NCBI GenBank assembly: GCA_043808095.1
Contig: JAZDFF010000042.1
Span: forward strand, 38,667-102,666
From: Candidatus Omnitrophota bacterium
GTDB lineage: Bacteria; Omnitrophota; Gorgyraeia; JAZDFF01
Direction of reading: 5' to 3'
DNA length: 64,000 nucleotides
Part shown: positions 1 through 64,000 of the stretch, piece by piece
Numbering within the stretch: position 1 is the first letter of the stretch
Layout: every line of letters begins with the position of its first letter
Notes under the pieces: generated by a model
What the model was told of the DNA's origin: nothing
Seen by the model: only the letters and a program-made list of their open reading frames with translations
Databases searched by the model: none
Translations under genes and position numbers: made by a program

Positions 1-871
1 TCCTCAGGGCAACTTTCTCGCCGGAGTTAGAGGGCAATATTGAAACCCTGAAATCCACCTCCCGGTCTTCGAACTTTATCTTAAAACGTCCGTCCTGAGG
101 AAGCCGGTGCTCGGCGATATCCAGGCAGGAGATAACCTTTACACGCGATACAATTGGAGCATGCAAACTTTTAGGCGGGGCCTCTATTTCCTGTAAAACA
201 CCGTCGATCCTTATCCTGACCCGCAGGCTATTCTCCAGCGGCTCAATTAAAATATCCGAGGCCTTGGCTTCAATTCCCTGCCTTAGGAATACATCAGTAA
301 TCTTTATAACTGGCGCTTCCTGGGTCAACTGAGCTAATTCTTGGACATCTAAGGAATCCGGCTTTTCTTGCCTGATGATTTCTAGTTTTTCAGCGTCGGA
401 CATATTCGCAATAATCTCTTCGATGGCCTCATAAGGCGACTCTCCGTAATATTGATTGATGGTTTCTAAGACTTCGTCGGCCTTGCCGATAATCGGGTTT
501 ATCTCATATCCGGTAAGGGTCTTTACCGTGTCAATAGCGAATATATTTAAGGGGTCGGCCATAGCCAAAGTAAGGGTGTTGCCCATCTTCGAAACAGGTA
601 TGATCTGATACATCTTGGCGGTCTCGCGAGGAACCATCTTAATGACATCGGGGTCAATCTTAAACCGTGAAAGGTTTATAGGGGGCATGCCTAAGCCTTC
701 GCTTAAGGCGATAAGAAGATCTTTTTGGTTTATATAGCCTAACTTTACTAAGATATCACTAAGCCGGCCGCCTTGTTTTTTCTGAACCTCAATGGCTTGG
801 TTTAGTTTATCCTCGGTTATAAGATTATTCTTGATTAATATCTCTTTTAAACGGTCTCTTAGAGAAATCAT
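1..871 (-). CDS. PilB/GspE-family type IV pilus / type II secretion assembly ATPase, N-terminal ~290 aa (3' end runs off window start)
   Basis: Manual minus-strand translation from ATG at 871..869 gives MISLRDRLKEILIKNNLITEDKLNQAIEVQKKQGGRLSDILVKLGYINQKD..., which carries two tandem MshEN/T2SSE_N-like 24-residue motifs. Near position 1 the same frame gives ...VDFRVSILPSNSGEKVALR, which matches the start of the GspE ATPase core. It is absent from the ORF track only because it is truncated by the window edge. Confidence 0.75.
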   Translation of the reverse strand, partial: MISLRDRLKEILIKNNLITEDKLNQAIEVQKKQGGRLSDILVKLGYINQKDLLIALSEGLGMPPINLSRFKIDPDVIKMVPRETAKMYQIIPVSKMGNTLTLAMADPLNIFAIDTVKTLTGYEINPIIGKADEVLETINQYYGESPYEAIEEIIANMSDAEKLEIIRQEKPDSLDVQELAQLTQEAPVIKITDVFLRQGIEAKASDILIEPLENSLRVRIRIDGVLQEIEAPPKSLHAPIVSRVKVISCLDIAEHRLPQDGRFKIKFEDREVDFRVSILPSNSGEKVALR

Positions 872-876
872 ATTTT

Positions 877-1323
877 CTATGCCTTATAACACCTGTCTAT
901 GGCCTTTTTTATATCCGAGGCGGTAGAGACGAATATCTGTACTTTTGAACCAGTAATCATCTCGATATCTTCAATCGCATCACTATTTAGAGGATTGGAC
1001 ATGGCAAGAGTAATATTATTTCCCAGTTTATCAATACAGATTAAACAGTATTGACGCGCAATATTTTCATTGATGATACGAGCAGTATCATAGTCGATCT
1101 CATAATTTCCCAGAGGTAGATAGGGAAAACCGTATTGGGCGGTTAATGCATGAGCAATATCTTCTTCTTTGGCAAAACCAAGTTCAACTAATATCTCACC
1201 AATAAGGCCGCCCTTTTCCTTTTGCATCTCGAGGGCTTTCTCAAGCTGCTTCTGATTGATGATAGCTCTTTCAATCAACAGCTCCCCTAACTGTTTAGCC
1301 AGTATCTTTTTTAAAGGAGACAT
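877..1323 (-). CDS. stand-alone MshEN / T2SSE_N (GspE N-terminal) domain protein, 148 aa
   Basis: QLGELLIERAIINQKQLEKALEMQ-KEKGG-LIGEILVELGFAKEEDIAHALTAQ fits the tandem 24-residue xLGxxLLxxGxLxxxxLxxxLxxQ motif, with the 5-residue spacer, described for c-di-GMP-binding MshEN domains. Position 1 of each motif is Q/L rather than R. The stop (879..877) lies 5 nt upstream of the pilB-like ATG. Confidence 0.7.
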   Translation of the reverse strand: MSPLKKILAKQLGELLIERAIINQKQLEKALEMQKEKGGLIGEILVELGFAKEEDIAHALTAQYGFPYLPLGNYEIDYDTARIINENIARQYCLICIDKLGNNITLAMSNPLNSDAIEDIEMITGSKVQIFVSTASDIKKAIDRCYKA

Positions 1324-1359
1324 ATTTTAGAACATCTTTTGCACTAAAAACAGAGTTTT

Positions 1360-1480
1360 AATTACTAATTCCTAAATCCTAATGCCTAATTAATTCTTTA
1401 ATGTCCAATTTTAAATTAGTCATTTGAGAATTTATAAATTCATTAGTCATTTGTCATTAGGTATTAAGAATTTTACTTCT
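1360..1480. repeat. family K AT-rich repeat (TAATGCCTAATT / ATTAGTCATTT units)
   Basis: Shares units with 14770..14870 (TCTTAATGCCTAATTT...AATTAGGAATTAGGGCTTAGGCATTAGTCATTTAAT). Confidence 0.6.
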
Positions 1481-1489
1481 TATTTTATC

Positions 1490-2908
1490 TTAGGCCTTGA
1501 CCTGATTTTTACCGTGGGCCTTGGCCTCAGAAAGTAATTGTCTGGCCTTAACCATCAGATCTTGGACCGTTACCCCGTCTATAGGATTCTCGCTTACGCC
1601 GGAGCTGACTGTCAAGTGTTTGCGTACATCAGTATCTTCACCAAAAGCAAATTCAATCTTTTTTCTCACATCCTCAGCCATATCCTTGGCCTGACGCTTG
1701 TTCTTCTCGGGCAAAACAAAGGCAAATTCATTATCGCCAATTCTGCCCACCCGGTCTATCTCACTGGCTGATTCCTCAAATATGACTGCTATCTTTTTCA
1801 GGGCAGATTCGGAGGATAATTCTCCGAAAAGCGTATGGTATCTCCTGAAATCATCGGCATTGAATATCACAAATGCGCAAGGCCTCTGATAAACAATTGC
1901 CCTCTTGATCTCTTCGTCTAATCTCGCCAGGATGTAACGATCGTTGTATAAGCCTGTCAGGGGGTCTTTTATCTCAAGTTTTTCCACTTTGTGATGCAGG
2001 AATCCATCTTCAACGGCAATGGAAACTTGCTTAACAAAGATGTCAACCATCTCAATCTCTTCGGGCTTATAAACAAAATCCTCCAGGTCATTACCGATAC
2101 CCAAAATTCCGCAGACCTCTCCATGCCTTAATATGGGAGTAACGACGGTATTGACCATAGCAAAAGATTTGCGCCAGGCATCAACCTCCGCAGAAGGCTT
2201 CATTTGACTATCTACAATCATTCTTTCGTTCTTTATAGCCAATTTTCCCAAGACGCCTTCGCCAAAATTTATTTTAATGGACATCAATTCTTTCGAGGCA
2301 TCTCCGTATATTGAGCGCATGGTTAATACGTCACTACCCTCATCCCTTAAGAGTAAAAAACATAATTTGGATTGACCAACCTGGATAATTTTTTCCGCAG
2401 TCATTTTGAGAATCTCTATTAACTCTGTGCCCTGGGTAATCAGCGAACTGATCTGAAGTAAACTCGACATGACGACAACGCGCTTATGAATCTCCGTATT
2501 TATTTCTTTGGTGCGCTCGGAATAGGACTTTAATTCATCCATATTACCCCGGATGCGCTGGGTAAGTTGATCCAAGGAGCGGCCCAAATCACCAATCTCA
2601 TCATCTCTAACCAGCCTAATCTTGTGGTTAATATCACCTTTAGCAATCATCTGGGCGTCTGCGCTTATCCTTACGATGTGGTCCACGATTTGCTTGAGGA
2701 TAAAGAATCCTATTAAACCAATGATGATAGTTATAGCGCTTACCCAGAAGATATTTTTCTTAAGGCCAAAGCTCAGCCACTCTACAGTAGGGAATATTAA
2801 ATTTAGTAAAATGAGAATGGGAATTATAGATAAAAGCGAAATAGAGACTAAAAGCTTTACACGTAGTCCTCGCGAGGCAAAAGAGGAACCCCTGGCTTTC
2901 TTTAACAT
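1490..2908 (-). CDS. membrane-anchored HAMP-GAF-GGDEF protein with degenerate active-site motif (RIGDNEF instead of R[YF]GG[DE]EF)
   Basis: It has two N-terminal TM helices, a HAMP-like segment (IAKGDINHKIRLVRDDEIGDLGRSLDQL), a GAF-like middle region and a C-terminal GGDEF fold (DPLTGLYNDRY...RIGDNEFAFVLP). The catalytic GG[DE]EF is replaced by GDNEF, and I could not find an RxxD I-site. Confidence 0.8.
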   Translation of the reverse strand: MLKKARGSSFASRGLRVKLLVSISLLSIIPILILLNLIFPTVEWLSFGLKKNIFWVSAITIIIGLIGFFILKQIVDHIVRISADAQMIAKGDINHKIRLVRDDEIGDLGRSLDQLTQRIRGNMDELKSYSERTKEINTEIHKRVVVMSSLLQISSLITQGTELIEILKMTAEKIIQVGQSKLCFLLLRDEGSDVLTMRSIYGDASKELMSIKINFGEGVLGKLAIKNERMIVDSQMKPSAEVDAWRKSFAMVNTVVTPILRHGEVCGILGIGNDLEDFVYKPEEIEMVDIFVKQVSIAVEDGFLHHKVEKLEIKDPLTGLYNDRYILARLDEEIKRAIVYQRPCAFVIFNADDFRRYHTLFGELSSESALKKIAVIFEESASEIDRVGRIGDNEFAFVLPEKNKRQAKDMAEDVRKKIEFAFGEDTDVRKHLTVSSGVSENPIDGVTVQDLMVKARQLLSEAKAHGKNQVKA

Positions 2909-2982
2909 AGCTACCTCTCCTTTTTAATGAGTACATCACTTACGGAGATTTAGCGACGTAAGTGATAGGTACGAATTAAATC

Positions 2983-3005
2983 CTTGACATCAAAGATGTC
3001 AAGGA
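2983..3005. repeat. family J palindrome CCTTGACATC-nnn-GATGTCAAGG
   Basis: Perfect 10-bp stem, 3-nt loop. Second copy at 45228..45252. Confidence 0.85.
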
Positions 3006-3044
3006 TAACTTGTCGTATTTATAACTTATTATGATTAATATAAT

Positions 3045-4832
3045 CTATAATTCGTTTATTGTCAATGCTTTTTGCAGATCGCGTTGTAATTTATGCCTGT
3101 CTTGGCCAAGATCAATATGCTCCCAGGGCAAGATTTCATCAAAAGACCTCCTGCGAAGAGCATAAAAGAAAGGGTCTATTCCTTGCTTATTGAAAGCCTC
3201 CATCCACAACGGGAAATTGAAGTATTCCCTCCAGCTATCAAATTTAGCCCCTTCCTGGAAGGCATTTAATATTACCTTGGCAATCCTACGGTCCCCCCGA
3301 CAAAGAACCGCTTCTAGAAAACCCATTTGAAAATCATGGAATTTTAAATTCACTAGATGCGGCCTACTAGACCTTAGTCGGGATATAAGATATTTTTTTT
3401 TATTCTCGAGGCTGGTTAAACTATCCATCTCTTGCCACTGAAAAGGCGTATGGCTCTTTGGGATAAAACAAGATATGCTTACGTTTATTACGGCAAGATG
3501 GCCGTCAATTTCTTTTCTTAATCTGGATAGGGCTACGGCAAGGTCAATAATCCCGTCTAGATCTTTTTCATTTTCCGTAGGTAGCCCGAGCATAAAATAG
3601 AGTTTCAGGTGTCGGTATCCACAGACGAATGCCTGATGGCTTACCTTGACCAATTCATCTAGATCTACATTTTTATTAATGACCTTTCTTAAACGCTCGG
3701 TTCCTGCCTCAGGCGCAAAAGTCAGGCCGCTTTTTCTTACTTTTGCTAAAAGTGCGGTTATATCACTCAATGAGCTCCTTGGTTTCAAAGAAGGCAGTGA
3801 TATCCCCACATATTTATCCTGGAAAAACTCCATCAATTCCTTAATTATCTCTTTTAATTTGGGATGGTCGCTTGAAGAAAGCGAAAGTAAAGACATCTCT
3901 TCATATCCGGTACTATTGTAACAGTCTTTGGCAAGCCTTAAGACAGAGTTAACAGACCTAGGCCGAGCTGGCCGATAAAAACAAAAAGCCTGACAAAATC
4001 TACAGCCACCAGGACATCCCCGCATGATCTCAAGCGTGATACGGTCATGAACTATCTGGATAAAAGGAACCAGCCACCGGGTCGGAAAAAATGCCTTGTC
4101 TAGATCATGGACTATCCGACGGATTATCTTAGTGGGAACGCTTCTTTGTCTTGGTGAAAATTTTTTAATCCTGCCATCCTCATTATATTCTACCTCATAT
4201 AAAGACGGAACGTACACGCCCTTTATCTTGGCTGACTCAAGTAAAAGCTTATCTTTTCGAAGGACGAGAGATGAAAGACGTTGGACGGTAAACTCCTTAT
4301 ATTTCTCGACCACCTCTAAGATCAATTCCTCTGCCTCGCCAATACAAAAGAGGTCAATAAAATCCGCCAGCGGCTCAGGATTAAGACAACAACAACCTCC
4401 GGCAATAATCAAAGGATGCCTGCTATCCCTATCTTTAGAAAGAAGCGGTATGCCGGATAAATCCAGGATATTTAATAGATTTGTATAATTAAGTTCATAT
4501 TGTAGGGAAAAACCGATTATATCAAATTCAGATAACGGCGTGTGCGTCTCGAGGGAAAAAAGCGGGATTTTATCTTTTCGTAAGATCTCTTCTAAATCCG
4601 TGTCCGGGGAAAATACCCTTTCGCAGGCAATATCGGATTGCGCATTTAAAAGCCCGTAGAGGATGCGCAGCCCCAGATGGCTCATGCCTACCTCATACAA
4701 ATCCGGGTAGCATAGGGCTATTTTGACTTTAGCATTATGGTGGTCTTTTCTGCTTACATTGTATTCATTACCGAGGTATCTGGCGGGTCTTTTTACTTTA
4801 GAGATAATCTCTTCGAAGTTAGTTAAGTTCAT
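3045..4832 (-). CDS. B12-binding-domain radical SAM protein (TIGR03960-like)
   Basis: The radical SAM CxxxCxxC motif RGCPGGCRFCQA is present, and the N-terminal region resembles a B12-binding Rossmann-like domain. Length is 595 aa. Confidence 0.75.
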   Translation of the reverse strand: MNLTNFEEIISKVKRPARYLGNEYNVSRKDHHNAKVKIALCYPDLYEVGMSHLGLRILYGLLNAQSDIACERVFSPDTDLEEILRKDKIPLFSLETHTPLSEFDIIGFSLQYELNYTNLLNILDLSGIPLLSKDRDSRHPLIIAGGCCCLNPEPLADFIDLFCIGEAEELILEVVEKYKEFTVQRLSSLVLRKDKLLLESAKIKGVYVPSLYEVEYNEDGRIKKFSPRQRSVPTKIIRRIVHDLDKAFFPTRWLVPFIQIVHDRITLEIMRGCPGGCRFCQAFCFYRPARPRSVNSVLRLAKDCYNSTGYEEMSLLSLSSSDHPKLKEIIKELMEFFQDKYVGISLPSLKPRSSLSDITALLAKVRKSGLTFAPEAGTERLRKVINKNVDLDELVKVSHQAFVCGYRHLKLYFMLGLPTENEKDLDGIIDLAVALSRLRKEIDGHLAVINVSISCFIPKSHTPFQWQEMDSLTSLENKKKYLISRLRSSRPHLVNLKFHDFQMGFLEAVLCRGDRRIAKVILNAFQEGAKFDSWREYFNFPLWMEAFNKQGIDPFFYALRRRSFDEILPWEHIDLGQDRHKLQRDLQKALTINEL

Positions 4833-5014
4833 GAATTATTTTACAACAAAAATGACTAAATTTATGTTAAATGAGGTTAAATAAAGTTAATTGAGGTTGT
4901 ATAAGGTTGCTTTTAAAAAAGCAACATCAGGAAACTTCATACAACATCAGATAACCTCATATAACCTTAAGGTAACAGAGTAAAATTCGCCTTGCTTATG
5001 TCTTGTGGCATTGC

Positions 5015-6133
5015 TCAGAAGACTATCTTCCTTCTGCCGATATTTAAGATTATCCCCAGATATAAAAAAGTAATAAATATGGATGAGCCGCCATAGCTCA
5101 TTAAAGGCAAGGCCAAACCTACAACCGGCATCATCCCCATGGTCATAGCGATATTGACCACTATCTGAAAAGTCAAAAGGCTGATAATGCCCGCGAGGAT
5201 TAATTGAGCGAAAGCATCATTTGTAGACTTATAAACTTCTACTACACGGTAAATAATAAAGAAATATAACAAGATAATAAGGCTGGCACCTAAAAATCCG
5301 AACTCCTCCCCTATTACCGAAAAAATAAAATCAGTATGACGTTCAGGTAAAAAATTAAGTTGATTCTGAGTCCCAGCCAGCCACCCTTTTCCCAGAAAAC
5401 CTCCCGAACCTATGGCAATCTTAGACTGGATAATAGTATAACCTGCACCAAGGGGGTCAAGATTAGGATTTAAAAAAACGAGCAACCTGGCTTTTTGATA
5501 CCCCTTTAATAGATGTAATAAAATCGGTGCTCCCCCTATTCCTATCACAAACATTGAAAAAATATATCTTAAATTTATGCCAGCAATTAAGAGCATCGCA
5601 AAGAATACTGGTATTAAACTTAAGGCGGCTCCGAGATGCGGTTCCTTAAATATCAAAAACATTGGTAAAATCAAAATCATCGATGGAAAAATCAGGTCTC
5701 TGAAAATTGGGACGCTAAATAAACTGTTTGAGTAGAAATGCATATCGAGCCTCTTTTTAGAAAAATGCTTTGCCAGGACTAAGATTACGGACAGCCTTGC
5801 CAGTTCAGAAGGCTGAAAATTTAATCCTAAAATATCCAGCCAGCGCTGTGCGCCTTGCCGGGGTCGAGCTACCACCAAGACCAAGATGAGAAGAATGCAA
5901 CTCAATATATAAAACCACCAGGCTAAGTCATTGAATCTGCGATAATTAAAATTCATCATTAATACGAGAAAAATTATGCCGATACTTAACCAAATGACTT
6001 GTCTGGTGAGAAAATCATTCTGAAACGAATGACCCACCTCGTTGGTGCTGCTGTAAATAGCCAATAGGCTAATGACCGAGATAAGTAAAACCGAAATTAA
6101 TATTCCGAAATCTAGATTGCCTCTTGCGCGCAT
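5015..6133 (-). CDS. rodA: peptidoglycan glycosyltransferase RodA (FtsW/RodA/SpoVE family)
   Basis: Polytopic membrane protein with SEDS signatures (GSGGFLGKGW, PERHTDFIFSVIGEEFGF). It lies downstream of mrdA in the mre cluster. Confidence 0.9.
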   Translation of the reverse strand: MRARGNLDFGILISVLLISVISLLAIYSSTNEVGHSFQNDFLTRQVIWLSIGIIFLVLMMNFNYRRFNDLAWWFYILSCILLILVLVVARPRQGAQRWLDILGLNFQPSELARLSVILVLAKHFSKKRLDMHFYSNSLFSVPIFRDLIFPSMILILPMFLIFKEPHLGAALSLIPVFFAMLLIAGINLRYIFSMFVIGIGGAPILLHLLKGYQKARLLVFLNPNLDPLGAGYTIIQSKIAIGSGGFLGKGWLAGTQNQLNFLPERHTDFIFSVIGEEFGFLGASLIILLYFFIIYRVVEVYKSTNDAFAQLILAGIISLLTFQIVVNIAMTMGMMPVVGLALPLMSYGGSSIFITFLYLGIILNIGRRKIVF

Positions 6134-6207
6134 AATTTTACTTAGAACCCTTTGTTTACAGTTTAAACTCTAAGCACTAAACTCTTCCCGCACAACTTGT
6201 AAAATAT

Positions 6208-6235
6208 GGCGGGATCCCGCAAAGCGGGAAAATCC
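6208..6235. repeat. REP-like palindrome family A (GCGGGATCCCGCAAAGCGGGAAAAT)
   Basis: Also at 21654..21678 (inverted), 22509..22538 and 38087..38115 (variant). A degenerate copy is at 36665..36715. Confidence 0.85.
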
Positions 6236-6423
6236 TAAACAATTTGTACTATTCAAAAGTCGAGTTAACAGTTTGAAGCTCGGTTTTTCGGTATGGATGC
6301 TCGTATCGATGCTCGTCTTGGAAACTCGTCTTATGTTTTATCTAGCTTCGAGCATCTAGCTTCGATATCCTTAGATTGTACTCAAGATACCGTCCTGAGC
6401 CTGTCGAAGGACGATACCAGCAT

Positions 6424-6514
6424 CCCTGCCTCACCGGCCCTTAGGAATTTTACATTGTAAAATTCCAAGGACTAAGTCCCGGAAATTCTCCGAATTTCTC
6501 GGGGCAGGCAGGGA
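6424..6514. repeat. ~90-nt palindromic repeat element (family C), copy 1, inverted relative to copies 2 and 3
   Basis: Near-identical to 30260..30355 and 49429..49517. Core CCGAGAAATTCGGAGAATTTCCGGGACTTAGTCCTTGGAATTTTACAATGTAAAATTCCTAAGGGCC, bracketed by CCTGCCTG.../...CAGGCAGG arms. Confidence 0.9.
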
Positions 6515-6671
6515 CAACCTAAGACGAATATCGACACCTTGGCTGTTGTGATATAGATTGTAAACACATCTCTTGAATTATACACGTAGTCGAACCATTA
6601 GGATTTCGGCACTTCGACTTTGCTCAGTGCCGATGGTGAGCGAAGTCGAACCATCGGATTTAGGATTTTAA

Positions 6672-8393
6672 CTAATTCGCTATAAACCCGCCTTTAATCA
6701 TCTCTTCAATTAACTGTCGGGATAAGGTGACTGCCGCTTGGCTGCCTCCGCCGTGCTCTAATAAAACTACAAAGACATACCGAGGATTCTCAAAAGGGAA
6801 AAAACCCGAAAACCAGGCATGAGGTTTTCCGGAACCTACCTGGGCAGTTGCGGTTTTTCCGGCGATCTTTAGATTATCAAACTTCAGGCAATTTGCTGTC
6901 CCCCGGGAATCCTCGACCACCCTTAATAAGCCGCTTTTTACCGTCGCCAATATACTCTTATCGAGGCCAAGGTTTATTGGTAGTGGCCGGACTAAGGCCT
7001 TGTTATCTACAGTCCTTATTATATGAGGCGTGATTAAATACCCGCCGTTAGCCACAACTGCTATCATCCTCACCATCTGGAGGGGACTAACTAAGACCTC
7101 ACCCTGACCAATGGAAAGATTGGCAGTATCACCATCATACCAATGCTCACCTCGGCTTGATAGCCTCCATCTTCGGGAAGGTATAAATCCGCTGGATTCA
7201 TTTGGTAGCTCAATTCCCGTAGGCCGACCAAATCCTAGTTTTGTGGCCCAATTATAAATAGCGTCCGGGCCGGCCAAAATACCCAACCGGTAAAAAAAGG
7301 CATTGCAGGAGTGGCACAAGGCATCTTCTATATTCTCATCGCCATGCACCGACCAACAGGAAAATTTCCTCTGACCAACAATCAAACCGCCTGTACATAA
7401 AAAATTCGTATTTTTTGAAATCTTCTTTGTGCTTAATCCTGCGAGGGATGTAACTATTTTAAATAAAGAACCTGCACTGTAGCGGCCGCTTATGGCCCGG
7501 TTTAATAAAGGCGCATCAGAATTATTCAAAATCAGTCGGCGCCTGGCTAACGAATCCCGATTTTTCTGGCTAAAGATGTTGGGGTCAAAACCCGGAGAAC
7601 TAACCAGGCTCAATATCTCTGCGCTTGTCGGGTCCATAACAATAATTGCACCGGTTTTACCCTCAAGGAGATTGTAGCAGATACGCTCTAGGTCAAGATC
7701 AATAGTCAACTGCACATCTTTTCCTCTTTGAGGCAGTTTCGTACCCAAGACCCTGACTTGCCTTCCTAAATTGTCTACCTCAATCTGAGTACCTCCGCCT
7801 TCTGCGCGCAGATACGCATCTAATTTTTCCTCTATGCCATCGCAGCCCACCGTATCCTTAACTGAATAACCATAATTTTTTAATCTCGTAAGTTTAAAGG
7901 GGTCGATTTTACCAAGATATCCCAAGATATGGCTGGCTATCTTAAAATTAGGATAGGCACGCTGCGGATCTTGCTGGATGATAACGCCGTCCAACTCAAG
8001 ACTATTATTCTCTATGGCCACCGCCTCATCCCGGGAGATGTCTTGTTTTATCACTACTGGAGCAAAGGCAAGGCCGTACCCTTTTTGATATGCCTTGCTT
8101 AAATCAGACGGATCTTCAGCTAATATCTGGGCCAACCTTAAAAAAATATGATTTTTTTTGCTCAAACCCTGGGGGATCAAACTAAGATCAAAAGACATGC
8201 GGCTGGTTGCCAAAATCCTGCCTTTTCGGTCAAAGATATTGCCGCGCATTGCGCTCTGGGGAATAACGCGGATGGAGTTCTTGCGGCTAAGTTCTAAATA
8301 ATAGTGACTACGGATTACTTGGGTGTAAGATAGGCCCAGGAGCAGACTTAAAAAACAAATCAGGATGATTATCTCTAAAATTCTAAGACGCAT
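6672..8393 (-). CDS. mrdA: penicillin-binding protein 2 (elongasome transpeptidase)
   Basis: N-terminal TM helix, SxxK (SAGSLFK), SxN (SCN) and KTG (KTGTA) motifs. Sits between mreD and rodA. Confidence 0.9.
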   Translation of the reverse strand: MRLRILEIIILICFLSLLLGLSYTQVIRSHYYLELSRKNSIRVIPQSAMRGNIFDRKGRILATSRMSFDLSLIPQGLSKKNHIFLRLAQILAEDPSDLSKAYQKGYGLAFAPVVIKQDISRDEAVAIENNSLELDGVIIQQDPQRAYPNFKIASHILGYLGKIDPFKLTRLKNYGYSVKDTVGCDGIEEKLDAYLRAEGGGTQIEVDNLGRQVRVLGTKLPQRGKDVQLTIDLDLERICYNLLEGKTGAIIVMDPTSAEILSLVSSPGFDPNIFSQKNRDSLARRRLILNNSDAPLLNRAISGRYSAGSLFKIVTSLAGLSTKKISKNTNFLCTGGLIVGQRKFSCWSVHGDENIEDALCHSCNAFFYRLGILAGPDAIYNWATKLGFGRPTGIELPNESSGFIPSRRWRLSSRGEHWYDGDTANLSIGQGEVLVSPLQMVRMIAVVANGGYLITPHIIRTVDNKALVRPLPINLGLDKSILATVKSGLLRVVEDSRGTANCLKFDNLKIAGKTATAQVGSGKPHAWFSGFFPFENPRYVFVVLLEHGGGSQAAVTLSRQLIEEMIKGGFIAN

Positions 8394-8395
8394 GA

Positions 8396-8902
8396 TTATT
8401 TGAAAGAGATAAAAAGCGGCTGCCTGGCTACTGGCTTAAGCACCTTCTTCAAGACGACGAATATTAAAGGTAGGATAACAACAGTATAAATAGCCGAAGG
8501 CAATATGGTATAAACCAATGCCCTTAAAAAGATTAAATCTGTGTAGAATATCTTGAGAATGAAATAATGGGCGATTTCATAGATTAAAACCGATAATGAT
8601 CCAATAAGAATTTTGGAAGTCGTGGTTTCTTTATAGAGGTATTTATTAAGATAACCCAGGACTAAACCGAGCAGCCCGAGACTCAAGGTATTTATTCCGA
8701 ATAAATCGACACTTAAGAGATCCTCTAAAACCCCCGCCAGGCATCCGTAGAGACCCGCCTCCTGAGGGGGACAGTTAAGCCCAAGATAAATTATAAGTAT
8801 TATCGAAAGATTCGGCTTTATATTATTAAAAAACACACCCAAACCTAAGGCCTCAAGAAAGACGAAGACCACCAACAGGATAAATACTTTTAATCTATTC
8901 AT
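8396..8902 (-). CDS. mreD: rod shape-determining protein MreD
   Basis: Small polytopic membrane protein immediately downstream of mreC, overlapping its end by 8 nt. Confidence 0.75.
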   Translation of the reverse strand: MNRLKVFILLVVFVFLEALGLGVFFNNIKPNLSIILIIYLGLNCPPQEAGLYGCLAGVLEDLLSVDLFGINTLSLGLLGLVLGYLNKYLYKETTTSKILIGSLSVLIYEIAHYFILKIFYTDLIFLRALVYTILPSAIYTVVILPLIFVVLKKVLKPVARQPLFISFK

Positions 8903-9677
8903 TAAGAACGACTATGACCTCTTCGAGTTTGGAAAAATCGACTGCAGGTTTAATGAGGGCGATTTTATTTAGGCCGCTTGCATCAAGCTCTACAGACTTA
9001 ACCTCTCCGATCAGTATCCCCCTGGGGAATGAACCATTTAACCCGGAACTGATAACCAAATCTCCTGATACTACATCGCTATCTTTATCCAGATAATACA
9101 TCTGGCAAAAACCTGAGAGCCTGCCTGAGATTATGCCTTGCTCGCGGCTACGCTGGATAAGGGCAGCGATCTTCAAATTCGGGTCGTTGATTAAAATAAC
9201 CTTACTGCTTGAGTCTCCGGTTTCAAAAATCTTCCCTACCGCGCCACCGGGCGATATGACTGCACAGTCTTTGCGGATATTATCGTTATTGCCTCTATCA
9301 ATAATCAGACTGAAAAACCAGTTGATAGGGTCTCTGCCAATTACCCTTGCAACCGTACTGCGAAAAGATTGAGCCCTGCGAAAAGAAAGAATTTTACTTA
9401 GGCGTTCGTCCTCTTTCAGGATTTCCAGATTGATAATCTTTTTTTGTCTTGTCCAGCCTAATTGCCTTTTTAAGGCGAGGTTTTCTTTTAGGATTGCTCG
9501 ATAGGAAAAAATGGACTTTATCTCGTTTATAAAAAAATTGATAGGCCTTAATGGCAGGCTTAAAAAATCCAGAGATTTTGCTCTCACTATTTGGAATTGC
9601 TTTTGCAGGAAGGTAAAGACTAAGGCAAGAACTACTACGACAAGAAATACCGCAATTAATTTTTTATATTTAGCCAC
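8895..9677 (-). CDS. mreC: rod shape-determining protein MreC
   Basis: N-terminal TM helix, a coiled-coil segment and a C-terminal beta domain (GDLVISSGLNGSFPRGILIGEV). Located between mreB and mreD. Confidence 0.85.
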   Translation of the reverse strand: MAKYKKLIAVFLVVVVLALVFTFLQKQFQIVRAKSLDFLSLPLRPINFFINEIKSIFSYRAILKENLALKRQLGWTRQKKIINLEILKEDERLSKILSFRRAQSFRSTVARVIGRDPINWFFSLIIDRGNNDNIRKDCAVISPGGAVGKIFETGDSSSKVILINDPNLKIAALIQRSREQGIISGRLSGFCQMYYLDKDSDVVSGDLVISSGLNGSFPRGILIGEVKSVELDASGLNKIALIKPAVDFSKLEEVIVVLNE

Positions 9678-9695
9678 TCAATAATATAAAACAAA

Positions 9696-10781
9696 TTATA
9701 ATTCAGACCTAAGAGGAACAACTACTCGTTTTAAGTATTTTATCTCATCTAATACTTTGCCAGTACCCAAGGCAACAGCAGTAACCGGATCGTCAGACAA
9801 GTGTACAGTCAAACCCGTCTCTTCAGAAACGAGTTTGTCGATATTGCGAAGCAATGAAGTACCGCCGGCAAAGACAATGCCTTTATCAATTAAGTCTGCT
9901 GCCAATTCTGGGGGGATTCTTTCCAAGGTAATCTTGATCGTCTCTAAGATTGCCCGAATAGGCTCTTTAAGCGCATCCCTCACTTCTTCTGAGGTGATAG
10001 TCACTTTCTTGGGTAAACCGGCAACCAGGTCTCTTCCTTTAACCTCAAGACTCATCTCTTCATCTAAAGGATAGGCCGAACCAATCTTTATCTTGATATC
10101 TTCGGCAGTACGTTCGCCAATCATGAGATTATAATTCTTCTTCATATACTCAGTGATGGCTAAATCCATTTCATCGCCGCCAATACGAATGGATTTAGAG
10201 AATACTATCCCGGCTAAAGAGATGACGGCAATCTCAGTTGTGCCTCCGCCAATATCAATAATCATATTCCCTGATGGCTCTTCGATGGGTAGGCCTACGC
10301 CAATGGCCGCAGCAATCGGCTCTTCAATTAAATAGACTTTTCGGGCTCCGGCACGCTCTGCCGAATCTATAACCGCCCGTTTTTCTACCTCGGTAATTCC
10401 TGAAGGGATAGCAATTACTAGCCTAGGAGGAACCATTACCCGGCGTTTATGCAGATTCCTGACCTTTTTGATAAAATAACGCAGCATCGCCTCAGTGACT
10501 TCGAAATCCGCAATCACGCCGTCTTTCATCGGCCTGATAGCAACGATATTTCCGGGAGTACGTCCCAACATACGCTTTGCCTCTTCACCAACTGCCAGGA
10601 CATTGGAAGTCCCTTTTTCTATGGCTACTACCGAAGGCTCGCACAAGACAATGCCATCGCCTTTTACATAAACCAAGGTAGTAGCAGTGCCCAAATCAAT
10701 GCCCATATCGTTAGAGAACGCCTCGCTAAAAAACTCAAGGGCTTTTTTGCCCACATTAAGTATTTTTTGAAATTTAACCAT
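9696..10781 (-). CDS. mreB: rod shape-determining actin homologue MreB
   Basis: Actin/Hsp70 fold signatures: [28 protein letters not shown] and [17 protein letters not shown]. Confidence 0.95.
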
Positions 10782-10836
10782 ACTTACTCCTGTTCTGGTA
10801 ATATATCAGACTCCAAACTTACTGTCAATTAAAATC

Positions 10837-12207
10837 TTAGGTAGTATTAGGGCCTGCTTTGATTTTATTGAGGGCGCCCGCAAAATCCGGAAAGGATTTA
10901 GTGATGCAGCTGATATCATCCAACTCTGTTTTACCTTTGGCAGCCAGTCCCGCAATAATCATGCTCATCGCAGTGCGATGGTCTTCGTAACTAAGTACTT
11001 TTGCTCCTTCTAAAATACCACGGCCTGAAATTACAATTTCTTCTTGCTCTTGAATCTTTACTTTGGATCCGTGCTGTTTTACTTTGCGTACCTTTATATG
11101 GGCTCCCATAAGACTTAAGTTTGTAACCATAGAATTAATCCTGTCAGTTTCTTTAACCCTTAACTCCTCCACTCCCCGAATAACTGTATCACCCTTGGCA
11201 AAACATGCCGCAACCATAACAATAGGCAACTCATCAATTATGGCCGGGATCTCAAGACTTTCTATGGTTGTCGGCTTTAGGCGGCTGGACTTTACCAGGA
11301 TATCAGCAATCGGCTCAGAGCCAATGATTACACAGGGATGATTAAACAAGCGGATATCCGCGCCCATCCTCTTTAAGACATTTAAAATGCCTGTGCGGGT
11401 TGGGTTTACGCCTACAGATCTAAGCAAAATTTCTGAGCCGTCAATGATGGCAGCTGCAACCATAAAAAATACCGCTGAGGAGATATCCGAAGGAACCTTA
11501 ATCAGGCGGGGTGAAAATAATTCCTTACCGCCTCTTATGTTCACCTTAAGCGTATCAATATGGATATCCACGCCAAAAATCTTGAGCATCCTCTCGGTGT
11601 GGTCTCGGGACTGGATTACTTCACTAACTACTGTTGTCCCTTTAGGATATAAACCAGCTAATAAAATCGCAGATTTGACCTGGGCGCTGGGAACGGACAA
11701 TTTATATTGGATGGGCTTTAGACTCCTTCCCTTTATCTCCAAGGGCGCAAATTCCTCGGTTTTATTTTTGGCTTTTTTAACTTTGGATTTTATCTTGGCA
11801 CCCATAAGTCGCAAGGGTTCAATTACCCTTTTCATTGGTCGACTCGATAAGGATTTGCCGCCTTTTAAAACACTCTTAAAATCTTGAGCAGACAACAAAC
11901 CAGAAAGTAAGCGCATGGAGGTTGCGGATTCTCCCATATCCAGCTGTCTTTTTGGCGCATTGAGACCGCCTAAACCCACCCCATTAACTAAAACAAAGGA
12001 GGATTCCGTCTTTATCTTTACTCCCATCGAAGAAAATGCATTAATAGTACAAATGCAATCATCGCTAAACAAAAAGTTTTCAATGCGAGTATCTCCTTTA
12101 GAAATGGAACTGAGGATTATGGCACGGTGGGATATTGACTTATCGCCCGGTAGTGAAAGTTTTCCCCTCAGGCTCGTTATGGGATGAACGAGATATTTTT
12201 GCGGCAT
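10837..12207 (-). CDS. aroA: 3-phosphoshikimate 1-carboxyvinyltransferase (EPSP synthase)
   Basis: LSLPGDKSISHRAIILSSIS N-terminal signature and EPSP synthase length. Contains a lysine-rich internal insertion. Confidence 0.9.
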   Translation of the reverse strand: MPQKYLVHPITSLRGKLSLPGDKSISHRAIILSSISKGDTRIENFLFSDDCICTINAFSSMGVKIKTESSFVLVNGVGLGGLNAPKRQLDMGESATSMRLLSGLLSAQDFKSVLKGGKSLSSRPMKRVIEPLRLMGAKIKSKVKKAKNKTEEFAPLEIKGRSLKPIQYKLSVPSAQVKSAILLAGLYPKGTTVVSEVIQSRDHTERMLKIFGVDIHIDTLKVNIRGGKELFSPRLIKVPSDISSAVFFMVAAAIIDGSEILLRSVGVNPTRTGILNVLKRMGADIRLFNHPCVIIGSEPIADILVKSSRLKPTTIESLEIPAIIDELPIVMVAACFAKGDTVIRGVEELRVKETDRINSMVTNLSLMGAHIKVRKVKQHGSKVKIQEQEEIVISGRGILEGAKVLSYEDHRTAMSMIIAGLAAKGKTELDDISCITKSFPDFAGALNKIKAGPNTT

Positions 12208-12212
12208 GAAGA

Positions 12213-12983
12213 TTACGGTTTGGTTACTCGACAGCCTTCTTTAATCTGATCTTTTTGGATTGGGGGTAAGAAATTGGCAGCAGAGAGTGCTTCGTAAACC
12301 TTTTCAACTTTTAATTTACCGATGGATTTATCTTTATTATTGTAGACAGTAAACATATCGCCAACACTTATACCTGCTTTTCTTCCGAAATTGACGATGG
12401 CAAAATCATATTCCCGGTTTACGCTCAAAATCTTTCCTTCTAAAATTCCAGCCCGCGATGCCTCGCTAGAAGAACTCTGTTTGACTACAATCTTCTCAAG
12501 CTGCACTCCCTCCGAGGACTTGACTTCTAAATCCTTAATCTTGGCCTCTAAATCTTTCTTGATATTATTCAGGTTCTCGAGTTCTTTTGATTTAGCCTCT
12601 AAATCGCCCTTGGCCTTTTCTAATTGTTTAAAGACATCTTCGCGGGTTGACTTTTCCTGTTTCAATTGCGCCTCGAGACCATTTATTTCAATGCTTAATT
12701 TATCTTTATTGGTCTTTTCAGTCTGAAGTTCGCCTGAAGCAGCGGCAAGCTGGGTATTGGCATCGGTTAATTGCACCTGCAGTCTATCCACCTCTTCCTT
12801 AGTCGACTGTAAGTTCTTGTCTAAATTACTTCTCATCGCCTCAAGACTCTGCGACTTTGCCTCCAGCGATTTTCTCTTATCGATCTCCTGTTTTAGGAGA
12901 TAACCTGCGCCTACGGCAAGGCCCAGAGAAATAAAGGTTACTAATACCAAAAGACCAACTAAAACCTTTGCGCTAGAACCCAT
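12213..12983 (-). CDS. hypothetical membrane-anchored coiled-coil protein with small C-terminal beta-rich domain
   Basis: N-terminal TM helix (VLVGLLVLVTFISLGLAVGAGYLL), ~150 aa of heptad-like Q/E/K/L-rich sequence, and a C-terminal ~70 aa segment (ILSVNREYDFAIVNFGRKAGISVGDMFTVY...). I do not recognise any family. Confidence 0.5.
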   Translation of the reverse strand: MGSSAKVLVGLLVLVTFISLGLAVGAGYLLKQEIDKRKSLEAKSQSLEAMRSNLDKNLQSTKEEVDRLQVQLTDANTQLAAASGELQTEKTNKDKLSIEINGLEAQLKQEKSTREDVFKQLEKAKGDLEAKSKELENLNNIKKDLEAKIKDLEVKSSEGVQLEKIVVKQSSSSEASRAGILEGKILSVNREYDFAIVNFGRKAGISVGDMFTVYNNKDKSIGKLKVEKVYEALSAANFLPPIQKDQIKEGCRVTKP

Positions 12984-13085
12984 CTTTGAACCTCCTTCGA
13001 CTGACTCCGCTCTCCCACTATATCAAGTGAAACGAATCACTCTTTTTTAGTGATTTTAATTATTATAACATAATAAGAATGGATT

Positions 13086-14012
13086 TCAAGTATTTTTATA
13101 CAATTTCATGACTTCGGTTAACTCCTCAGGCAAATGAGAATCAAATTCCATAAATTCCCTTTTTGCTGGATGAAAAAACCCTAAACTCTTGGCATGCAGG
13201 GCAAGCCTAGAAATTGCAATCTTTGTATTCCTGCCATATTTCTTATCACCGAGTATAGGATGGCCGATAAATTTAAGATGCACCCTCAGCTGATGAGTAC
13301 GACCTGTTTGGGGAGTCAATTCTAAAAAGGTAAAATCCTTGAATCTCTTTAAGACCTTGTAGCGGGTTTGGGCGGGTCTGGATTTGAAGAATCTCACTGC
13401 CATATTTTTGCGATTGTAACTATCTCTTGCAATGGGAAGATTAATAAGACCTTCGTCCTGCGCCACCACCCCTGATGCCAGGGCGATGTATTTTCGCTTG
13501 ATAGAGTGATTAGCAAACTGTTTTGCCAACTCAAGATGTGTAGTGTTATTTTTAGCCACTACCATCACGCCAGAGGTATCTTTATCCAGACGATGCACTA
13601 TGCCCGGACGAAGTTCGTTTATACTGGATAATTCCTTACCAAGGCCAAGGAGCGCATTTACCAGCGTCCCGGACATATTGCCGGCACCCGGATGAGTGAC
13701 CAATCCAGAAGGCTTGTTGACAACTAAAAGGTCATCGTCTTCATAGATAATATCTAGCGCAATGTCCTGGGGTTCCAACATTAATTGCCCCTTTTGCGGG
13801 ATCTTTATAACAATGACGTCATTCTCTTTTACCTTGTGGTGGGGTTTTACAGGCTTGTTATTAAGTTCGACGAGGTTTTTGATAATAACTGATTTTAGGA
13901 AGGTACGCGAGAACTTACCGGAAAGATGCTCCACTAGAAATATATCAACGCGCTTTCCAGAGTCTTCTTTTGGGATATTAAACTTAAGCTCTTCTAAGAA
14001 TGGCTTTTGCAT
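13086..14012 (-). CDS. rluD: 23S rRNA pseudouridine synthase, RluA/RluD family
   Basis: N-terminal S4-like segment and the catalytic HRLDKDTSGVMVVAKN motif. Confidence 0.9.
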   Translation of the reverse strand: MQKPFLEELKFNIPKEDSGKRVDIFLVEHLSGKFSRTFLKSVIIKNLVELNNKPVKPHHKVKENDVIVIKIPQKGQLMLEPQDIALDIIYEDDDLLVVNKPSGLVTHPGAGNMSGTLVNALLGLGKELSSINELRPGIVHRLDKDTSGVMVVAKNNTTHLELAKQFANHSIKRKYIALASGVVAQDEGLINLPIARDSYNRKNMAVRFFKSRPAQTRYKVLKRFKDFTFLELTPQTGRTHQLRVHLKFIGHPILGDKKYGRNTKIAISRLALHAKSLGFFHPAKREFMEFDSHLPEELTEVMKLYKNT

Positions 14013-14728
14013 CTTGATGAGAGTAGGCCAACGAATCCAGCCAGGAAAACAAAGATGCTCATATATTGAAAAATGGTGAGATTTAGAAAAAGCGGTTTTG
14101 AATCAGCGCGCAGAAACTCTATAAAAAAGCGGCCTATAGAATGCATTATTAAATAAGAAAAAAATACTATGAGCTGTTTATTGGTTTTTATCTGAATTTT
14201 TCTTAAAATTAAAAATATAATCAAAAGAATTATTGAAGAATAAAGCTGCGTGGGAATAAGAACGGCCTTATGCACGGGAAAATATAAACCCCAGGAAGCG
14301 GCCTTGCCGTAGCAACAGCCGTTAAGTAAGCATCCGATCCGGCCCATAGCCTCGCCTAAGGCAACATATGGTATTATCAGGTCTAAAATAAGCGCAAAAT
14401 TCTGTTTGTGTATCTTTAAATAAAATATCCCTGTCCCTATCGCAAAAACCAGCCCCCCATACCAGGCGAGTCCTCCGTGGGATAACATTATTATCTCAAG
14501 AGGATTATCAAAATAATAATCTAAATTTAAAAGCACATAAAATAATCTTGCCCCAACTATACCGCTAATGAGAACCCAAAAGCAAAAGTCAGTAATTAAA
14601 TCCGGGCTAATACCTTTAATTCTCGCGGCTCGCGAGGCAAGATATGTGGCGGCAAAAAATGCCAAGGCAAGCATTAGACCGTATGAATAAATAGTAAGCG
14701 GACCGATTTTAAGAAGGACTGGGCACAT
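13994..14728 (-). CDS. lgt: prolipoprotein diacylglyceryl transferase
   Basis: Polytopic membrane protein with the Lgt signature GRIGCLLNGCCYGK. Confidence 0.9.
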   Translation of the reverse strand: MCPVLLKIGPLTIYSYGLMLALAFFAATYLASRAARIKGISPDLITDFCFWVLISGIVGARLFYVLLNLDYYFDNPLEIIMLSHGGLAWYGGLVFAIGTGIFYLKIHKQNFALILDLIIPYVALGEAMGRIGCLLNGCCYGKAASWGLYFPVHKAVLIPTQLYSSIILLIIFLILRKIQIKTNKQLIVFFSYLIMHSIGRFFIEFLRADSKPLFLNLTIFQYMSIFVFLAGFVGLLSSRCKSHS

Positions 14729-14769
14729 TTTATTTAAACTCTAGCCTCAAAATAACACAACTACTGAGA

Positions 14770-14870
14770 ATATCTAATTCTTAATGCCTAATTTAAAATT
14801 GACATTTAATCATTAAAAAATTAATTAGGAATTAGGGCTTAGGCATTAGTCATTTAATCTTGATATAAAA
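14770..14870. repeat. family K AT-rich repeat, copy 2 (lgt-lspA gap)
   Basis: See 1360..1480. Confidence 0.6.
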
Positions 14871-14883
14871 TATAATCTCGGAT

Positions 14884-15333
14884 TTAGGCTTTTTGTTTTG
14901 TTTCCTTTAGAATCGCGATAACAAGCAGAACTGCACCGATGCTAATTGAACTGTCCGCGGCATTAAACACCGGCCAGATACGTAGGTCGATAAAATCAAC
15001 TACGTAACCAAAGATAATGCGATCAATGAGATTTCCCACTGCCCCGGACAAAACCAAAACCAGGCTTAATCTTTCAAGGTCAAAATTTTTATCAGGGAGT
15101 TTTCTTGATCTTAAATTTATGATTATGGCGATAATCGTTATGCAGGCGGCCAGAATAAAAAATACAGTCTGGTTCCTAAACATCCCGAAGGCCGCACCTG
15201 TATTATGGACAAGGCTTAGATGAAAGATGTTCTTAATTATGGGCAGAGATTCACCCAAGGCAAGATTGTGTCTTATAAGGTATTTGCTGACTTGGTCAAT
15301 TAAAATAATTAAAGAAAGGGCAATGATGTACAT
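14884..15333 (-). CDS. lspA: lipoprotein signal peptidase II
   Basis: SLVHNTGAAFGMF and FNAADSSISIGAVLL motifs. Lies downstream of ileS, which is the conserved ileS-lspA linkage. Confidence 0.9.
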   Translation of the reverse strand: MYIIALSLIILIDQVSKYLIRHNLALGESLPIIKNIFHLSLVHNTGAAFGMFRNQTVFFILAACITIIAIIINLRSRKLPDKNFDLERLSLVLVLSGAVGNLIDRIIFGYVVDFIDLRIWPVFNAADSSISIGAVLLVIAILKETKQKA

Positions 15334-15374
15334 TGATTAATAAGGTTAGCCCAAAAAAACTGAAGCTAAAGAAA

Positions 15375-15761
15375 TCAGCCTTTTTCGCGGATAGACTGGC
15401 ATTTTAAACACAGGCGGGTATATGGCACTGCCTTAAGCCGGCTTTTTGAGATTGCTTTCTGACAACCCTCGCAGATACCGAAGGTACTGTCATCAATACG
15501 CTTTAAGGCATCTTCAATTTCATAAAGTAGCTTTCTTTCGTTAGAGGCCAGGCCCATGGAAAACTCACGGTCATAGGTGTCAGTGGCCACATCAGCCATA
15601 TGATAGGTATAGGTAGAGATATCGCCGGCAGCTTCTCTCTGCGATTGTTTTAAGGAATCTTCGGAGATCTGTTGTACTTCTTCCAGGGCCTTTGCCCTTA
15701 ATTCAGCGATTATCTTTTTAAAATACTTCAAATCTTTTTTGAGCATTTTCTTTTTAACCAT
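15375..15761 (-). CDS. DksA/TraR-family C4 zinc-finger protein
   Basis: C-terminal CEGCQKAI...CLKCQ four-cysteine finger preceded by a coiled-coil region. Confidence 0.75.
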   Translation of the reverse strand: MVKKKMLKKDLKYFKKIIAELRAKALEEVQQISEDSLKQSQREAAGDISTYTYHMADVATDTYDREFSMGLASNERKLLYEIEDALKRIDDSTFGICEGCQKAISKSRLKAVPYTRLCLKCQSIREKG

Positions 15762-15782
15762 GCTTGCCCCTTTCAGGTTGTG

Positions 15783-18572
15783 TCAAATTTTTAGATTACC
15801 TAAACACCGTTCGCATAACTCGGGATGTTCAGGGTCTTCGCCCACTCTCTTGGTATAATTCCAACAACGACTGCACTTCTTACCCTCTGCCTTAAGGATG
15901 GTAATCTTTATCTGGCCGAGATTTTCTATTTGTGCTGCCTCTTTTAGTGAATCTACTTTTTTTAATTGGGTTTCTGAGGCAATGAAAATACTCTTGAGCT
16001 CATGGGAAAATTTATTCAATAAATTATAAAGGTTTTGCGAACTAGTTTCCAGTAAAATCTGCGCCTCAAGCGAGCTGCCGATTTTTCCTTTGGCGCGCTC
16101 TTCCTCCATGGCCTTTAATACTAAATCCCTTACTTTAAATAATTGTTGGTATCTTGCCTCTAAATCCTTATCAAAATATTTATTGAATAATTCAGGCCGC
16201 GGCCATTGGGCAAGTTGTACATGAGTAAGGTTTCTTTCTTCGCCCCTTTTTGGCATAGCCTCAAATACCTCCGAAGAGGTAAACACCAAAATCGGCGCCA
16301 GGACCTTGCCTAAGATATCTAAGATCTCATACATAACGGTCTGGGCACTGCGCCTTTCTAAGGAATTGTTTCTATAGGTATAAAGCCTATCCTTTAAGAT
16401 GTCAAGATAAATCGAAGACATATCAATGGTGCAAAATTGATATATCTTCTGGACAACCCTGTAAAATTCAAATTTTTCATACGCCTGGGTTGCCTCTTTT
16501 AAAAGGCAAGAAACTCTCGACAGCGCCCACCTGTCTTGCTCCTTCAAATTTTTGAAATCAACAGCATCTTTTTGTGGATTAAAATCATAGAGATTCCCAA
16601 GGATAAATCTAAAGGTATTACGGATCTTGCGGTAGGCCTCGATGAGCCGGTCTAAGATTTCTTTAGAAATACGCACATCCTCATTATAATCACTTGAGGC
16701 AACCCACAGCCTTAAGATATCCGCGCCGTAATCCTTAATAACATCCTGCGGCGAAATGACATTGCCTTCTGATTTGGACATCTTCTTGCCAATTCCATCG
16801 ACGACAAATCCATGGGTCAGCACGCATTTATACGGCGGAGCACCTAGAATTGCAAGACTAGGAATAAGTGAACTCTGAAACCAACCGCGGTGCTGATCTG
16901 ATCCCTCAAGATAAAGATCGGCGGGGAAGAAACCATCTCTCGCCTTTAATACGGCGGCGTAACTGACGCCAGAATCAAACCAGACATCTAAGATATCCGC
17001 ACCCTTAGTAAAACCATCCCCATTATGGCCACAATGCGGACATTCTAAATCTTTGGCGATAAAATCACCAACTGGCCGAGTAAACCAGCAATCCGAACCT
17101 TCTTTGGATACAAAGTCGGCGAATTTATCAATCACTGCCTGATCAAGAAATTCCTTGCCGCATTTATTGCACGAGATTGCCGGGATAGGCACTCCCCAAT
17201 AACGCTGCCTGGAAAGGCACCAATCCGGCCTTAACTCAATCATCGCCGAGATCCTCTCTTTTCCTGCCGCAGGCACCCAGTTCACTCCTCTGGCCACTGC
17301 CGCCAATAATTTCTTTCGTAAATCATGTTTGTTTAAATCCATAAACCACTGTTCGGTTGCGCGAAAAATTACGGGATTCTTACAACGCCAACAATGTGGA
17401 TAGGAATGGCTGATATTATCTTCGTGCAGCAATAAATTGTTAGTTTTAAGCTTTTCTATAATAATTTTATTTGCATCATAGACATTTAGGCCTGAAAACC
17501 CGGATGCCGATGAATCAAAATTGCCTTTTGCATCAACTGGCATAATTACTTCTAATTTATATTTTAAACCAGTCAAATAGTCTTCGTTGCCGTGGCCAGG
17601 CGCAATATGCACAAGGCCAGAGCCTTCTTCTTTTGAAACGTAGTCAGCTAATACAACTTTGCCTTTTCTAAAACCAAAGGGATGCTCATAAACTAATCCA
17701 TCTAAATCTCTACCCTTAAAAGTACCCACTACCTTATATTTATCAATACCCATTTGCGACAGCACATCCCGACGAACATCCGCAATAATCAAATCTCCAC
17801 GTTCGGTTTTAATATGAGAATAGAAAAAATCAGGGTGAACAGCCACCGCAACATTAGCAATCAAGGTCCAAGGTGTTGTAGTCCAAATCACAAGATAAGT
17901 ATCTTTTAGAAAATTCTTGCTTTCATTTATTTTAAATTTAACAAATATCGAAGGAGAAACATGGTCTTCGTATTCCACCTCTGCCTCGGCAAGGGCAGTT
18001 TCGCATTTAAAGCACCAGTTTACTGGTTTCAACCCTCTATAGATATAACCTTTCTTACATAACTCACCAAAAGACTTAACTATTGCCTCTTCATATTGTT
18101 TGTCTAGAGTCAAGTACGGACTTTCCCAATCGCCTAATACTCCGAGTCTCTTAAATTGCTCTCTTTGAATATTGACGAATTTAATAGCATAGTCGTAGGC
18201 TTTCTTTCTAAAATCTAACTGCTTAATCTGGGATTTTTGAATTCCCAGCTCCTTAAACAACTGATGCTCAACTGGAAGGCCATGACAATCCCAACCTGGA
18301 ATGTATGGGCTGTCCTTACCCTGCAGGATTTTATATCTTACCACAATGTCTTTCAGGATTTTATTCAGGGCATGCCCGATGTGGATATCGCCGTTAGCAT
18401 AAGGCGGGCCGTCGTGTAAGATGTATTTGGGATTTTTCTTGGATTTCTCTCCGACCAATTTATAAAGATCAGCCTTCTGCCAGTTAGCCAGCATGCTCGG
18501 CTCTCTCTGGGAGAGATTGGCCTTCATGGAAAAATCGGTCTTGGGTAGATTTAAGGTATTTTTGTAATCCAT
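15783..18572 (-). CDS. ileS: isoleucine--tRNA ligase
   Basis: HIGH motif (PYANGDIHIGHA), KMSKS motif, C-terminal zinc-finger cysteines. Length 929 aa. Confidence 0.95.
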   Translation of the reverse strand: MDYKNTLNLPKTDFSMKANLSQREPSMLANWQKADLYKLVGEKSKKNPKYILHDGPPYANGDIHIGHALNKILKDIVVRYKILQGKDSPYIPGWDCHGLPVEHQLFKELGIQKSQIKQLDFRKKAYDYAIKFVNIQREQFKRLGVLGDWESPYLTLDKQYEEAIVKSFGELCKKGYIYRGLKPVNWCFKCETALAEAEVEYEDHVSPSIFVKFKINESKNFLKDTYLVIWTTTPWTLIANVAVAVHPDFFYSHIKTERGDLIIADVRRDVLSQMGIDKYKVVGTFKGRDLDGLVYEHPFGFRKGKVVLADYVSKEEGSGLVHIAPGHGNEDYLTGLKYKLEVIMPVDAKGNFDSSASGFSGLNVYDANKIIIEKLKTNNLLLHEDNISHSYPHCWRCKNPVIFRATEQWFMDLNKHDLRKKLLAAVARGVNWVPAAGKERISAMIELRPDWCLSRQRYWGVPIPAISCNKCGKEFLDQAVIDKFADFVSKEGSDCWFTRPVGDFIAKDLECPHCGHNGDGFTKGADILDVWFDSGVSYAAVLKARDGFFPADLYLEGSDQHRGWFQSSLIPSLAILGAPPYKCVLTHGFVVDGIGKKMSKSEGNVISPQDVIKDYGADILRLWVASSDYNEDVRISKEILDRLIEAYRKIRNTFRFILGNLYDFNPQKDAVDFKNLKEQDRWALSRVSCLLKEATQAYEKFEFYRVVQKIYQFCTIDMSSIYLDILKDRLYTYRNNSLERRSAQTVMYEILDILGKVLAPILVFTSSEVFEAMPKRGEERNLTHVQLAQWPRPELFNKYFDKDLEARYQQLFKVRDLVLKAMEEERAKGKIGSSLEAQILLETSSQNLYNLLNKFSHELKSIFIASETQLKKVDSLKEAAQIENLGQIKITILKAEGKKCSRCWNYTKRVGEDPEHPELCERCLGNLKI

Positions 18573-18826
18573 CTTTTTAAAGTAGAGAGTAGCGGAATGA
18601 AGAAATCACAAATTCCAAATTACAAATCACAAACAAATCCCAATAACAAAATCCAAATGACCAAAACCATTGTTTGTAATTTCGGTATTTGATATTGTAT
18701 ATTGTTTGTTATTTGTGGTTTGTTTATTGTAATTTAACAATTCTCTTTACTCTCTACTCGCTACTTAAACAAATCTGTGTTTATCTGTGTAATCTATGCT
18801 TTTTAATCTGTGTAATCAATTTTATT

Positions 18827-19732
18827 TTAAATAGGGATTATCTCTTTAAATTTTTTTAATCTTTGATTAATCTCTCTCTTATTCAGCCTGGCAGTGCGCT
18901 TCATGCCAAAACTCTCGACATTAAAAGAGGCAATCACTGTACCCAAGACAAGCGCCTTTTTTAAATTATCCAGGGAAATCCTGCCTGCATTTGCCAGATA
19001 CCCCAAAAAGCCGCCGGCAAAACTATCTCCGGCTCCGGTTGGATCAATTAATTCTTTAACCGGATAGGCCGGTAGAACCATAACTGAGTTATTACAAGAC
19101 AATAAAACTCCGTGTTCTCCCTTTTTGATAATGACAATCTTGGGGCCGAGTTTCCTCAAGGCCCGGCTTGCCTTAAAGAGATTGTGTTCTTGGGATAAGC
19201 TTTTTGCCTCGGCATCATTACAGAAATAGATGTCTACCTTCTTCATCAGCCTCTTCAAAGGTTGTGGTTTATGCGTAATCCAATAATTCATACTGTCTAG
19301 ACCCACAAGCCTCGGGCTATATAACTGCCTTAGAAGACTAGCCTGAATATCCGGGTCAAGATTTGCCAGAAACACTGTTTTTGTATTTTTTTGATGGGCG
19401 GATAATCTGGGTTTAAAGCCGGGTAAAACCCCTAATTCCGTGTGATGCGTTATCGCAACGTTAAAATCTTTTTTATATTCACCTTCCCAACGAAAGCTAT
19501 TTCCTCCAAGCCTTGCCACCGCATCCAGGTTAATGCCTTTTTTCTTCAGAAAATCCAGATGTTCTCGTGGGAAATCCTCACCGATTGCCGAAACCAGGGT
19601 CACCTTCATAAAATGCCTGGCTGCCATGGCAAAATGAACTGCTGAGCCGCCCAGGATATTTTCGCGCCTTTCGGATGGCGTCTTAACCGTATCTAAGGCA
19701 ATCGTGCCTAAGGCGAGGATATTCATTATCAT
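18827..19732 (-). CDS. PfkB-family carbohydrate/nucleoside kinase (ribokinase fold)
   Basis: N-terminal GG dipeptide (ILGGSAVHFA) and C-terminal DPTGAGDSFAGGFL anion-hole motif. Adjacent to mtnP, which suggests a salvage role. The substrate cannot be assigned. Confidence 0.75.
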   Translation of the reverse strand: MIMNILALGTIALDTVKTPSERRENILGGSAVHFAMAARHFMKVTLVSAIGEDFPREHLDFLKKKGINLDAVARLGGNSFRWEGEYKKDFNVAITHHTELGVLPGFKPRLSAHQKNTKTVFLANLDPDIQASLLRQLYSPRLVGLDSMNYWITHKPQPLKRLMKKVDIYFCNDAEAKSLSQEHNLFKASRALRKLGPKIVIIKKGEHGVLLSCNNSVMVLPAYPVKELIDPTGAGDSFAGGFLGYLANAGRISLDNLKKALVLGTVIASFNVESFGMKRTARLNKREINQRLKKFKEIIPI

Positions 19733-19818
19733 TAATAAAATATTAGCTAGATAATAGATGCTAGATACAAGATACTAGTTAAAATTGTTATGTTAGCACG
19801 TAATTTTGTATTTTTAGA

Positions 19819-20679
19819 CTACTTAATGTATTTACTTATAAGTAGAGATAAATTCTTCTTGGTCTTTTTTGGTATGAAAGATTCGCCCGTTATAATCGCA
19901 TTCTTTAAGGCTCCCTTACACTCACAGGTTCTTTCTTCGGAAATCTCTGGGATAACCTTAGTCAGAATTTTCTTGGCATTATCGATATTTTTGTTGAGGT
20001 TTGCGATGATCATCTCGACGGTAACTGGCGTCTCTGACTCGTGCCAGCAATCATAATCAGTCACGGCAGCTAAAGTGACAAAACAGATCTCTGCCTCCCG
20101 GGCAAGCCTTGCCTCAGCCATATTAGTCATACCAATAATATCCATGTCCCAGGACCTGTAGAGTTCTGACTCGGCCTTGGTGGAAAATGCCGGTCCTTCC
20201 ATATTTAGATAAGTTCCGCCGTTATGGACATTAAGGCCTAAACTGTTTATGGCCCTAAAAATAAGTGCCCGGAACTGGTCGCAAACCGGATGCGCAAAAC
20301 TGATATGCGCCACTATCCCGTCAGAGAAGAAGGTCATTTTCCTGGCCTGGTTAGTCCGGTCTACAAACTGATCGGGAAGCACAAAATCAAGCGGCCTTAA
20401 ATCTTCTTTAAGGCTGCCGCAGGCAGTTATTGAGATAATCCTGTCTACGCCGAGTTTTTTCATCGCCCAGATATTGGCGCGGTAGTTTATTTCAGTAGGA
20501 GAAATACGATGGCCTATGGCATGCCGCGGCAGGAACACCGCTTCTTTGCCGGCTAAATTTCCCAGAGTAAATTTATCCGAAGGCTCGCCAAACGGCGTAT
20601 TCACACTTTGTTGTTTAATATTTTTAAAGCCTTCAATTTTGTATAGACCACTACCGCCGATAATTCCGATTCGAGACAT
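19819..20679 (-). CDS. mtnP: S-methyl-5'-thioadenosine phosphorylase
   Basis: MSRIGIIGGSGLY start and the MTAP/PNP-family fold. The ORF-track start at 20733 overlaps proC. The internal ATG at 20679 (MSRIG) abuts the proC stop and is the more likely start. Confidence 0.85.
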   Translation of the reverse strand: MSRIGIIGGSGLYKIEGFKNIKQQSVNTPFGEPSDKFTLGNLAGKEAVFLPRHAIGHRISPTEINYRANIWAMKKLGVDRIISITACGSLKEDLRPLDFVLPDQFVDRTNQARKMTFFSDGIVAHISFAHPVCDQFRALIFRAINSLGLNVHNGGTYLNMEGPAFSTKAESELYRSWDMDIIGMTNMAEARLAREAEICFVTLAAVTDYDCWHESETPVTVEMIIANLNKNIDNAKKILTKVIPEISEERTCECKGALKNAIITGESFIPKKTKKNLSLLISKYIK

Positions 20680-20680
20680 T

Positions 20681-21511
20681 CTACCTCCCTTTGGATAACT
20701 GCTCTGCCCGGTTTTCAGCTGCTTTAATAGCATCTTCTATAGTTCCGCCGTGTTCTAAAACATTTAATCCGGTCTCTGTAGTCCCTCCTGGTGAAGCAAC
20801 CTGCATTTTTAATTCACGTGGAGACAACCCTGATGCCTTGATTAAAGCAATAGTGCCTGAGGTTGTCGCTTGAGCCAATATAATTGCTTGTTTTGGATTA
20901 ATCCCAAAATCATTGACCGCTGTTTGCTCTAAATAAGCTGTAAAATTTATTTTTAATCCTTCTGGAATATTATTATAATCAACATTATCTCTTTCTAACA
21001 CATAACAAAATAATCCTGGTCCACTTCCAGAAATGGCAGTAACTGCGTTCATATGATTTTCTTCTACTATCATAGTCTCTCCCAAAGAAGAAAAAACTTC
21101 TTGTGTAAGAGCTAAATCATTTCCGAGTACGTATCTGCCTTTGCATAAACAGATCATCCCTTTCCCAATCTTTGCCGGAAGATTCGGCATTGTTCTAATT
21201 ACCCTTGCCTTACCTAAAAGTTTCTCAATATAAGCTGTGCTTATGCCTGCGGCAATTGAGATAATTAATTTATCCTTGACTCTGTCTTTAATCTCACCTA
21301 AAACAGAATCAAAATCCCGGGGCTTTATTGCTAATATTAGGATTTCAGATTTCTCTGCCAGGTTTAAGGTATCGGGACAAACCGAAATTCTTAAGAGGCC
21401 TGCGGTTTTATTCTTATCCTTATCAAAAACAAAGGTATCATAATTGTATTTCAGGCGCTCTGCGATTGCCGAACCCATATTGCCATACCCAATAATTCCA
21501 ATCTTTTTCAT
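20681..21511 (-). CDS. proC: pyrroline-5-carboxylate reductase
   Basis: Rossmann-type N-terminus MKKIGIIGYGNMGSAI and the P5CR C-terminal dimerisation region. Confidence 0.9.
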   Translation of the reverse strand: MKKIGIIGYGNMGSAIAERLKYNYDTFVFDKDKNKTAGLLRISVCPDTLNLAEKSEILILAIKPRDFDSVLGEIKDRVKDKLIISIAAGISTAYIEKLLGKARVIRTMPNLPAKIGKGMICLCKGRYVLGNDLALTQEVFSSLGETMIVEENHMNAVTAISGSGPGLFCYVLERDNVDYNNIPEGLKINFTAYLEQTAVNDFGINPKQAIILAQATTSGTIALIKASGLSPRELKMQVASPGGTTETGLNVLEHGGTIEDAIKAAENRAEQLSKGR

Positions 21512-21631
21512 TTTTGATTCTTTTACAAATTTAATCTAATAATTTAAGGATTTTATTAACTCTATTTAAATTCTAAATTCCAATGACCAAAACAAAAATG
21601 GTTTTAAATATTTGAATTTAGAATTTGTTTC

Positions 21632-21678
21632 GTCTGCCTGCCGGCAGGCAGGAATTTTCCCGCTTTGCGGGATCCCGC
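21632..21678. repeat. composite: family B palindrome TCTGCCTGCCGGCAGGCAGG plus family A REP (inverted)
   Basis: The family B palindrome recurs at 58950..58968 and 62318..62342. Its arms also bracket each 90-nt family C element. Confidence 0.85.
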
Positions 21679-21757
21679 TAGATTTGTTTTATATTTTGGT
21701 GCGGGACGTATTTCGTGCTTCGAATTTATGTGCTGTCCTTTTCTAAGTCAGCTTAAG

Positions 21758-22438
21758 TTAATCTGTGTTTCCGAAGATCGCTCTTCCTAATCTAACCATG
21801 GTCGCCCCTTCTTCTATGGCAATTTGATAATCATCAGTCATGCCCATTGATAAAACCTGCAACTCGTCTCTCGTAACTCGAAACTCGTTAATTTTATCTT
21901 TTAGCCCTCTTAGTGCCCTAAAATAGGGCCGGGCATTATCCGGTTTATCGACGATTGGGGCGATGGTCATCAGGCCCTTTAAATTCAAATTCTTAAGGCT
22001 GGCTATTTCTTTTACAGTTTCGATTGCCTCCTCAGGCTTAAGGCCGAATTTTGTGGCTTCATCCGAGGTATTTACCTCGATTAAAATCTCCTGAACCTTA
22101 TTTATCTTTCTCGCCTCTTCGTCAATAACCATGGCAAGACGCAGGCTATCTACGGAATGAATCAGGGAAAATAACTTAACCGCATCTCTTGCCTTGTTGG
22201 TCTGTAAGTGGCCGACCATATGCCATTTAAGAGCTGGCAATCGGCTAAATTTTACCGTTGCTTCCTGAACTCGGTTTTCTCCGATATCTTGTATCCCTAA
22301 ACCGATAACTTCTTTAATATCCTCGATAGTAGCGGTTTTCGTAACTACCACTATTGTAATCTCGTCTTTGCTTTGTTTAGCCCTTTGACAAACTGCCGCA
22401 ATATTATCTCTGATTATTTTAAGATTTTCGCTAATCAT
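21758..22438 (-). CDS. yggS: YggS-family pyridoxal-phosphate homeostasis protein
   Basis: Alanine-racemase N-terminal-like fold, VTKTATIEDIKEVIGLGIQDIGENRVQE. The yggS-proC adjacency is conserved. The likely start is the internal MISENLK; the upstream 20 codons of the ORF-track call overlap a REP element. Confidence 0.85.
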   Translation of the reverse strand: MISENLKIIRDNIAAVCQRAKQSKDEITIVVVTKTATIEDIKEVIGLGIQDIGENRVQEATVKFSRLPALKWHMVGHLQTNKARDAVKLFSLIHSVDSLRLAMVIDEEARKINKVQEILIEVNTSDEATKFGLKPEEAIETVKEIASLKNLNLKGLMTIAPIVDKPDNARPYFRALRGLKDKINEFRVTRDELQVLSMGMTDDYQIAIEEGATMVRLGRAIFGNTD

Positions 22439-22508
22439 CTTGTTAAAGGGATTCACAAAAAACGTTTCGCCCTTGATTACAGAGATTATCCCGCACAATA
22501 GAAAATAT

Positions 22509-22610
22509 CAGCGGGATCCCGCAAAGCGGGAAAATCAGATTACAGAGATTCATGTTAGTCAATAAATCACTGTAATCTTTTCTAAAATCGCCGTAATCAA
22601 CAGCCCAAGA
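22509..22610. repeat. family A REP followed by family D (GATTACAGnGATT / AATCACTGTAATC inverted pair)
   Basis: Family D also occurs at 23404..23495, 30222..30234, 42742..42827 and 48256..48339. Confidence 0.85.
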
Positions 22611-22659
22611 TCAAATATTATAAGGGGCTGTTTGTTAAGTTAACACAAAAGCCAATGTC

Positions 22660-22700
22660 TGTCAACATCTTCAAAAGAAAAAGCAGTCACTAAAAACGCG
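22660..22700. terminator. putative bidirectional hairpin/T-run just downstream of hisH
   Basis: AAAAAGCAG-TCACTAAAAACGCG-CTGCTTTTTCT. A 5-bp stem with A/T runs on both sides. Weak. Confidence 0.3.
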
Positions 22701-22724
22701 CTGCTTTTCTAGAAAATTCAGAAA

Positions 22725-23375
22725 TTATATGTTAATAAAATTTGTTAATACTTTTAGTCCGAGCGCCTGGCTTTTTTCAGGGTGAAACTGTACGCCGAAG
22801 ATGTTGCCCTGCTGAATTACTGCAGTAAAATCCTTACCATAGTTAGAAGTTGCGGCAATAATATTCTTATCTTGCGGCGCGACATAATACGAATGACAGA
22901 AATAAAAGTGTGAGCCGCTTGGTATGCCCTTCAACAGTGGACACCTTTCGTCCCTCGTCCCTCGCCTGCCCTGAGCGTAGTCGAAGGGTCCCTCGTCCAT
23001 CGTCTTCACACTATTCCATCCGATTTGAGGTATTTTCACGCGCTTGGGGAAAATCTTACAGGTCCCCTTAAATACCCCCAGTCCTTTTACCCCTTTTGAC
23101 TCCTCGCTTCTTTCAAATAAAAGCTGTAAGCCCAGGCAGATACCCAAAAAATAGATATCTTCATTTTCAAGTTTTTCTCTTAAGCAAGTATATAAACCCC
23201 GCCGCTTAAGCTCTCTTACTGCATCGCCAAACGCACCTACGCCGGGAAGCACTATTTTAGAGGCGTTTTCTAAATCCTTGGGGCTTGAACAAAGTTTTAC
23301 CCTCGCCCCCAGAAATTCCAAGGCCTTGGCAACGCTTTGTAAGTTGCCCATTCCGTAATCAATAACAGCAATCAT
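22725..23375 (-). CDS. hisH: imidazole glycerol phosphate synthase, glutaminase subunit
   Basis: Class I glutamine amidotransferase with catalytic Cys in GICLGLQLL and the HPEKS His/Glu region. Confidence 0.9.
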   Translation of the reverse strand: MIAVIDYGMGNLQSVAKALEFLGARVKLCSSPKDLENASKIVLPGVGAFGDAVRELKRRGLYTCLREKLENEDIYFLGICLGLQLLFERSEESKGVKGLGVFKGTCKIFPKRVKIPQIGWNSVKTMDEGPFDYAQGRRGTRDERCPLLKGIPSGSHFYFCHSYYVAPQDKNIIAATSNYGKDFTAVIQQGNIFGVQFHPEKSQALGLKVLTNFINI

Positions 23376-23403
23376 TTTCTTATCTACTAAATAAAAATTA
23401 CAT

Positions 23404-23495
23404 TGATTACAGTGATTTTTCCCGCCACAAAGATTGGCGGGTCCGCCAAAGCATTATGGCGGAAAAACCGATTACAGCGATTAATCACCGGAATC
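23404..23495. repeat. family D REP pair flanking GC hairpins (CCGCCAAAGCATTATGGCGG)
   Basis: GATTACAGTGATT ... GATTACAGCGATTAATCACCGG. The inner hairpin also appears at 49399..49419. Confidence 0.8.
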
Positions 23496-23527
23496 TATTT
23501 TGATAATCTCTGGAATCATGCTTTTCT

Positions 23528-24148
23528 TTAATCGATTACCCCTTTGGTGGAGGGAACATCTTTGCGCCGGGGATCAATCTGGCAAGCAGCATCTAAGGCG
23601 ATGCCCATGGCTTTAAAGATAGGTTCAAAGGTGGTGTGAAGATCGGTATTAAGGGGCCCTACTTTTATGTTTAAATTTGCGCCCAATCTTTTGGCAAACG
23701 ACTCTAATAAATGTTCAACATAATTAAATTGATAACCGTCTACTGTTTTGGGCGCGTCGCTAACAGTATCTGCCTTATCTAATTTAAAATAACCTCTGCC
23801 GCTTATATCAATTACAACATCGGCCACAACTGCTTCCATCGGACAAGAGGCAGAACCAAACCTCTTTATCCCTTTTTTATCGCCTAAGGCTTCTTTAAAG
23901 GCATCGCCTAAAACAATACCAACATCCTCATTGGTGTGGTGCAAATCCACCTTTAGGTCTCCCTTGGCATTAATCTCTAAATCAAATAGGCCATGGAAGG
24001 AAAATAATTCCAGCATGTGGTCTAAAATTCCGATACCGGTCTTTATCTTGGCCTTGCCGCTTCCGTCAATATTCAGCTTAACGGTTATTTCGGTTTCTTT
24101 GGTTTTTCTTTTGACAGTTGCAATTCTTTTTTTCATAAATTTGCTCAC
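23528..24148 (-). CDS. hisB: imidazoleglycerol-phosphate dehydratase
   Basis: DLHHTNEDVGIVLGDAF and the other histidine-rich metal motifs. Confidence 0.9.
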   Translation of the reverse strand: MSKFMKKRIATVKRKTKETEITVKLNIDGSGKAKIKTGIGILDHMLELFSFHGLFDLEINAKGDLKVDLHHTNEDVGIVLGDAFKEALGDKKGIKRFGSASCPMEAVVADVVIDISGRGYFKLDKADTVSDAPKTVDGYQFNYVEHLLESFAKRLGANLNIKVGPLNTDLHTTFEPIFKAMGIALDAACQIDPRRKDVPSTKGVID

Positions 24149-25377
24149 TTTCCTTCGGAATATCTAACTTTTACGGAATCTAAATGCTGATTCAGACCCT
24201 CAATGGTAGCCATTTTCTCTAAGGGCTCCCTAATCTTTTCTAAGGCCTTCTTGGAATAACTGATGATGTGATTAGTCTTAATAAAATCAAATACGGAAAG
24301 CCCGGAGAAGAATCTGGCCGTGCCTGCCGTAGGTAGGACGTGGCTTGGCCCGGCAACATAATCCCCCACTGCAGTCGGACTATACGGACCTAAAAATATT
24401 GCCCCGGCATTTTTTATCCCTTTTAGAAGCCGGTTAGGATTTCTGACTAAGATTTCAAGGTGTTCGGGCGCAATTCTGTTAGAAATCTCAACCGCAGAAT
24501 CCATATTCGAAACTAAGATGATATAACCCTCGATATCTGCCTGGGATTTTATTTCCTTAGCCAGAGATTTTGAATTAGTAATAAGTATGGCCAGGCCTTT
24601 GCTATGTTCTGCCTGGGCCTTGAGGTCGGCGATGATAAATTTGGGGTCGCTGAAACGATTGGCAATAATTACCAGTTCCGTCGGGCCGGCAATCATATCA
24701 ATATCCACTAGGCCAAAGACCTGGCGCTTTGCCTCCTGGACATAGATATTGCCCGGGCCGACAATTTTGTCTACCCTGGGAACAGTCTTTGTCCCGTAGG
24801 CGAGCGCGGCAATACCCTGAGCTCCGCCAACGCGATAAATTTCATCTACCTTTAATAGATCAGCCACAACTAAGATATGCGGATTGATATAGCTATTTTT
24901 ATCCGGGGGGCTGATTAATATAATCTTTTTTACGCCGGCAATCTTCGCAGGAAGCGCCGTCATATATACGGTAGAAACTAAAGGCGCAGTACCGGCCGGG
25001 ATATAGATACCAACTTTTTCGAGCGGCCCATAATTCTCGCCCAAGATAAGGCCGTCTCCTCCTTTAAGCCTCCAGGATTTTCTTAAGGTCTTACGATAAA
25101 ACTTGTTGATATTTTCAATAATCAGCTTAAGGCTTGAGACAAAATTCGGGGTGATACTTTGGTAGGCGCCGCTTATCTCATTCGGTAGGACCTTAAGCTG
25201 CCTGGATGATATTTTTACCTTATCGAATTTCTTGGTATACTTTAAAAGCGCCTCATCACCTGATGCACGCACATCTTCGATAATCTTTCGTACCCGTTCC
25301 TCAATACGCCGCGGGCGTAAGTACCTGCGGTCATAAATCTTTTCTAAGGTCTTGCTGTTTGCTCTGATTATTTTCAC
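24145..25377 (-). CDS. hisD: histidinol dehydrogenase
   Basis: HisD fold over 410 aa; overlaps the hisB start by 4 nt. Confidence 0.9.
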   Translation of the reverse strand: MKIIRANSKTLEKIYDRRYLRPRRIEERVRKIIEDVRASGDEALLKYTKKFDKVKISSRQLKVLPNEISGAYQSITPNFVSSLKLIIENINKFYRKTLRKSWRLKGGDGLILGENYGPLEKVGIYIPAGTAPLVSTVYMTALPAKIAGVKKIILISPPDKNSYINPHILVVADLLKVDEIYRVGGAQGIAALAYGTKTVPRVDKIVGPGNIYVQEAKRQVFGLVDIDMIAGPTELVIIANRFSDPKFIIADLKAQAEHSKGLAILITNSKSLAKEIKSQADIEGYIILVSNMDSAVEISNRIAPEHLEILVRNPNRLLKGIKNAGAIFLGPYSPTAVGDYVAGPSHVLPTAGTARFFSGLSVFDFIKTNHIISYSKKALEKIREPLEKMATIEGLNQHLDSVKVRYSEGK

Positions 25378-25491
25378 CCTGTTAGACCTCCAGTGAATTT
25401 AGTTAAAACGTAATTATTATAAAAAATAGCATTTATTATAAATATTTGCATATAGTTTGCATTTTTAAAAGGCCTAACAGGGTTCATGGTA

Positions 25492-28113
25492 TTATTTTTG
25501 ATTGCGGATCAGGGTCTTTAATTTTAAAAAGGCTGCCGGAAAATTCGAAGGTATACTGACGCCTGCCTGGGAAAAATCAGGCCGGCCTCCGCCGTTTCCC
25601 CCGACTAGGATAGCGATCTCTTTAATTAATTTTGAGGCATCGATGCCTTTCTCGCAAATACTTTTGGTCACGCCGATAACAAGATTGGTCTCATTGCCTA
25701 AGGCAATTACTGCAGGGTCTATTTTTTCTTTAATTAAGTCTACGGTCCTTCTTAATGAATTCACATCGATATCTTTTCTAAAGCAGGTGATAACGCTAAT
25801 GCCGTTGATTATCTCTGCATTCTTTATCAGGGGATCTATGGAGTTTTTGAGCGCATCGAATTTTTGTCCTTCCAGCTTCTTCTCGAGGTCTTTGGTATAG
25901 GCCTGTTTCTTACTTAATTCCTCGAGGATATAATCTTGTTGGGTATTTAAAAAGGAGGAAATCGAATTTAAAGCATCTTCCTCTTTTTTAATGGTTTTAT
26001 AAGCGAAGCTCCCGGTCTGGGCCTCAATCCTCCTTACGCCGCTTGCTATTGAGCCTTCGTGCACTATTTTAAACAGGCCGATTGTCCCTGTCTGATCAAG
26101 ATGCGTCCCGCCGCAGACCTCAGACGACACGCCAGGGATAGAAACCACCCTTACAGTATCCTCATATTTATCGCCAAAAAATGCCAGAGCCCCTTTTTTT
26201 CTGGCCTCGGTAAGCCTCATCTCTTTCTTTTTCACCTCATAATTGGCCATGATGTAGCTGTTAACTAATTCTTCAATGCGGCTGAGTTGGCTATCGGTTA
26301 TATCTTTAAAATGGGTAAAGTCAAAACGCAATCTATCCTCGGCCACGAGAGAACCCTGCTGCTTGACATGTTCGCCCAGGACCTTTCTTAATGCCGCCTG
26401 CAAAAGATGGGTGGCAGTATGATTCCTGGCAATGGAAAGCCGCCTCTGGCTATCGGTCTTAACCAGAACCAAATCGCCTTTTTTGAATGCCTGGGATTTA
26501 AACCTTCCCTTATGGATTATAATCTTATTGATCTTTTTGGTATCCAGGACTTCAAAGATAATCTTTCCTTTAATTAACTCACCCGTATCTGCGACCTGGC
26601 CGCCGGACTCAGGATAAAATACGGTCTTATCTAAAATGATAGAGGCCTCATCGCCTTTATTAATTTTCTTTATCTGTTGATTATCCTTTACTATCTTAAT
26701 TACCTTGGCCTTGACTTCTTTATCCTTATAGCCCAAGAATTTAGTCTCCTTTATTCCTAAGTGCAGGCCCTTGACATCAAAGACATCGCCCTTCATCCCG
26801 CTTTGTGATTTTGAACGGTTCTTCTGATTTTCTAATTCACGGTCAAAGGCTTCTTGTGAAAATCCTACACCATGGATTTTTAACCAATCTTTAGTTAACT
26901 TAAGCGGTATTCCATAGGTATCATAGAGCTTGAAGGCAAGCAAGCCGACTTGTTCTGGATCATATTTAAGAGGTCTTTCAGTAATAACAGCTAATTTAGA
27001 AAGGCCCTGTTTTATTAAAGCATCACTTGATTCCAGCGTTGAAATAAAACTATCCTCTTCGGATAAAATAATCTCGGAGATATTCTCCCGCCGAGCCTCG
27101 AGTCCGGGATAAGGATTTTTCATCATGCGGCAGACTATTGGCACCAACTTATATAAAAATGGTTTTTCTATTCCCAGCGACATTAAATGTAATACAGATT
27201 TACGGATAAGTTTCCTGATTACGTAGCCGCGTCCTTCATTTGAAGGCAGCACCCCGTCATATATCGCAAACACTATCGCCCGGATATGGTCGGCTACCGC
27301 ATACATAAATTCTTCTTTAGGCGATCTCTTAACATTGGAATATATCTCTTTTACAATCGGACTAAATATATCAATTTCAAAATTACTCGCTACGCCCTGC
27401 ATGACGGCTGCCAGCCTCTCCAGGCCCATACCCGTATCGATATTTTTCTTAGGCAAAGGTTCTAAGGCACCGGCGTCCTTACGATTAAACTGGGTAAAGA
27501 CCAGGTTCCAGACCTCTATAAATCTGCCACAGTCACAAGAAGGGTTACAATCTTTTTTCTTACAACCTATCTCCTCCCCCCGGTCAAAAAATATCTCCGA
27601 GCACGGCCCGCACGGTCCATTTGGCCCAAGTTGTCTTGCCTCAGATGGCCAGAAATTTTCCTTATCTCCTAATTTTATAATTTTTTTTAACGGAACCTTT
27701 ATTTTATCCTTCCAGATTTTATATGTCTCATCATCATCTTTATACACCGAGACAGAAAGTTTATCCTTATCGATTCCGAGCTCCTTGTTTAAGAATTCCC
27801 AAGCCCATAATATCGCCTCATCCTTAAAATAATCTCCGAATGAGAAATTACCCAGCATCTCAAAAAAGGTGTGGTGATACTCGGTCCTACCCACCTTATC
27901 GAGATCATCAGTGCGTAAGCACCTCTGAGAACTTGCCGCCCGGGAAAAATCTCCGATAAAACCCAAGAACTCTTTTTTGAACTGATTCATTCCGGCAGGG
28001 GTAAATAAGACCGTCAGGTCATCGGCGGGAACTAAAGAGTCGCTCTCAACTATCTTGTGTTTCTTAGATTTAAAAAATTCTAAGAATTTATCACGTAGAA
28101 CATCGGTCTTCAT
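25492..28113 (-). CDS. alaS: alanine--tRNA ligase
   Basis: Class II aaRS N-terminal motifs, editing-domain HxxxH...CGG zinc site, C-terminal DHHA1-like region. Length 873 aa. Confidence 0.95.
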   Translation of the reverse strand: MKTDVLRDKFLEFFKSKKHKIVESDSLVPADDLTVLFTPAGMNQFKKEFLGFIGDFSRAASSQRCLRTDDLDKVGRTEYHHTFFEMLGNFSFGDYFKDEAILWAWEFLNKELGIDKDKLSVSVYKDDDETYKIWKDKIKVPLKKIIKLGDKENFWPSEARQLGPNGPCGPCSEIFFDRGEEIGCKKKDCNPSCDCGRFIEVWNLVFTQFNRKDAGALEPLPKKNIDTGMGLERLAAVMQGVASNFEIDIFSPIVKEIYSNVKRSPKEEFMYAVADHIRAIVFAIYDGVLPSNEGRGYVIRKLIRKSVLHLMSLGIEKPFLYKLVPIVCRMMKNPYPGLEARRENISEIILSEEDSFISTLESSDALIKQGLSKLAVITERPLKYDPEQVGLLAFKLYDTYGIPLKLTKDWLKIHGVGFSQEAFDRELENQKNRSKSQSGMKGDVFDVKGLHLGIKETKFLGYKDKEVKAKVIKIVKDNQQIKKINKGDEASIILDKTVFYPESGGQVADTGELIKGKIIFEVLDTKKINKIIIHKGRFKSQAFKKGDLVLVKTDSQRRLSIARNHTATHLLQAALRKVLGEHVKQQGSLVAEDRLRFDFTHFKDITDSQLSRIEELVNSYIMANYEVKKKEMRLTEARKKGALAFFGDKYEDTVRVVSIPGVSSEVCGGTHLDQTGTIGLFKIVHEGSIASGVRRIEAQTGSFAYKTIKKEEDALNSISSFLNTQQDYILEELSKKQAYTKDLEKKLEGQKFDALKNSIDPLIKNAEIINGISVITCFRKDIDVNSLRRTVDLIKEKIDPAVIALGNETNLVIGVTKSICEKGIDASKLIKEIAILVGGNGGGRPDFSQAGVSIPSNFPAAFLKLKTLIRNQK

Positions 28114-28622
28114 TATCCTTGTGTATTTTCGGCCTCTTTTAATTTAGAAAGTCCGGCCAAAACCTCGATAATTACATCCAGAGAAAAACCGCGGCCCACG
28201 AGATAACTAAAAAGCCTTTTCTTAATCTTTAGGGGCTCAAGGCCCTTTAATCTCTTAAGCCTTTGTATGGTAAGGTGCTTCACTACGCTATATTCATCGT
28301 AGTCTTTCTTGAGCTTTTTAACTGAACTTTCAACCAGCTCTTCTTTAATTCCTTTTCGTTTTAATTCAAATTTAAGGCGCCTAAACCCCAAGGGTTTTTT
28401 TAGCCGCGAAGATAACCAAAGCCGGGTAAATTGTTTATCATCAACAAAACCCAAACCCTTGAAATATCTTAAGACTTCTTTAATTATTTTATTATTGTAG
28501 CCTCTTTGCTCTAATTTTCGGATAAGCTCGAAAGAGGCATACATCCTGACCTTGAGCACTCTAAAGATGTATTCTTTGGCCGAAGCGATATCCTTTTTCT
28601 TACTGGATTCTTTAACCTCCAA
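28113..28622 (-). CDS. recX: recombination regulator RecX
   Basis: Repeated three-helix RecX repeats. Sits immediately upstream of alaS in the conserved recA-recX-alaS neighbourhood. Confidence 0.8.
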   Translation of the reverse strand: MEVKESSKKKDIASAKEYIFRVLKVRMYASFELIRKLEQRGYNNKIIKEVLRYFKGLGFVDDKQFTRLWLSSRLKKPLGFRRLKFELKRKGIKEELVESSVKKLKKDYDEYSVVKHLTIQRLKRLKGLEPLKIKKRLFSYLVGRGFSLDVIIEVLAGLSKLKEAENTQG

Positions 28623-28647
28623 TTTACTCTCTACTTTCTACTACTTG

Positions 28648-30165
28648 CTATTTACCCTTTACGATAAGAAAACCGCGATTGGTTTGAACCAAGGCATCGC
28701 CCTGGATATCTTTGGCCACTTTATTAAAATCAGCGGTATTTTTTATTGCCTCTTTATTGATTTCGATAATCACATCTCCGACAACAATCCCTGCCTCATC
28801 AGCGGCAGAGCCGCTGTCTACATCTATAACCACTACTCCCTCTTCGTTTTCAAGTCCAAATTTTCTGGCGATCTGGTCAGTAATATCGCCAACTACCAAA
28901 CCCCTCCAAGACTTGCCGGCAGGACTTCCTTTTTCTGCGTATTTCGTAACATCTTCAGGCCTTTCTCCGACTTCGGCAGAAACCGTAATTTTATTTTTGT
29001 CTCTTAAGACCTCAAGCTGTACTTTCCTGCCTACCTCGGCCTTACCTACGACCTTTAAGAGATCGTTCACGCTAGATACGCGCTCGCCATCAAAACTAAG
29101 GATAATATCTTTGTCTTTGATGCCGGCATTATCCGCCGGACTGTCTTTAAATACCTTTACAATCAAAACACCTTTTTTATCAGGAACGCCAAAATAATCA
29201 GCGAGTTTCTCATCCATGTCCTGGACATTTATCCCTAACCAGCCGTAAAGGATCTTTTTGCCTTCGATGAGTTTACCCAGGATGCGTTTTGCCTGATTAA
29301 TGGGAATGGCAAAGCCGACGCCTTGATAACCGCCGGTTGTAGAAAAGATGGCCACGTTTATAGCAATTACCTCGCCATTAAGATTTACTAAAGGGCCGCC
29401 GGAATTTCCGGGGTTTATGGCGGCATCCGTCTGAATCAAATCAGTATAATCCTTATCCCGGCTCAAGACCCTTCCCAGTGAGCGATGCAATGCGCTGACT
29501 ACGCCAACGGTTACTGTCGGCTCTGGATTTTCCAAGGCAAAACCAAAAGGATTGCCAATGGCAACAACCCACTGGCCGATCTTTACTTTAGCGGAATCAC
29601 CTAATACCGCAACCGGAAGATTATTGGCATCAATCTTTATCACGGCCAAGTCCGAGCGCCTATCTCTGCCTTTAACCTCGCCTTTCAATTCCCTGCCGTC
29701 AGAAAGCGTGACCGTAATTTTATCCGCATCCTGAATCACATGTTCATTAGTCAGGATATATCCGGCAGGATTAATAATAACGCCTGAACCCAGCCCCATG
29801 CGCTTATATTCTCTTTCCGGCATCTCGCCTAAGAAATCATCAAAGAAGCGGCGAAATAACTCATCGCTTCCGAAAGGACTCTCATCAGAGGGCCCTCCTC
29901 GGTAATAGAACTGCCTTCCTCCAACCTTTTCAGTATGCACCGTGCTAATCGACACCACTGCCTTACCTACTTCACTAGCCACAGTCATAGTTGCCTGTTC
30001 AACATCTGGCGAGTCAGACTGTTTGAGGCCGGTCTTAGAGTCGGCATTTAATAGAGGCGAAAGATCAAGTCTTGTCGCAATCAACAAGCCCACAATAATA
30101 CCTAGGGCTAAACTTAAAAAGAAAAATGAGAATTTATGTTCCTTGATTTTTCTGATAATATTCAT
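28648..30165 (-). CDS. periplasmic serine endoprotease DegP/HtrA family with two PDZ domains
   Basis: Signal/anchor, catalytic triad context (TNEHVI, GNSGGPLVNLNGEVI), followed by two PDZ-like domains. Confidence 0.9.
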   Translation of the reverse strand: MNIIRKIKEHKFSFFFLSLALGIIVGLLIATRLDLSPLLNADSKTGLKQSDSPDVEQATMTVASEVGKAVVSISTVHTEKVGGRQFYYRGGPSDESPFGSDELFRRFFDDFLGEMPEREYKRMGLGSGVIINPAGYILTNEHVIQDADKITVTLSDGRELKGEVKGRDRRSDLAVIKIDANNLPVAVLGDSAKVKIGQWVVAIGNPFGFALENPEPTVTVGVVSALHRSLGRVLSRDKDYTDLIQTDAAINPGNSGGPLVNLNGEVIAINVAIFSTTGGYQGVGFAIPINQAKRILGKLIEGKKILYGWLGINVQDMDEKLADYFGVPDKKGVLIVKVFKDSPADNAGIKDKDIILSFDGERVSSVNDLLKVVGKAEVGRKVQLEVLRDKNKITVSAEVGERPEDVTKYAEKGSPAGKSWRGLVVGDITDQIARKFGLENEEGVVVIDVDSGSAADEAGIVVGDVIIEINKEAIKNTADFNKVAKDIQGDALVQTNRGFLIVKGK

Positions 30166-30259
30166 TTTAATCTCCCTTTCATTAAAAACAGTCCTTCACG
30201 AAATTAACCTAAAGGGCTGTTGATTACAGCGATTTAGCCTCGAGTTTTAATCCTTGAAT

Positions 30260-30355
30260 CCCTGGCTGCCCCGAGAAATTCGGAGAATTTCCGGGACTTA
30301 GTCCTTGGAATTTTACAATGTAAAATTCCTAAGGGCCGTCAGGCAGGTATTTTTT
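30260..30355. repeat. ~90-nt palindromic repeat element (family C), copy 2
   Basis: Same sequence as 49429..49517. Sits in the recA-degP gap. Confidence 0.9.
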
Positions 30356-30451
30356 GATCTCTGTAATCAAGGGCGAAACGATACTTCGATTTCACTCAGT
30401 ATTCGTCCTGAGCTTGTCGAAGGACGAATTTGTGAAGCCCTATTAAAAAGA

Positions 30452-31489
30452 TTATTTCTTGGCTAAAAGAGTATCCTTAATCACCTTAATGATCTTATCC
30501 ATCACCTTGGGATTTTCCTTTAAAAAATCCCGGGCCTTATCATGACCCAAGGCCAGTTTTTCGCCTTCAAAGATAAACCAGTTACCTTGTTTCTGGATTA
30601 GGCCGGTGTTAAGACCGGTCTCAAGGACGCTTGAGGACTTGGAGATCCCTTCTTCATGCAGGATCTCAAATTCTGCCTCTTTAAAAGGCGGAGCAACCTT
30701 GTTTTTGACTACCTTTGCCCTTACACGGCTGCCGATAACCGAGTCCCCTGCTTTTACGTGACCGATACGGCGCAGATCCAGCCTCACTGAGGAATAAAAC
30801 TTTAAGGCCCTTCCGCCCGTGGTGGTTTCAGGGTTACCAAAGAATACGCCGATTTTTTCGCGGATCTGGTTGATGAAGACCACGCAGGTCTTGGACTTAC
30901 TGATGACCGCAGTGAGTTTTCTTAAGGCCTGGGACATCAGGCGCGCCTGAAGCCCCATGTGTGCGTCGCCCATCTCGCCTTCAATCTCTGCCCTGGGGGT
31001 GAGTGCGGCTACCGAATCAATGACAATTAAATCCACGGCATTGGAGCGTACCAGGGTCTCGGTAATCTCTAAGGCCTGTTCTCCGGTATCGGGCTGGGAG
31101 ATTAAGAGGTCATCAAGTTTTACTCCTACCTTCTTGGCATAGGTGGCATCAAAGGCATGTTCTGCATCAATAAAGGCAGCTACTCCGCCTTGTCTTTGGA
31201 CCTCGGTAATCACATTTAAGGTAAGCGTGGTCTTACCGGATGCCTCCGGGCCAAAGACCTCAATCACCCGGCCGCGGGGAAAGCCGCCGACTCCTAAGGC
31301 AATATCTAAAGACAATGCCCCTGTAGGAATTACCGGTATATCAAGTCTGGCCTCTTGGCCCAATTTCATAATTGAGCCCTTGCCGAATTGCTTTTCAATT
31401 TGTGTTAGTGCCAGTTCCAGGGCCTTTTGGCGTTCGGAAATATTTTCGGTCTTTACCTCTTTTTCGGGATGGTGTTTTTCTTGGGACAT
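30452..31489 (-). CDS. recA: recombinase RecA
   Basis: Walker [11 protein letters not shown], plus L1/L2 loop regions. Confidence 0.95.
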
Positions 31490-31736
31490 ATTGGGTCCTC
31501 CTTAAAAATTAACCTTATTTAAAAATGAAGGGTTTTCTCCAGGGTTAGGGAATGTATTATACAATATCAAAATTCTAATGTCAATGGTTCGATTGTACTC
31601 ACCATTGATACTGAAACCCTCAACTTCGTTCGGGATGGTGAGCAAAAGGCGAACCAGAGGAATAATGAGCCTGTCGAACCACGAAGTTGAATGTATCAAA
31701 CAGGATTTATACCTTAAAATGGCTGCCAAACACCTC

Positions 31737-31765
31737 TTGACATAAGCAGAATTTTATGTTAAAGT
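31737..31765 (+). promoter_or_regulatory. putative sigma70-like promoter for the GAF-GGDEF gene
   Basis: TTGACA (31737..31742), 17-nt spacer, TAAAGT (31760..31765). If real, the CDS starts at the second Met (31798). Confidence 0.3.
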
Positions 31766-32988
31766 CCCTGCTTATATACCTTAATCAAAACTTGACCATG
31801 CTAAATAACAATATCAATAAAAGTGATATCGAATACGAACTGGAAAAAACTAGATTAGAGCTCTCCATCCTTTATGAGATCTCGAATGCGATGCGCCGCA
31901 CTTTAAAGCTCGATGAGATCCTCTATATCATCTTGACCGGTGTCACCTCCCATGTGGGATTAGGGTTTAACCGGGCGATGTTACTTTTAGTGGATGAAGG
32001 CAGCCAATTCTTAGAAGGCAAGATGGGTATTGGACCAGATACAGGTGATGAGGCAGGCCGCATCTGGAGGCATATTGAGGCTAAGGATATGAAACTCGAG
32101 GATTTAGTTAATGCCTACGAGGCCTCGGGAAAGATGTTTGATTCTCAGTTCAACCGACTGGTACAGAGTTTTAGAATTCCCTTAAAAGAAGACGGCGGAA
32201 TCCTTGCTATTACCGCCTTGGATGACCGACCTATGCATATAAAGAAACAATCCGATGCCTTCTACGATAATGAACCAATCCTAAAAAAATTAAATACCCA
32301 GGAATTTGTCACTGTGCCTTTAAGGGCTAAAGACAGTGTAATTGGTGTGATTCTAGCAGACAACATCTTTACTCAAAGAGAGATTACTAAAGATGATATC
32401 GAGATACTTACATTGTTTTCCAACCAGGCAGGCCTGGCAATCGAAAATTCCCGTCTGTATGAAAAGACCTTAATCAAGACAAATATTGATGCCTTGACCG
32501 GCCTGTGGAACCATGGTTATTTCCAGTTTAAACTTAACGAGGAAATAAAAAAGGTAAAAGAACAAACTCATCCCCTAAATCTAATTATGATAGATATTGA
32601 TTACTTTAAGAATTATAATGATGGCCTAGGACATCAAGAAGGAGACCGCATCTTAGTAGAGATAGCTAAGGTCTTAAAGGATTCTTCGAGAAAATCAGAT
32701 TATGTATGCAGATATGGTGGTGAGGAATTTGCTATAATCCTGCCGCAGACGACAAAACAGGAGGCGCTCTTACTTTCGGAAAGAATTAGGCAGCATGTCC
32801 AGAATCATCGTTTTAAACATGAAGAAATCCAGCCAGAAAAAGAAATCACGGTAAGTATTGGCCTGGCGACTTTTCCTGAAGACGCACAAACAAAAGATCA
32901 GCTTATTTCTTGCGCGGATACTTCGCTTTACGAGGCTAAAAAGACGGGAAAAAACAAAGTCTGTTATTACTCTGCAGTAAAAATCTAA
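31756..32988 (+). CDS. cytoplasmic GAF-domain diguanylate cyclase (GGDEF with canonical RYGGEEF and RxxD I-site)
   Basis: GAF-like N-terminal region. DALTGLWNHGYFQ...RKSDYVCRYGGEEFAIILP has both an intact active site and an I-site. The true start may be the second Met at 31798, because the first ATG overlaps the putative -10. The 3' end overlaps the smc 3' end convergently by 4 nt. Confidence 0.85.
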   Translation: MLKSLLIYLNQNLTMLNNNINKSDIEYELEKTRLELSILYEISNAMRRTLKLDEILYIILTGVTSHVGLGFNRAMLLLVDEGSQFLEGKMGIGPDTGDEAGRIWRHIEAKDMKLEDLVNAYEASGKMFDSQFNRLVQSFRIPLKEDGGILAITALDDRPMHIKKQSDAFYDNEPILKKLNTQEFVTVPLRAKDSVIGVILADNIFTQREITKDDIEILTLFSNQAGLAIENSRLYEKTLIKTNIDALTGLWNHGYFQFKLNEEIKKVKEQTHPLNLIMIDIDYFKNYNDGLGHQEGDRILVEIAKVLKDSSRKSDYVCRYGGEEFAIILPQTTKQEALLLSERIRQHVQNHRFKHEEIQPEKEITVSIGLATFPEDAQTKDQLISCADTSLYEAKKTGKNKVCYYSAVKI

Positions 32989-35900
32989 TTAACTTTTTCT
33001 ACTTCTAAATTTTGGCCATCCTTGGAAGAACCTGTAGTGATTCCCTTCTTAGGCTTATGATCGGCAAATTTTACCGAAACAATTTTTGAAACCCCGGACT
33101 CCTGCATAGTTATTCCATACATTACATCCGCATGGGCAATTGTCTTTTTATTATGGGTAATCACGATAAACTGGGAGGTCTTGGTGAATTCCTTCAAAAG
33201 CCTTCCAAAACGACTGACATTAGACTCATCCAGGGCGCTGTCAATCTCGTCCAGTACGCAGAATGGCGAGGGTTTAATCTTAAATATGGAAAATATTAAC
33301 GCAATGGCGGAAAGCGCCTTTTCTCCGCCTGATAAAAGCGAGACATTCTGGAGTTTCTTGCCCGGAGGCTGGCATATAATTTCAATTCCCGACTCTAACA
33401 CATCTTCAGGATCAATAAGGATAAGTTTGGCGTCTCCTCCGCCAAAAAGGAGTTTAAAATAATTGCGGAACTCTGCTTCAATTTTCTGGAAGGTCTCAGT
33501 AAACATCTTGCGGGTAGTCTGGTTAATCTTGGTGATGGCCTTATGAAGCGAGTCTTTGGCAGTAAGTAAATCCTCCTGTTGTTTAGTAAGAAACTCAAAC
33601 CTGGTCTTTAACTCCTCATGCTCCTCAATTGCTACCAGGTTCACAGTCCCAAAATTATCGACCTTGGTTTTTAACTCATTAATCTGATTATTTAAAACAG
33701 TAGGGTCTATACCTCTATCCAATTGAACGGTTGAGCCGTCAATATCAACTTTATAGGTATTTAAGAGCCTCTCTTTTAAACTCATCCTCCTAAAATTTAT
33801 ATCCTGGCCGTGCATCTGTAAGTTATGAAGTTCGGATTTAATTTTTTCGCTTACTTCCTTTACCTTCTGAATCTCTGCTGCACTTGCCTTGACCAACTCA
33901 ATATAATTTTCTTTGTTCTTTTCAATCTCCTTAAAATCCCGGTCTAACTCTTGAAAATTTAGGTTTGTTTTTTTAATGTCCTCTTCTAAACCAATAATCT
34001 CATCCTCCAACTCTTTTTTCTTAGTGAATATGCCTTTAATTTCTTTTTCAATTGAGGCTAATGCCATTTCGTCCTGACTGACAGTATCCGAGAGTAACTT
34101 AAAAGTATTCGATATCGAGGAACGCTTATCCACAAAAGAATTTATCTGGACTTCAATCTGGGTTATTTCAATTAAGACATTTTGGTTATTTTCTTGGTAT
34201 TGGGTGATTAAGTTTTGACTATTTTCTATTTCGAGCTTGGTCTTGTCTTCTTCTACTTCCCAAAGATTAAGTAGGGAGTTAGCCTCATTAACCTTTTTCG
34301 CCAGGGAGTCGATATTGCCGTTGGTTTCACTTAGCTCATCACCAACCAATGTGACTTCGCTTTCCAATTTATCTAACTGCTCTTTTATATTATCTTTCTG
34401 ATTTAGCGAATTTGCTACTTGTAATTCTTGAGCCCGGGATTTAGCCTGGAGGGCTTTAACTTGTGCTAAGAACTGTTCTAGGTTTAGCTCCTGTGCCTGT
34501 TTTTCGGCATTGGCCTGGCCCAATTTATTTTCCGTTTGATCAAGCCTGGATTGAATTGCCTTTACATCTAACGGGATGAGCTTTATCTCGCAATTGGCTC
34601 CAGAAAGTTCTGCAATATTAGTAAAATGAGATTTGAGCATCTGTTTATGCCCAGGGGAAATATCAAAAGAATCAATCACCTTACCGATAAATCCGGCCTC
34701 ACCCGAAGGGATTTTTCCTTCGCTAAAGATAACGGCCCTTAATTTTTGAGGCATCTCGTCATATTTTGATTTAAGCCCCGAGAGAAATTCTTTTTGCGAC
34801 TGGAGCATGGATTTTTCTTTATCCAGCAAGATGATGTCCTCTTTTAGTAAATTGAGCCTGTTTTTTTGTTCCTCGATATTATGCTCAAGATTTCTACATG
34901 CCTCCTGTAATTGTCCAAAGGCATTTTCATTATCCTCATGCTGCGAAACCGCACTATTGTATTTTTCCTGTACCTGGCTTAGCTCTTCCCTGGTCTTAGC
35001 CAATTCTAAATCGAGTCGGCGCTTACGTGCCATTAAAACTGACATTTCTGAATTGAACCGATTAATCTCATTTCTTGCCTTGGTGATTTGAGTGGCTAAA
35101 TCTAAGAGTCTGGGCTGAGATTTGGTAATTCTATTTTTGGCATCTTTGGTCTTTAGGTCAAGGTCGGCCACAAGAATTTGTCTTTCCTTTAGGGCAATCT
35201 GTTTTTGGGATTGTAATTTCTCTTGGGATTCTAATTCTTTAGAGACAGCATCTAGGTTCTTTCTCTGCTGCAAGATTCTTTCTTGTATTTGTTTCTTTTG
35301 TTGTTCTAAGTCGCCGGTCCTTGCCAGTTCATCCTGGATGCGCTCTTTATTTAAGCTTATGTGTTGTCTGTCGCGCTCAATGGTACCTTCAATCCTTAGG
35401 TGTTCGGACTGAATTTGACTGGTTTTTCTATTCAGCCCTTCCAGTTCCTCCTGGGTCTTGGTATATTTTTTCTCAAACTCACCCATAGAAAGTGCCTGGG
35501 CATTATTTTTATCTTGGAAGTCTTTTATTCTGCCCTCAAGTTCATCCTGCTGGTTCTTTAAAAGATCAATCTCAAAGGCGGCCAGTTTCACTTCCGCCTC
35601 TTTTAGGCGCTCATACAGCTCCTGATAACGCTTAGCCCGCTGGGCCTGACGTTCCACAGAGGTAATTTGGCGTTTAATCTCGGTGATGATATCACTGACC
35701 CTCAGGAGGTTATTATCTGTATCTTCTAATTTTCTTAAGGCCTCTCTTTTTTTAGATTTATAAAGGGTAATGCCGGCCGCCTCATCAAAAATGAGGCGCC
35801 GGTCCTCAGGTCTGGAGCTTAAGACAAGATCAATTTTACCCTGTTCAACCAGGGAATAGGATTCGCTGGTAATACCGGTGCCTAAAAATAATTCCGTGAT

Positions 35901-36269
35901 GTCTTTTAGCCTTACCGGATTTTTATTAATCAGGTATTCGCTCTCACCTGAGCGAAAGATACGGCGAGTAATCACCACTTCCTCATATTCAATAGGCAGG
36001 AATTTATTTTCGTTAGAAAACATCAAAGATACCTCTGCAAAACCGAGGCTCGGTTTAGTAGTGGTTCCGTTAAAGATTACGTCTTCCATCTTCGAACCGC
36101 GTAGCGACTTTATTGACTGTTCGCCCAAGACCCAGCGGATGGAATCAAAGATATTACTCTTGCCGCAGCCATTGGGTCCGACGACCGCCGTTATGCCCGG
36201 CTCAAAATTAAGGACTGTCTTGTCGGCAAAGGATTTAAAACCGATTAGTTCTAACTTTTTAAAATACAT
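32985..36269 (-). CDS. smc: chromosome partition protein SMC
   Basis: N-terminal Walker A GPNGCGKSN, long coiled coils, hinge, C-terminal LSGGEKALSAIAL signature and Walker B. Confidence 0.95.
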   Translation of the reverse strand: MYFKKLELIGFKSFADKTVLNFEPGITAVVGPNGCGKSNIFDSIRWVLGEQSIKSLRGSKMEDVIFNGTTTKPSLGFAEVSLMFSNENKFLPIEYEEVVITRRIFRSGESEYLINKNPVRLKDITELFLGTGITSESYSLVEQGKIDLVLSSRPEDRRLIFDEAAGITLYKSKKREALRKLEDTDNNLLRVSDIITEIKRQITSVERQAQRAKRYQELYERLKEAEVKLAAFEIDLLKNQQDELEGRIKDFQDKNNAQALSMGEFEKKYTKTQEELEGLNRKTSQIQSEHLRIEGTIERDRQHISLNKERIQDELARTGDLEQQKKQIQERILQQRKNLDAVSKELESQEKLQSQKQIALKERQILVADLDLKTKDAKNRITKSQPRLLDLATQITKARNEINRFNSEMSVLMARKRRLDLELAKTREELSQVQEKYNSAVSQHEDNENAFGQLQEACRNLEHNIEEQKNRLNLLKEDIILLDKEKSMLQSQKEFLSGLKSKYDEMPQKLRAVIFSEGKIPSGEAGFIGKVIDSFDISPGHKQMLKSHFTNIAELSGANCEIKLIPLDVKAIQSRLDQTENKLGQANAEKQAQELNLEQFLAQVKALQAKSRAQELQVANSLNQKDNIKEQLDKLESEVTLVGDELSETNGNIDSLAKKVNEANSLLNLWEVEEDKTKLEIENSQNLITQYQENNQNVLIEITQIEVQINSFVDKRSSISNTFKLLSDTVSQDEMALASIEKEIKGIFTKKKELEDEIIGLEEDIKKTNLNFQELDRDFKEIEKNKENYIELVKASAAEIQKVKEVSEKIKSELHNLQMHGQDINFRRMSLKERLLNTYKVDIDGSTVQLDRGIDPTVLNNQINELKTKVDNFGTVNLVAIEEHEELKTRFEFLTKQQEDLLTAKDSLHKAITKINQTTRKMFTETFQKIEAEFRNYFKLLFGGGDAKLILIDPEDVLESGIEIICQPPGKKLQNVSLLSGGEKALSAIALIFSIFKIKPSPFCVLDEIDSALDESNVSRFGRLLKEFTKTSQFIVITHNKKTIAHADVMYGITMQESGVSKIVSVKFADHKPKKGITTGSSKDGQNLEVEKVN

Positions 36270-36271
36270 AT

Positions 36272-36637
36272 TTACCTACCTTGTATTTCCGCAAGAGACC
36301 GAAAGATATATTTAGAAAGCCTCTGTCGATCGGCATCAGATATCTGGCTAAATTCAATTCCTGCCTCAAGATGCGAAGCTTTATCACCTTCCCCCATGTC
36401 AAACTTTTCTATCCAGACTACCCTTCCCCTTGCCTGAATTGGCAGGACCTCTTCCTTGATATAAATCTTTAACCCTAAAACCGTCCCTTTATCAATCATC
36501 TTATCCAGAAACAGGCAAATCCCACCCATACTTATATTTTTAGTGGTAGAGCCCAATCCATCACCGGCCTTTTCAATTATCGCATATTCAACTTTCACTA
36601 AGGTATTGAGTCGGACAAAACGTCTTCTCTCTTCCAT
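36272..36637 (-). CDS. PilZ-domain protein (c-di-GMP receptor family), 121 aa
   Basis: RRRFVR (RxxxR) and NISMGG (D/NxSxxG) motifs with PilZ spacing. Its stop lies 2 nt upstream of the smc ATG. Confidence 0.75.
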   Translation of the reverse strand: MEERRRFVRLNTLVKVEYAIIEKAGDGLGSTTKNISMGGICLFLDKMIDKGTVLGLKIYIKEEVLPIQARGRVVWIEKFDMGEGDKASHLEAGIEFSQISDADRQRLSKYIFRSLAEIQGR

Positions 36638-36819
36638 TTCAGCCTCGCTTTTTTAATCGCTTCCCGCCCATCAGCTGGATCCCGCATCTTCGGAAAACAC
36701 AGAGCGGGAAAAACGCAAAATCACTTTTGGCAATACCTATACCGCTAAGGCCGCCAAATTTTTTCTTTGCGTTCTTGGCGAAGTTTCTAATAATTACCTT
36801 TTTTTGCGTTCTTTGCGGT

Positions 36820-38019
36820 TCACTTTTTATGAAGTTGACCAAATCTCTTGGTTAATAATGGAACTATCTGAAATAAATCACCCACTACTCCAAGGGTGGC
36901 AATCTTAAATATGGGCGCAGAGGGATCTTTATTAATGGCGATTATCGTTTTAGAAGACTGCATGCCTACTAAATGCTGGATCTGACCGGAGATCCCGCAG
37001 GCGATATATATCTTGGGGGCCACAGTCCTTCCGGTCTGACCTACCTGATGCGAATAAGGCATCCAGTCGCTGTCAACTGCAGCGCGCGATGCGCCGACTG
37101 CCCCGCCTAAAACCTTAGCCAACTCCTCTAAAATTTTAAAATTTTCAGGCCCACCCATGCCGCGGCCGCCTGAAACAATAATATCTGCCTCAGATAAATT
37201 CACCGTGGCTTCTATCTCATCGATGATATCTAATAATTTTGTCCGGCTTCTAAGCATATCACCGTCAAAGTTTTCGCTGATGACCCTGCCTTTTCGCTTC
37301 ATGTCGATAGGCAAGTCGGGGAAAACCTTGTGTCTTACTGTAGCCATCTGCGGCCGATAATTAGGCGAGATAATCGTAGCCATGATGTTTCCGCCAAATG
37401 CCGGCCGGGTCTGAAGTAGTATCTTTTTTTGAGGCTCAATATCTAAACCTGTACAGTCTGCAGTCAGCCCCGCCATGATTTTAACTGCCACCCGCGAGAT
37501 CAAAGAGCGGCCGATAAAAGTTGCTCCGCATAAAACAATCTCGGGCTTATATTTTTTGATTAACTCAACCAGTACATTGGTATAAGGCTCATCCTGGAAA
37601 TTAGCCAACTCTCTGCTCTCGACCACATAGACCTTATCTGCGCCACGCCAGATTAATTCCTGGACCTCTTCTTCCAAATGATCACCCAATAATACTGCCG
37701 AGACGTCCGTGCTTAAGGAAGCGGCCAATTCCCTGGCCTTTGCCAGCAACTCATAAACTACGGATTGGACCTTACCCTTTTTCTGCTCGGCAAAGATCCA
37801 TACGCCTTTGTAATCCTTAAAATCCGTCAATTTAGCCTTGTCCTCTTTTTCTAAAAAGATGGCCTTAAATTTACAACTCGGCACGCAGGCGCCGCAGAGA
37901 GTGCATTTATTTAAGTCAATAACCGCCTTTTTATCAAGAATCCTTATGGCATCAAAAGGGCAGGCCTTAAGGCACAGGCTGCAACCGTTGCATTTTTCAA
38001 TTATGATCTGGATCGGCAT
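36820..38019 (-). CDS. etfA: electron transfer flavoprotein alpha subunit with N-terminal 2x[4Fe-4S] ferredoxin domain
   Basis: N-terminal CNGCSLCLKACP and CTLCGACVPSC cluster motifs, then the ETF-alpha FAD-binding fold (ACGISGQIQHLVGM). Confidence 0.85.
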   Translation of the reverse strand: MPIQIIIEKCNGCSLCLKACPFDAIRILDKKAVIDLNKCTLCGACVPSCKFKAIFLEKEDKAKLTDFKDYKGVWIFAEQKKGKVQSVVYELLAKARELAASLSTDVSAVLLGDHLEEEVQELIWRGADKVYVVESRELANFQDEPYTNVLVELIKKYKPEIVLCGATFIGRSLISRVAVKIMAGLTADCTGLDIEPQKKILLQTRPAFGGNIMATIISPNYRPQMATVRHKVFPDLPIDMKRKGRVISENFDGDMLRSRTKLLDIIDEIEATVNLSEADIIVSGGRGMGGPENFKILEELAKVLGGAVGASRAAVDSDWMPYSHQVGQTGRTVAPKIYIACGISGQIQHLVGMQSSKTIIAINKDPSAPIFKIATLGVVGDLFQIVPLLTKRFGQLHKK

Positions 38020-38043
38020 CTTAAAATAAGTAAATCCATTTTA

Positions 38044-38187
38044 CACAGATGGGCACAGATTATCCCGCACCAAAATAAAAAAAATCCAGCGGGATCCCGC
38101 TATGGCGGGAAAAGAAACAGATGGGCACAGATATTTCTCGTCGGAATCTGTGCTAATCTGCGAGCCTTTCATCTGTGCTAATCTGTG
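38044..38187. repeat. family F repeats (ACAGATGGGCACAGAT and ATCTGTGCTAATCTG units) with an embedded family A REP
   Basis: ACAGATGGGCACAGAT at 38044..38060 and 38117..38132. ATCTGTGCTAATCTG x2 at 38146..38187. Same units at 47030..47150. Confidence 0.85.
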
Positions 38188-38208
38188 AAACATTATTTTT
38201 AATGTTTA

Positions 38209-38991
38209 TCAACTCATTGCCTCTTTTAAAAACTCGGCTAACTTATCGGCTAAATCCTGCGGCTCGCCCTCAAGGACTTGGCCGCCGGCCCGAGGCTTGG
38301 GCGTAAAAATTTTCACCACTTGGGTAGGCGAACCATCAAGGCCGATGCTATCGGGGTCAGCCGAAATATCTTCGGCCTTCCAGGAAATTATCTTGGCCTG
38401 CTTTGCGCGCAAAAGATTTTTTAAAGAGGGCAGTCGCGGCGTGTTTATCTCTTTGACCACCGTAAGTAATGCCGGAAGAGGCGTCTCTATTATTTCATAA
38501 CCTTCCTCAGTCATCCTCTCGACTCGTGCCGAGCCATCTTTAATTCCTTCAATCTTTTTCACATAGGTGACCTGGGGGATATCTAAATGCGCCGAAATCC
38601 CCGGCCCGACTTGAGCCGTATCTCCGTCTGAGGCCTGCTTTCCGCAAAGAATAATATCAAACTGACCGATCTTTCTAATGGCGGTGGCTAAGGTATAACT
38701 GGTCGCCCAGGTATCACTTCCTGCGAATGCGCGGTCAGAAATAAGGATCGCTTCATCAATACCCATGGAGATTGCTTCTCTTAAGGCAGAATCGGCTTGC
38801 GGCGGGCCCATGGTAATTACTGTAGCCTTACCAGAAAATTTTTCTTTTAAGCGTACTGCCTCTTCAATCGCATACATATCAAAAGGATTAATGATAGATT
38901 TTACCCCTTCGCGGATTAAGGTATTTGTTTCGGGGTTAATCTTTACATCCGTGGTTTCCGGAACCTGTTTTATACAGACGATGATGTGCAT
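38209..38991 (-). CDS. etfB: electron transfer flavoprotein beta subunit
   Basis: MHIIVCIKQVPETTDVKI start typical of EtfB/FixA. The 24 upstream codons in the ORF-track call overlap a CGGATG repeat array and were trimmed. Confidence 0.85.
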   Translation of the reverse strand: MHIIVCIKQVPETTDVKINPETNTLIREGVKSIINPFDMYAIEEAVRLKEKFSGKATVITMGPPQADSALREAISMGIDEAILISDRAFAGSDTWATSYTLATAIRKIGQFDIILCGKQASDGDTAQVGPGISAHLDIPQVTYVKKIEGIKDGSARVERMTEEGYEIIETPLPALLTVVKEINTPRLPSLKNLLRAKQAKIISWKAEDISADPDSIGLDGSPTQVVKIFTPKPRAGGQVLEGEPQDLADKLAEFLKEAMS

Positions 38992-39000
38992 ATCTATAAG

Positions 39001-39079
39001 CGGATGCAGACGGATTTTAGCGGATTCAAACGGATAAATTTCATCCGCGACATCCGTAACCATCTGTTTGCATCCGTGG
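39001..39079. repeat. family G CGGATG/CATCCG array
   Basis: CGGATGCAGACGGATTTTAGCGGATTCAAACGGATAAATTTCATCCGCGACATCCGTAACC...CATCCGTGG. A related array at 62304..62396 also holds a family B palindrome. Confidence 0.75.
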
Positions 39080-39134
39080 TAAAATATCCTGAATTCTTAA
39101 ATTGGTTATTCATTTTATTTATTATATTAAATAC

Positions 39135-40313
39135 TCACCTTTTCCTGCTTTCTTTGATTAATCGCAAGGCAATGATGTTACGCTGAATCTGGTTTGTGCC
39201 TTCGTAAATCTGGGTAATCTTGGCATCGCGCATAAACTTCTCTATCGGATAGTCGCGCATATAGCCGTATCCGCCAAAGATCTGCACGGCATCAGTGGAG
39301 ACCTTCATGGCTACATCCGAGGCAAATAGTTTAGCCATTGCAGATTCCTTAGAGACATCAGTCTTTCCGCTGTCAACCATACGGGCAACAGAATAGACCA
39401 AGGCCCGGGCCGCCTCAACCTCTGTCGCCATATCCGCGAGCATAAATTGAATCCCCTGGAAGCTGGAAATAGATTTTCCGAACTGCACCCTCTCTCTGCT
39501 ATATTCAACGGCTAAGTCCAAAGCCCCCTGGGCAATGCCCACTGCCTGGGCTGCAACTCCGGGCCGGGACATGTCAAAGGTCTTCATGGTAACAATAAAA
39601 CCCATGCCCTCTTTAGACAGGAGATTTTCTTTAGGGACTTTACAGTCATTAAAAATTAATTCCCGGGTAGATGAGGCCCGAATTCCCATCTTCTCTTCCT
39701 TTTTGCCGAAGGTAAATCCTGGCGTATCTTTCTCAACGATGAATGCCGAAGCGCCTCGCGCGCCTTTTGTCTTATCGGTCATGGCAATAATCGTGTAAGT
39801 CTCGGCGTCACCGCCATTCGTAATAAAATGTTTCGTGCCGTTTAGGATATAATAGTCTCCGCTTTTTTTGGCAGTAGTCGCAACCGCCGATGCATCTGAA
39901 CCAGCTGCAGGTTCGGTCAGGCCAAAGGCAGCCAATTTTTCACCGCGGGCTAAAGCCAGCAGGTATTTTTTCTTTTGCTCGTCATTACCGAAAAGTATAA
40001 TCGGAAATGTCCCTAAGGCACTGGCTGCATAACTTACCGCCACCCCGCCGCAGGCGCGCGATAACTCCTCGGTAACCAGGCAAAGATTCAATACCCCGCC
40101 ACCGGCATGACCCGGAGGATTAACCAAGGTGCCGCCGTAGGCCTCAGGCACAAAAATAGTAAATAAATCTGACTGGGCTAAAATCTTGATGATCTCCCAG
40201 GGAAACTTCTCTGTCTTATCGAGTTCAGCTGCCGCAGGCTTAATTTTCTCCTGGGCGATCTTTCTTGCCAGGTCCCTAATCATCAGTTGCTCTTCGTTCA
40301 AAAGGTAATCCAT
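39135..40313 (-). CDS. acyl-CoA dehydrogenase (short-chain / butyryl-CoA dehydrogenase-like)
   Basis: ACAD N, middle and C domains; the catalytic-base region YEGTNQIQR lies near the C-terminus. Confidence 0.85.
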   Translation of the reverse strand: MDYLLNEEQLMIRDLARKIAQEKIKPAAAELDKTEKFPWEIIKILAQSDLFTIFVPEAYGGTLVNPPGHAGGGVLNLCLVTEELSRACGGVAVSYAASALGTFPIILFGNDEQKKKYLLALARGEKLAAFGLTEPAAGSDASAVATTAKKSGDYYILNGTKHFITNGGDAETYTIIAMTDKTKGARGASAFIVEKDTPGFTFGKKEEKMGIRASSTRELIFNDCKVPKENLLSKEGMGFIVTMKTFDMSRPGVAAQAVGIAQGALDLAVEYSRERVQFGKSISSFQGIQFMLADMATEVEAARALVYSVARMVDSGKTDVSKESAMAKLFASDVAMKVSTDAVQIFGGYGYMRDYPIEKFMRDAKITQIYEGTNQIQRNIIALRLIKESRKR

Positions 40314-40355
40314 CTTTCCTCCTCATTCACTTCGCTCATTCGTCGGTATTACTAG

Positions 40356-40382
40356 TTACAAGTTATAGGTTATAAGTTACAA
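40356..40382. repeat. left inverted repeat flanking the four-helix-bundle (IVS-protein) gene
   Basis: TTACAAGTTATAGGTTATAAGTTACAA. Its reverse complement, TTGTAACTTATAA / ATAACTTGTAA, is found at 40756..40774. Confidence 0.7.
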
Positions 40383-40391
40383 ATTAAAAAA

Positions 40392-40751
40392 TTATAGGTT
40401 ACTTTCAGAAGTTTTAACAATAGAAGTTAGTATCTTTATGATAATTTCAATTTCATCTAATAAAGACTTAATTTTGGAGTTACTAATCAATTCCGAGAAC
40501 AAAACTAATCTTAACCAATATCTTGTTTCTCTGGCCTCTTTCTTTGCTATATTCATACAATTTGTAAATTCTTTCTTTGTTCTTGCTCCCGTAGCTTCTT
40601 CTACATTCGCACCAATAGAAGTACCGGCTTTTAAAAGTTGCCTTCCTAATTCGAAACCAGCCGTATTTTCTGGTAAAAGTTTGACTAATTTGACGACTTC
40701 TATAGTAAAGTCAAATGTTCTTTCTTTAATTTTTTTCTCTTTTTCACTCAT
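40392..40751 (-). CDS. four-helix-bundle protein (TIGR02436; '23S rRNA intervening-sequence protein'-like)
   Basis: ERTFDFTIEVVKLVKLLP...GRQLLKAGTSIGANVEEA...ARETRYWLRL matches the IVS-protein family consensus. Flanked by short inverted repeats. Confidence 0.75.
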   Translation of the reverse strand: MSEKEKKIKERTFDFTIEVVKLVKLLPENTAGFELGRQLLKAGTSIGANVEEATGARTKKEFTNCMNIAKKEARETRYWLRLVLFSELISNSKIKSLLDEIEIIIKILTSIVKTSESNL

Positions 40752-40755
40752 AACT

Positions 40756-40774
40756 AATAACTTGTAACTTATAA
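40756..40774. repeat. right inverted repeat flanking the four-helix-bundle gene
   Basis: AATAACTTGTAACTTATAA. Confidence 0.7.
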
Positions 40775-41218
40775 TTTTTTTAGTAAAGCCACTTCTTTAC
40801 AATCCGGGAATTTAGGGCATCTGATACAGTCAACCCAGATCTTATGGGGGAGCTGATTGTGACTTATTTTCTTGAACTTAAAATTCTTGAAAAAATCAGG
40901 CCGGTAAGTCAGGACAAAAAGCCTTTTTGTACCTAATTGCTTGACCTCAGCAATTGCTGCCAAGACTAATTGAGTCCCTATGCCTTTGTTCTGGAATCTT
41001 CCTTCAACCGCTAGACTCTTAATCTCGGCCAAATCATCCCAGGCCACATGCAGGGCACAGCAGCCGATTACCTTATTATTCTCTTCGCACACCCAAAAAT
41101 CGCGGATATTTTCATAAAGCTCATTTAAAGAGCGACCCAACATCAGGTCTCTTGCGGCAAATCTGTTGATGAGCTTGTGGATCTGTTTTATATCTTTGAT
41201 TTGGGCTTTTCTGATCAT
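40769..41218 (-). CDS. GNAT amino-acid N-acetyltransferase (ArgA C-terminal-domain-like, stand-alone)
   Basis: IRKAQIKDIKQIHKLI...IGCCALHVAWDDLAEIKSLAV...NKGIGTQLV...KRLFVLTYRPDFF... closely parallels the GNAT domain of N-acetylglutamate synthase. Confidence 0.6.
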   Translation of the reverse strand: MIRKAQIKDIKQIHKLINRFAARDLMLGRSLNELYENIRDFWVCEENNKVIGCCALHVAWDDLAEIKSLAVEGRFQNKGIGTQLVLAAIAEVKQLGTKRLFVLTYRPDFFKNFKFKKISHNQLPHKIWVDCIRCPKFPDCKEVALLKKL

Positions 41219-41227
41219 TTTAAATGA

Positions 41228-41277
41228 GCCCCTGCTGATTCGCTTTGATGAGCAAAGCGAATCAAAGCGGCAGGGGC
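41228..41277. repeat. family H 50-nt nested perfect hairpin
   Basis: GCCCCTGC-TGATTCGCTTTG-ATGAGC-AAAGCGAATCA-AAGCG-GCAGGGGC. Outer 8-bp stem around an inner 11-bp stem. Copy 2 at 60064..60110 is inverted. Confidence 0.9.
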
Positions 41278-41447
41278 GAATTTAACCCCCACTGTTTCGT
41301 TTTGGTTCGTTTTGTACCTAGAAATCGCTTTGCGATTTCAGGGATTAAATCCCGGAAATGCTTCGTATTTCACGGGACTTCACCAAAAGCGAAACAAAAC
41401 GGTGGGGGTAAGTTCGGACTGATCCCGACGGTACCGTCGGGATGTCC

Positions 41448-42680
41448 TCACTTTATCTTTGTCCCTTTAGCCACTACTACAATTCCGGAATCAGTGATAA
41501 AAAATCGTTTTTTATCCTCATCCTTATCAAAACCAATTACCATCTTATCCGGGATGACCACGTCCTTGTCGATAATCGCATTCTTTATCCTGGAGGACTC
41601 TCCGACCCGTACGCCCTCCATAAGGATAGAGTCATAAACCTCGCTGCCGCAACCTAAGGCCACATTATAAGACAGGATGGAACGCTCAAGCACCTTGCCG
41701 CTGAATATACTGCCTCCGGCAATCAGGGAATCTAAAATCAAGCCAACATTATTCACATTATCTTTCGGGTAGAATAGGGCTTGGGCCGGAGGAAACTGTT
41801 CCTGATAAGTCCTTATCGGCCATTCCGGGTCATGGAGATTAAATATAGGATCAGGCTTGATTAAATCCATATTTGCCTCGTAATAGGCATCAATAGTCCC
41901 GATATCGCGCCAGTATACGCCTGAGCCGGCCTTGGGGCTTACAAAATTATAAGCCAGGAGCCTGCGTTTATTCTTAATCATCTGAGGTATTACATCCCTG
42001 CCAAAGTCATGGCTGCTGCCTGATTTTTTTACGTCCTCATTCAGCTCTTCTTCCAAGACCTTTCGATTAAAAACATATATCCCCATAGAGGCATAGATAT
42101 TTTTCGGATCTTGGGGTATAGTATGGGGATGAACGGGCTTTTCTTTAAAACCAAGTACGCGACTTTCCTTGTCTACCTGCACCACGCCCAGAAATCCTGC
42201 TTTATCCTTAGGCATGGTAACTACGCCGATGGTCACATCCGCTCCTGATTCCTGATGGAAGTTCACCATCCGAAGGTAATCCATCTTATAGATGTGGTCT
42301 CCGGCTAAAATCAAAATGATATCGGGATTCTCCTGTTCGATGGTATAAAAATTTTGATATATGGCATCTGCTGTGCCCCTATACCAATCGCCTCCTACTC
42401 TCTGCTGGGCAGGTATGACATCGATATATTCGCCCAATTGGGCGTCAAAGATATTCCAGCCAAGTCTTAGGTGTCTAATAAGTGAGATAGATTTATATTG
42501 GATAAGGATATGCGTACGCCTGATCCCCGAATTAATACAGTTAGAAAGGGTAAAGTCAATGATGCGGTATATCCCGCCAAAAGGCACTGCCGGCTTGGCC
42601 CGGTCCTTAGTCAGGGGCATAAGCCTCTCCCCTTTCCCGCCGGCCATAATAAAGGTTATGAGTCTGCGCATCGTCCTCAT
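41448..42680 (-). CDS. glgC: glucose-1-phosphate adenylyltransferase
   Basis: IMAGGKGERLMPLTKDRAKPAVPFGG nucleotidyltransferase motif and the C-terminal left-handed beta-helix region. Confidence 0.9.
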   Translation of the reverse strand: MRTMRRLITFIMAGGKGERLMPLTKDRAKPAVPFGGIYRIIDFTLSNCINSGIRRTHILIQYKSISLIRHLRLGWNIFDAQLGEYIDVIPAQQRVGGDWYRGTADAIYQNFYTIEQENPDIILILAGDHIYKMDYLRMVNFHQESGADVTIGVVTMPKDKAGFLGVVQVDKESRVLGFKEKPVHPHTIPQDPKNIYASMGIYVFNRKVLEEELNEDVKKSGSSHDFGRDVIPQMIKNKRRLLAYNFVSPKAGSGVYWRDIGTIDAYYEANMDLIKPDPIFNLHDPEWPIRTYQEQFPPAQALFYPKDNVNNVGLILDSLIAGGSIFSGKVLERSILSYNVALGCGSEVYDSILMEGVRVGESSRIKNAIIDKDVVIPDKMVIGFDKDEDKKRFFITDSGIVVVAKGTKIK

Positions 42681-42741
42681 CTTATTTTCTCCACATTTAA
42701 TCTATTATAATAGGCTGTCACGAAAATCGTTCCAGCCTAAT

Positions 42742-42827
42742 GATTCCAGTGATTTTGAATAAGATTCCAGTGATTATCTCAATGACAAGCTGAATCGCTG
42801 TAATCTATTTGCCTAATCACAGTAATC
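42742..42827. repeat. family D REP cluster (two direct plus two inverted units)
   Basis: GATTCCAGTGATT x2, then AATCGCTGTAATC and AATCACAGTAATC. Confidence 0.85.
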
Positions 42828-42891
42828 AAGCGCGGAACTTTTGTGACGCCCTATTTATTATAAATTCAAGTGTTTAATTTTACAAGAAAAA

Positions 42892-45138
42892 TCAACGGGA
42901 AATATTCTGAGTTTCAATCATTTTAATGCTGCCTTTCGCCTCAATGTTATCCGGCTGGAGCCTAAGAACTTCTCTGTATTCTTTTAAAGAGCCGGTATAA
43001 TCGCCATTCTTATACAATATCTCTGCCAGGTCTTTATGGTAAAGCGGGTTTTGCGAAGAAAGGCCAAGCGCCTTCTTTAGATATTTGATGGCATTGGGGT
43101 AATCTTTCGCCTTGGCATAAGCCAGGGCTAACCTATGATAAGCAAGGTGGCTTTCGGGCGCCTTTTTTACTATCTGCCTTAAGATGGATATCGCCTTATC
43201 AAGGCGGCCGAGCTCTGAATAACAAGAGGCCAAATCAATCTCTATGCCTAAATTACTGCGCGATATGATGTGCGCAAGCCTGAGATGTTCAAATGCCTGC
43301 ATAAATTGCCTTTTGCGAAACAGGATATTCCCCATTGCGCTATGATAGACGAAAGACCCTGGGCTAATTTTTCGTATCTCATTTATCTCGGAGACGGTTG
43401 CATCATCTAGCTGCAACATCTCTAAGATGTGAGCGCGCCTTGCATAGGGATACGGATCAACCCTGTTTATGCCGAGCCTTATTAAGTCAATCTTGGACGC
43501 CCTCCAATCCTTGAGATCAAAGGCGAATTTTTCAATTAAGTCCTTATTACCGGCTGAATCCTTCAAAAATATAATAGCACTCTCATCAAAATATACGGTC
43601 TTAAAATCCTTGTCTTTATAGAGAGTCTTAATTAAGTTTACCTCGTCTGAAGGAACGCCGGTTATGAAAAACCCATCGATATGGAATTTCTCAACCAGAT
43701 TCTCAATCGCTTTTTTATCTGCCCGCATGAGGGAGTCGTAATCCTTAAAAAATCTCGGGCCGTAAAGTTCTGTCCTTCCATCGATAAATACCTGCCTCCG
43801 GGGAAAACACCTTCCGATAAGATAAGACCCGGAATTAAAATCGTTAAATAACCGCTTGGGAAGATTATTTCTTAAAACAAAATCCACGGCTTTTTCAGGA
43901 TAGGCCTTTCCGGAAAGACCCCAAAGTTTTCCCTTAATTTCATATTTGTCAAAAAGGAAATAACCGCTACTAAAAACATAAGTTATCGCGGTTTTAGAAA
44001 TCCAGACAATAAATAAAATCTTAAAAGTTATGCTCAATAAATGTTTCAATTTATGGCCCGAGTCTTTTATTTTCACGAAATTTCGCTCGTAAAATATTTC
44101 ATCAATATCATTTAAGTTCTCCATCAAAATAACGCCGGAAAATACAGTAAAAAACATTACATTTCGGGCATACCTAAGCGAAAGAAACAGCAATAAAACC
44201 CAGACGAGCGTATCGAATATCTTTATTCTCCTATAATTGATTAGAATGGTAGCGAGTGTTAAAACGATAAGATAAAAATAGAAAGAAAAATCAAAGTTAT
44301 ATTTATTCTGTAGCACAATCGGAGAGATAAGCTCCACTATGTTTTCAAATGCTTGAGAAGGCCTTGTAATGGAACTAATTATTACCTTAACCGGATAGAA
44401 TAAACCTTGATAGGTATATGGATTGATGAGGCATGCCGATAATAAGACAAAGAATAGTAAGATCAATTTCGAAAAATGCGTTTTAGGATGTATTCTTAAG
44501 GCCGATTTTTTACTTAAAACCGGAATACGGGCCTGGATGAATTCGCTGATTAACAATATTAAAACCAATATTGGCCCCACGATAAAATAACCGTGCATAT
44601 TCACCCAAATTATCTGAATAGGAATTAACCAAAAGACTTTTTTCGTATCAAGAAATTTCTTTAAGATTATCAGGAAAAAGAGGAAAAATAAGACCGAAAA
44701 AACATCTGGCCTTATATTTATCCTGGTCCTGGAGGCAAAAAGGCTAAGCAATAAAGCAGTGATAATGATAATGTGGTTATCCTTTTTTGAGCCAAAGACC
44801 AGCATGACCCAAAAGATGAGGCAGATAAAAAACGACTGGACGAATATTATCCCGGAGGCATCATATTTCTGATAGATAAGATAGGTAATAACCTGAAACA
44901 GCCAGGAATGGTCTATCCATGGCCTTGAACTTAAGGCAAAGGAAAACGGGTCACACCTGGGCACGGCGTGATTTCCTACGATTAACTCTCCCGTTTTAAG
45001 GTGTAACCAGATATCGGGATCGGCTATCTCTGAATTTGTATAAATTACGATGTAGAGAAAAAGCGCAACAATGCATAAAAATCCCAGGAAATGGCTGATA
45101 GGCCCTAGCTTATTTTCTATAATTTTAATAGTGACCAT
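42892..45138 (-). CDS. large polytopic membrane protein with C-terminal TPR repeats (GT-C glycosyltransferase-like architecture, function unassigned)
   Basis: More than 10 predicted TM helices over the N-terminal ~430 aa. C-terminal ~200 aa carry TPR-like repeats (AYHRLALAYAKAKDYPNAIKYLKKAL...). Confidence 0.55.
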   Translation of the reverse strand: MVTIKIIENKLGPISHFLGFLCIVALFLYIVIYTNSEIADPDIWLHLKTGELIVGNHAVPRCDPFSFALSSRPWIDHSWLFQVITYLIYQKYDASGIIFVQSFFICLIFWVMLVFGSKKDNHIIIITALLLSLFASRTRINIRPDVFSVLFFLFFLIILKKFLDTKKVFWLIPIQIIWVNMHGYFIVGPILVLILLISEFIQARIPVLSKKSALRIHPKTHFSKLILLFFVLLSACLINPYTYQGLFYPVKVIISSITRPSQAFENIVELISPIVLQNKYNFDFSFYFYLIVLTLATILINYRRIKIFDTLVWVLLLFLSLRYARNVMFFTVFSGVILMENLNDIDEIFYERNFVKIKDSGHKLKHLLSITFKILFIVWISKTAITYVFSSGYFLFDKYEIKGKLWGLSGKAYPEKAVDFVLRNNLPKRLFNDFNSGSYLIGRCFPRRQVFIDGRTELYGPRFFKDYDSLMRADKKAIENLVEKFHIDGFFITGVPSDEVNLIKTLYKDKDFKTVYFDESAIIFLKDSAGNKDLIEKFAFDLKDWRASKIDLIRLGINRVDPYPYARRAHILEMLQLDDATVSEINEIRKISPGSFVYHSAMGNILFRKRQFMQAFEHLRLAHIISRSNLGIEIDLASCYSELGRLDKAISILRQIVKKAPESHLAYHRLALAYAKAKDYPNAIKYLKKALGLSSQNPLYHKDLAEILYKNGDYTGSLKEYREVLRLQPDNIEAKGSIKMIETQNISR

Positions 45139-45227
45139 CCTTTAATGAGCACTTGATTTAGGAAACCTGTAAAGGCGACATAAATCAATCCTTATTGTAA
45201 TACTGTTTTTTATTTATGCCAATTGGA

Positions 45228-45252
45228 CCCTTGACATCAGAGATGTCAAGGG
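45228..45252. repeat. family J palindrome, copy 2
   Basis: CCCTTGACATCAGAGATGTCAAGGG. Confidence 0.85.
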
Positions 45253-45279
45253 TTAATTCAGCCAGACGACTTAGCTTCA

Positions 45280-46230
45280 CTATCGTTCGCTAAGTCGCGG
45301 CCTCATTAAGAAATTATCCGCAAAATGACAGGCAGAAAAATGACCGGCCTCTTTCTCTTCCAGGGCCGGCTCACTATGTCTACAGATATCCTTGACGTAT
45401 AAACAGCGGCTGTTAAAACGACAGCCCTCCGGAATATTAGTGTTTGAGGCTACCTCCCCTTTTAAGACCACGTTTTTGTCAGCTGCTGCTGAAATCAGGG
45501 CCTGGGTATAGGGATTTAAGGGCACAGAAAACAGCCTTTGAGCCGATGCCAGTTCTAAAATTTTACCTAAATACATCACAGCTATTATATCACTAATTTT
45601 TCTAACTATCCTTAAATTATGTGAAATAAAAAGATAACTAATGCCGAACCTATCTTTTAGGTTGCTAAGCAATTCTATAATCCTGGCCTGTAAAGAGACA
45701 TCCAGGCTAGACACCGCCTCATCAAGGATTAACAATTTTGGCATTACTATTAAGGCGCGCGCCAGATTTATCCTCTGGCATTGGCCGCCGCTAAATTCAA
45801 AGGAGAAGCGCCTGTCGATATCTTTGGCCAGACCCACTGTCAGGAGCTGTCTTTCTATATCCTGGTTGGTCATTTTAGACTTGATTGCCCCTGCTGCTTC
45901 AAGCAAGGTCTTTCTTACCGTAAAACGCGGGTCCAGGCTACTGTAAGGGTCTTGAAAGATAATTTGTATAAGGCGCCGATACGGCCTGAATTGGGCCTGA
46001 GATAATCTGGTTAAATCCAGGCCATTAAAGGTGATTACGCCTTGATCAGGTCTTATTAACTTTAAGACCATCTTAGCCAGGGTGGTCTTTCCGCAGCCGG
46101 ACTCTCCTACGATACCTAAGGTTTGATTTTCTTCAAGAGCCAGGCTTACTCCGTCAACGGCACGAGCCAGACCGCCTTTTTTCGTGGGAAAATATTTCTT
46201 TAGGTTTTTTATTTCTAACAAGGTATTCAT
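45280..46230 (-). CDS. oppF: oligopeptide/dipeptide ABC transporter ATP-binding protein (OppF/DppF-like)
   Basis: Walker A GESGCGKTT, signature LSGGQCQR, and a C-terminal Cys-containing Opp-type extension. Confidence 0.85.
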   Translation of the reverse strand: MNTLLEIKNLKKYFPTKKGGLARAVDGVSLALEENQTLGIVGESGCGKTTLAKMVLKLIRPDQGVITFNGLDLTRLSQAQFRPYRRLIQIIFQDPYSSLDPRFTVRKTLLEAAGAIKSKMTNQDIERQLLTVGLAKDIDRRFSFEFSGGQCQRINLARALIVMPKLLILDEAVSSLDVSLQARIIELLSNLKDRFGISYLFISHNLRIVRKISDIIAVMYLGKILELASAQRLFSVPLNPYTQALISAAADKNVVLKGEVASNTNIPEGCRFNSRCLYVKDICRHSEPALEEKEAGHFSACHFADNFLMRPRLSER

Positions 46231-47012
46231 CAGATAAGTGACGCCTCAATGAGGTTTTTAGTATAGGGATCTTGGGGGTTATTAAAGATATCGTCTCGTG
46301 GTCCTGTTTCAATGATCCTGCCATCTTTAATAATGGCAATCCTGTCGGCGATAAAACTCACTATGCTTAAATCATGGGTGACTAATAAAATAGAAATGCC
46401 TAATTCTTGTCGTAGTTTCTTAAAAAGATTCAGGATCTGGACCTGGATAGTGACATCCAGGCTGCTTGTGGGCTCATCTGCAAGAAGTATTTTAGGACGG
46501 CAGGCCAGCGCCTGGGCAATCATTGCCCTTTGCCTCATCCCGCCGCTTAACTGATGAGGATAGCGAAAGATGACTTCAGCCGGCTGAGGCAGTCCAGTTT
46601 TAAAAAACAGCTCTAAGGTCATATTTCTGGCTTCCTTTTTGGAAATCCTTAAATGAAAGATAAGTGTCTCCATAATTTGATTTCCGATATTAAATACCGG
46701 ATTTAAGGCCAATAATGGCTCTTGAAAGACCATGCCGATTTCTCTGCCTCTAACATTGAGCAATTCTTTTTCTGACAATTTTAAGAGGTCTTTTCCTGCA
46801 AAATATATACTGCCTCCTGAAATCTCACCGCCTTCTGGTAAAAGTCCTAAGATAGACATACAGGTAACGGTCTTGCCGCTGCCGGATTCACCAACCAGGG
46901 CAAAAATTTCAGATTTATTTATGCAAAGACTAAGGCCGCGAAGGGCCGCAACATATCCTTCTTCAGTGCTAAAGCCGGCTTTGAGGTTTTCTATTCTTAA
47001 TAGTTCTTCCAT
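46230..47012 (-). CDS. oppD: oligopeptide/dipeptide ABC transporter ATP-binding protein (OppD/DppD-like, short form)
   Basis: Walker A GESGSGKTV and signature LSGGMRQR. It lacks the usual C-terminal extension. Confidence 0.85.
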   Translation of the reverse strand: MEELLRIENLKAGFSTEEGYVAALRGLSLCINKSEIFALVGESGSGKTVTCMSILGLLPEGGEISGGSIYFAGKDLLKLSEKELLNVRGREIGMVFQEPLLALNPVFNIGNQIMETLIFHLRISKKEARNMTLELFFKTGLPQPAEVIFRYPHQLSGGMRQRAMIAQALACRPKILLADEPTSSLDVTIQVQILNLFKKLRQELGISILLVTHDLSIVSFIADRIAIIKDGRIIETGPRDDIFNNPQDPYTKNLIEASLI

Positions 47013-47029
47013 CTATCTAGCATAGAAAT

Positions 47030-47150
47030 AAAATTGGTACACAGATGGGCACAGATTGATAGTCTAAATCATCCTGTTTTTCACAGATTAGAACAGATTA
47101 TCTGTGCTAATCTGTTCTTTCCATCTGTGATAATCTGTGCATTTTTTTAC
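47030..47150. repeat. family F repeats in the oppC-oppD gap
   Basis: ACAGATGGGCACAGAT at 47030..47045, then CACAGATTAGAACAGATTATCTGTGCTAATCTG...CATCTGTGATAATCTGTG. Confidence 0.85.
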
Positions 47151-48232
47151 GATGATTTAAAGACCATCTTCATACGCGGGTCAAACGCATCGCGCAGTCC
47201 CTCGCCTAAAAGATTAAAGGCCATCACTGTAATAAAGATAAAAACTCCCGGCAATAATATCCACGGATAGAATTTAATTGCCGAGATATTCATGGCATCG
47301 CTCAATAAATTTCCCCAACTAGCCTGGGGGTCCTGAATTCCCAGGCCGATAAAACTTAGGCCGGATTCACCCAATATATAACCTGGTATGGACAAGGTTA
47401 AGGCAACAATGGCATAAGACAGTGTATGCGGCAATATGTGCCTTAAGATTATCTTCAGGTCACTTATACCCAGGACCCGGGCCGCCAAGACAAACTCCCT
47501 CTCTTTAAGCGACAGGCTTATCCCTCTTATGACCCGCGCCATACCCGCCCAGCCAATAAAGGAAAGAATAAAGATTAAAAGTAAAAATACCTGTGTTGAG
47601 CTTAAATTTGTCGGGAATGCCGCTCTTAATGCCAGCATAAGATAAAAACCCGGTATCATCATCACCATCTCACAGAGTCTCATAATAAGGTTATCGATTC
47701 TACCGCCGTAATATCCGGAAATTCCTCCTATTAATAAACCGATTAAAAATGAAACGCTTACCCCGATTATGCCGATAGACAAAGAAACCCTGGCTCCATA
47801 AAGGATACGGCTATACAAATCCCGGCCGCGGCTGTCTGCTCCGAATAAATAAAGCCTACCTGCCGAATCTAGCCCCAAAAGATGCAAGTCAGTCTTAAAA
47901 AGCCCTAAGAATTTATAACCGTCGCCTCTAGCCAAAAGGTTTAAATGAAAAACCTGGGATTTATCTTCTTTATAGACCCTCTGGTAATACTGGTTAAAAG
48001 AAAACGAATACCCGTACACGAACGGCACCAGATGAAATTTACCCTGGCCATCTACAAAATTTATTCTTGTAGGCGGGCAGAAAGAGAAGTTGCGTTCTTC
48101 GTTATCATAATTATAGACTGATAAAAAATCCGCGAATATTGCCACCAGATACAAGGATACAACTACCCATAGGCATAATAGGGCAATCTTATTCTGTTTA
48201 AACTTATCCCATAAAAAATTAGGCCTATTCAT
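47147..48232 (-). CDS. oppC: peptide ABC transporter permease (OppC/DppC-like)
   Basis: Six-TM permease with EAA-like loop, plus the N-terminal extension typical of OppC. Confidence 0.85.
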   Translation of the reverse strand: MNRPNFLWDKFKQNKIALLCLWVVVSLYLVAIFADFLSVYNYDNEERNFSFCPPTRINFVDGQGKFHLVPFVYGYSFSFNQYYQRVYKEDKSQVFHLNLLARGDGYKFLGLFKTDLHLLGLDSAGRLYLFGADSRGRDLYSRILYGARVSLSIGIIGVSVSFLIGLLIGGISGYYGGRIDNLIMRLCEMVMMIPGFYLMLALRAAFPTNLSSTQVFLLLIFILSFIGWAGMARVIRGISLSLKEREFVLAARVLGISDLKIILRHILPHTLSYAIVALTLSIPGYILGESGLSFIGLGIQDPQASWGNLLSDAMNISAIKFYPWILLPGVFIFITVMAFNLLGEGLRDAFDPRMKMVFKSS

Positions 48233-48255
48233 ATGCTCTATAAATAATTAAGTAT

Positions 48256-48339
48256 GATTACAGAGATTATTAAATAGATTCCAGTGATTATTTTATAAAA
48301 GTTAATCACTGTAATCTTTATTTGAAATCACCGTAATCA
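48256..48339. repeat. family D REP cluster (two direct plus two inverted units) in the oppB-oppC gap
   Basis: GATTACAGAGATT, GATTCCAGTGATT, AATCACTGTAATC, AATCACCGTAATC. Confidence 0.85.
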
Positions 48340-48356
48340 ATACATTTAATTCATAA

Positions 48357-49322
48357 TTACGCATATCTTATCCTCGGGTCTGACCAGGCGAGCAAAATGT
48401 CGCTAGTTAAATTTCCGAAAAGCAACAGGACGCCGCTTATGAGCATACCTGCCATTACTAAAAATAAATCCTGGGCCCTGACCGCAGTCAACATCACCAT
48501 ACCTAAGCCAGGCCAATTACAGACAATCTCAATAAGTGCTGCGCCGCTTAAGAGATCGGATAACTGATAACCAAAGATAGTAATTAACGGATTAATGGCA
48601 TTACGCAGGGCATGTTTATAAATAACTTTGTTTTCAGGCAAACCTTTTGCCCGGGCACAGAGTATATATTGCTGGCGAAGCACCTCCAGGACATTCGCTC
48701 GCATGATCCGCTGAAGCGAACCGATTCCGGAAATGGCAATAACCGAAGCAGGCAGAATCAGGTGTCTTAGGATATCAAAGGCCTTATTTATTCCGGATAA
48801 TGAATCAAAATTTGTAGAACGCATCCCGCCTAAAGGAAGCAGGCCGCTTACATTGGCCAGATACAAGCCGATTAACCCCAGGAAAAATCCCGGCATGGAT
48901 AGACCGAATAGGGACAGGACTGAAAATAATCTATCGATAATTCGATTGTGTTTTAAGGCTGCATATATCCCAAGCGGAATAGCTAAAAGCCACGTAAGAG
49001 CAAGTGAAGCAAGGGCCAAGATTATAGTATTAAAGGCCCTGCTAAATATTACTTTAGATACCGGACAGTTATAAAAGAACGAGTAACCCAAGTCCAGCCG
49101 AAAAATCCCTTTCAACCAGTAAAGATATTGGACGATAACCGGCTTATCCAGGTGGAAAGCGGCCTGGTATTTTAAAATAGTCTCTTCGGAAATCTGGGGG
49201 TTTAACCTCAGGCTATCAAAATAATTTCCCGGTGCAAGGTGGATAAACAAAAAAGTAACAAAAGACATGACGAGAAGCAAGGGAACAGCGATAATGATTC
49301 GTCTTATTATATAGGTTTTCAT
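48357..49322 (-). CDS. oppB: peptide ABC transporter permease (OppB/DppB-like)
   Basis: BPD-transporter fold and EAA-loop region ARAKGLPENKVIYKHALRNA. Confidence 0.85.
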   Translation of the reverse strand: MKTYIIRRIIIAVPLLLVMSFVTFLFIHLAPGNYFDSLRLNPQISEETILKYQAAFHLDKPVIVQYLYWLKGIFRLDLGYSFFYNCPVSKVIFSRAFNTIILALASLALTWLLAIPLGIYAALKHNRIIDRLFSVLSLFGLSMPGFFLGLIGLYLANVSGLLPLGGMRSTNFDSLSGINKAFDILRHLILPASVIAISGIGSLQRIMRANVLEVLRQQYILCARAKGLPENKVIYKHALRNAINPLITIFGYQLSDLLSGAALIEIVCNWPGLGMVMLTAVRAQDLFLVMAGMLISGVLLLFGNLTSDILLAWSDPRIRYA

Positions 49323-49428
49323 TTTTAAAGCAGAATCAAATAAATATTAAAAATGTCTAATTACTAATGTCGTCCACCACTGAATCTTTGGTGGACGCCC
49401 GCCAAAGCATTGTGGCGGGCGAATGTCG

Positions 49429-49517
49429 CCTGCCTGCCCCGAGAAATTCGGAGAATTTCCGGGACTTAGTCCTTGGAATTTTACAATGTAAAATTCCTAA
49501 GGGCCGGTGAGGCAGGT
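49429..49517. repeat. ~90-nt palindromic repeat element (family C), copy 3
   Basis: Same sequence. Sits in the oppA-oppB gap, preceded by an extra GC hairpin CGCCCGCCAAAGCATTGTGGCGGGCG (49395..49421). Confidence 0.9.
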
Positions 49518-51254
49518 CTATTCGCTACTCTTAATAAATATCTCTTCTATATTATGGAAGGCCCCGCCATAAGAAGTGGGATATAAATTTCCGAATTTAT
49601 TTTTTACGGCAAAAATTGAAGCCGGAAGCACCGTATAAATAACCGGAAGTTCTTGACTTACTATCTCTTGCCAGCGGTCGTAGAAGACCTTTCTTTTATC
49701 TCTATCTAGCTCCTGTACGCCCTTATCAAAAATATTATCAATCTCTTCCTCCCATTTAGTTAGAGGCTTAATTTGTTTTGGATGCCACAAATGCAGCTGG
49801 CCCCGTGAATGCCAGACGTTTCTTGAAAAATGCGGCTCAATGCCTCCGGTCAGGCCCAGAAGTATAGCGTCCCAATCAAAGGTAGAATCGAGTTTGGTAA
49901 CGAGGTTATTAAATTCTAAGGACAGGAGATTTACCTTCATGCCTAAATTTTCAAGGTCCTTTCTGATTATCCCGGCGATCTGAATCCTCTCGGTATTGCC
50001 CGAATTTGTAAGGAGGTTAAATTCAACCGTCCTTCCTTTTCGATCCTCGATAAATCCGTCAAGGTTGCGGTCAATAAATCCAGCGTCGCGCAAAATCTCT
50101 TTTGCCTTTTTTAAATCATACTCATATCTTGTTAGCCCGGGATTATAAAAAAAGCCCGAGCTCGGACTCATTGGCCCATCCTGATCAAATCCTAGCCCGT
50201 TTAAGACAATCTCAATCATCTTTTTCTTATCCAGGGCATGGGCGACTACCTTTCTAAAATCCAGATTACTAAACCAACTTAACTTAATGGGGTCAAAGAA
50301 TGGTTTTTGGTTCATGATGTTTATATCGGGATTCAGGTTAAAGACGAGGAAATCACTGCCAAAAGCAGGCCCGGTATTATAAACCGTGAAATTTTTCTCT
50401 TTTTCTCGGGGTTTTAAAATGGGAAAATCAGCGCCGCGCATGCCGTAATAATCAATCTCGCCTTCTAAGAATTTTAAGACGGCTACATCCGGACTCTGCA
50501 CAATTACAAAAATGACCTTATCCAAATAAGGCAGGCGCCTTGATTTAGCATCCCTCTTCCAATAATAGGGATTTCTTTCTAAGATAACATCCTCGCCCGG
50601 CCGGTACTTGGCTAATTTAAAAGGGCCGGTCCCTGTAACGTCTGCCGGTGAGGCATCTGTGCCCCAGGTAAAATTGAATTTGCCATCTTTGGCGGCTTTC
50701 TCCAATTTGTGTTTGGGCAGAATCTCCTGTGACATACTCATTAAAAAAGGCGCAAAAACAGTCGGAAGGGTAAATTTTACCGCATAGTCATCAATCTTCT
50801 CGACCTTAAACTGCTTACCCTCTACGGTAAAGATGTCTCTGGCTGAATTGGGAATATCGGGATTATAAATAAGTTCATTAAAGGTAAAAACTATATCGTC
50901 ACCGGTAAGCGGCACACCATCCGACCATCTTAAGCCCTTTCTTAAATAGAAAGTGATTTCTTTGCCATCTTTACTGACTAGCCACGCATGGGCTAAATTG
51001 GGTTCGACCTCGAGAGTTATGCCGTTAGTGCGGGTCAGGCCTTCAAAGATAAGGCCGGTTACGGCGGTAGTTGAGGTCTCTTTGGCAAGTATGGGATTAA
51101 AAGACTTGGGGTCTGAGGTGGTAGATAATATTAAATTGCCGCCTGACCTGCCGGCTTGAGGTTTGTAATCTTCGGCAGATACAGGACTAACCAGAGATAT
51201 AAATAAAAAAACTACCAGCAAAATCGGTAGTCTTAATAATTTTGTAAAATCCAT
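49518..51254 (-). CDS. oppA: peptide ABC transporter substrate-binding protein (SBP family 5)
   Basis: Signal peptide; family 5 SBP length and motifs. Confidence 0.85.
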   Translation of the reverse strand: MDFTKLLRLPILLVVFLFISLVSPVSAEDYKPQAGRSGGNLILSTTSDPKSFNPILAKETSTTAVTGLIFEGLTRTNGITLEVEPNLAHAWLVSKDGKEITFYLRKGLRWSDGVPLTGDDIVFTFNELIYNPDIPNSARDIFTVEGKQFKVEKIDDYAVKFTLPTVFAPFLMSMSQEILPKHKLEKAAKDGKFNFTWGTDASPADVTGTGPFKLAKYRPGEDVILERNPYYWKRDAKSRRLPYLDKVIFVIVQSPDVAVLKFLEGEIDYYGMRGADFPILKPREKEKNFTVYNTGPAFGSDFLVFNLNPDINIMNQKPFFDPIKLSWFSNLDFRKVVAHALDKKKMIEIVLNGLGFDQDGPMSPSSGFFYNPGLTRYEYDLKKAKEILRDAGFIDRNLDGFIEDRKGRTVEFNLLTNSGNTERIQIAGIIRKDLENLGMKVNLLSLEFNNLVTKLDSTFDWDAILLGLTGGIEPHFSRNVWHSRGQLHLWHPKQIKPLTKWEEEIDNIFDKGVQELDRDKRKVFYDRWQEIVSQELPVIYTVLPASIFAVKNKFGNLYPTSYGGAFHNIEEIFIKSSE

Positions 51255-51261
51255 GATATTT

Positions 51262-51681
51262 TTATTTTTGAGTCGTTGAATCGGCTGTCGGAACAGATTC
51301 TTTTATATCTCCTTTTTTAGAAACCGCCTCTTGAGTTTCTGTGGTCTTGGGTTCGGTTAACTTGTCCGTTTGAGTTTCTTTTGGTGTTGTAGCAGGCGGC
51401 GGGGATGAGCCCAAAGGCAAAGCAGATTCTTCTTTAATGCTACTTTCAACTAAAGACTTGGACTTTTGAGTAGACAAAAATGCCAGGGATAAGGTAGTTA
51501 TAAAGAACAGGGTTACCAAAATTGTAGTGGCGCGCGCCATAAAAGTACTAGTCTTAGTGCCGAATATGGATTCAGCCGCGCTAAACGATTCAATCAAGCC
51601 TCCGCCTTTACCTGATTGTAAAAGCACGGCTATTATGAGCAATATAGATACAATGACATGAATGATGATTATAAAGATATA
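51262..51681 (-). CDS. secG: preprotein translocase subunit SecG with low-complexity T/P/E/K-rich C-terminal tail
   Basis: Two TM helices with the LLQSGKGGGL loop signature. Conserved tpiA-secG linkage. Start trimmed to MYIF. Confidence 0.8.
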   Translation of the reverse strand, partial: YIFIIIIHVIVSILLIIAVLLQSGKGGGLIESFSAAESIFGTKTSTFMARATTILVTLFFITTLSLAFLSTQKSKSLVESSIKEESALPLGSSPPPATTPKETQTDKLTEPKTTETQEAVSKKGDIKESVPTADSTTQK

Positions 51682-51770
51682 CATAAAAAACACCTAAATA
51701 TTTTATTTTAGCGACATCCGCAGAAGCGAAATAACGAAATTTATTCTACGAAGCCTTGGTGAAGTAGAAG

Positions 51771-52541
51771 TTATTGAGCGTAGGCGGATAATTTTATAAG
51801 CTGAACAAATGAATCTGTTTCAAGGCTTGCTCCGCCAACGAGGCCTCCATCCACATCCTCCTGGGCGATGATATCCTTAAAATTATCCGGCTTGATACTG
51901 CCGCCGTAAAGGATACGGATATTGCCGGCAACTTCTTTATTATACCACTTTAGAATCAAATTGCGAAGATATTTATGGACTTCCTGGGCCTCTTGAGGGG
52001 TTGCGTTTTTGCCTGTCCCGATTGCCCAGACCGGTTCATAGGCAATAGTTATCTTTAGCATATCCTCATTATTAATACTATCTAAGGCTGCCTTGAGCTG
52101 GACTTCGACCACCTCAAATGTCTTCTTGGCATCTCTCTCGGCCAATGTCTCTCCTATGCAGAGGATAGGCAGGATATCGGTCTTTAATGCTGCCTTTAAC
52201 TTTTTATTTACTGACTCATTGGTCTCAGAAAAATACTGCCTTCGCTCGGAATGGCCAATAATTACGTAGCTGCAGCCGACATCCTTTAACATGCCGGCAG
52301 AAACCTCGCCGGTATAAGCGCCGCTTTCTTTAAAGAACATATCCTGAGCACCTAATTTAATATCCGAATCACTGATAATCTCTGCAACTTCAGCAAGTGC
52401 CAGAAACGGCGGACAAAGCACTACCTCTACTCTATCCGTTAAGTCAAAGACTTCGCGCTTTATCCCATTGGCTAATTCAATAGCCTCAGAGATTTTCTTA
52501 TTCATCTTCCAGTTTCCGGCAATTAAAGGCTTTCTAATCAT
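51771..52541 (-). CDS. tpiA: triose-phosphate isomerase
   Basis: AYEPVWAIGTGK active-site loop. Confidence 0.95.
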   Translation of the reverse strand: MIRKPLIAGNWKMNKKISEAIELANGIKREVFDLTDRVEVVLCPPFLALAEVAEIISDSDIKLGAQDMFFKESGAYTGEVSAGMLKDVGCSYVIIGHSERRQYFSETNESVNKKLKAALKTDILPILCIGETLAERDAKKTFEVVEVQLKAALDSINNEDMLKITIAYEPVWAIGTGKNATPQEAQEVHKYLRNLILKWYNKEVAGNIRILYGGSIKPDNFKDIIAQEDVDGGLVGGASLETDSFVQLIKLSAYAQ

Positions 52542-52544
52542 GAA

Positions 52545-53726
52545 TTATTTTTCAGTTAAAGCGGCAATCCCCGGCAAGACCTTGCCCTCTAAGAATTCCA
52601 GGCTTGCGCCGCCGCCAGTTGAGACATGGGTCATTTTATTCGCTAAACCCAATTTGGCAATACAGGCTGCAGTATCTCCGCCTCCGATAACCTTGGTTGC
52701 GCGCAGTTTACTGATAAATTTAGCCACATCAGTAGTGCCCTTGGCAAATGGTGCCATCTCAAATACGCCCAATGGCCCGTTCCAGACAATAGTCTTGGCA
52801 TCCTTTAAAACTCCATTAAACAGCTTTACCGTCTTTGGGCCGATATCTAAACCGATCCAGCCAGAAGGGATATTTTCAGCCTCTAACTTCACAATGGCAG
52901 CCGGATCAACCCTATCCGCCACGATATTATCAATGGGTAGGTATATATTAACACCTTTGCCTTTGGCCTTACTCAAGATATCCCTGGCTACATTTACTCT
53001 TTCGGCCTCAAATTTGGAATTTCCGATTTCTTTTCCCTGGACCTTCAGGAATGTATAGGCCATTCCTCCGCCGATAATAAGGCTATCTACTTTATTGAGT
53101 AAATTCTCGATAACCATAATCTTATCCGAGACCTTGGCCCCTCCCAAGATTGCGACAAACGGTTTTTTAGGATTTTCCAATAACTGGCCCAGATATTTTA
53201 TCTCCTTCTCTAATAAAAACCCGGCTGCGGATGTCAGGTATTTAGTTATGCCTTCTGTAGAGGCATGGGCGCGATGGGCAGTGCCAAAGGCATCATTGAT
53301 ATAAATATCCCCAAGAACCGACAGTTCCTTGGCGAAATCAGGGTCGTTTTTCTCCTCTTCGGGATGAAATCTTAGGTTCTCTAAAAGTATTACCTTTTCA
53401 AGGCTTGAGTCTACCTGACTTTTAATTCCAGGGCCCACGCAATCATCCAATTTTTTCACGCTTATGCCAAGAAGACTCTTGAGCCTATTGGCTACGGGAT
53501 TAAGACGCAGCCTATCCACAACCTTTCCCTCGGGCCTGCCCAGGTGGCTCATCAGGATTACTTTTTTGGCAAGTTTCTCTAAGACATATTTTATAGTGGC
53601 CAAGCTCTCTCGTATACGCGTGTCATCCGTAATATTCAGGTTATCGTCTAAAGGGACATTGAAATCACAGCGGATCAATACCTTTTTATCTTTAAGATCC
53701 AGGTCTTTTAGGGTAAGTTTTGCCAT
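52545..53726 (-). CDS. pgk: phosphoglycerate kinase
   Basis: PGK N- and C-domain signatures (RCDFNVP, GGGASLE). Confidence 0.95.
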
Positions 53727-53814
53727 TTGTGAATTCCTTTTTGATAATTATAAAACCCTAAGATTGCCATATTTTACAATAGCTATATTTGATTGTCAAC
53801 CAATGATTTAAAAC

Positions 53815-55191
53815 TTATGATTCTTTTTCCAGGCTATTTTTGGATATCCCTTTAACCGGTTTTTGGGGGTAATCTCCGTTAAAACAGGCAGTACAGAATT
53901 CTTCTTTGGCCAAAGGCATGGACCCAAGCATCCCTTCAAGACTGAGATACCCAAGGCTATCAACTGCGATAAAATCCTTTATCCAGTCTATAGAATGCCC
54001 TGAGGCGATTAATTCTTTTTTGGTGGGAAAATCTATCCCGTAGAAACAGGGGAATTTTAGTGGCGGGCAGCTGATGCGCATATGAATTTCTTTTGCGCCT
54101 GCCTGCCTTAAATTCCTGATCCTGCTTTTAGAGGTCGTCCCGCGCACAATAGAATCCTCTACTACTATTATCCTTTTGTCTTTCAAGATATCTTTAATGG
54201 GATTCAGTTTTATCTTTACCCTGAAATCCCGGACAAGCTGCGAAGGTTGGATAAATGTCCTGCCGATATAGTGATTACGTATGAGGCCAACTTCAAAAGG
54301 AATTTTCGATTCCTCGGCAAAACCTAAGGCTGCATAATTGCCCGAATCCGGTATGGACATAACAAAATCGGCATCTCTAGGATATTCCTTGGCAAGTTGT
54401 CTTCCTAGTTGCTTTCTTGCATAATAGACGTTATGGCCAAAGATATTACTGTCCGGACGGGCAAAATAAATATATTCAAAGATACAAAAGGCATGGCGGC
54501 TGGCTTTAAACGGTTTGATGGAGTTTAACCCGGTCTTATCAATAAAGACAATTTCACCCGGCTCGACATCACGGATATAGCTTGCGCCGATTAAATCCAG
54601 GGCACAGGTCTCTGAGGCTATGCAATAAGCCCCGTCGATTTCCCCAAGACAAAGCGGCCGCCAGCCATAAGGATCCCGGGCGCCAACTAGCATATCCCCG
54701 ATCATCAAAACCAAAGAATATGCGCCTTCTATCTTAGATAGAGTTTCGGTTAAATTTTCTTTGTAATCTTTGTTACAAGACCTGGCCAATAGGTGAATCA
54801 CGATTTCTGAATCCATAGTTGTCTGAAAGATTGAGCCGTTTTTTTCTAGTTCATGGCGGAGATTTACGGTATTGATAAAATTACCATTATGGGCGACTGC
54901 CAAAGGTAGCTTCTTGAAATTGGCAAAACAAGGCTGGATATTTTTAGAGGTACTTGAGCCGGTTGTGGAATAACGGTTGTGGCCGAGCGATACGTGGCCG
55001 CGCAGGCCTTTGATTATCTTTTCATTGAAGACATCCGGGACAAGGCCCATGCCCTTATAAGCGGATACCTTCTTTCCGTTATAGGCCACAATTCCGCAGG
55101 ATTCTTCACCCCGATGCTGCAGGGCATATAGGCCTAAATAGGTAAGCCTGGCGCTATCTTTATGTCCGTATATCCCGAATATTCCGCACAT
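53815..55191 (-). CDS. purF: amidophosphoribosyltransferase
   Basis: N-terminal MCGIFGI Ntn-hydrolase start, PRTase domain, C-terminal Cys ligands. Confidence 0.9.
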   Translation of the reverse strand: MCGIFGIYGHKDSARLTYLGLYALQHRGEESCGIVAYNGKKVSAYKGMGLVPDVFNEKIIKGLRGHVSLGHNRYSTTGSSTSKNIQPCFANFKKLPLAVAHNGNFINTVNLRHELEKNGSIFQTTMDSEIVIHLLARSCNKDYKENLTETLSKIEGAYSLVLMIGDMLVGARDPYGWRPLCLGEIDGAYCIASETCALDLIGASYIRDVEPGEIVFIDKTGLNSIKPFKASRHAFCIFEYIYFARPDSNIFGHNVYYARKQLGRQLAKEYPRDADFVMSIPDSGNYAALGFAEESKIPFEVGLIRNHYIGRTFIQPSQLVRDFRVKIKLNPIKDILKDKRIIVVEDSIVRGTTSKSRIRNLRQAGAKEIHMRISCPPLKFPCFYGIDFPTKKELIASGHSIDWIKDFIAVDSLGYLSLEGMLGSMPLAKEEFCTACFNGDYPQKPVKGISKNSLEKES

Positions 55192-55224
55192 GTAATTTTA
55201 TTATAGGGCAAGTTACACTTGGCG

Positions 55225-55920
55225 TCAACGCCTCTTTATTTTCGGCCCGCAGACCTTAACGCATACCCCGCAGATATATTGATCAACTAATTTATTCTTT
55301 TGAAACTCCCTTAATTTTTCAAAACAGGCCAAATGTTCGAAGTCGTCGGGTTTTAGTTTAATGGCCTTGGCCGGACAAACCAAGATGCACTCCCGGCAAC
55401 TGGCACAGCTGTCTTTAGCCGGGGCATCAAATTTTAAGGGGTAGTTAGTTAAAATACTCACTAACCTGAACTGACTGCCTATCTTCTTGTTGACCAGGAG
55501 ATTATTCCTGCCAATCCAGCCTAACCCAGCCAAACGACCTATCTTTTTATGCGATAAATGTCCGGCCTGCTTCTGCCAATCTGTAATCTGCGATGCCGGT
55601 ATGGGCAGGGCGAGAAACCCTTTGCCTTGAATGAAATTGGATAGCCTAAGCGCTAGCTGATCCAGAAAATTATTAATACTGCGGTAATGATGGAAATACA
55701 GTTTTGTAGGATGGTCTGTTATCTCTTCTAAAACAGCCCCGGATAATCTTACGCCCAGCGAGATGCCATTATCAAGTTTTGGAAGGACCACTCTTGATAA
55801 AGAAAAATCTTTTTTTATTTTGGATATATCAGCGACCCCGAAAAGATCTGCCCCTGCCTCAAGACAAAGTCCTTTTAGTTTCCTATAATTTAATTCTTTA
55901 TTCGGTTTTAGTCTTGGCAT
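55225..55920 (-). CDS. QueG-like epoxyqueuosine reductase (short form) with 4Fe-4S ferredoxin motif
   Basis: RLAGLGWIGRNNLL matches the QueG GLGWIGKN signature, followed by CASCRECILVCP. At 231 aa it is shorter than E. coli QueG. Confidence 0.6.
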   Translation of the reverse strand: MPRLKPNKELNYRKLKGLCLEAGADLFGVADISKIKKDFSLSRVVLPKLDNGISLGVRLSGAVLEEITDHPTKLYFHHYRSINNFLDQLALRLSNFIQGKGFLALPIPASQITDWQKQAGHLSHKKIGRLAGLGWIGRNNLLVNKKIGSQFRLVSILTNYPLKFDAPAKDSCASCRECILVCPAKAIKLKPDDFEHLACFEKLREFQKNKLVDQYICGVCVKVCGPKIKRR

Positions 55921-57772
55921 ATTTTTTAAGCCATACCATTAGGATAGAGACGGCACAAGGGGTAACCCCGGAAATCCTGCTCGCCTGGCCCAGGCTTATA
56001 GGTCGGTGTTTCCCGAGTTTTTCTACGATCTCCCGCGACAGACCCGGCACTTTAGCATAAATAAAATCCTGGGGTAACTTTATTTTCTCTAAATTTCTGA
56101 AGCGCTCGATATTGGATAATTCCCTCTGGATAAAACCCTGGTATTTAATTGCAATCTCAACCTGCTGGATAATATTATCCGCAAGCTCAAGTTCAGAGTG
56201 ATTTAGTTCTTTTATTAGGGAATAAGAAATCTCCGGCCGTTTAAGCAGGTCTTCCAGGCTAATCGGACGCAGTATCTGGCTAGAGCGCCATTTTTTCAGT
56301 TTGTCGTTAACCTCTTTGTTCGGATGCAATTTGATTTCTTTAAGCCTTTTTAGTTCTTGACCTATCAGTGCTTTCTTCACTTCGGTCTTTCTAAAATTTT
56401 CTTCACTTACGAGGTGGGCCTTATAACCGAATTGGGCCAAACGCAGGTCTGCATTGTCTTCTCTTAAAATGAGACGATATTCTACCCGGGAGGTAAACAT
56501 CCGATAAGGTTCATTCGTTCCCTTAGTCACGAGGTCATCAATTAATACGCCGATATAACTATTTGAGCGGTCTAAAATTAAAGGCGGCTCGTTTTTTATC
56601 TTTAGGCCGGCGTTAATGCCGGCAACTATGCCCTGAGCAGCTGCCTCTTCATAACCGGTAGTCCCATTGATCTGCCCGGCAAGATACAGGCCTTCGATTA
56701 ACTTTGTCTCTAAAGTCGGATAAAGCATGGTTGAATCCACCACCGTATGTTCAATCCCATAGCCCGGCCGAAGAATTTTTGCCTGCCTTAGGCCATCAAT
56801 CGAATGTATCATCTTGATTTGAATATCAAGCGGCAGGCTCGTAGAAAGGCCGTTAGGATAGACTTCAAAAGTATTGCGGCCTTCCGGCTCTAAAAATATC
56901 TGGTGCCTTTCTTTGTCCGCAAATTTTACGATTTTATCTTCAATGGAAGGACAATACCTGACTCCGGTGGCCTTGATTTTTCCGGTATAAAGCGGCGAGT
57001 ATTTCAGGCCGGCGCGGATAATCTTATGCGTCTTTTTGTTGGTATGGGTGATGTGGCAGGGGATCTGCTCAATGGTCTTAGATGCCGTGGAAAAAGAAAA
57101 GAATACCGGGTCTTTATCCGGCTCCTGCCTGGCCAAACTCGTAAAATCTATGGACCTGGAATCCAGGCGCGCGCAGGTTCCGGTTTTAAACCTGAGGAGT
57201 CGAAAACCCAGCCTCTTTAAATCCCTGGATAGACCTATACTTGCCGATTCACTGAGACGGCCTCCGGGAAAAGACTTGAGGCCAATATGGATAAGGCCAT
57301 CTAGGAATGTGCCCGGGGCCAGGATTAAAGCGCGGCATAAAAATTTTTCGTCGGCTGAAGTAACAATCCCTTTAATCTTTTCTGCGTTGACAATGATACT
57401 CTCTACCTCTGCCTGCCTTAAAAAGAGATTTTCCTGTCTCTCAAGGACCGATTTCATGTAGAGCCGATATTGCTGGCGGTCTGACTGGCAACGCGAAGAC
57501 CTGACTGCCTGGCCTTTAGAGGCATTAAGTAAGCGGAACTGAATTGCCGTAGCATCGGCAGCGCGGGCCATTTCACCGCCTAAGGCATCCACCTCTTTTA
57601 CTAATTGGCCCTTACCCACTCCGCCTATGGCTGGATTGCAGGACATTAAACCAATGGTATCAAGGTTCATACTCAAAAGGAGCGTATAAAGCCCCATCCT
57701 GGCACAGGCCAGAGAAGCCTCGATCCCGGCATGGCCTGCCCCGACAACTATACAATCAAACCTTTCTGCCAT
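55898..57772 (-). CDS. mnmG: tRNA uridine 5-carboxymethylaminomethyl modification enzyme MnmG (GidA)
   Basis: N-terminal FAD site DCIVVGAGHAGIEA. Length 624 aa. Confidence 0.95.
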   Translation of the reverse strand: MAERFDCIVVGAGHAGIEASLACARMGLYTLLLSMNLDTIGLMSCNPAIGGVGKGQLVKEVDALGGEMARAADATAIQFRLLNASKGQAVRSSRCQSDRQQYRLYMKSVLERQENLFLRQAEVESIIVNAEKIKGIVTSADEKFLCRALILAPGTFLDGLIHIGLKSFPGGRLSESASIGLSRDLKRLGFRLLRFKTGTCARLDSRSIDFTSLARQEPDKDPVFFSFSTASKTIEQIPCHITHTNKKTHKIIRAGLKYSPLYTGKIKATGVRYCPSIEDKIVKFADKERHQIFLEPEGRNTFEVYPNGLSTSLPLDIQIKMIHSIDGLRQAKILRPGYGIEHTVVDSTMLYPTLETKLIEGLYLAGQINGTTGYEEAAAQGIVAGINAGLKIKNEPPLILDRSNSYIGVLIDDLVTKGTNEPYRMFTSRVEYRLILREDNADLRLAQFGYKAHLVSEENFRKTEVKKALIGQELKRLKEIKLHPNKEVNDKLKKWRSSQILRPISLEDLLKRPEISYSLIKELNHSELELADNIIQQVEIAIKYQGFIQRELSNIERFRNLEKIKLPQDFIYAKVPGLSREIVEKLGKHRPISLGQASRISGVTPCAVSILMVWLKKYAKTKTE

Positions 57773-57827
57773 CTAAAATTTTTACCCCTTATGGAAATTT
57801 TTTACAAGGAAAATCTAAGAGGAAAGT

Positions 57828-57877
57828 ATTGAAAAATAACAAGGCACATTGTCTTTTGCCTTATAACAACGTGCCTT
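57828..57877 (-). terminator. putative rho-independent terminator downstream of gap
   Basis: On the minus strand: AAGGCACGTTGTTATAAGGCAAAAGACAATGTGCCTT, a 12-bp imperfect stem, followed directly by GTTATTTTTC. Confidence 0.45.
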
Positions 57878-57894
57878 ATATTAATTTTGGGGGT

Positions 57895-58908
<1,014 letters not shown>

Positions 58909-59042
58909 TTAAACCTCCTCAATGACCCCGACGTTACGTCGGGGGGAATTCCTGCCTGCCGGCAGGGATCCCCGCCCATTTTTACCTTAAACCTAAGCCA
59001 TCCTTGTTAAAGGGGCGGGGTACATTAATTTAAAGTTAACTA

Positions 59043-60044
59043 TTATTTAGCTTCTCTTAAGTACTTAGCAGCCATTTCTGGCGGCGTTGACACGATATAA
59101 AAACCTGTCCCCCATTCAAAACCTGCGGTCCTGGCAAGGCGCGGCATAATCTCAAGATGCCAGTGATATCCGCCTTCTTTATCCGGATCATCTAAAATTG
59201 GTGAAGTATGGATGATGAAATTGTAAGATGGGTCGTTTAGAGTTACCCTGATTCTTCTTAGGGTCTCTTTTAGAACCTTGGCCATATCGGATATCTCTTC
59301 ATTAGTAATATGAAAGAAATATGGGTTGTGTTTTTTGGGGACAATCCAGGTCTCAAACGCAAATCTTGAGACGAACGGGCAGAAAGCCAAAAAATGTTTT
59401 GATTCCAAAACTAAGCGCCCTTTATCCTGCATCTCCTGGGACATGATATCGCAGAAAATGCAGCGCTCTCTGAATTCAAAATAATCTAAGGAACCCTTGA
59501 TTTCCTCAGCAACATTCTTGGGTATCATAGGAAGCGCAATGAGTTGCGAGTGCGGATGGGTAAGAGATGCCCCGGCAGATAATCCGTAATTTTTAAAGAC
59601 CAAGGTATATTTAAACCGTTTATCACGCAACAAATCAATAGCCCGACGACAGTACATATGTATGATATCGTCTACTTCTTGGTCAAGAAGATCAGGTATG
59701 TTCTTGTGATGATAAGGGGTTTCAATAATTACCTCGTGAGCACCAATACCGTTAGACATATCAAAGATTCCTACGCCGCGCCTGGCCAAATCGCCCTCAA
59801 CCTGTAAGGCCGGGAATTTATTCGGTACGACTCTCACCGTCCAACCAGGGGTATTCGGGCTGGTCCTTGAATCCCGCACTGCCTCTATTTCAGGAGGAGT
59901 CTGAGCTTCGTTTCCGTAACAAAAAGGACACTTATCATCCTTGACAGGATGCATTTCCGTTTCGAAATCTTGCGGCTTTTTGGGCTCATCAGTTTCTACA
60001 ATTACCCAGCGGGCGACTATAGGATCTTTTCTTAATTCTGCCAA
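59043..60044 (-). CDS. galT: galactose-1-phosphate uridylyltransferase-family (HIT branch) enzyme, canonical HPH active site
   Basis: CPFC zinc motif and THPHSQLIALP active-site motif. Confidence 0.8.
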   Translation of the reverse strand: MAELRKDPIVARWVIVETDEPKKPQDFETEMHPVKDDKCPFCYGNEAQTPPEIEAVRDSRTSPNTPGWTVRVVPNKFPALQVEGDLARRGVGIFDMSNGIGAHEVIIETPYHHKNIPDLLDQEVDDIIHMYCRRAIDLLRDKRFKYTLVFKNYGLSAGASLTHPHSQLIALPMIPKNVAEEIKGSLDYFEFRERCIFCDIMSQEMQDKGRLVLESKHFLAFCPFVSRFAFETWIVPKKHNPYFFHITNEEISDMAKVLKETLRRIRVTLNDPSYNFIIHTSPILDDPDKEGGYHWHLEIMPRLARTAGFEWGTGFYIVSTPPEMAAKYLREAK

Positions 60045-60063
60045 ATTAAGGCCTCCTTAATGA

Positions 60064-60110
60064 GCCCCTGCCGCTTTGATTCGCTTTGCTCATCAAAGCG
60101 AATCAGCAGG
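60064..60110. repeat. family H nested hairpin, inverted copy, between the two galT paralogs
   Basis: CCCCTGCCGCTTTGATTCGCTTTGCTCATCAAAGCGAATCAGCAGGGG. Confidence 0.9.
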
Positions 60111-60167
60111 GGGGATAAATCAGACATACAATTTACGTTCACTTCGTTCCGTAAATTGTGTCTTCAT

Positions 60168-61190
60168 TTAGACTTCCGTTTCCCTCATGAATTTTGCCGC
60201 GCTTTCAGGCGGCGTAGGACAGATATAAAAACCCGTACCCCACTCAAAACCCGCAACCCGAGTAAGCCTTGGGGTTATCTCTAAATGCCAGTGATAATCC
60301 TGGTCAATAGTCTTCCAATAACCTGCCTTGGGTCTTCTTAATGGAGCGGTATGTAATATAAAATTATAGGGCGGGTCATTAACACACTTCTTTAATTTAA
60401 GTAGAACTGTTTTTAATACCTGCGACAGGTCAGCTATCATCTGCGGTTTAATAGCCTGAAAATCGCAGGCATGTTCTTTGGGCAATATCCAGACCTCAAA
60501 AGGATAACGGCAGGCAAAGGGTACAACTGCTACAAAACCATCGATATCCAAGACAAGCCTTTCTTTACTTTCTAATTCCTGGCGAATTAAATCGCAGAAG
60601 ACACAGCGTTCGTGGTAATTAAAATAACGTTTAGACCCCTCAAGTTCTTCTTTTACCCGGCGGGGAGTAACAGGAGTGGCAATCAATTGAGAGCGCGCAT
60701 GTTTAATCCTTCCGGCGCCTGCGGCCCAGCCATAGTTTTTAAAAAGCAATATATATTTAAAACGCTTATCTTTCTCTAAATCAAAGACCCTGTCTTTAAA
60801 ACAATTAATAACCTTATTAATCTGCTCGGCCGACAAATCCGCAATATTACTGATATGATTAGGGGTCTCGATAATCACTTCATGCGCGCCTATGCCATTC
60901 ATCACATCAAAAAGGCCTTCTCCGCGCCTATCCAGGCCGCCTTCTATGCGAAGCAGCGGCTTGATGCTTGGTACAACTCTGACCTCCCAACCAGGTCCGT
61001 TTGCCCTGGTACGGGCAGGCCTAACCGCCATAATCTCAGGAGGGGTCTCGGATTCATGGCCTTCACAAAAAGGACACGTTCCTTCCTGAGGACCGGCCTC
61101 CATCTGGCCAAACTGATCAGGCCGTTTTGCCCTCTCAGTAGCAATAATAACCCAGCGACCGATTATAGGATCTTTTCTTAATTCCGGCAT
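60168..61190 (-). CDS. GalT-family paralog with substituted active site (KHARSQ instead of HPHxQ)
   Basis: Collinear with the upstream galT over its whole length. It keeps CPFC, but the nucleophile position of the H-P-H triad is Arg. Confidence 0.75.
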   Translation of the reverse strand: MPELRKDPIIGRWVIIATERAKRPDQFGQMEAGPQEGTCPFCEGHESETPPEIMAVRPARTRANGPGWEVRVVPSIKPLLRIEGGLDRRGEGLFDVMNGIGAHEVIIETPNHISNIADLSAEQINKVINCFKDRVFDLEKDKRFKYILLFKNYGWAAGAGRIKHARSQLIATPVTPRRVKEELEGSKRYFNYHERCVFCDLIRQELESKERLVLDIDGFVAVVPFACRYPFEVWILPKEHACDFQAIKPQMIADLSQVLKTVLLKLKKCVNDPPYNFILHTAPLRRPKAGYWKTIDQDYHWHLEITPRLTRVAGFEWGTGFYICPTPPESAAKFMRETEV

Positions 61191-61311
61191 AGCCTTCGTT
61201 TAACTGGAGGAGTTTACAATAATCTGTTTACAGTAAAAGATTTTTTTTACACAATTTACTAAAAAGTAACTCTCAAATTATATCACAGATGAAATCCGAT
61301 GCAAGAAAAAT

Positions 61312-62247
61312 CTATCCCAATGTATCGCCGGGGCTAATCTTGTGACCGGCAATAAAACTCCCTGCATCCAGAACCTTGGATGATTCTAATTGAAGCACCT
61401 TTATGGTTAAAATACCTCCTCCTGTGATAACAGAAATACCTTCCTTATTTACCTCACTAATATATCCCGGTAATTTTTTAGGCACTTCGGTAGGATTTTG
61501 GACTTCGCTCTTATAGATTTTAAGAAGCTCATCTTTATAATAGGTAAAGCTCCCCGGCCAAGGAAGCAACCCTCTTATGCGGTTATGAATTTCTAAAGAG
61601 GATTTTTGCCAATCAATCAGGCCGTCTTGTTTTTTTAGTTTGGGGGCGTAACTTGCCTCCTCTTCATTTTGTTCGGTCAGAGAAAAATCTCTATTTTCGA
61701 TTTTGTGTAATACCTTAGCAAAACTGGAGGCAGCCAACTTTGATAACTTGTCCTTAAGGCTTAGATAATCGTCGGAGGCCAAGATGCCAATTTTATCTTT
61801 TAAGATGATCTCGCCTTTATCCATAAACTCATTCATTTTTATAATGGTGATACCTGTTTCTTTATCGCCGTTAATGATTGCCCAGTTTATACAGGAAGCC
61901 CCCCGGTATTTAGGCAGGAGCGAGGCATGGATATTGATACTAAAGATTTTGGGAATCGCAAGAACCTCTCTTTTTAAAATCTGGCCAAAATGAACCACGA
62001 TAAATAGATCCGGGTTTAAAGACTCTAGATATTTTAGTGAATCAGGACTATTAATATCTTGAGGCTGAAAAACTGGGATTTCTTTTTTCAGAGCAGCCTC
62101 TTTAATCAAAGATGGTACTAATGGCAGATGCCTTCCTTTTCTGGTGTCGCCCCCGGTAACAACGGCTAAGACCTTATACCTTGATTCCATTAAAGTCTGG
62201 AGGCAGGGTAAAGCAAACTTATCAGTTCCGAAGAATACGATATCCAT
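61312..62247 (-). CDS. fmt: methionyl-tRNA formyltransferase
   Basis: N-terminal formyltransferase domain (SLLPKYRGASCINWAIINGDKETGITI) and C-terminal Fmt domain. Confidence 0.9.
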   Translation of the reverse strand: MDIVFFGTDKFALPCLQTLMESRYKVLAVVTGGDTRKGRHLPLVPSLIKEAALKKEIPVFQPQDINSPDSLKYLESLNPDLFIVVHFGQILKREVLAIPKIFSINIHASLLPKYRGASCINWAIINGDKETGITIIKMNEFMDKGEIILKDKIGILASDDYLSLKDKLSKLAASSFAKVLHKIENRDFSLTEQNEEEASYAPKLKKQDGLIDWQKSSLEIHNRIRGLLPWPGSFTYYKDELLKIYKSEVQNPTEVPKKLPGYISEVNKEGISVITGGGILTIKVLQLESSKVLDAGSFIAGHKISPGDTLG

Positions 62248-62303
62248 TTCTTTCTAAATTAATTACGATTTAAAGTTAACTATCAACGATTACTTATTTT
62301 ATA

Positions 62304-62396
62304 AACGGATGCATACGAATTATTACGCCTGCCTCACCGGCAGGCAGGGATGTCGCAGATAAAAATATCCGTATGAATCCGTGTTTTTCATCCGTT
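62304..62396. repeat. family G array plus family B palindrome in the priA-fmt gap
   Basis: AAACGGATGCATACG...CCTGCCTCACCGGCAGGCAGG...ATCCGTATGAATCCGTG...CATCCG. Confidence 0.75.
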
Positions 62397-62428
62397 TTAA
62401 TCTGCGAATAAAATATTTTTTAATCAAC

Positions 62429-64000
62429 TTAAAAATACGGGTCTACATCAATTATAACAGTAACCGAACCTTTTCTAAAGGACTTTATGTTTTTATCTAA
62501 AAGCTTGCGGATAGCCGTATGATTTTTAGATTTCAGCAGAATCTGCATCCTGAAATTCTCGCGTAATTTAAAGAGTGATGATTCATGGGGGCTTGATATA
62601 TTAACCGTGCTTTTAGTTTTAGTAAACGCATTAAATAAATCTTGCGATGCGTCTCTTGCTCTTGCCTCGTCTTTAGACTTCAGATAGACGCAAACCAAAT
62701 GTCCTACAGGAGGAAAATTAAGCTGCCTTCTGTTTTTGAGCTCCTCATTAATGAAATTCTGATAATCCGAGCTTTTAAGCGCCTTAAAACAATAATTTTC
62801 GGGATGAAAGGTCTGGATAATCATCTTTGAGTCAACCAGTAACGAAAGCCGCGCAAGAAGCGCATAGGTCCTTTCTGCAGACCTAAAGTCTACTCTATTT
62901 AATAAAGAATCTATTGCCAATACCCCCATAAGATCTATAGGGTGTTTTAATTGTTTGAGAATTATCTGGGATGAAACCAAAATATCAAAAGGCCCTTTCA
63001 GCGTTTTGTCTTTATCTAGTAGGGTTATCTTAAAGTTAGGGAAAATTCTAGCTATTTCACTTTCAATCTTTTCTGTTCCCAGGCCCTTAAAGACAATATA
63101 GGAACTGTTACATGCTGGGCAGATTTCAGGAAGAGGCATCTTGAAGTTGCAATGATGACAGCTCAACTGTTTCTTCGCATAGTAATAAGTAAGGCCGATA
63201 TTACATCTGGGGCAACGTAACAGGAGGCCGCAATTTCTACAGCGTGAAATACTGGCAAATCCTCCCCGATTGATAAAAAACGCTGCTTTTTTACCCGCAT
63301 CAAGAGTTTTCTTGGTCTCTTCTAAAAGTGCCCTGGAAAACAAAATCTTTTGTTTCTTGGCTGTTTGGTAGTGTCTACGCATATCCACAAGCTGTATCTG
63401 GGGAAGTTTTCTGTTAGAATCTTTTATCTTCAATAATTGCGCCAAACCTTTCTTAACCAGATAATATGATTCGAGACTCGGGGTGGGGCTTCTAAGAACC
63501 ACTGTGGTATGTTCCAAGCGGCCGCGCATAATGGCAACGTCTCTTGCATTATAATGCGGGACGTTTTCCTGCTTGTACACTGAACTCTCTTCATCATCAA
63601 CTATGATAAGCCCCAGTTTCTTTAAAGGGGAAAATACAGCTTTGCGGGTGCCTACGATTAGATCAAATTCATTCAATTTTGCCCTTTGCCAGATGTCTAA
63701 ATCTTGGCGGGCAGTTAAACTGCTATGAACTAAACCCACACTTAACGAAATCTTTGCTTTTATTGCCTGAATTGCCTCATGGGCTGCATTTAAATCAGGA
63801 ACCAGCAAAATTGCTCGTCTGCCTTGAGAAAAATTACTCTTGATTATTTCAATAAATGGCTGCCATCGGCCCAAACCGCAGTTATCATGAATAAGAAATA
63901 ATTTGAACTTATTGCTAACTAAGGCCTCATTTATTGTTTGTAATCTGGGGTCTTCACTCGTCTCGTAACTCCCTTCTTTTTTGTTAAGATCTTTGACCCC
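62429..64000 (-). CDS. priA: primosomal protein N' (PriA), C-terminal ~520 aa; N-terminus beyond window end
   Basis: CRNCGLLLRCPRCNIGLTYYYAKKQLSCHHCNFKMPLPEICPACNS zinc-binding region and helicase C-domain. The ORF-track 'start' at 63874 is an internal TTG; the frame stays open to position 64000. Confidence 0.85.
   Translation of the reverse strand, partial: GVKDLNKKEGSYETSEDPRLQTINEALVSNKFKLFLIHDNCGLGRWQPFIEIIKSNFSQGRRAILLVPDLNAAHEAIQAIKAKISLSVGLVHSSLTARQDLDIWQRAKLNEFDLIVGTRKAVFSPLKKLGLIIVDDEESSVYKQENVPHYNARDVAIMRGRLEHTTVVLRSPTPSLESYYLVKKGLAQLLKIKDSNRKLPQIQLVDMRRHYQTAKKQKILFSRALLEETKKTLDAGKKAAFFINRGGFASISRCRNCGLLLRCPRCNIGLTYYYAKKQLSCHHCNFKMPLPEICPACNSSYIVFKGLGTEKIESEIARIFPNFKITLLDKDKTLKGPFDILVSSQIILKQLKHPIDLMGVLAIDSLLNRVDFRSAERTYALLARLSLLVDSKMIIQTFHPENYCFKALKSSDYQNFINEELKNRRQLNFPPVGHLVCVYLKSKDEARARDASQDLFNAFTKTKSTVNISSPHESSLFKLRENFRMQILLKSKNHTAIRKLLDKNIKSFRKGSVTVIIDVDPYF

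Follow-up and report, generated by a model that had tools for sequence, protein, structure and literature searches.

A diguanylate cyclase and a PilZ-domain gene lie within a conserved gene string around smc in Omnitrophota

The window analysed here, a 64-kb stretch of DNA from a Candidatus Omnitrophota metagenome-assembled genome, carries 52 assigned genes, among them a small PilZ-domain gene between etfA and smc, and a GAF-GGDEF cyclase gene (dgc) between smc and recA (Table 1). Read directly, the letters bear out the geometry described in a first-pass annotation: the pilZ stop and smc start codons lie 2 nt apart, the stop codons of smc and dgc overlap by 4 nt, dgc is the only plus-strand gene in the 64 kb (the other 51 are on the minus strand), and the recA/dgc divergent region measures 266 bp when counted from the annotated dgc ATG. 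Gaps of ≤5 nt occur in 12 of the 51 same-strand neighbour pairs of the window, including unrelated ones such as lgt/rluD and recX/alaS. Another c-di-GMP module is encoded at the window's left end (HAMP-GAF-GGDEF, an MshEN protein, and a PilB-like ATPase), so dgc is not the sole cyclase, and PilZ has other plausible outputs.

Table 1. Positions in the 64-kb window of the genes, spacers, motifs, and candidate promoters at the smc locus
Feature	Position (nt)	Strand	Description
acd-etfB-etfA	36820..40313	-	Upstream portion of the conserved string (synteny)
acd	39135..40313	-	Translation 87% identical to the L081 acyl-CoA dehydrogenase; that of L083 also matches
etfB	38209..39063	-	Pfam and NCBIfam matches
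etfA, with N-terminal ferredoxin domain	36820..38019	-	Pfam and NCBIfam matches
etfA-pilZ spacer	36638..36819	-	182 nt
pilZ	36272..36637	-	121 aa, stand-alone PilZ-domain protein
PilZ motif R4R5xxxR9	36611-36628
PilZ motif NxSxxG	36521-36538		N34-I-S36-M-G-G39
pilZ-smc spacer	36270..36271	-	2 nt (AT) between pilZ TAA (36272-36274) and smc ATG (36267-36269)
smc	32985..36269	-	1094 aa
SMC Walker A	36156-36179		GPNGCGKS
Hinge replacement	34566..34757	-	SMC residues ~505-568, ~65 aa, poorly conserved, in place of ~170-aa hinge
SMC signature	33312-33335		LSGGEKAL
SMC Walker B	33228-33257		VLDEIDSALD
smc/dgc overlap	32985..32988		CTAA; convergent ends, smc TAG and dgc TAA
dgc (GAF-GGDEF)	31756..32988	+	410 aa as annotated; 396 aa if start is 31798
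dgc GGEEF	32716-32730		Residues 321-325
dgc RxxD I-site	32689-32700		RKSD, residues 312-315, five residues upstream of GGEEF
dgc promoter-like site	31737-31765	+	TTGACA-17-TAAAGT with upstream TG
recA/dgc divergent control region	31490..31755		266 bp, recA to annotated dgc ATG
recA promoter candidate	31556-31584	-	Sigma-70 type
recA	30452..31489	-	Pfam RecA, 1.3e-137

The PilZ and GAF-GGDEF domain calls of the first-pass annotation are sound, with the binding motifs, the GGEEF, and the I-site all intact. PilZ matches Pfam PF07238 at 57.8 bits (cut-off 22.5; E = 1.5e-15), its residues 3-113 covering model positions 1-102 of 102. The c-di-GMP-binding motifs of PilZ domains are RxxxR and (D/N)xSxxG; both are present, and in an alignment of 13-15 relatives they are invariant or nearly so, with R5, R9, S36, and G39 invariant. 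The AF2 model (pLDDT 79.7) is a beta-barrel of five strands followed by a C-terminal helix, for which Foldseek returned the PilZ domains of MotI/DgrA, YcgR, and MrkH as the best matches, with probability 1.00 and a TM score of ~0.5 to those of MotI and YcgR. Among solved structures, B. subtilis MotI/DgrA (5vx6) and E. coli YcgR (5y6g) have the PilZ domains closest to it; in sequence, no solved PilZ resembles it more than marginally (E = 0.06 to YpfA/MotI). In its size and its lack of any other domain, as well as in its RRxxxR and (D/N)xSxxG motifs and its barrel with C-terminal helix, the protein resembles stand-alone PilZ adaptors (MapZ/PA4608), although an etfA/smc genomic setting is not described for MapZ/PA4608, MotI/DgrA, or YcgR. 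Profile, motifs, and modelled fold thus agree in making it a PilZ-family candidate c-di-GMP receptor, with binding predicted from its sequence and model.

The cyclase matches Pfam GGDEF at 2.1e-52 and GAF at 2.7e-11, and its GGEEF and RxxD are invariant in 27 of 27 smc-linked orthologues. WspR and PleD have catalytic domains similar to its own; the GGEEF, the RxxD five residues upstream, and the N-terminal GAF sensor are shared with I-site GAF-GGDEF cyclases. DgcA (NF041606) is the nearest NCBIfam equivalog, but the score of 177 bits against a cut-off of 370 shows that dgc is not DgcA. Protein-cluster matches at E ≤ 1e-60 number at least 2316, and among the 120 listed every named one is from Omnitrophota, at 55-76% identity over ~390 aa. 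Compared with known GAF-GGDEF cyclases, dgc therefore represents a family of its own, by the named members among the matches listed, and one that is fixed convergent with smc. The cyclase belongs to the core genes of Omnitrophota, and its sequence identifies it as a diguanylate cyclase with an intact active site and I-site, which we predict to be active. A consensus scan placed a promoter-like site (10/12 matches) over the annotated dgc ATG, and orthologues begin ~14 residues after the annotated start; the true start may thus be Met15 at 31798, in which case the divergent region would be 308 bp. The candidate recA promoter on the opposite strand is a perfect 12/12 match to the consensus.

Against TIGR02168 (SMC_prok_B; cut-off 567.35) the smc product reaches 888.6 bits, and it also matches Pfam SMC_N. 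It shares its head motifs, arm lengths, and above-cut-off score with canonical Smc (Smc-ScpAB, TIGR02168), but where the canonical protein has a ~170-aa hinge it has a non-conserved segment of ~65 aa. SMC_hinge (PF06470) found no match in the full-length protein at E ≤ 0.01, nor in its central 267 aa at E ≤ 10, whereas the long Omnitrophota SMC of L030 matches at 2e-23 and that of L046 at 2e-18; aligning short with long SMCs shows ~100 residues to be absent from the window protein. A homologue search with the central fragment returned nothing at E ≤ 1e-5, and the structure was therefore predicted from the single sequence, giving confident helices for the arms and a pLDDT of 43-69 for residues ~505-568. 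We considered an SMC paralogue (Rad50, RecN, or MukB-like) and rejected it, since the protein passes TIGR02168 and, in other Omnitrophota, the corresponding place in the gene order is taken by hinge-bearing SMCs, of which it is the positional orthologue. A laboratory-made B. subtilis Smc carrying the Rad50 zinc hook in place of its hinge is reported to be functional as a chimera (PMC5344682). Neither scpA nor scpB is among the genes annotated in the window. In some relatives an intein lies within the SMC Walker A motif; the hinge-less SMC and this intein are more unusual than the PilZ arrangement.

On its coding strand, the etfA-pilZ spacer contains no promoter-like or terminator-like site, and a separate pilZ-smc unit with its own promoter or terminator was rejected, site counts not exceeding those of shuffles (for terminator-like sites, 11 in the region versus 9.8). 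With PilZ in the etfA-smc slot, pilZ would stand second to last among the co-directional genes acd-etfBA-pilZ-smc, and the co-transcription of pilZ and smc proposed in the first-pass annotation is likely. Between smc and dgc there is no terminator-like site, and the closest smc-strand candidate lies ~490 nt inside dgc. Upstream of pilZ and in the recA/dgc spacer we looked for riboswitches or other structured RNAs, but an Rfam scan of 30000-38500 gave matches at chance level only; no riboswitch was found in the etfA-pilZ spacer, the fold of its 182 nt having a z of -1.3. The repeat AAGAACGCAAA is present in this spacer in three local copies, but as many occur in 17 of 100 window shuffles.

Comparison with ~170 related DNA stretches, including a synteny survey of 80 smc loci, places these genes in a conserved string. 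The order is glgC-like, GNAT, acd, etfB, etfA, pilZ, HTH, and smc, converging on dgc, recA, recX, alaS, and his, with pilZ, HTH, and recA-recX-alaS variably present; this order recurs over ~17 kb in L171, and recA adjoins dgc in 5 of the 20 Omnitrophota loci with enough flank. A dgc orthologue is convergent with smc in 26 of 32 Omnitrophota(-like) species-representative loci, versus 0 of 32 from other phyla. The distance between the two genes ranges from -9 to +159 nt over the 26 loci (-9 to +9 nt in 16, 20-159 nt in 10), with an overlap in 10. The position of the cyclase beside smc is thus far better conserved than could be known from the window, but the genes converge with near-zero intergenic DNA, which can by itself preserve the pairing. 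On the other side of smc, etfA lies ≤700 nt upstream in 20 of 31 loci, and without PilZ the etfA-smc gap is -1 (L026), 0 (L014), 1 (L010), 1 (L030), or 3 nt (L050); elsewhere the slot holds HTH_17, acyl carrier protein, or 23S-rRNA-IVP genes. Omnitrophota genomes are small, at 0.86-3.2 Mb (PMC10066038).

The description of a PilZ gene beside smc as non-standard is borne out, with none among the same-strand small ORFs ≤1 kb upstream of smc at 42 loci from other phyla, and a Pfam scan of 98 ORFs at the 80 loci recovered PilZ in three loci only, all from Omnitrophota. Within the phylum the adjacency recurs, so that the case named in the first-pass annotation as refuting its reading, a pairing shared by no relative, does not arise: the order etfA/PilZ/smc is found in the window and in L002, L081, L084, L085, L088, L091, and L092, and L086 is consistent with it. 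In the PilZ tree, a clade of eight that includes the window protein (clade A) has all members directly after etfA and seven directly before smc, the eighth (L086) ending at a contig edge; L088 has the same order, but its PilZ branches outside clade A. For clade A, adjacency to smc is conserved wherever the orthologue occurs; pilZ-smc gaps measure 2 nt in L084, as in the window, and 6, 9, and 15 nt in L085, L088, and L002, respectively. By ORF coordinates, the etfA-pilZ spacer measures 18-284 nt across seven contigs (including L002, L081, L084-L086, and L088), with the 18 nt in L002, and the etfA and PilZ matches are 40 and 25 nt apart in L091 and L092, so pilZ is probably read with etfBA in at least some relatives.

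A separate and larger clade of block-linked PilZ genes (~21 sequences) sits between acd and etfB, ~2 kb from smc, in 17 metagenome contigs, L083, and L171. Other arrangements are PilZ-HTH-smc in L003, L019, and L136 (L021 has another gene between PilZ and HTH) and PilZ downstream of smc or dgc in two loci, L007 and L018, and ~55 PilZ relatives are in unrelated contexts. Most Omnitrophota are without PilZ near smc. Among them is L031, which of the species representatives stands closest to the window (73% SMC identity across the first 256 residues); its slot is occupied by HTH, with no PilZ.

We lean towards the view that the c-di-GMP pair is embedded in an inherited housekeeping string, and that the closeness of pilZ to smc reflects compaction and synteny with no dedicated PilZ-SMC system. 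The first-pass annotation had read the adjacency as a hint of second-messenger control of chromosome organisation or segregation, a step that the comparison does not support. Because etfA is equally tight on smc where PilZ is absent, and so many neighbour pairs of the window are as closely spaced, tight spacing here says little about function; PilZ is more often in the acd-etfB slot, unrelated genes occupy the etfA-smc slot, and L031 has no PilZ there. No specificity of the PilZ-smc adjacency beyond synteny and packing emerged, gene order does not indicate the PilZ partner, and a PilZ-SMC partnership is unsupported. Four observations run counter to a synteny-only explanation: two independent PilZ lineages and a cyclase in one block may be more than chance; smc-dgc is kept in 81% of loci versus 60% for acd to etfB, though the Acd and Etf products are true functional partners; the smc adjacency of clade A holds down to 45-47% SMC identity, with a gap of 2-15 nt in five; and there is a precedent in CdbS of Myxococcus xanthus, a stand-alone PilZ protein that perturbs chromosome organisation (PMC10313047).

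This precedent is one of several points in favour of PilZ as a dedicated c-di-GMP-dependent SMC adaptor, made in fixed proportion through translational coupling and receiving its signal from the cyclase, so that compaction or segregation is tuned. The small pilZ-smc gap recurs in kind among relatives, clade A is a monophyletic group that adjoins smc wherever flank is present, the cyclase is convergent with smc at most loci, and PilZ or HTH is in the slot only in the clade with hinge-less SMC. We still consider such an adaptor unlikely, given that most Omnitrophota with smc-dgc have no PilZ near smc, that L091 has PilZ-smc without the cyclase, that sister PilZ genes occupy the acd-etfB slot and etfA packs on smc just as closely, and that convergent neighbours have no common transcript. 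For the CdbA/CdbS system, the available text of the two reports raises possible interference with SMC or ParABS (PMC7156744, PMC10313047), but the partners of CdbS described there, the ribbon-helix-helix protein CdbA and PilZ-DnaK chaperones, are all absent from the window locus, and the function of CdbS is described as independent of c-di-GMP binding (PMC10313047); a linkage of cdbS to smc is not reported in that text (PMC7156744, PMC10313047), whereas the window pilZ adjoins smc. We rejected a CdbA/CdbS-type system, as PilZ scores 44.8 bits against TIGR02266 (the Myxococcus PilZ paralogue), below the cut-off of 68.7, and no CdbA-like RHH gene is in the pilZ-smc neighbourhood. A broader conjecture, which we rate as improbable, is that c-di-GMP feeds condensin, the smc-locked cyclase signalling and the small upstream proteins (PilZ, or excisionase-type HTH elsewhere) acting as accessory or loading factors of the hinge-less SMC. 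The literature searched gives no direct link of PilZ or GGDEF proteins to SMC, and two Omnitrophota genome surveys make no mention of PilZ or GGDEF proteins.

Gene order could also point upstream, since all PilZ genes of the etfA/smc or acd/etfB slots touch an etf gene: they lie directly before etfB in the 17 metagenome contigs, L083, L171, and L037, and directly after etfA in clade A, L088, L019, L021, and L136, with a spacer as short as 18 nt (L002). PilZ would then belong functionally to the acd-etfBA operon and link c-di-GMP to a redox module, with smc as a downstream bystander. That seems quite unlikely to us, as L003 has PilZ-HTH-smc with no etfA ≤2 kb upstream, PilZ is downstream of smc or dgc in L007 and L018, the title and abstract of the one literature match on the joint terms concern the extracellular proteome of Rhizobium etli, and the synteny caveat applies as it does for SMC. 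Least probable of all is a link between smc and the cyclase at the RNA level, in which the two dampen each other by transcriptional interference or antisense RNA. With overlapping convergent ends and no room for a terminator, each transcript would have to enter the other gene; 16 of 26 loci are spaced that closely, the first smc-strand terminator candidate is well inside dgc, and the cyclase is the sole opposite-strand gene of the window. However, a terminator could fit in the 20-159 nt gaps of the other 10 loci, and terminator-like sites are no commoner than in shuffled sequence.

On the preferred reading, that of a c-di-GMP pair carried within an inherited string, a soluble GAF-sensor diguanylate cyclase with a product-inhibition site and a single-domain PilZ receptor would form a signalling pair. 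The cyclase would have lain against the 3′ end of smc from early in the history of Omnitrophota, a pairing that is hard to separate because almost no DNA lies between the genes, and in the window lineage a PilZ gene would have filled the variable etfA-smc slot. The cyclase is expected to make c-di-GMP while the GAF domain holds it in an activating state, with feedback inhibition through the RxxD; PilZ would bind c-di-GMP by its RRxxxR and NxSxxG motifs and, like other stand-alone PilZ adaptors, go on to bind a protein partner.

For compact, strand-biased genomes these results carry a caution of method, tight spacing being a poor guide to function, with etfA-smc as an internal control. A natural hinge-less SMC may interest SMC specialists more than the PilZ gene. 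If it were true that PilZ and c-di-GMP act on SMC, a bacterial SMC/condensin would be seen for the first time under direct second-messenger control, and a route would open into cell-cycle control of an uncultured, ultra-small phylum. What the comparison documents is an Omnitrophota-wide gene string with a core diguanylate cyclase fixed on smc and two PilZ lineages.

The pilZ, smc, and cyclase (dgc) genes lie where the first-pass annotation placed them, and every feature it described was recovered, with one small correction to the start of the cyclase gene. The PilZ protein carries the R4R5xxxR9 and N34xS36xxG39 motifs, and the junction reads from the pilZ TAA through AT to the smc ATG; the SMC protein has its Walker A, signature, and Walker B motifs. 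The cyclase has GGEEF at residues 321–325 and an RKSD I-site five residues upstream. Because a promoter-like site covers its annotated ATG and its orthologues start ~14 residues later, the gene may begin at 31798, judging from these sequence features. It had been called the sole plus-strand gene, and indeed 51 of the 52 assigned genes are on the minus strand. This bias is extreme across the window (1–64000), and GC skew is negative in nearly all 2-kb bins, which places the window within one replichore. Both the PilZ protein and the cyclase have identical counterparts in a Candidatus Omnitrophota MAG, encoded on a 218-kb contig. The PilZ model (pLDDT 79.7) is a beta-barrel plus a helix at the C terminus; among solved structures, it comes closest to the PilZ domains of MotI/DgrA, YcgR, and MrkH, and the cyclase catalytic domain resembles WspR and PleD.

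Features of the pilZ–smc–cyclase locus, with other observations in the window and in related contigs (L numbers)
Feature	Position	Strand	Description
pilZ	36272–36637	-	121 aa; Pfam PilZ over the full model, 57.8 bits (cut-off 22.5)
smc	32985–36269	-	1094 aa; NCBIfam equivalog TIGR02168 passed, 888.6 bits (cut-off 567)
SMC hinge-replacing segment	34566–34757	-	residues ~505–568; ~65 aa, non-conserved, joins the two arms
Cyclase (dgc)	31756–32988	+	GAF and GGDEF domains (Pfam)
smc/dgc shared ends	32985–32988		CTAA
Promoter-like site at cyclase ATG	31737–31765
recA	30452–31489	-	266 bp from annotated cyclase start
recA promoter	31556–31584	-	perfect TTGACA-17-TATAAT match; AGGAGG ribosome-binding site
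Region of htrA insertion	28113–30165		htrA lies between recA and recX; recA and recX adjoin in L171
Repeats in etfA–pilZ spacer	36709–36813		(A)A(G/A)AACGCAAA occurs three times in 105 nt, twice in direct and once in inverted orientation; copy number not significant against window shuffles
23S-rRNA-intervening-sequence protein gene	40392–40751		four-helix bundle; adjoins acd
Same Pfam family	L029:5619–5975		fills the etfA–smc slot
Second c-di-GMP module	2–2908		HAMP-GAF-GGDEF protein, stand-alone 148-aa MshEN protein, PilB-like T2SSE ATPase with MshEN domain (cut by window edge)
GalT/DUF4921	59043–61190		two tandem galactose-1-phosphate uridylyltransferase-like paralogues
HTH_17 upstream of smc (among others)	L008:4237–4419; L018:2750–2935; L003:2481–2765; L022:137–388; L171:12503–12682
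SMC with intein	L009:4231–9246		in-frame within Walker A, GPNGCGK/CLHY...VHN/SN; LAGLIDADG-like segment

Scanning a single genome for each species gave 80 smc loci, 38 from Omnitrophota or Omnitrophota-like genomes (including bins labeled 'Planctomycetia' with the same gene block) and 42 from other phyla, which were annotated using the window's own proteins and a PilZ profile. The Omnitrophota string runs acd (acyl-CoA dehydrogenase), etfB and etfA (electron-transfer flavoprotein), an optional PilZ gene, an optional gene for a ~60-aa excisionase-family protein (HTH_17), smc, and the convergent GAF-GGDEF gene, sometimes with recA and htrA. Of the 32 Omnitrophota loci whose downstream sequence is long enough, 26 have the cyclase no more than 160 nt from the smc stop, compared with 0/32 in other phyla, and the genes overlap by 4–9 nt in 10 of the 26 linked loci. 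Both of two further contigs reached from the cyclase side have the same pairing, and the order of the window recurs over ~17 kb in L171, from a glgC-like gene to hisD. Counting adjacent over testable Omnitrophota species representatives, the convergent smc–cyclase pair (26/32) therefore ranks second, behind two subunits of one enzyme (etfB to etfA, 21/21); the other values are 20/31 for etfA to smc, 9/15 for acd to etfB, and 5/20 for the divergent dgc and recA. Cyclase orthologues at these loci are 44–58% identical to that of the window, with GGEEF and RxxD invariant in 27/27. At least 2,316 clusters match the family at E ≤ 1e-60, and all named members among the 120 matches listed are Omnitrophota.

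Adjacency of PilZ to smc is not peculiar to the window, since seven relatives have PilZ directly upstream of smc; the refuting case named by the first-pass annotation, adjacency in no relative, therefore does not apply. The intervening gap is 2 nt in the window and L084, 6 nt in L085, 9 nt in L088, 15 nt in L002, ~25 nt in L092, ~80 nt in L091, and 189 nt in L081; contig L086 ends just past PilZ, before any downstream gene. In a neighbor-joining tree with 99 relatives, the smc-adjacent PilZ sequences form one clade, except that of L088, and outside Omnitrophota no PilZ turned up in a Pfam scan of 98 small ORFs lying upstream of smc. Of the 38 Omnitrophota(-like) loci, 11, all with a short SMC, have an HTH_17 gene (NCBIfam 'excise' domain) immediately before smc, as do six other contigs (L102, L105, L109, L112, L136, and L171); the window has none there.

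The SMC proteins of the window and its close relatives (~1060–1115 aa) lack a canonical hinge, with no match to PF06470; long Omnitrophota SMCs match it at 2e-23. Aligned with the long proteins, they are missing ~100 residues while arm lengths are kept, and the segment in the hinge's place is modeled at low confidence. Hinge-less SMCs also occur in L002, L005, L008, L010, and L026, and the hinge is normal in the SMCs of two other Omnitrophota contigs (L030 and L036), which hold the same place in the gene order. PilZ or HTH genes upstream of smc are found only in the short-SMC clade, which may be just shared ancestry. Among spirochaetes, the one short SMC that was tested (L017, 995 aa) likewise gives no Pfam hinge match, and others in the set are of comparable length (930–1012 aa). 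An intein was read in the L009 SMC; L040, L041, and L109 probably have one likewise, and the L011 SMC has a ~500-aa insertion elsewhere than Walker A.

The first-pass annotation took the 2-nt pilZ–smc spacing as coupling, and the place of a c-di-GMP receptor beside SMC as a hint of second-messenger control of the chromosome. Its features and the adjacency in relatives stand, but adjacency does not establish a partnership between PilZ and SMC, and we consider SMC an unlikely partner. Most Omnitrophota sharing the smc–cyclase pair have no PilZ near smc, including the closest species representative (L031, SMC 73% identical over the first 256 residues), in which an HTH gene occupies the slot between etfA and smc. 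That slot is permissive, holding an acyl carrier protein gene (L001 and L170), a 23S-rRNA-intervening-sequence-protein gene (L029), or nothing; when it is empty, etfA is just as tight to smc (gaps of -1, 0, 1, 1, and 3 nt in five loci), and the same logic would therefore couple an electron-transfer flavoprotein to condensin. With 12 of the 51 same-strand neighbor pairs in the window also ≤5 nt apart, tight spacing is uninformative at these loci. Further, neither a terminator nor a riboswitch is apparent in the etfA–pilZ spacer (18–284 nt among relatives), so pilZ probably belongs to a longer transcript and not to a private bicistron with smc.

A second, larger PilZ clade also weighs against SMC as the partner. 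In a metagenome scan of 80 loci seeded by the PilZ alignment, PilZ lies between acd and etfB in 17 (L095, L096, L100–L103, L105, L107–L109, L112, L114, L122, L123, L127, L139, and L165), as it does in L083 and L171; contigs with sufficient flank read acd-PilZ-etfB-etfA-HTH-smc. Some of these loci have two tandem PilZ copies, and ~55 other PilZ loci in the scan are in unrelated contexts. The clade hints at a possible and apparently undescribed c-di-GMP link to the Acd/EtfAB module, although for the PilZ protein of the window we regard Acd/EtfAB as a quite improbable partner. The convergent smc and dgc genes share no transcript, and it is very unlikely that their overlapping ends couple them at the RNA level; a neutral account of the pair exists, in that the gap is at the median only a few nucleotides long and a break at almost any point would damage a gene. 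Omnitrophota genomes are small, at 0.86–3.2 Mb (PMC10066038). On balance, we lean towards inherited synteny as the explanation of the pilZ–smc adjacency, with no dedicated link to SMC.

Because the parts are ordinary family members, we presume that the cyclase would produce c-di-GMP, regulated by its GAF domain and by feedback at the I-site, and that PilZ would bind c-di-GMP and then a partner protein. The second c-di-GMP module in the window means that other outputs are available. CdbS of Myxococcus, a stand-alone PilZ protein that disturbs chromosome organization, and for which its authors raise SMC or ParABS as possible targets (PMC10313047), is a precedent. The literature searched held no direct link between PilZ or GGDEF proteins and SMC, and the Omnitrophota surveys did not mention either domain. 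A c-di-GMP input through PilZ to a hinge-less condensin is an idea we hold to be quite improbable. That one block holds a core cyclase together with two independent PilZ lineages is suggestive, exceeding what we would expect by chance on an uncalibrated judgment of PilZ density per genome. The PilZ protein and the cyclase belong to known families, and their genomic context in the Omnitrophota is undescribed but largely driven by synteny.

Follow-up and report, generated by a model that had tools for sequence, protein, structure and literature searches.

Two genes of the GalT superfamily lie in tandem on the minus strand of the window, the whole 64,000-nt stretch of a Candidatus Omnitrophota bacterium contig that was analysed (Table 1). 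The original prediction described them as tandem paralogues sharing a CPFC zinc site, of which the downstream copy has a canonical H-P-H-x-Q motif and the upstream copy has lost the nucleophilic histidine, and each of these points is borne out. Their products, here called HxR (upstream) and HxH (downstream), are collinear and 53% identical over 340 columns (E = 2e-128), and C-P-F-C (Cys39/Cys42) is present in both. HxH reads T162-H163-P164-H165-S166-Q167; HxR lacks the H-x-H-x-Q motif and reads K163-H164-A165-R166-S167-Q168, with a one-residue insertion just before it. The TTG start of the HxH gene stands 7 nt after its AAGGAGG Shine-Dalgarno sequence, and the N-terminus read from it, MAELRKDP, matches MPELRKDP of HxR in the paralogue alignment. 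Public records label both genes 'galactose-1-phosphate uridylyltransferase'.

Table 1. Features of the paralogous gene pair and its surroundings (positions in the window)
Feature	Position	Strand	Description
HxR (nucleophile-less) paralogue gene	60168..61190	-	340 aa, ATG start; predicted non-catalytic, complementing subunit
E19-R20-A21-K22-R23-P24 codons	61119..61136	-	HxR; equivalent to E. coli GalT R28-A-K-R31-P
Ser75 codon	60966..60968	-	HxR; in place of the own-site nucleotide-binding Asn (E. coli Asn77)
Arg166 codon CGC	60693..60695	-	HxR; position of the nucleophilic His (E. coli His166, At5g18200 His186)
Spacer between paralogues	60045..60167	-	123 nt; hairpin 1 60116..60170 (overlaps TAA stop), hairpin 2 60065..60112, Shine-Dalgarno AAGGAGG 60052..60058
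HxH paralogue gene	59043..60044	-	333 aa, TTG start; predicted catalytic subunit
H163-P164-H165 codons	59550..59558	-	HxH; Zn-ligand His, Pro, nucleophilic His (His165 codon 59550..59552)
gap (glyceraldehyde-3-phosphate dehydrogenase)	57895..58908	-	ORF; conserved neighbour downstream of the pair

Where the original prediction placed a hairpin between the genes, the spacer carries two strong ones and folds with a minimum free energy of -49.8 kcal/mol (z = -5.7); hairpin 1 can also be made out at locus L013, the closest relative. Since the distance from stop to start is -8 to +1 nt in 28 of 32 related loci, so that the genes overlap or abut, this spacer appears to be a secondary insertion. The order priA-fmt-[HxR]-[HxH]-gap is found in nearly all Omnitrophota loci: wherever the contig reaches far enough, an HxH gene follows every HxR gene, and a gap homologue comes straight after the pair in essentially every Omnitrophota locus with sufficient contig. 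Two divergent loci (L066 and L067) likewise hold a pseudo-type and a catalytic gene as a pair after fmt. Terminator-like sites number 13 against 6.0 (sd 2.6) in shuffles, and a promoter scan gave 11 promoter-like sites against 9.5 in shuffles, no excess. The Rfam model anti-hemB scored 25.8 bits against a threshold of 49.5 within positions 58850..61350 and was dismissed as a chance match.

Profile and structure comparisons place both proteins in the class-I GalT/HIT superfamily, in line with the GalT family named in the original prediction, but not among the Leloir GalT enzymes. HxR matches PF01087, PF02744, PF16285 and PF16268, the first two of which exceed the gathering score in both proteins; both also pass TIGR00209 (123.0 and 115.4 bits, cut-off 102.1), and with NF008724, the Leloir GalT model, they score 128-136 bits against a cut-off of 448. 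The best PDB match of both is 1Z84, the Arabidopsis protein At5g18200, over the full length with E = 1.3e-72, whereas E. coli GalT reaches about 1e-22 to 1e-25. Second among solved homologues is PaGalT of Pyrobaculum (6K5Z, E = 2e-42), which is counted as a class-I GalT. An AF2 model of HxR (pLDDT 95, pTM 0.92) aligned by Foldseek with TM scores of 0.82-0.93 to At5g18200 and of 0.75-0.93 over 1Z84, 6K5Z, 1HXQ and 5IN3, and identity in the structural alignments was 35-37% to At5g18200 and 21-23% to class-I Leloir GalT. A second CxxC (Cys196/Cys199 in HxR, Cys195/Cys198 in HxH) aligns with Cys216/Cys219 of At5g18200. From these comparisons of sequences and predicted structure, the subfamily appears closest to the Arabidopsis ADP-glucose phosphorylase and not to Leloir GalT.

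At5g18200 (1Z84, 1ZWJ, 2H39) shares with the pair the two-half HIT fold, the first Zn site (CxxC, a His and the first His of HxH) and the CxxC of the C-terminal half, and it shares the HxHxQ loop with HxH. It differs in being a homodimer with active sites between its two subunits, whereas here the gene is duplicated, His186 is replaced by Arg in one window copy and the Arg41/Arg44 pair is missing from the other. Work by McCoy et al. in 2006 reportedly described a ping-pong reaction of At5g18200 through AMP-His186, with phosphate as the best acceptor. Class-I Leloir GalT (E. coli 1HXP, 1HXQ and 1GUP; human 5IN3) belongs to the same superfamily and has the same fold; its sites are composite, with the Arg28/Arg31 pair and a C-terminal segment given by the neighbouring subunit, and the second His of HPH is its nucleophile. 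Unlike the pair, it has a second metal site built in another way, its known members are homodimers, and it comes with a gal context (galK/galE/galM) that is absent here.

The genomic surroundings of relatives point to glycogen rather than galactose. Single-copy relatives sit in glgC-glgA-X-GH57-GH57 or GH57-X-phosphorylase clusters, and others are fused to GlgA (P0271) or to GH57 (P0289, P0336), a combination of synteny and fusions that appears to tie the subfamily to glycogen genes. Within the window the only glycogen gene found is a glgC, 17 kb from the pair, which itself adjoins gap. No homologue of GalK, GalM or GalE was found among the window ORFs with E. coli queries at E < 1e-3, in agreement with the claim that neither galK nor galE is nearby; this absence is expected, because the family is not Leloir GalT and its relatives lie in, or are fused to, glycogen genes. 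A role in galactose metabolism is unlikely for either protein, and the most likely reaction, predicted from homology and context, is ADP-glucose + phosphate <-> glucose-1-phosphate + ADP.

The loss of the nucleophile in HxR does not depend on the choice of alignment. Arg166 falls opposite At5g18200 His186 in phmmer alignments and opposite E. coli His166 in the MAFFT alignment; in PDB entry 2H39 the same At5g18200 residue is replaced by Gly, giving S-H-S-G-S-Q where 1Z84 has S-H-S-H-S-Q. A histidine displaced by one or two residues would have undone the original prediction, and this objection fails because no His reaches the nucleophile position under anchoring on either the N- or the C-terminal flank. 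The structural Zn site (Cys39, Cys42, His112 and His164 in HxR or His163 in HxH; E. coli Cys52, Cys55, His115 and His164) occurs in HxR and HxH alike and scarcely varies across either clade. As judged from these residues, HxR should be unable to form a covalent nucleotidyl-His intermediate at its own site.

Residue counts were taken over the 120 closest protein clusters of each clade, HxR and its HxH partner, and over a separate set of genome loci. At the nucleophile position the HxR clade has Arg or Lys in 119 of 120 clusters (115 Arg, 4 Lys, 1 Thr) and in all 38 genome loci, and the partner clade has His in 120 of 120. The HxR-type copies form a single clade, as had been proposed for checking by phylogeny, and the topology of the HxR tree mirrors that of the partner tree; outgroups have one HxH copy only. 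The two paralogues have similar dN/dS values (0.056 for HxR, 0.060 for HxH), and HxR is the more conservative, retaining 86% of ancestral residues compared with 74% in HxH, from which the ancestral loop GYWKTIDQD is missing. Because His is replaced by Arg or Lys in nearly all of the closest clusters and dN/dS is about 0.06, the upstream gene is not decaying, and its loss of the nucleophile is fixed and under selection. Across the whole subfamily, the nucleophile is missing in about one in ten cluster representatives.

The two clades appear to have lost opposite halves of a common active site. In known class-I GalT dimers every site draws on both subunits: the HxHxQ nucleophile loop, together with the contacts to nucleotide and phosphate, comes from one (the own-site half), and the N-terminal Arg pair and the C-terminal sugar-binding segment come in trans from the other. 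In human GALT, Arg48 (equivalent to E. coli Arg28) is described as coming 'from the opposite chain' relative to Gln188 (PMC5081055), the intersubunit contacts include R48A-F99B and R51B-D98A, and Glc-1-P is bound by Arg48/Arg51 (PMC8513031); we infer the trans role of the Arg pair in the present proteins by analogy with the human and E. coli enzymes. The HxR protein keeps these cross-interface elements, Arg20/Arg23 and the FEWGTGFY segment. RAKRP is identical in E. coli GalT, At5g18200 and HxR, and across the HxR clade (in E. coli numbering) R28 is kept in 120 of 120 clusters and R31 is Arg in 117 and Lys in 3. The same clade has lost own-site residues: N77 is replaced by Ser in 120 of 120 clusters, where all 120 partner clusters have Asn and the genome loci agree, S161 is replaced by Gly in 118 of 120, and H166 by Arg or Lys. 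In the partner clade the equivalents of N77, F79, N153, S161, H164, H166 and Q168 are all kept, and the Arg pair has degenerated, with His (91), Ser (10), Glu (4) or Asn (4) and no Arg at R28, and Lys (67), Arg (12), Leu (10) or Thr (7) at R31; the window HxH has Glu20/Lys23. The derived partner N-terminal strand, D-T-D-H-P-K-K-P, faces the derived HxR 75-79 segment, S-I-A/S-P-F, and the ancestral HxR strand, A-T-E-R-A-K-R-P, faces the ancestral partner segment, N-K-F-P-A.

Natural fusion proteins carry the same division further, and they lend indirect support to a 1:1 complex of the two chains. Three divergent fusions of 596-599 aa (P0241, P0391, P0392), 52-56% mutually identical and from three assemblies, consist of a pseudo-domain, degraded still further, and a catalytic domain; the two whose loci were looked up have the synteny tyrS-fusion-gap-pgk-tpiA. 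Of the pseudo-domain there remain only VAVERAKRPNDF, its C-terminal half and AGFEWGTGxYINPT, which does not vary; the N-terminal half, with the Zn site and the HxH loop, is deleted, and the trans elements are invariant. The Arg-bearing N-terminal strand is absent from the catalytic domain, whose own FEWGTG segment has degenerated. In a neighbour-joining tree of the C-terminal half, long branches kept the fusion domains from being placed within the HxR and partner clades. An AF2 model of P0241, intended to show whether its two domains pack as in a GalT dimer, reached pLDDT 72.6 and pTM 0.71; pLDDT fell below 50 in the N-terminal strand and in both FEWGTG segments, and over the pseudo-domain the alignment had three sequences only.

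We consider it probable that HxR and HxH form an obligate heterodimeric nucleotidyltransferase of the class-I GalT type (HIT superfamily) with one working site, in which the physical heterodimer, the single live site and the substrate are what we infer. The lost motif, the clade structure, purifying selection, synteny, the reciprocal residue pattern, the fusions and the fold are observed. Because each protein has lost the opposite half of the active site, they most likely function only when paired with each other. A single ancient duplication in Omnitrophota would have given rise to both, after which the downstream HxH would have retained the own-site half as its trans Arg pair degenerated, and the upstream HxR would have retained the trans half and lost the own-site half (His to Arg, Asn to Ser, Ser to Gly). 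With the own-site half in HxH and the trans half in HxR, only the mixed dimer would rebuild the complete ancestral site, with His165 of HxH clamped by Arg20/Arg23 and FEWGTGFY of HxR; the second site would be catalytically dead. Chemistry at the live site would run by ping-pong through nucleotidyl-His165 and serve glycogen and central carbon metabolism. Since HxR is the more conservative paralogue and keeps the cross-interface elements, and its partner has lost the Arg pair, HxR has the look of a heterodimer subunit that is non-catalytic yet indispensable, and not of a stand-alone dead or repurposed enzyme.

In sequence, synteny and fusions, the pair shows the marks of an enzyme/pseudoenzyme heteromer, namely a conserved, co-inherited and complementary non-catalytic paralogue. 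ADP-glucose pyrophosphorylase has paralogous catalytic and non-catalytic subunits, GlgC and GlgD in Firmicutes and the small and large subunits of plants. It resembles the arrangement proposed here in its duplication, in having one catalytic paralogue and one non-catalytic heteromer partner, and in its pathway; it differs in its unrelated fold and chemistry, and the GalT-type non-catalytic chain would supply active-site residues directly. A GlgD model exists in NCBIfam. In human GALT heterodimers of wild-type and mutant chains, such as WT/Q188R, each site likewise depends on both chains, and the partial dominant negativity of Q188R has been explained by a clash with Arg48 from the other subunit (PMC5081055); these are allelic mixtures from patients or the laboratory, in contrast to two dedicated genes fixed by evolution.

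Adjacency and co-inheritance also fit two enzymes of one pathway, and HxR could be a neofunctionalised, stand-alone homodimer, such as a phosphorylase or hydrolase that works non-covalently through Arg166, or a sensor of sugar phosphates, that sits next to HxH through a common pathway. Its altered site is non-random: Ser75 and Arg166 hardly vary, position 163 is almost always basic, and the Zn ligands are retained together with the Asn153 and Gln168 equivalents. There are also nucleophile-less relatives without partners: locus L065 has a pseudo-type gene with no adjacent HxH, and the homologues P0247 and P0257, from other lineages, lack the nucleophile and stand alone. We nevertheless judge this reading unlikely. 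In an HxR homodimer the Arg clamp would be intact but the site would be missing the nucleophile, Asn77 and Ser161; in an HxH homodimer the site would be intact but the Arg clamp would be absent. Only mixing explains this reciprocal pattern. The fusions dropped the N-terminal half of the pseudo-domain with the trans elements left invariant, which is incompatible with an essential activity of the pseudo-site, and the overlap of stop and start codons in most loci suggests stoichiometric co-translation. The earlier view of the upstream copy as 'inactive or neofunctionalised' holds in that no covalent nucleotidyl-His intermediate would be possible at its own site, but its role as a heterodimer subunit is better supported. 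The remaining alternative, that HxR is a decaying duplicate or that a shifted His164 acts as its nucleophile, is extremely improbable, even though His164 lies two residues ahead of the nucleophile position and a residue is inserted upstream. The pseudogene reading was rejected on dN/dS and conservation, with ancestral retention above that of the catalytic partner and a confident AF2 model, and the shifted-His reading was rejected because no alignment register puts a His on the nucleophile position and all four Zn ligands, His164 included, are invariant, so that His164 is still committed to zinc; the equivalents of Asn77 and Ser161 were lost concurrently.

Within the heterodimer, the second site may still have some function, as the FEWGTGFY segment of the HxH partner is invariant in unfused pairs and the dead site has new invariant residues (Ser75, Arg166 and the basic residue at 163), observations that sit awkwardly with a strictly one-site enzyme. 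One refinement of the heterodimer reading, which we rate as improbable, is that this dead site has turned allosteric, the HxR pocket binding a phospho-metabolite and tuning the live site. It would account for the new invariant pocket residues, for the gain of two basic residues (163 and 166) in HxR alongside the loss from the partner of two basic residues that would reach the HxR pocket, and for the retention of the partner's sugar-binding trans segment and Glu in unfused pairs; the operon link with gap, and with gap-pgk-tpiA in the fusion lineage, also fits metabolic sensing. Yet the fusion lineage does without the pocket, and the partner residues that face it are variable. A fuller version of this idea, quite unlikely in our estimation, would make the Omnitrophota pair an obligate asymmetric one-site heterodimer whose remodelled second site (Ser75, basic 163, Arg166) is a phospho-metabolite sensor coupling ADP-glucose and glycogen turnover to the adjacent lower-glycolysis operon of gap, pgk and tpiA.

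These findings bring to attention a subfamily of GalT-like proteins whose genes lie within glycogen clusters of bacteria. No description of this subfamily or of a natural GalT heterodimer was found in the literature searched, the coverage of which was incomplete and makes this weak evidence, and the subfamily goes unmentioned in the first 300,000 of the 445,374 characters of a 2024 review of prokaryotic alpha-glucan enzymes (PMC11046441). For annotation, HxR would have no uridylyltransferase chemistry at its own site, and a galactose role is unlikely for both proteins, despite their names in the records. If the sensing-pocket reading were true, the roughly one in ten representatives without a nucleophile would point to a broader class of GalT-like pseudoenzymes that has gone unrecognised. 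The composite active sites of GalT, a textbook enzyme, explain dominant-negative effects in human galactosaemia, and a phylum-wide gene pair that splits the two halves of such a site would, if the heterodimer is real, be a clean case of a symmetric homodimer becoming an obligate enzyme/pseudoenzyme heterodimer, with both the intermediate and the end state visible, as unfused pairs and then as fusions that shed the unused parts.

The two adjacent minus-strand open reading frames of the original prediction are both present, and its central claim, that the upstream copy (HxR) has lost the nucleophilic His that the downstream copy (HxH, its partner) retains, holds after residue mapping. The paralogues are 53% identical over their full length (E = 2e-128), match the Pfam GalT N- and C-terminal domains and related DUF4921/DUF4931 models, and, as translations and alignments confirm, share the C-P-F-C zinc motif, with T-H-P-H-S-Q in HxH corresponding to K-H-A-R-S-Q in HxR. 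MAFFT places Arg166 of HxR opposite His166 of E. coli GalT, and alignments to solved structures place it opposite His186 of At5g18200, the Arabidopsis ADP-glucose phosphorylase (Gly replaces this His in PDB entry 2H39). HxR has a one-residue insertion ahead of the motif, and no alignment register puts a His at the nucleophile position; the His is lost, not displaced. HxR thus lacks the HxHxQ motif that defines the class-I GalT/HIT superfamily and, despite this loss, passes the TIGR00209 cut-off, as does HxH. Both paralogues belong to this superfamily, nearest to its ADP-glucose phosphorylase branch. Public records of the window proteins (P0001, P0121) are 100% identical and labelled Candidatus Omnitrophota, as befits a window taken from a MAG of that phylum, and source names for both paralogues and their relatives are 'galactose-1-phosphate uridylyltransferase', 'UDPglucose--hexose-1-phosphate uridylyltransferase' and 'DUF4931 domain-containing protein'.

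Coordinates of the features discussed (in the window unless a locus of the genome collection is named)
Feature	Position	Strand	Details
HxR gene	60168..61190	-	340 aa, ATG start; upstream copy
HxH gene	59043..60044	-	333 aa, TTG start, AAGGAGG at 60052..60058 ahead of start
Second spacer hairpin	60064..60112	-	CCCCTGCTGATTCGCTTTGATGAGCAAAGCGAATCAAAGCGGCAGGGGC
Exact hairpin copy	41229..41277	+	49 nt
HxH-gap spacer	58909..59042		CCCCGCCC...GGGCGGGG, CCTGCCGGCAGG, CCCCGACGTAACGTCGGGG
anti-hemB, sub-threshold match (Rfam)	58918..59021		25.8 bits vs threshold 49.5
glgC (glucose-1-phosphate adenylyltransferase)	41448..42680	-	TIGR02091 452.8 bits vs cut-off 424.9
L065, pseudo-type gene	1704..2708		after fmt
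L065, following interval	2709..3558		~850 nt

The nucleophile loss is neither decay nor a one-off. Among the 120 protein clusters closest to HxR (identity at least 70%), the nucleophile column holds Arg in 115, Lys in 4 and Thr in 1, and in the genome collection, where 56 loci carry a relative, an HxH-type gene lies directly 3' of the HxR-type gene in every locus with HxR and a long enough contig. The order priA-fmt-HxR-HxH-gap is kept in nearly all Omnitrophota loci. A neighbour-joining tree resolves one HxR clade and one partner clade with mirrored topologies; MAGs with the labels Auribacterota, Chlamydiae, TA06 and Zixibacteria supply the single-copy HxH proteins. The 47 pairs with unsaturated dS give a pairwise dN/dS of 0.056 in HxR and 0.060 in the partner, and across 164 columns conserved in outgroups the ancestral residue is retained at 86% in the HxR clade and 74% in the partner; the 'dead' copy is more conservative than the catalytic one. 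The AlphaFold2 model of HxR (pLDDT 95, pTM 0.92) has At5g18200 chains as its best structural matches (TM 0.82-0.93).

In 28 of 32 loci the two genes overlap or abut, the second start falling -8 to +1 nt from the first stop, which marks the 123-nt spacer in the window, with its two hairpins (z = -5.7), as a secondary insertion; a spacer occurs in only four other loci. The second hairpin recurs some 170 nt past the end of glgC, turned the other way with respect to transcription. The two copies, the only ones within the window, could represent a small palindromic mobile element or a regulatory hairpin shared by glgC and the GalT-like pair. Several G+C-rich inverted repeats occupy the spacer between HxH and gap, where the sub-threshold anti-hemB match is probably due to chance.

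Against At5g18200 both paralogues give E = 1.3e-72; the values are 7e-22 (HxR) and 5e-25 (HxH) for E. coli GalT and about 1e-17 for human GALT, and both proteins score far under the NF008724 cut-off (Leloir GalT equivalog). As originally noted for galK and galE, no homologue of either, nor of galM, occurs in the window. Gene neighbours, domain fusions and the glgC of the window link the subfamily to alpha-glucan metabolism. Single-copy relatives lie in glgC-glgA-X-GH57-GH57 clusters or beside GH57 and an alpha-glucan phosphorylase. The HxH homologues in glycogen clusters (L035, L037, L038 and L039, about 2000..10400; L043; L051, L052 and L055), in MAGs with Auribacterota, Chlamydiae and other labels, are arranged as glgC-glgA-GalT-like-GH57-GH57 or GH57-GalT-like-alpha-glucan phosphorylase, an association that we did not find in the portion searched of a 2024 review on prokaryotic alpha-glucan enzymes. 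Of the 150 best representatives, P0271 (814 aa) also carries a GlgA-type glycogen synthase domain, and P0289 and P0336 (875 and 858 aa) carry GH57 domains; P0276 is an 871-aa chain with two complete HxH GalT-like domains. The predicted GlgC in the window implies that this genome makes ADP-glucose; BLAST found no homologue of the GlgA, GH57 or glucan phosphorylase of the outgroup clusters in the window, and the conserved Omnitrophota neighbour of the pair is gap, not a glycogen gene. In the mechanism reported by McCoy and colleagues in 2006, At5g18200 takes AMP from ADP-glucose, holds it as AMP-His186 and passes it to phosphate. On this chemistry, the most likely live-site reaction would be ADP-glucose + Pi <-> Glc-1-P + ADP, a prediction in which our confidence is moderate. 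The structural alignments show only 35-37% identity, and Pyrobaculum PaGalT (6K5Z), the solved homologue that comes next in closeness, is placed among the class-I GalTs.

In class-I GalTs and At5g18200, active sites lie between two subunits. The nucleophile-bearing chain also brings Asn77, Asn153, Ser161 and Gln168 to its own site (E. coli numbering), and the other chain contributes in trans the Arg28/Arg31 pair near its N-terminus and a sugar-binding segment near its C-terminus. The case for the Arg pair acting in trans comes from human GALT, where Arg48 is described as belonging to the chain opposite the one with Gln188 (PMC5081055) and where molecular dynamics finds R48A-F99B and R51B-D98A as contacts between subunits and Glc-1-P held mainly by Arg48 and Arg51 (PMC8513031). 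Residue counts show that the paralogues have lost complementary halves of this site, a pattern repeated in 38 + 37 genome loci.

Active-site residues in 120 HxR and 120 HxH clusters (E. coli numbering)
Position	HxR	HxH
Arg28 (trans)	R 120/120	H91, S10, E4, N4; no Arg in the tally
Arg31 (trans)	R117, K3	K67, R12, L10, T7
Asn77 (own site)	Ser 120/120	kept 120/120
Phe79	Ala/Ser/Lys	kept 118/120
Ser161 (own site)	Gly 118/120	kept 120/120
His166 (nucleophile)	Arg/Lys	kept 120/120

The window HxH reads E-P-K-K-P opposite the R-A-K-R-P of HxR, E. coli GalT and At5g18200. Transferring the human contact list to the pair sets the ancestral N-terminal strand of HxR against the partner's ancestral N-K-F-P-A, and the partner's derived strand against the derived S-I-(A/S)-P-F of HxR, so a mixed dimer would rebuild one fully ancestral and one fully derived site. 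Either homodimer (HxR2 or HxH2) would have two incomplete sites. From this pattern we infer a physical HxR-HxH heterodimer, which would be an obligate mixed dimer with one live composite site.

Natural fusions join both kinds of domain covalently. In a search of 1.84 billion cluster representatives the best match is a 599-aa fusion, and a follow-up search yielded two more, of 596 and 599 aa, 52-56% identical to it; the first (from an NCBI assembly) and the second (from a Logan assembly) both lie in the order tyrS-fusion-gap-pgk-tpiA. The pseudo-domain has entirely lost the CxxC zinc site and HxH loop and retains the invariant VAVERAKRPNDF strand, the C-terminal half and the invariant AGFEWGTGxYINPT. 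After a short linker, the catalytic domain begins at CPFC, without the Arg-bearing N-terminal strand, and retains N-K-F-P-A-L and G-A-S-L-E-H-(P/S)-H-T-Q, its own FEWGTG segment being degenerate. These losses are what a one-site model predicts if unused parts are free to go. A neighbour-joining tree of the C-terminal half did not place the fusion domains within the HxR and partner clades, and an AlphaFold2 run on one fusion was uninformative. Divergent unfused pairs (L066, L067) keep the same order after fmt. At L065 the pseudo-type gene has no adjacent partner, and the interval that follows contains no called gene and no tblastn match to either paralogue; its partner is either located elsewhere or lost from that genome.

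Nucleophile replacement extends through the wider subfamily: Tyr, Ile, Val, Leu, Cys, Ser or Arg takes its place in about 17 of 150 representatives. Two such representatives that we inspected, P0247 and P0257, are orphans with no paralogue nearby, and nucleophile-less proteins need not all be heterodimer subunits. P0247 (L060, L061) and P0257 (L062, L063), with H-V-Y and H-I-E at the H-x-H-x-Q positions and lacking the Arg pair or Asn77, stand alone, flanked by pantothenate kinase and universal stress protein genes or with acetate kinase downstream, and are possibly independently repurposed GalT-like proteins.

Within the pairs, the dead HxR site is remodelled, not eroded: its near-invariant residues are Ser75, Arg166 and a basic one at 163, and in unfused pairs the partner retains the sugar-binding trans segment. 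The site may bind a ligand or act allosterically, and the fusion lineage shows it to be dispensable. An ancestral loop, G-Y-W-K-T-I-D-Q-D (HxR residues 290-298), is unchanged throughout HxR and the outgroups and deleted in the partner and both fusion domains. An incomplete search of the literature turned up no account of a GalT-type enzyme that is naturally a heterodimer. The HxR/HxH arrangement, well supported at the sequence level, would work like GlgC/GlgD, a heteromer of enzyme and pseudoenzyme.
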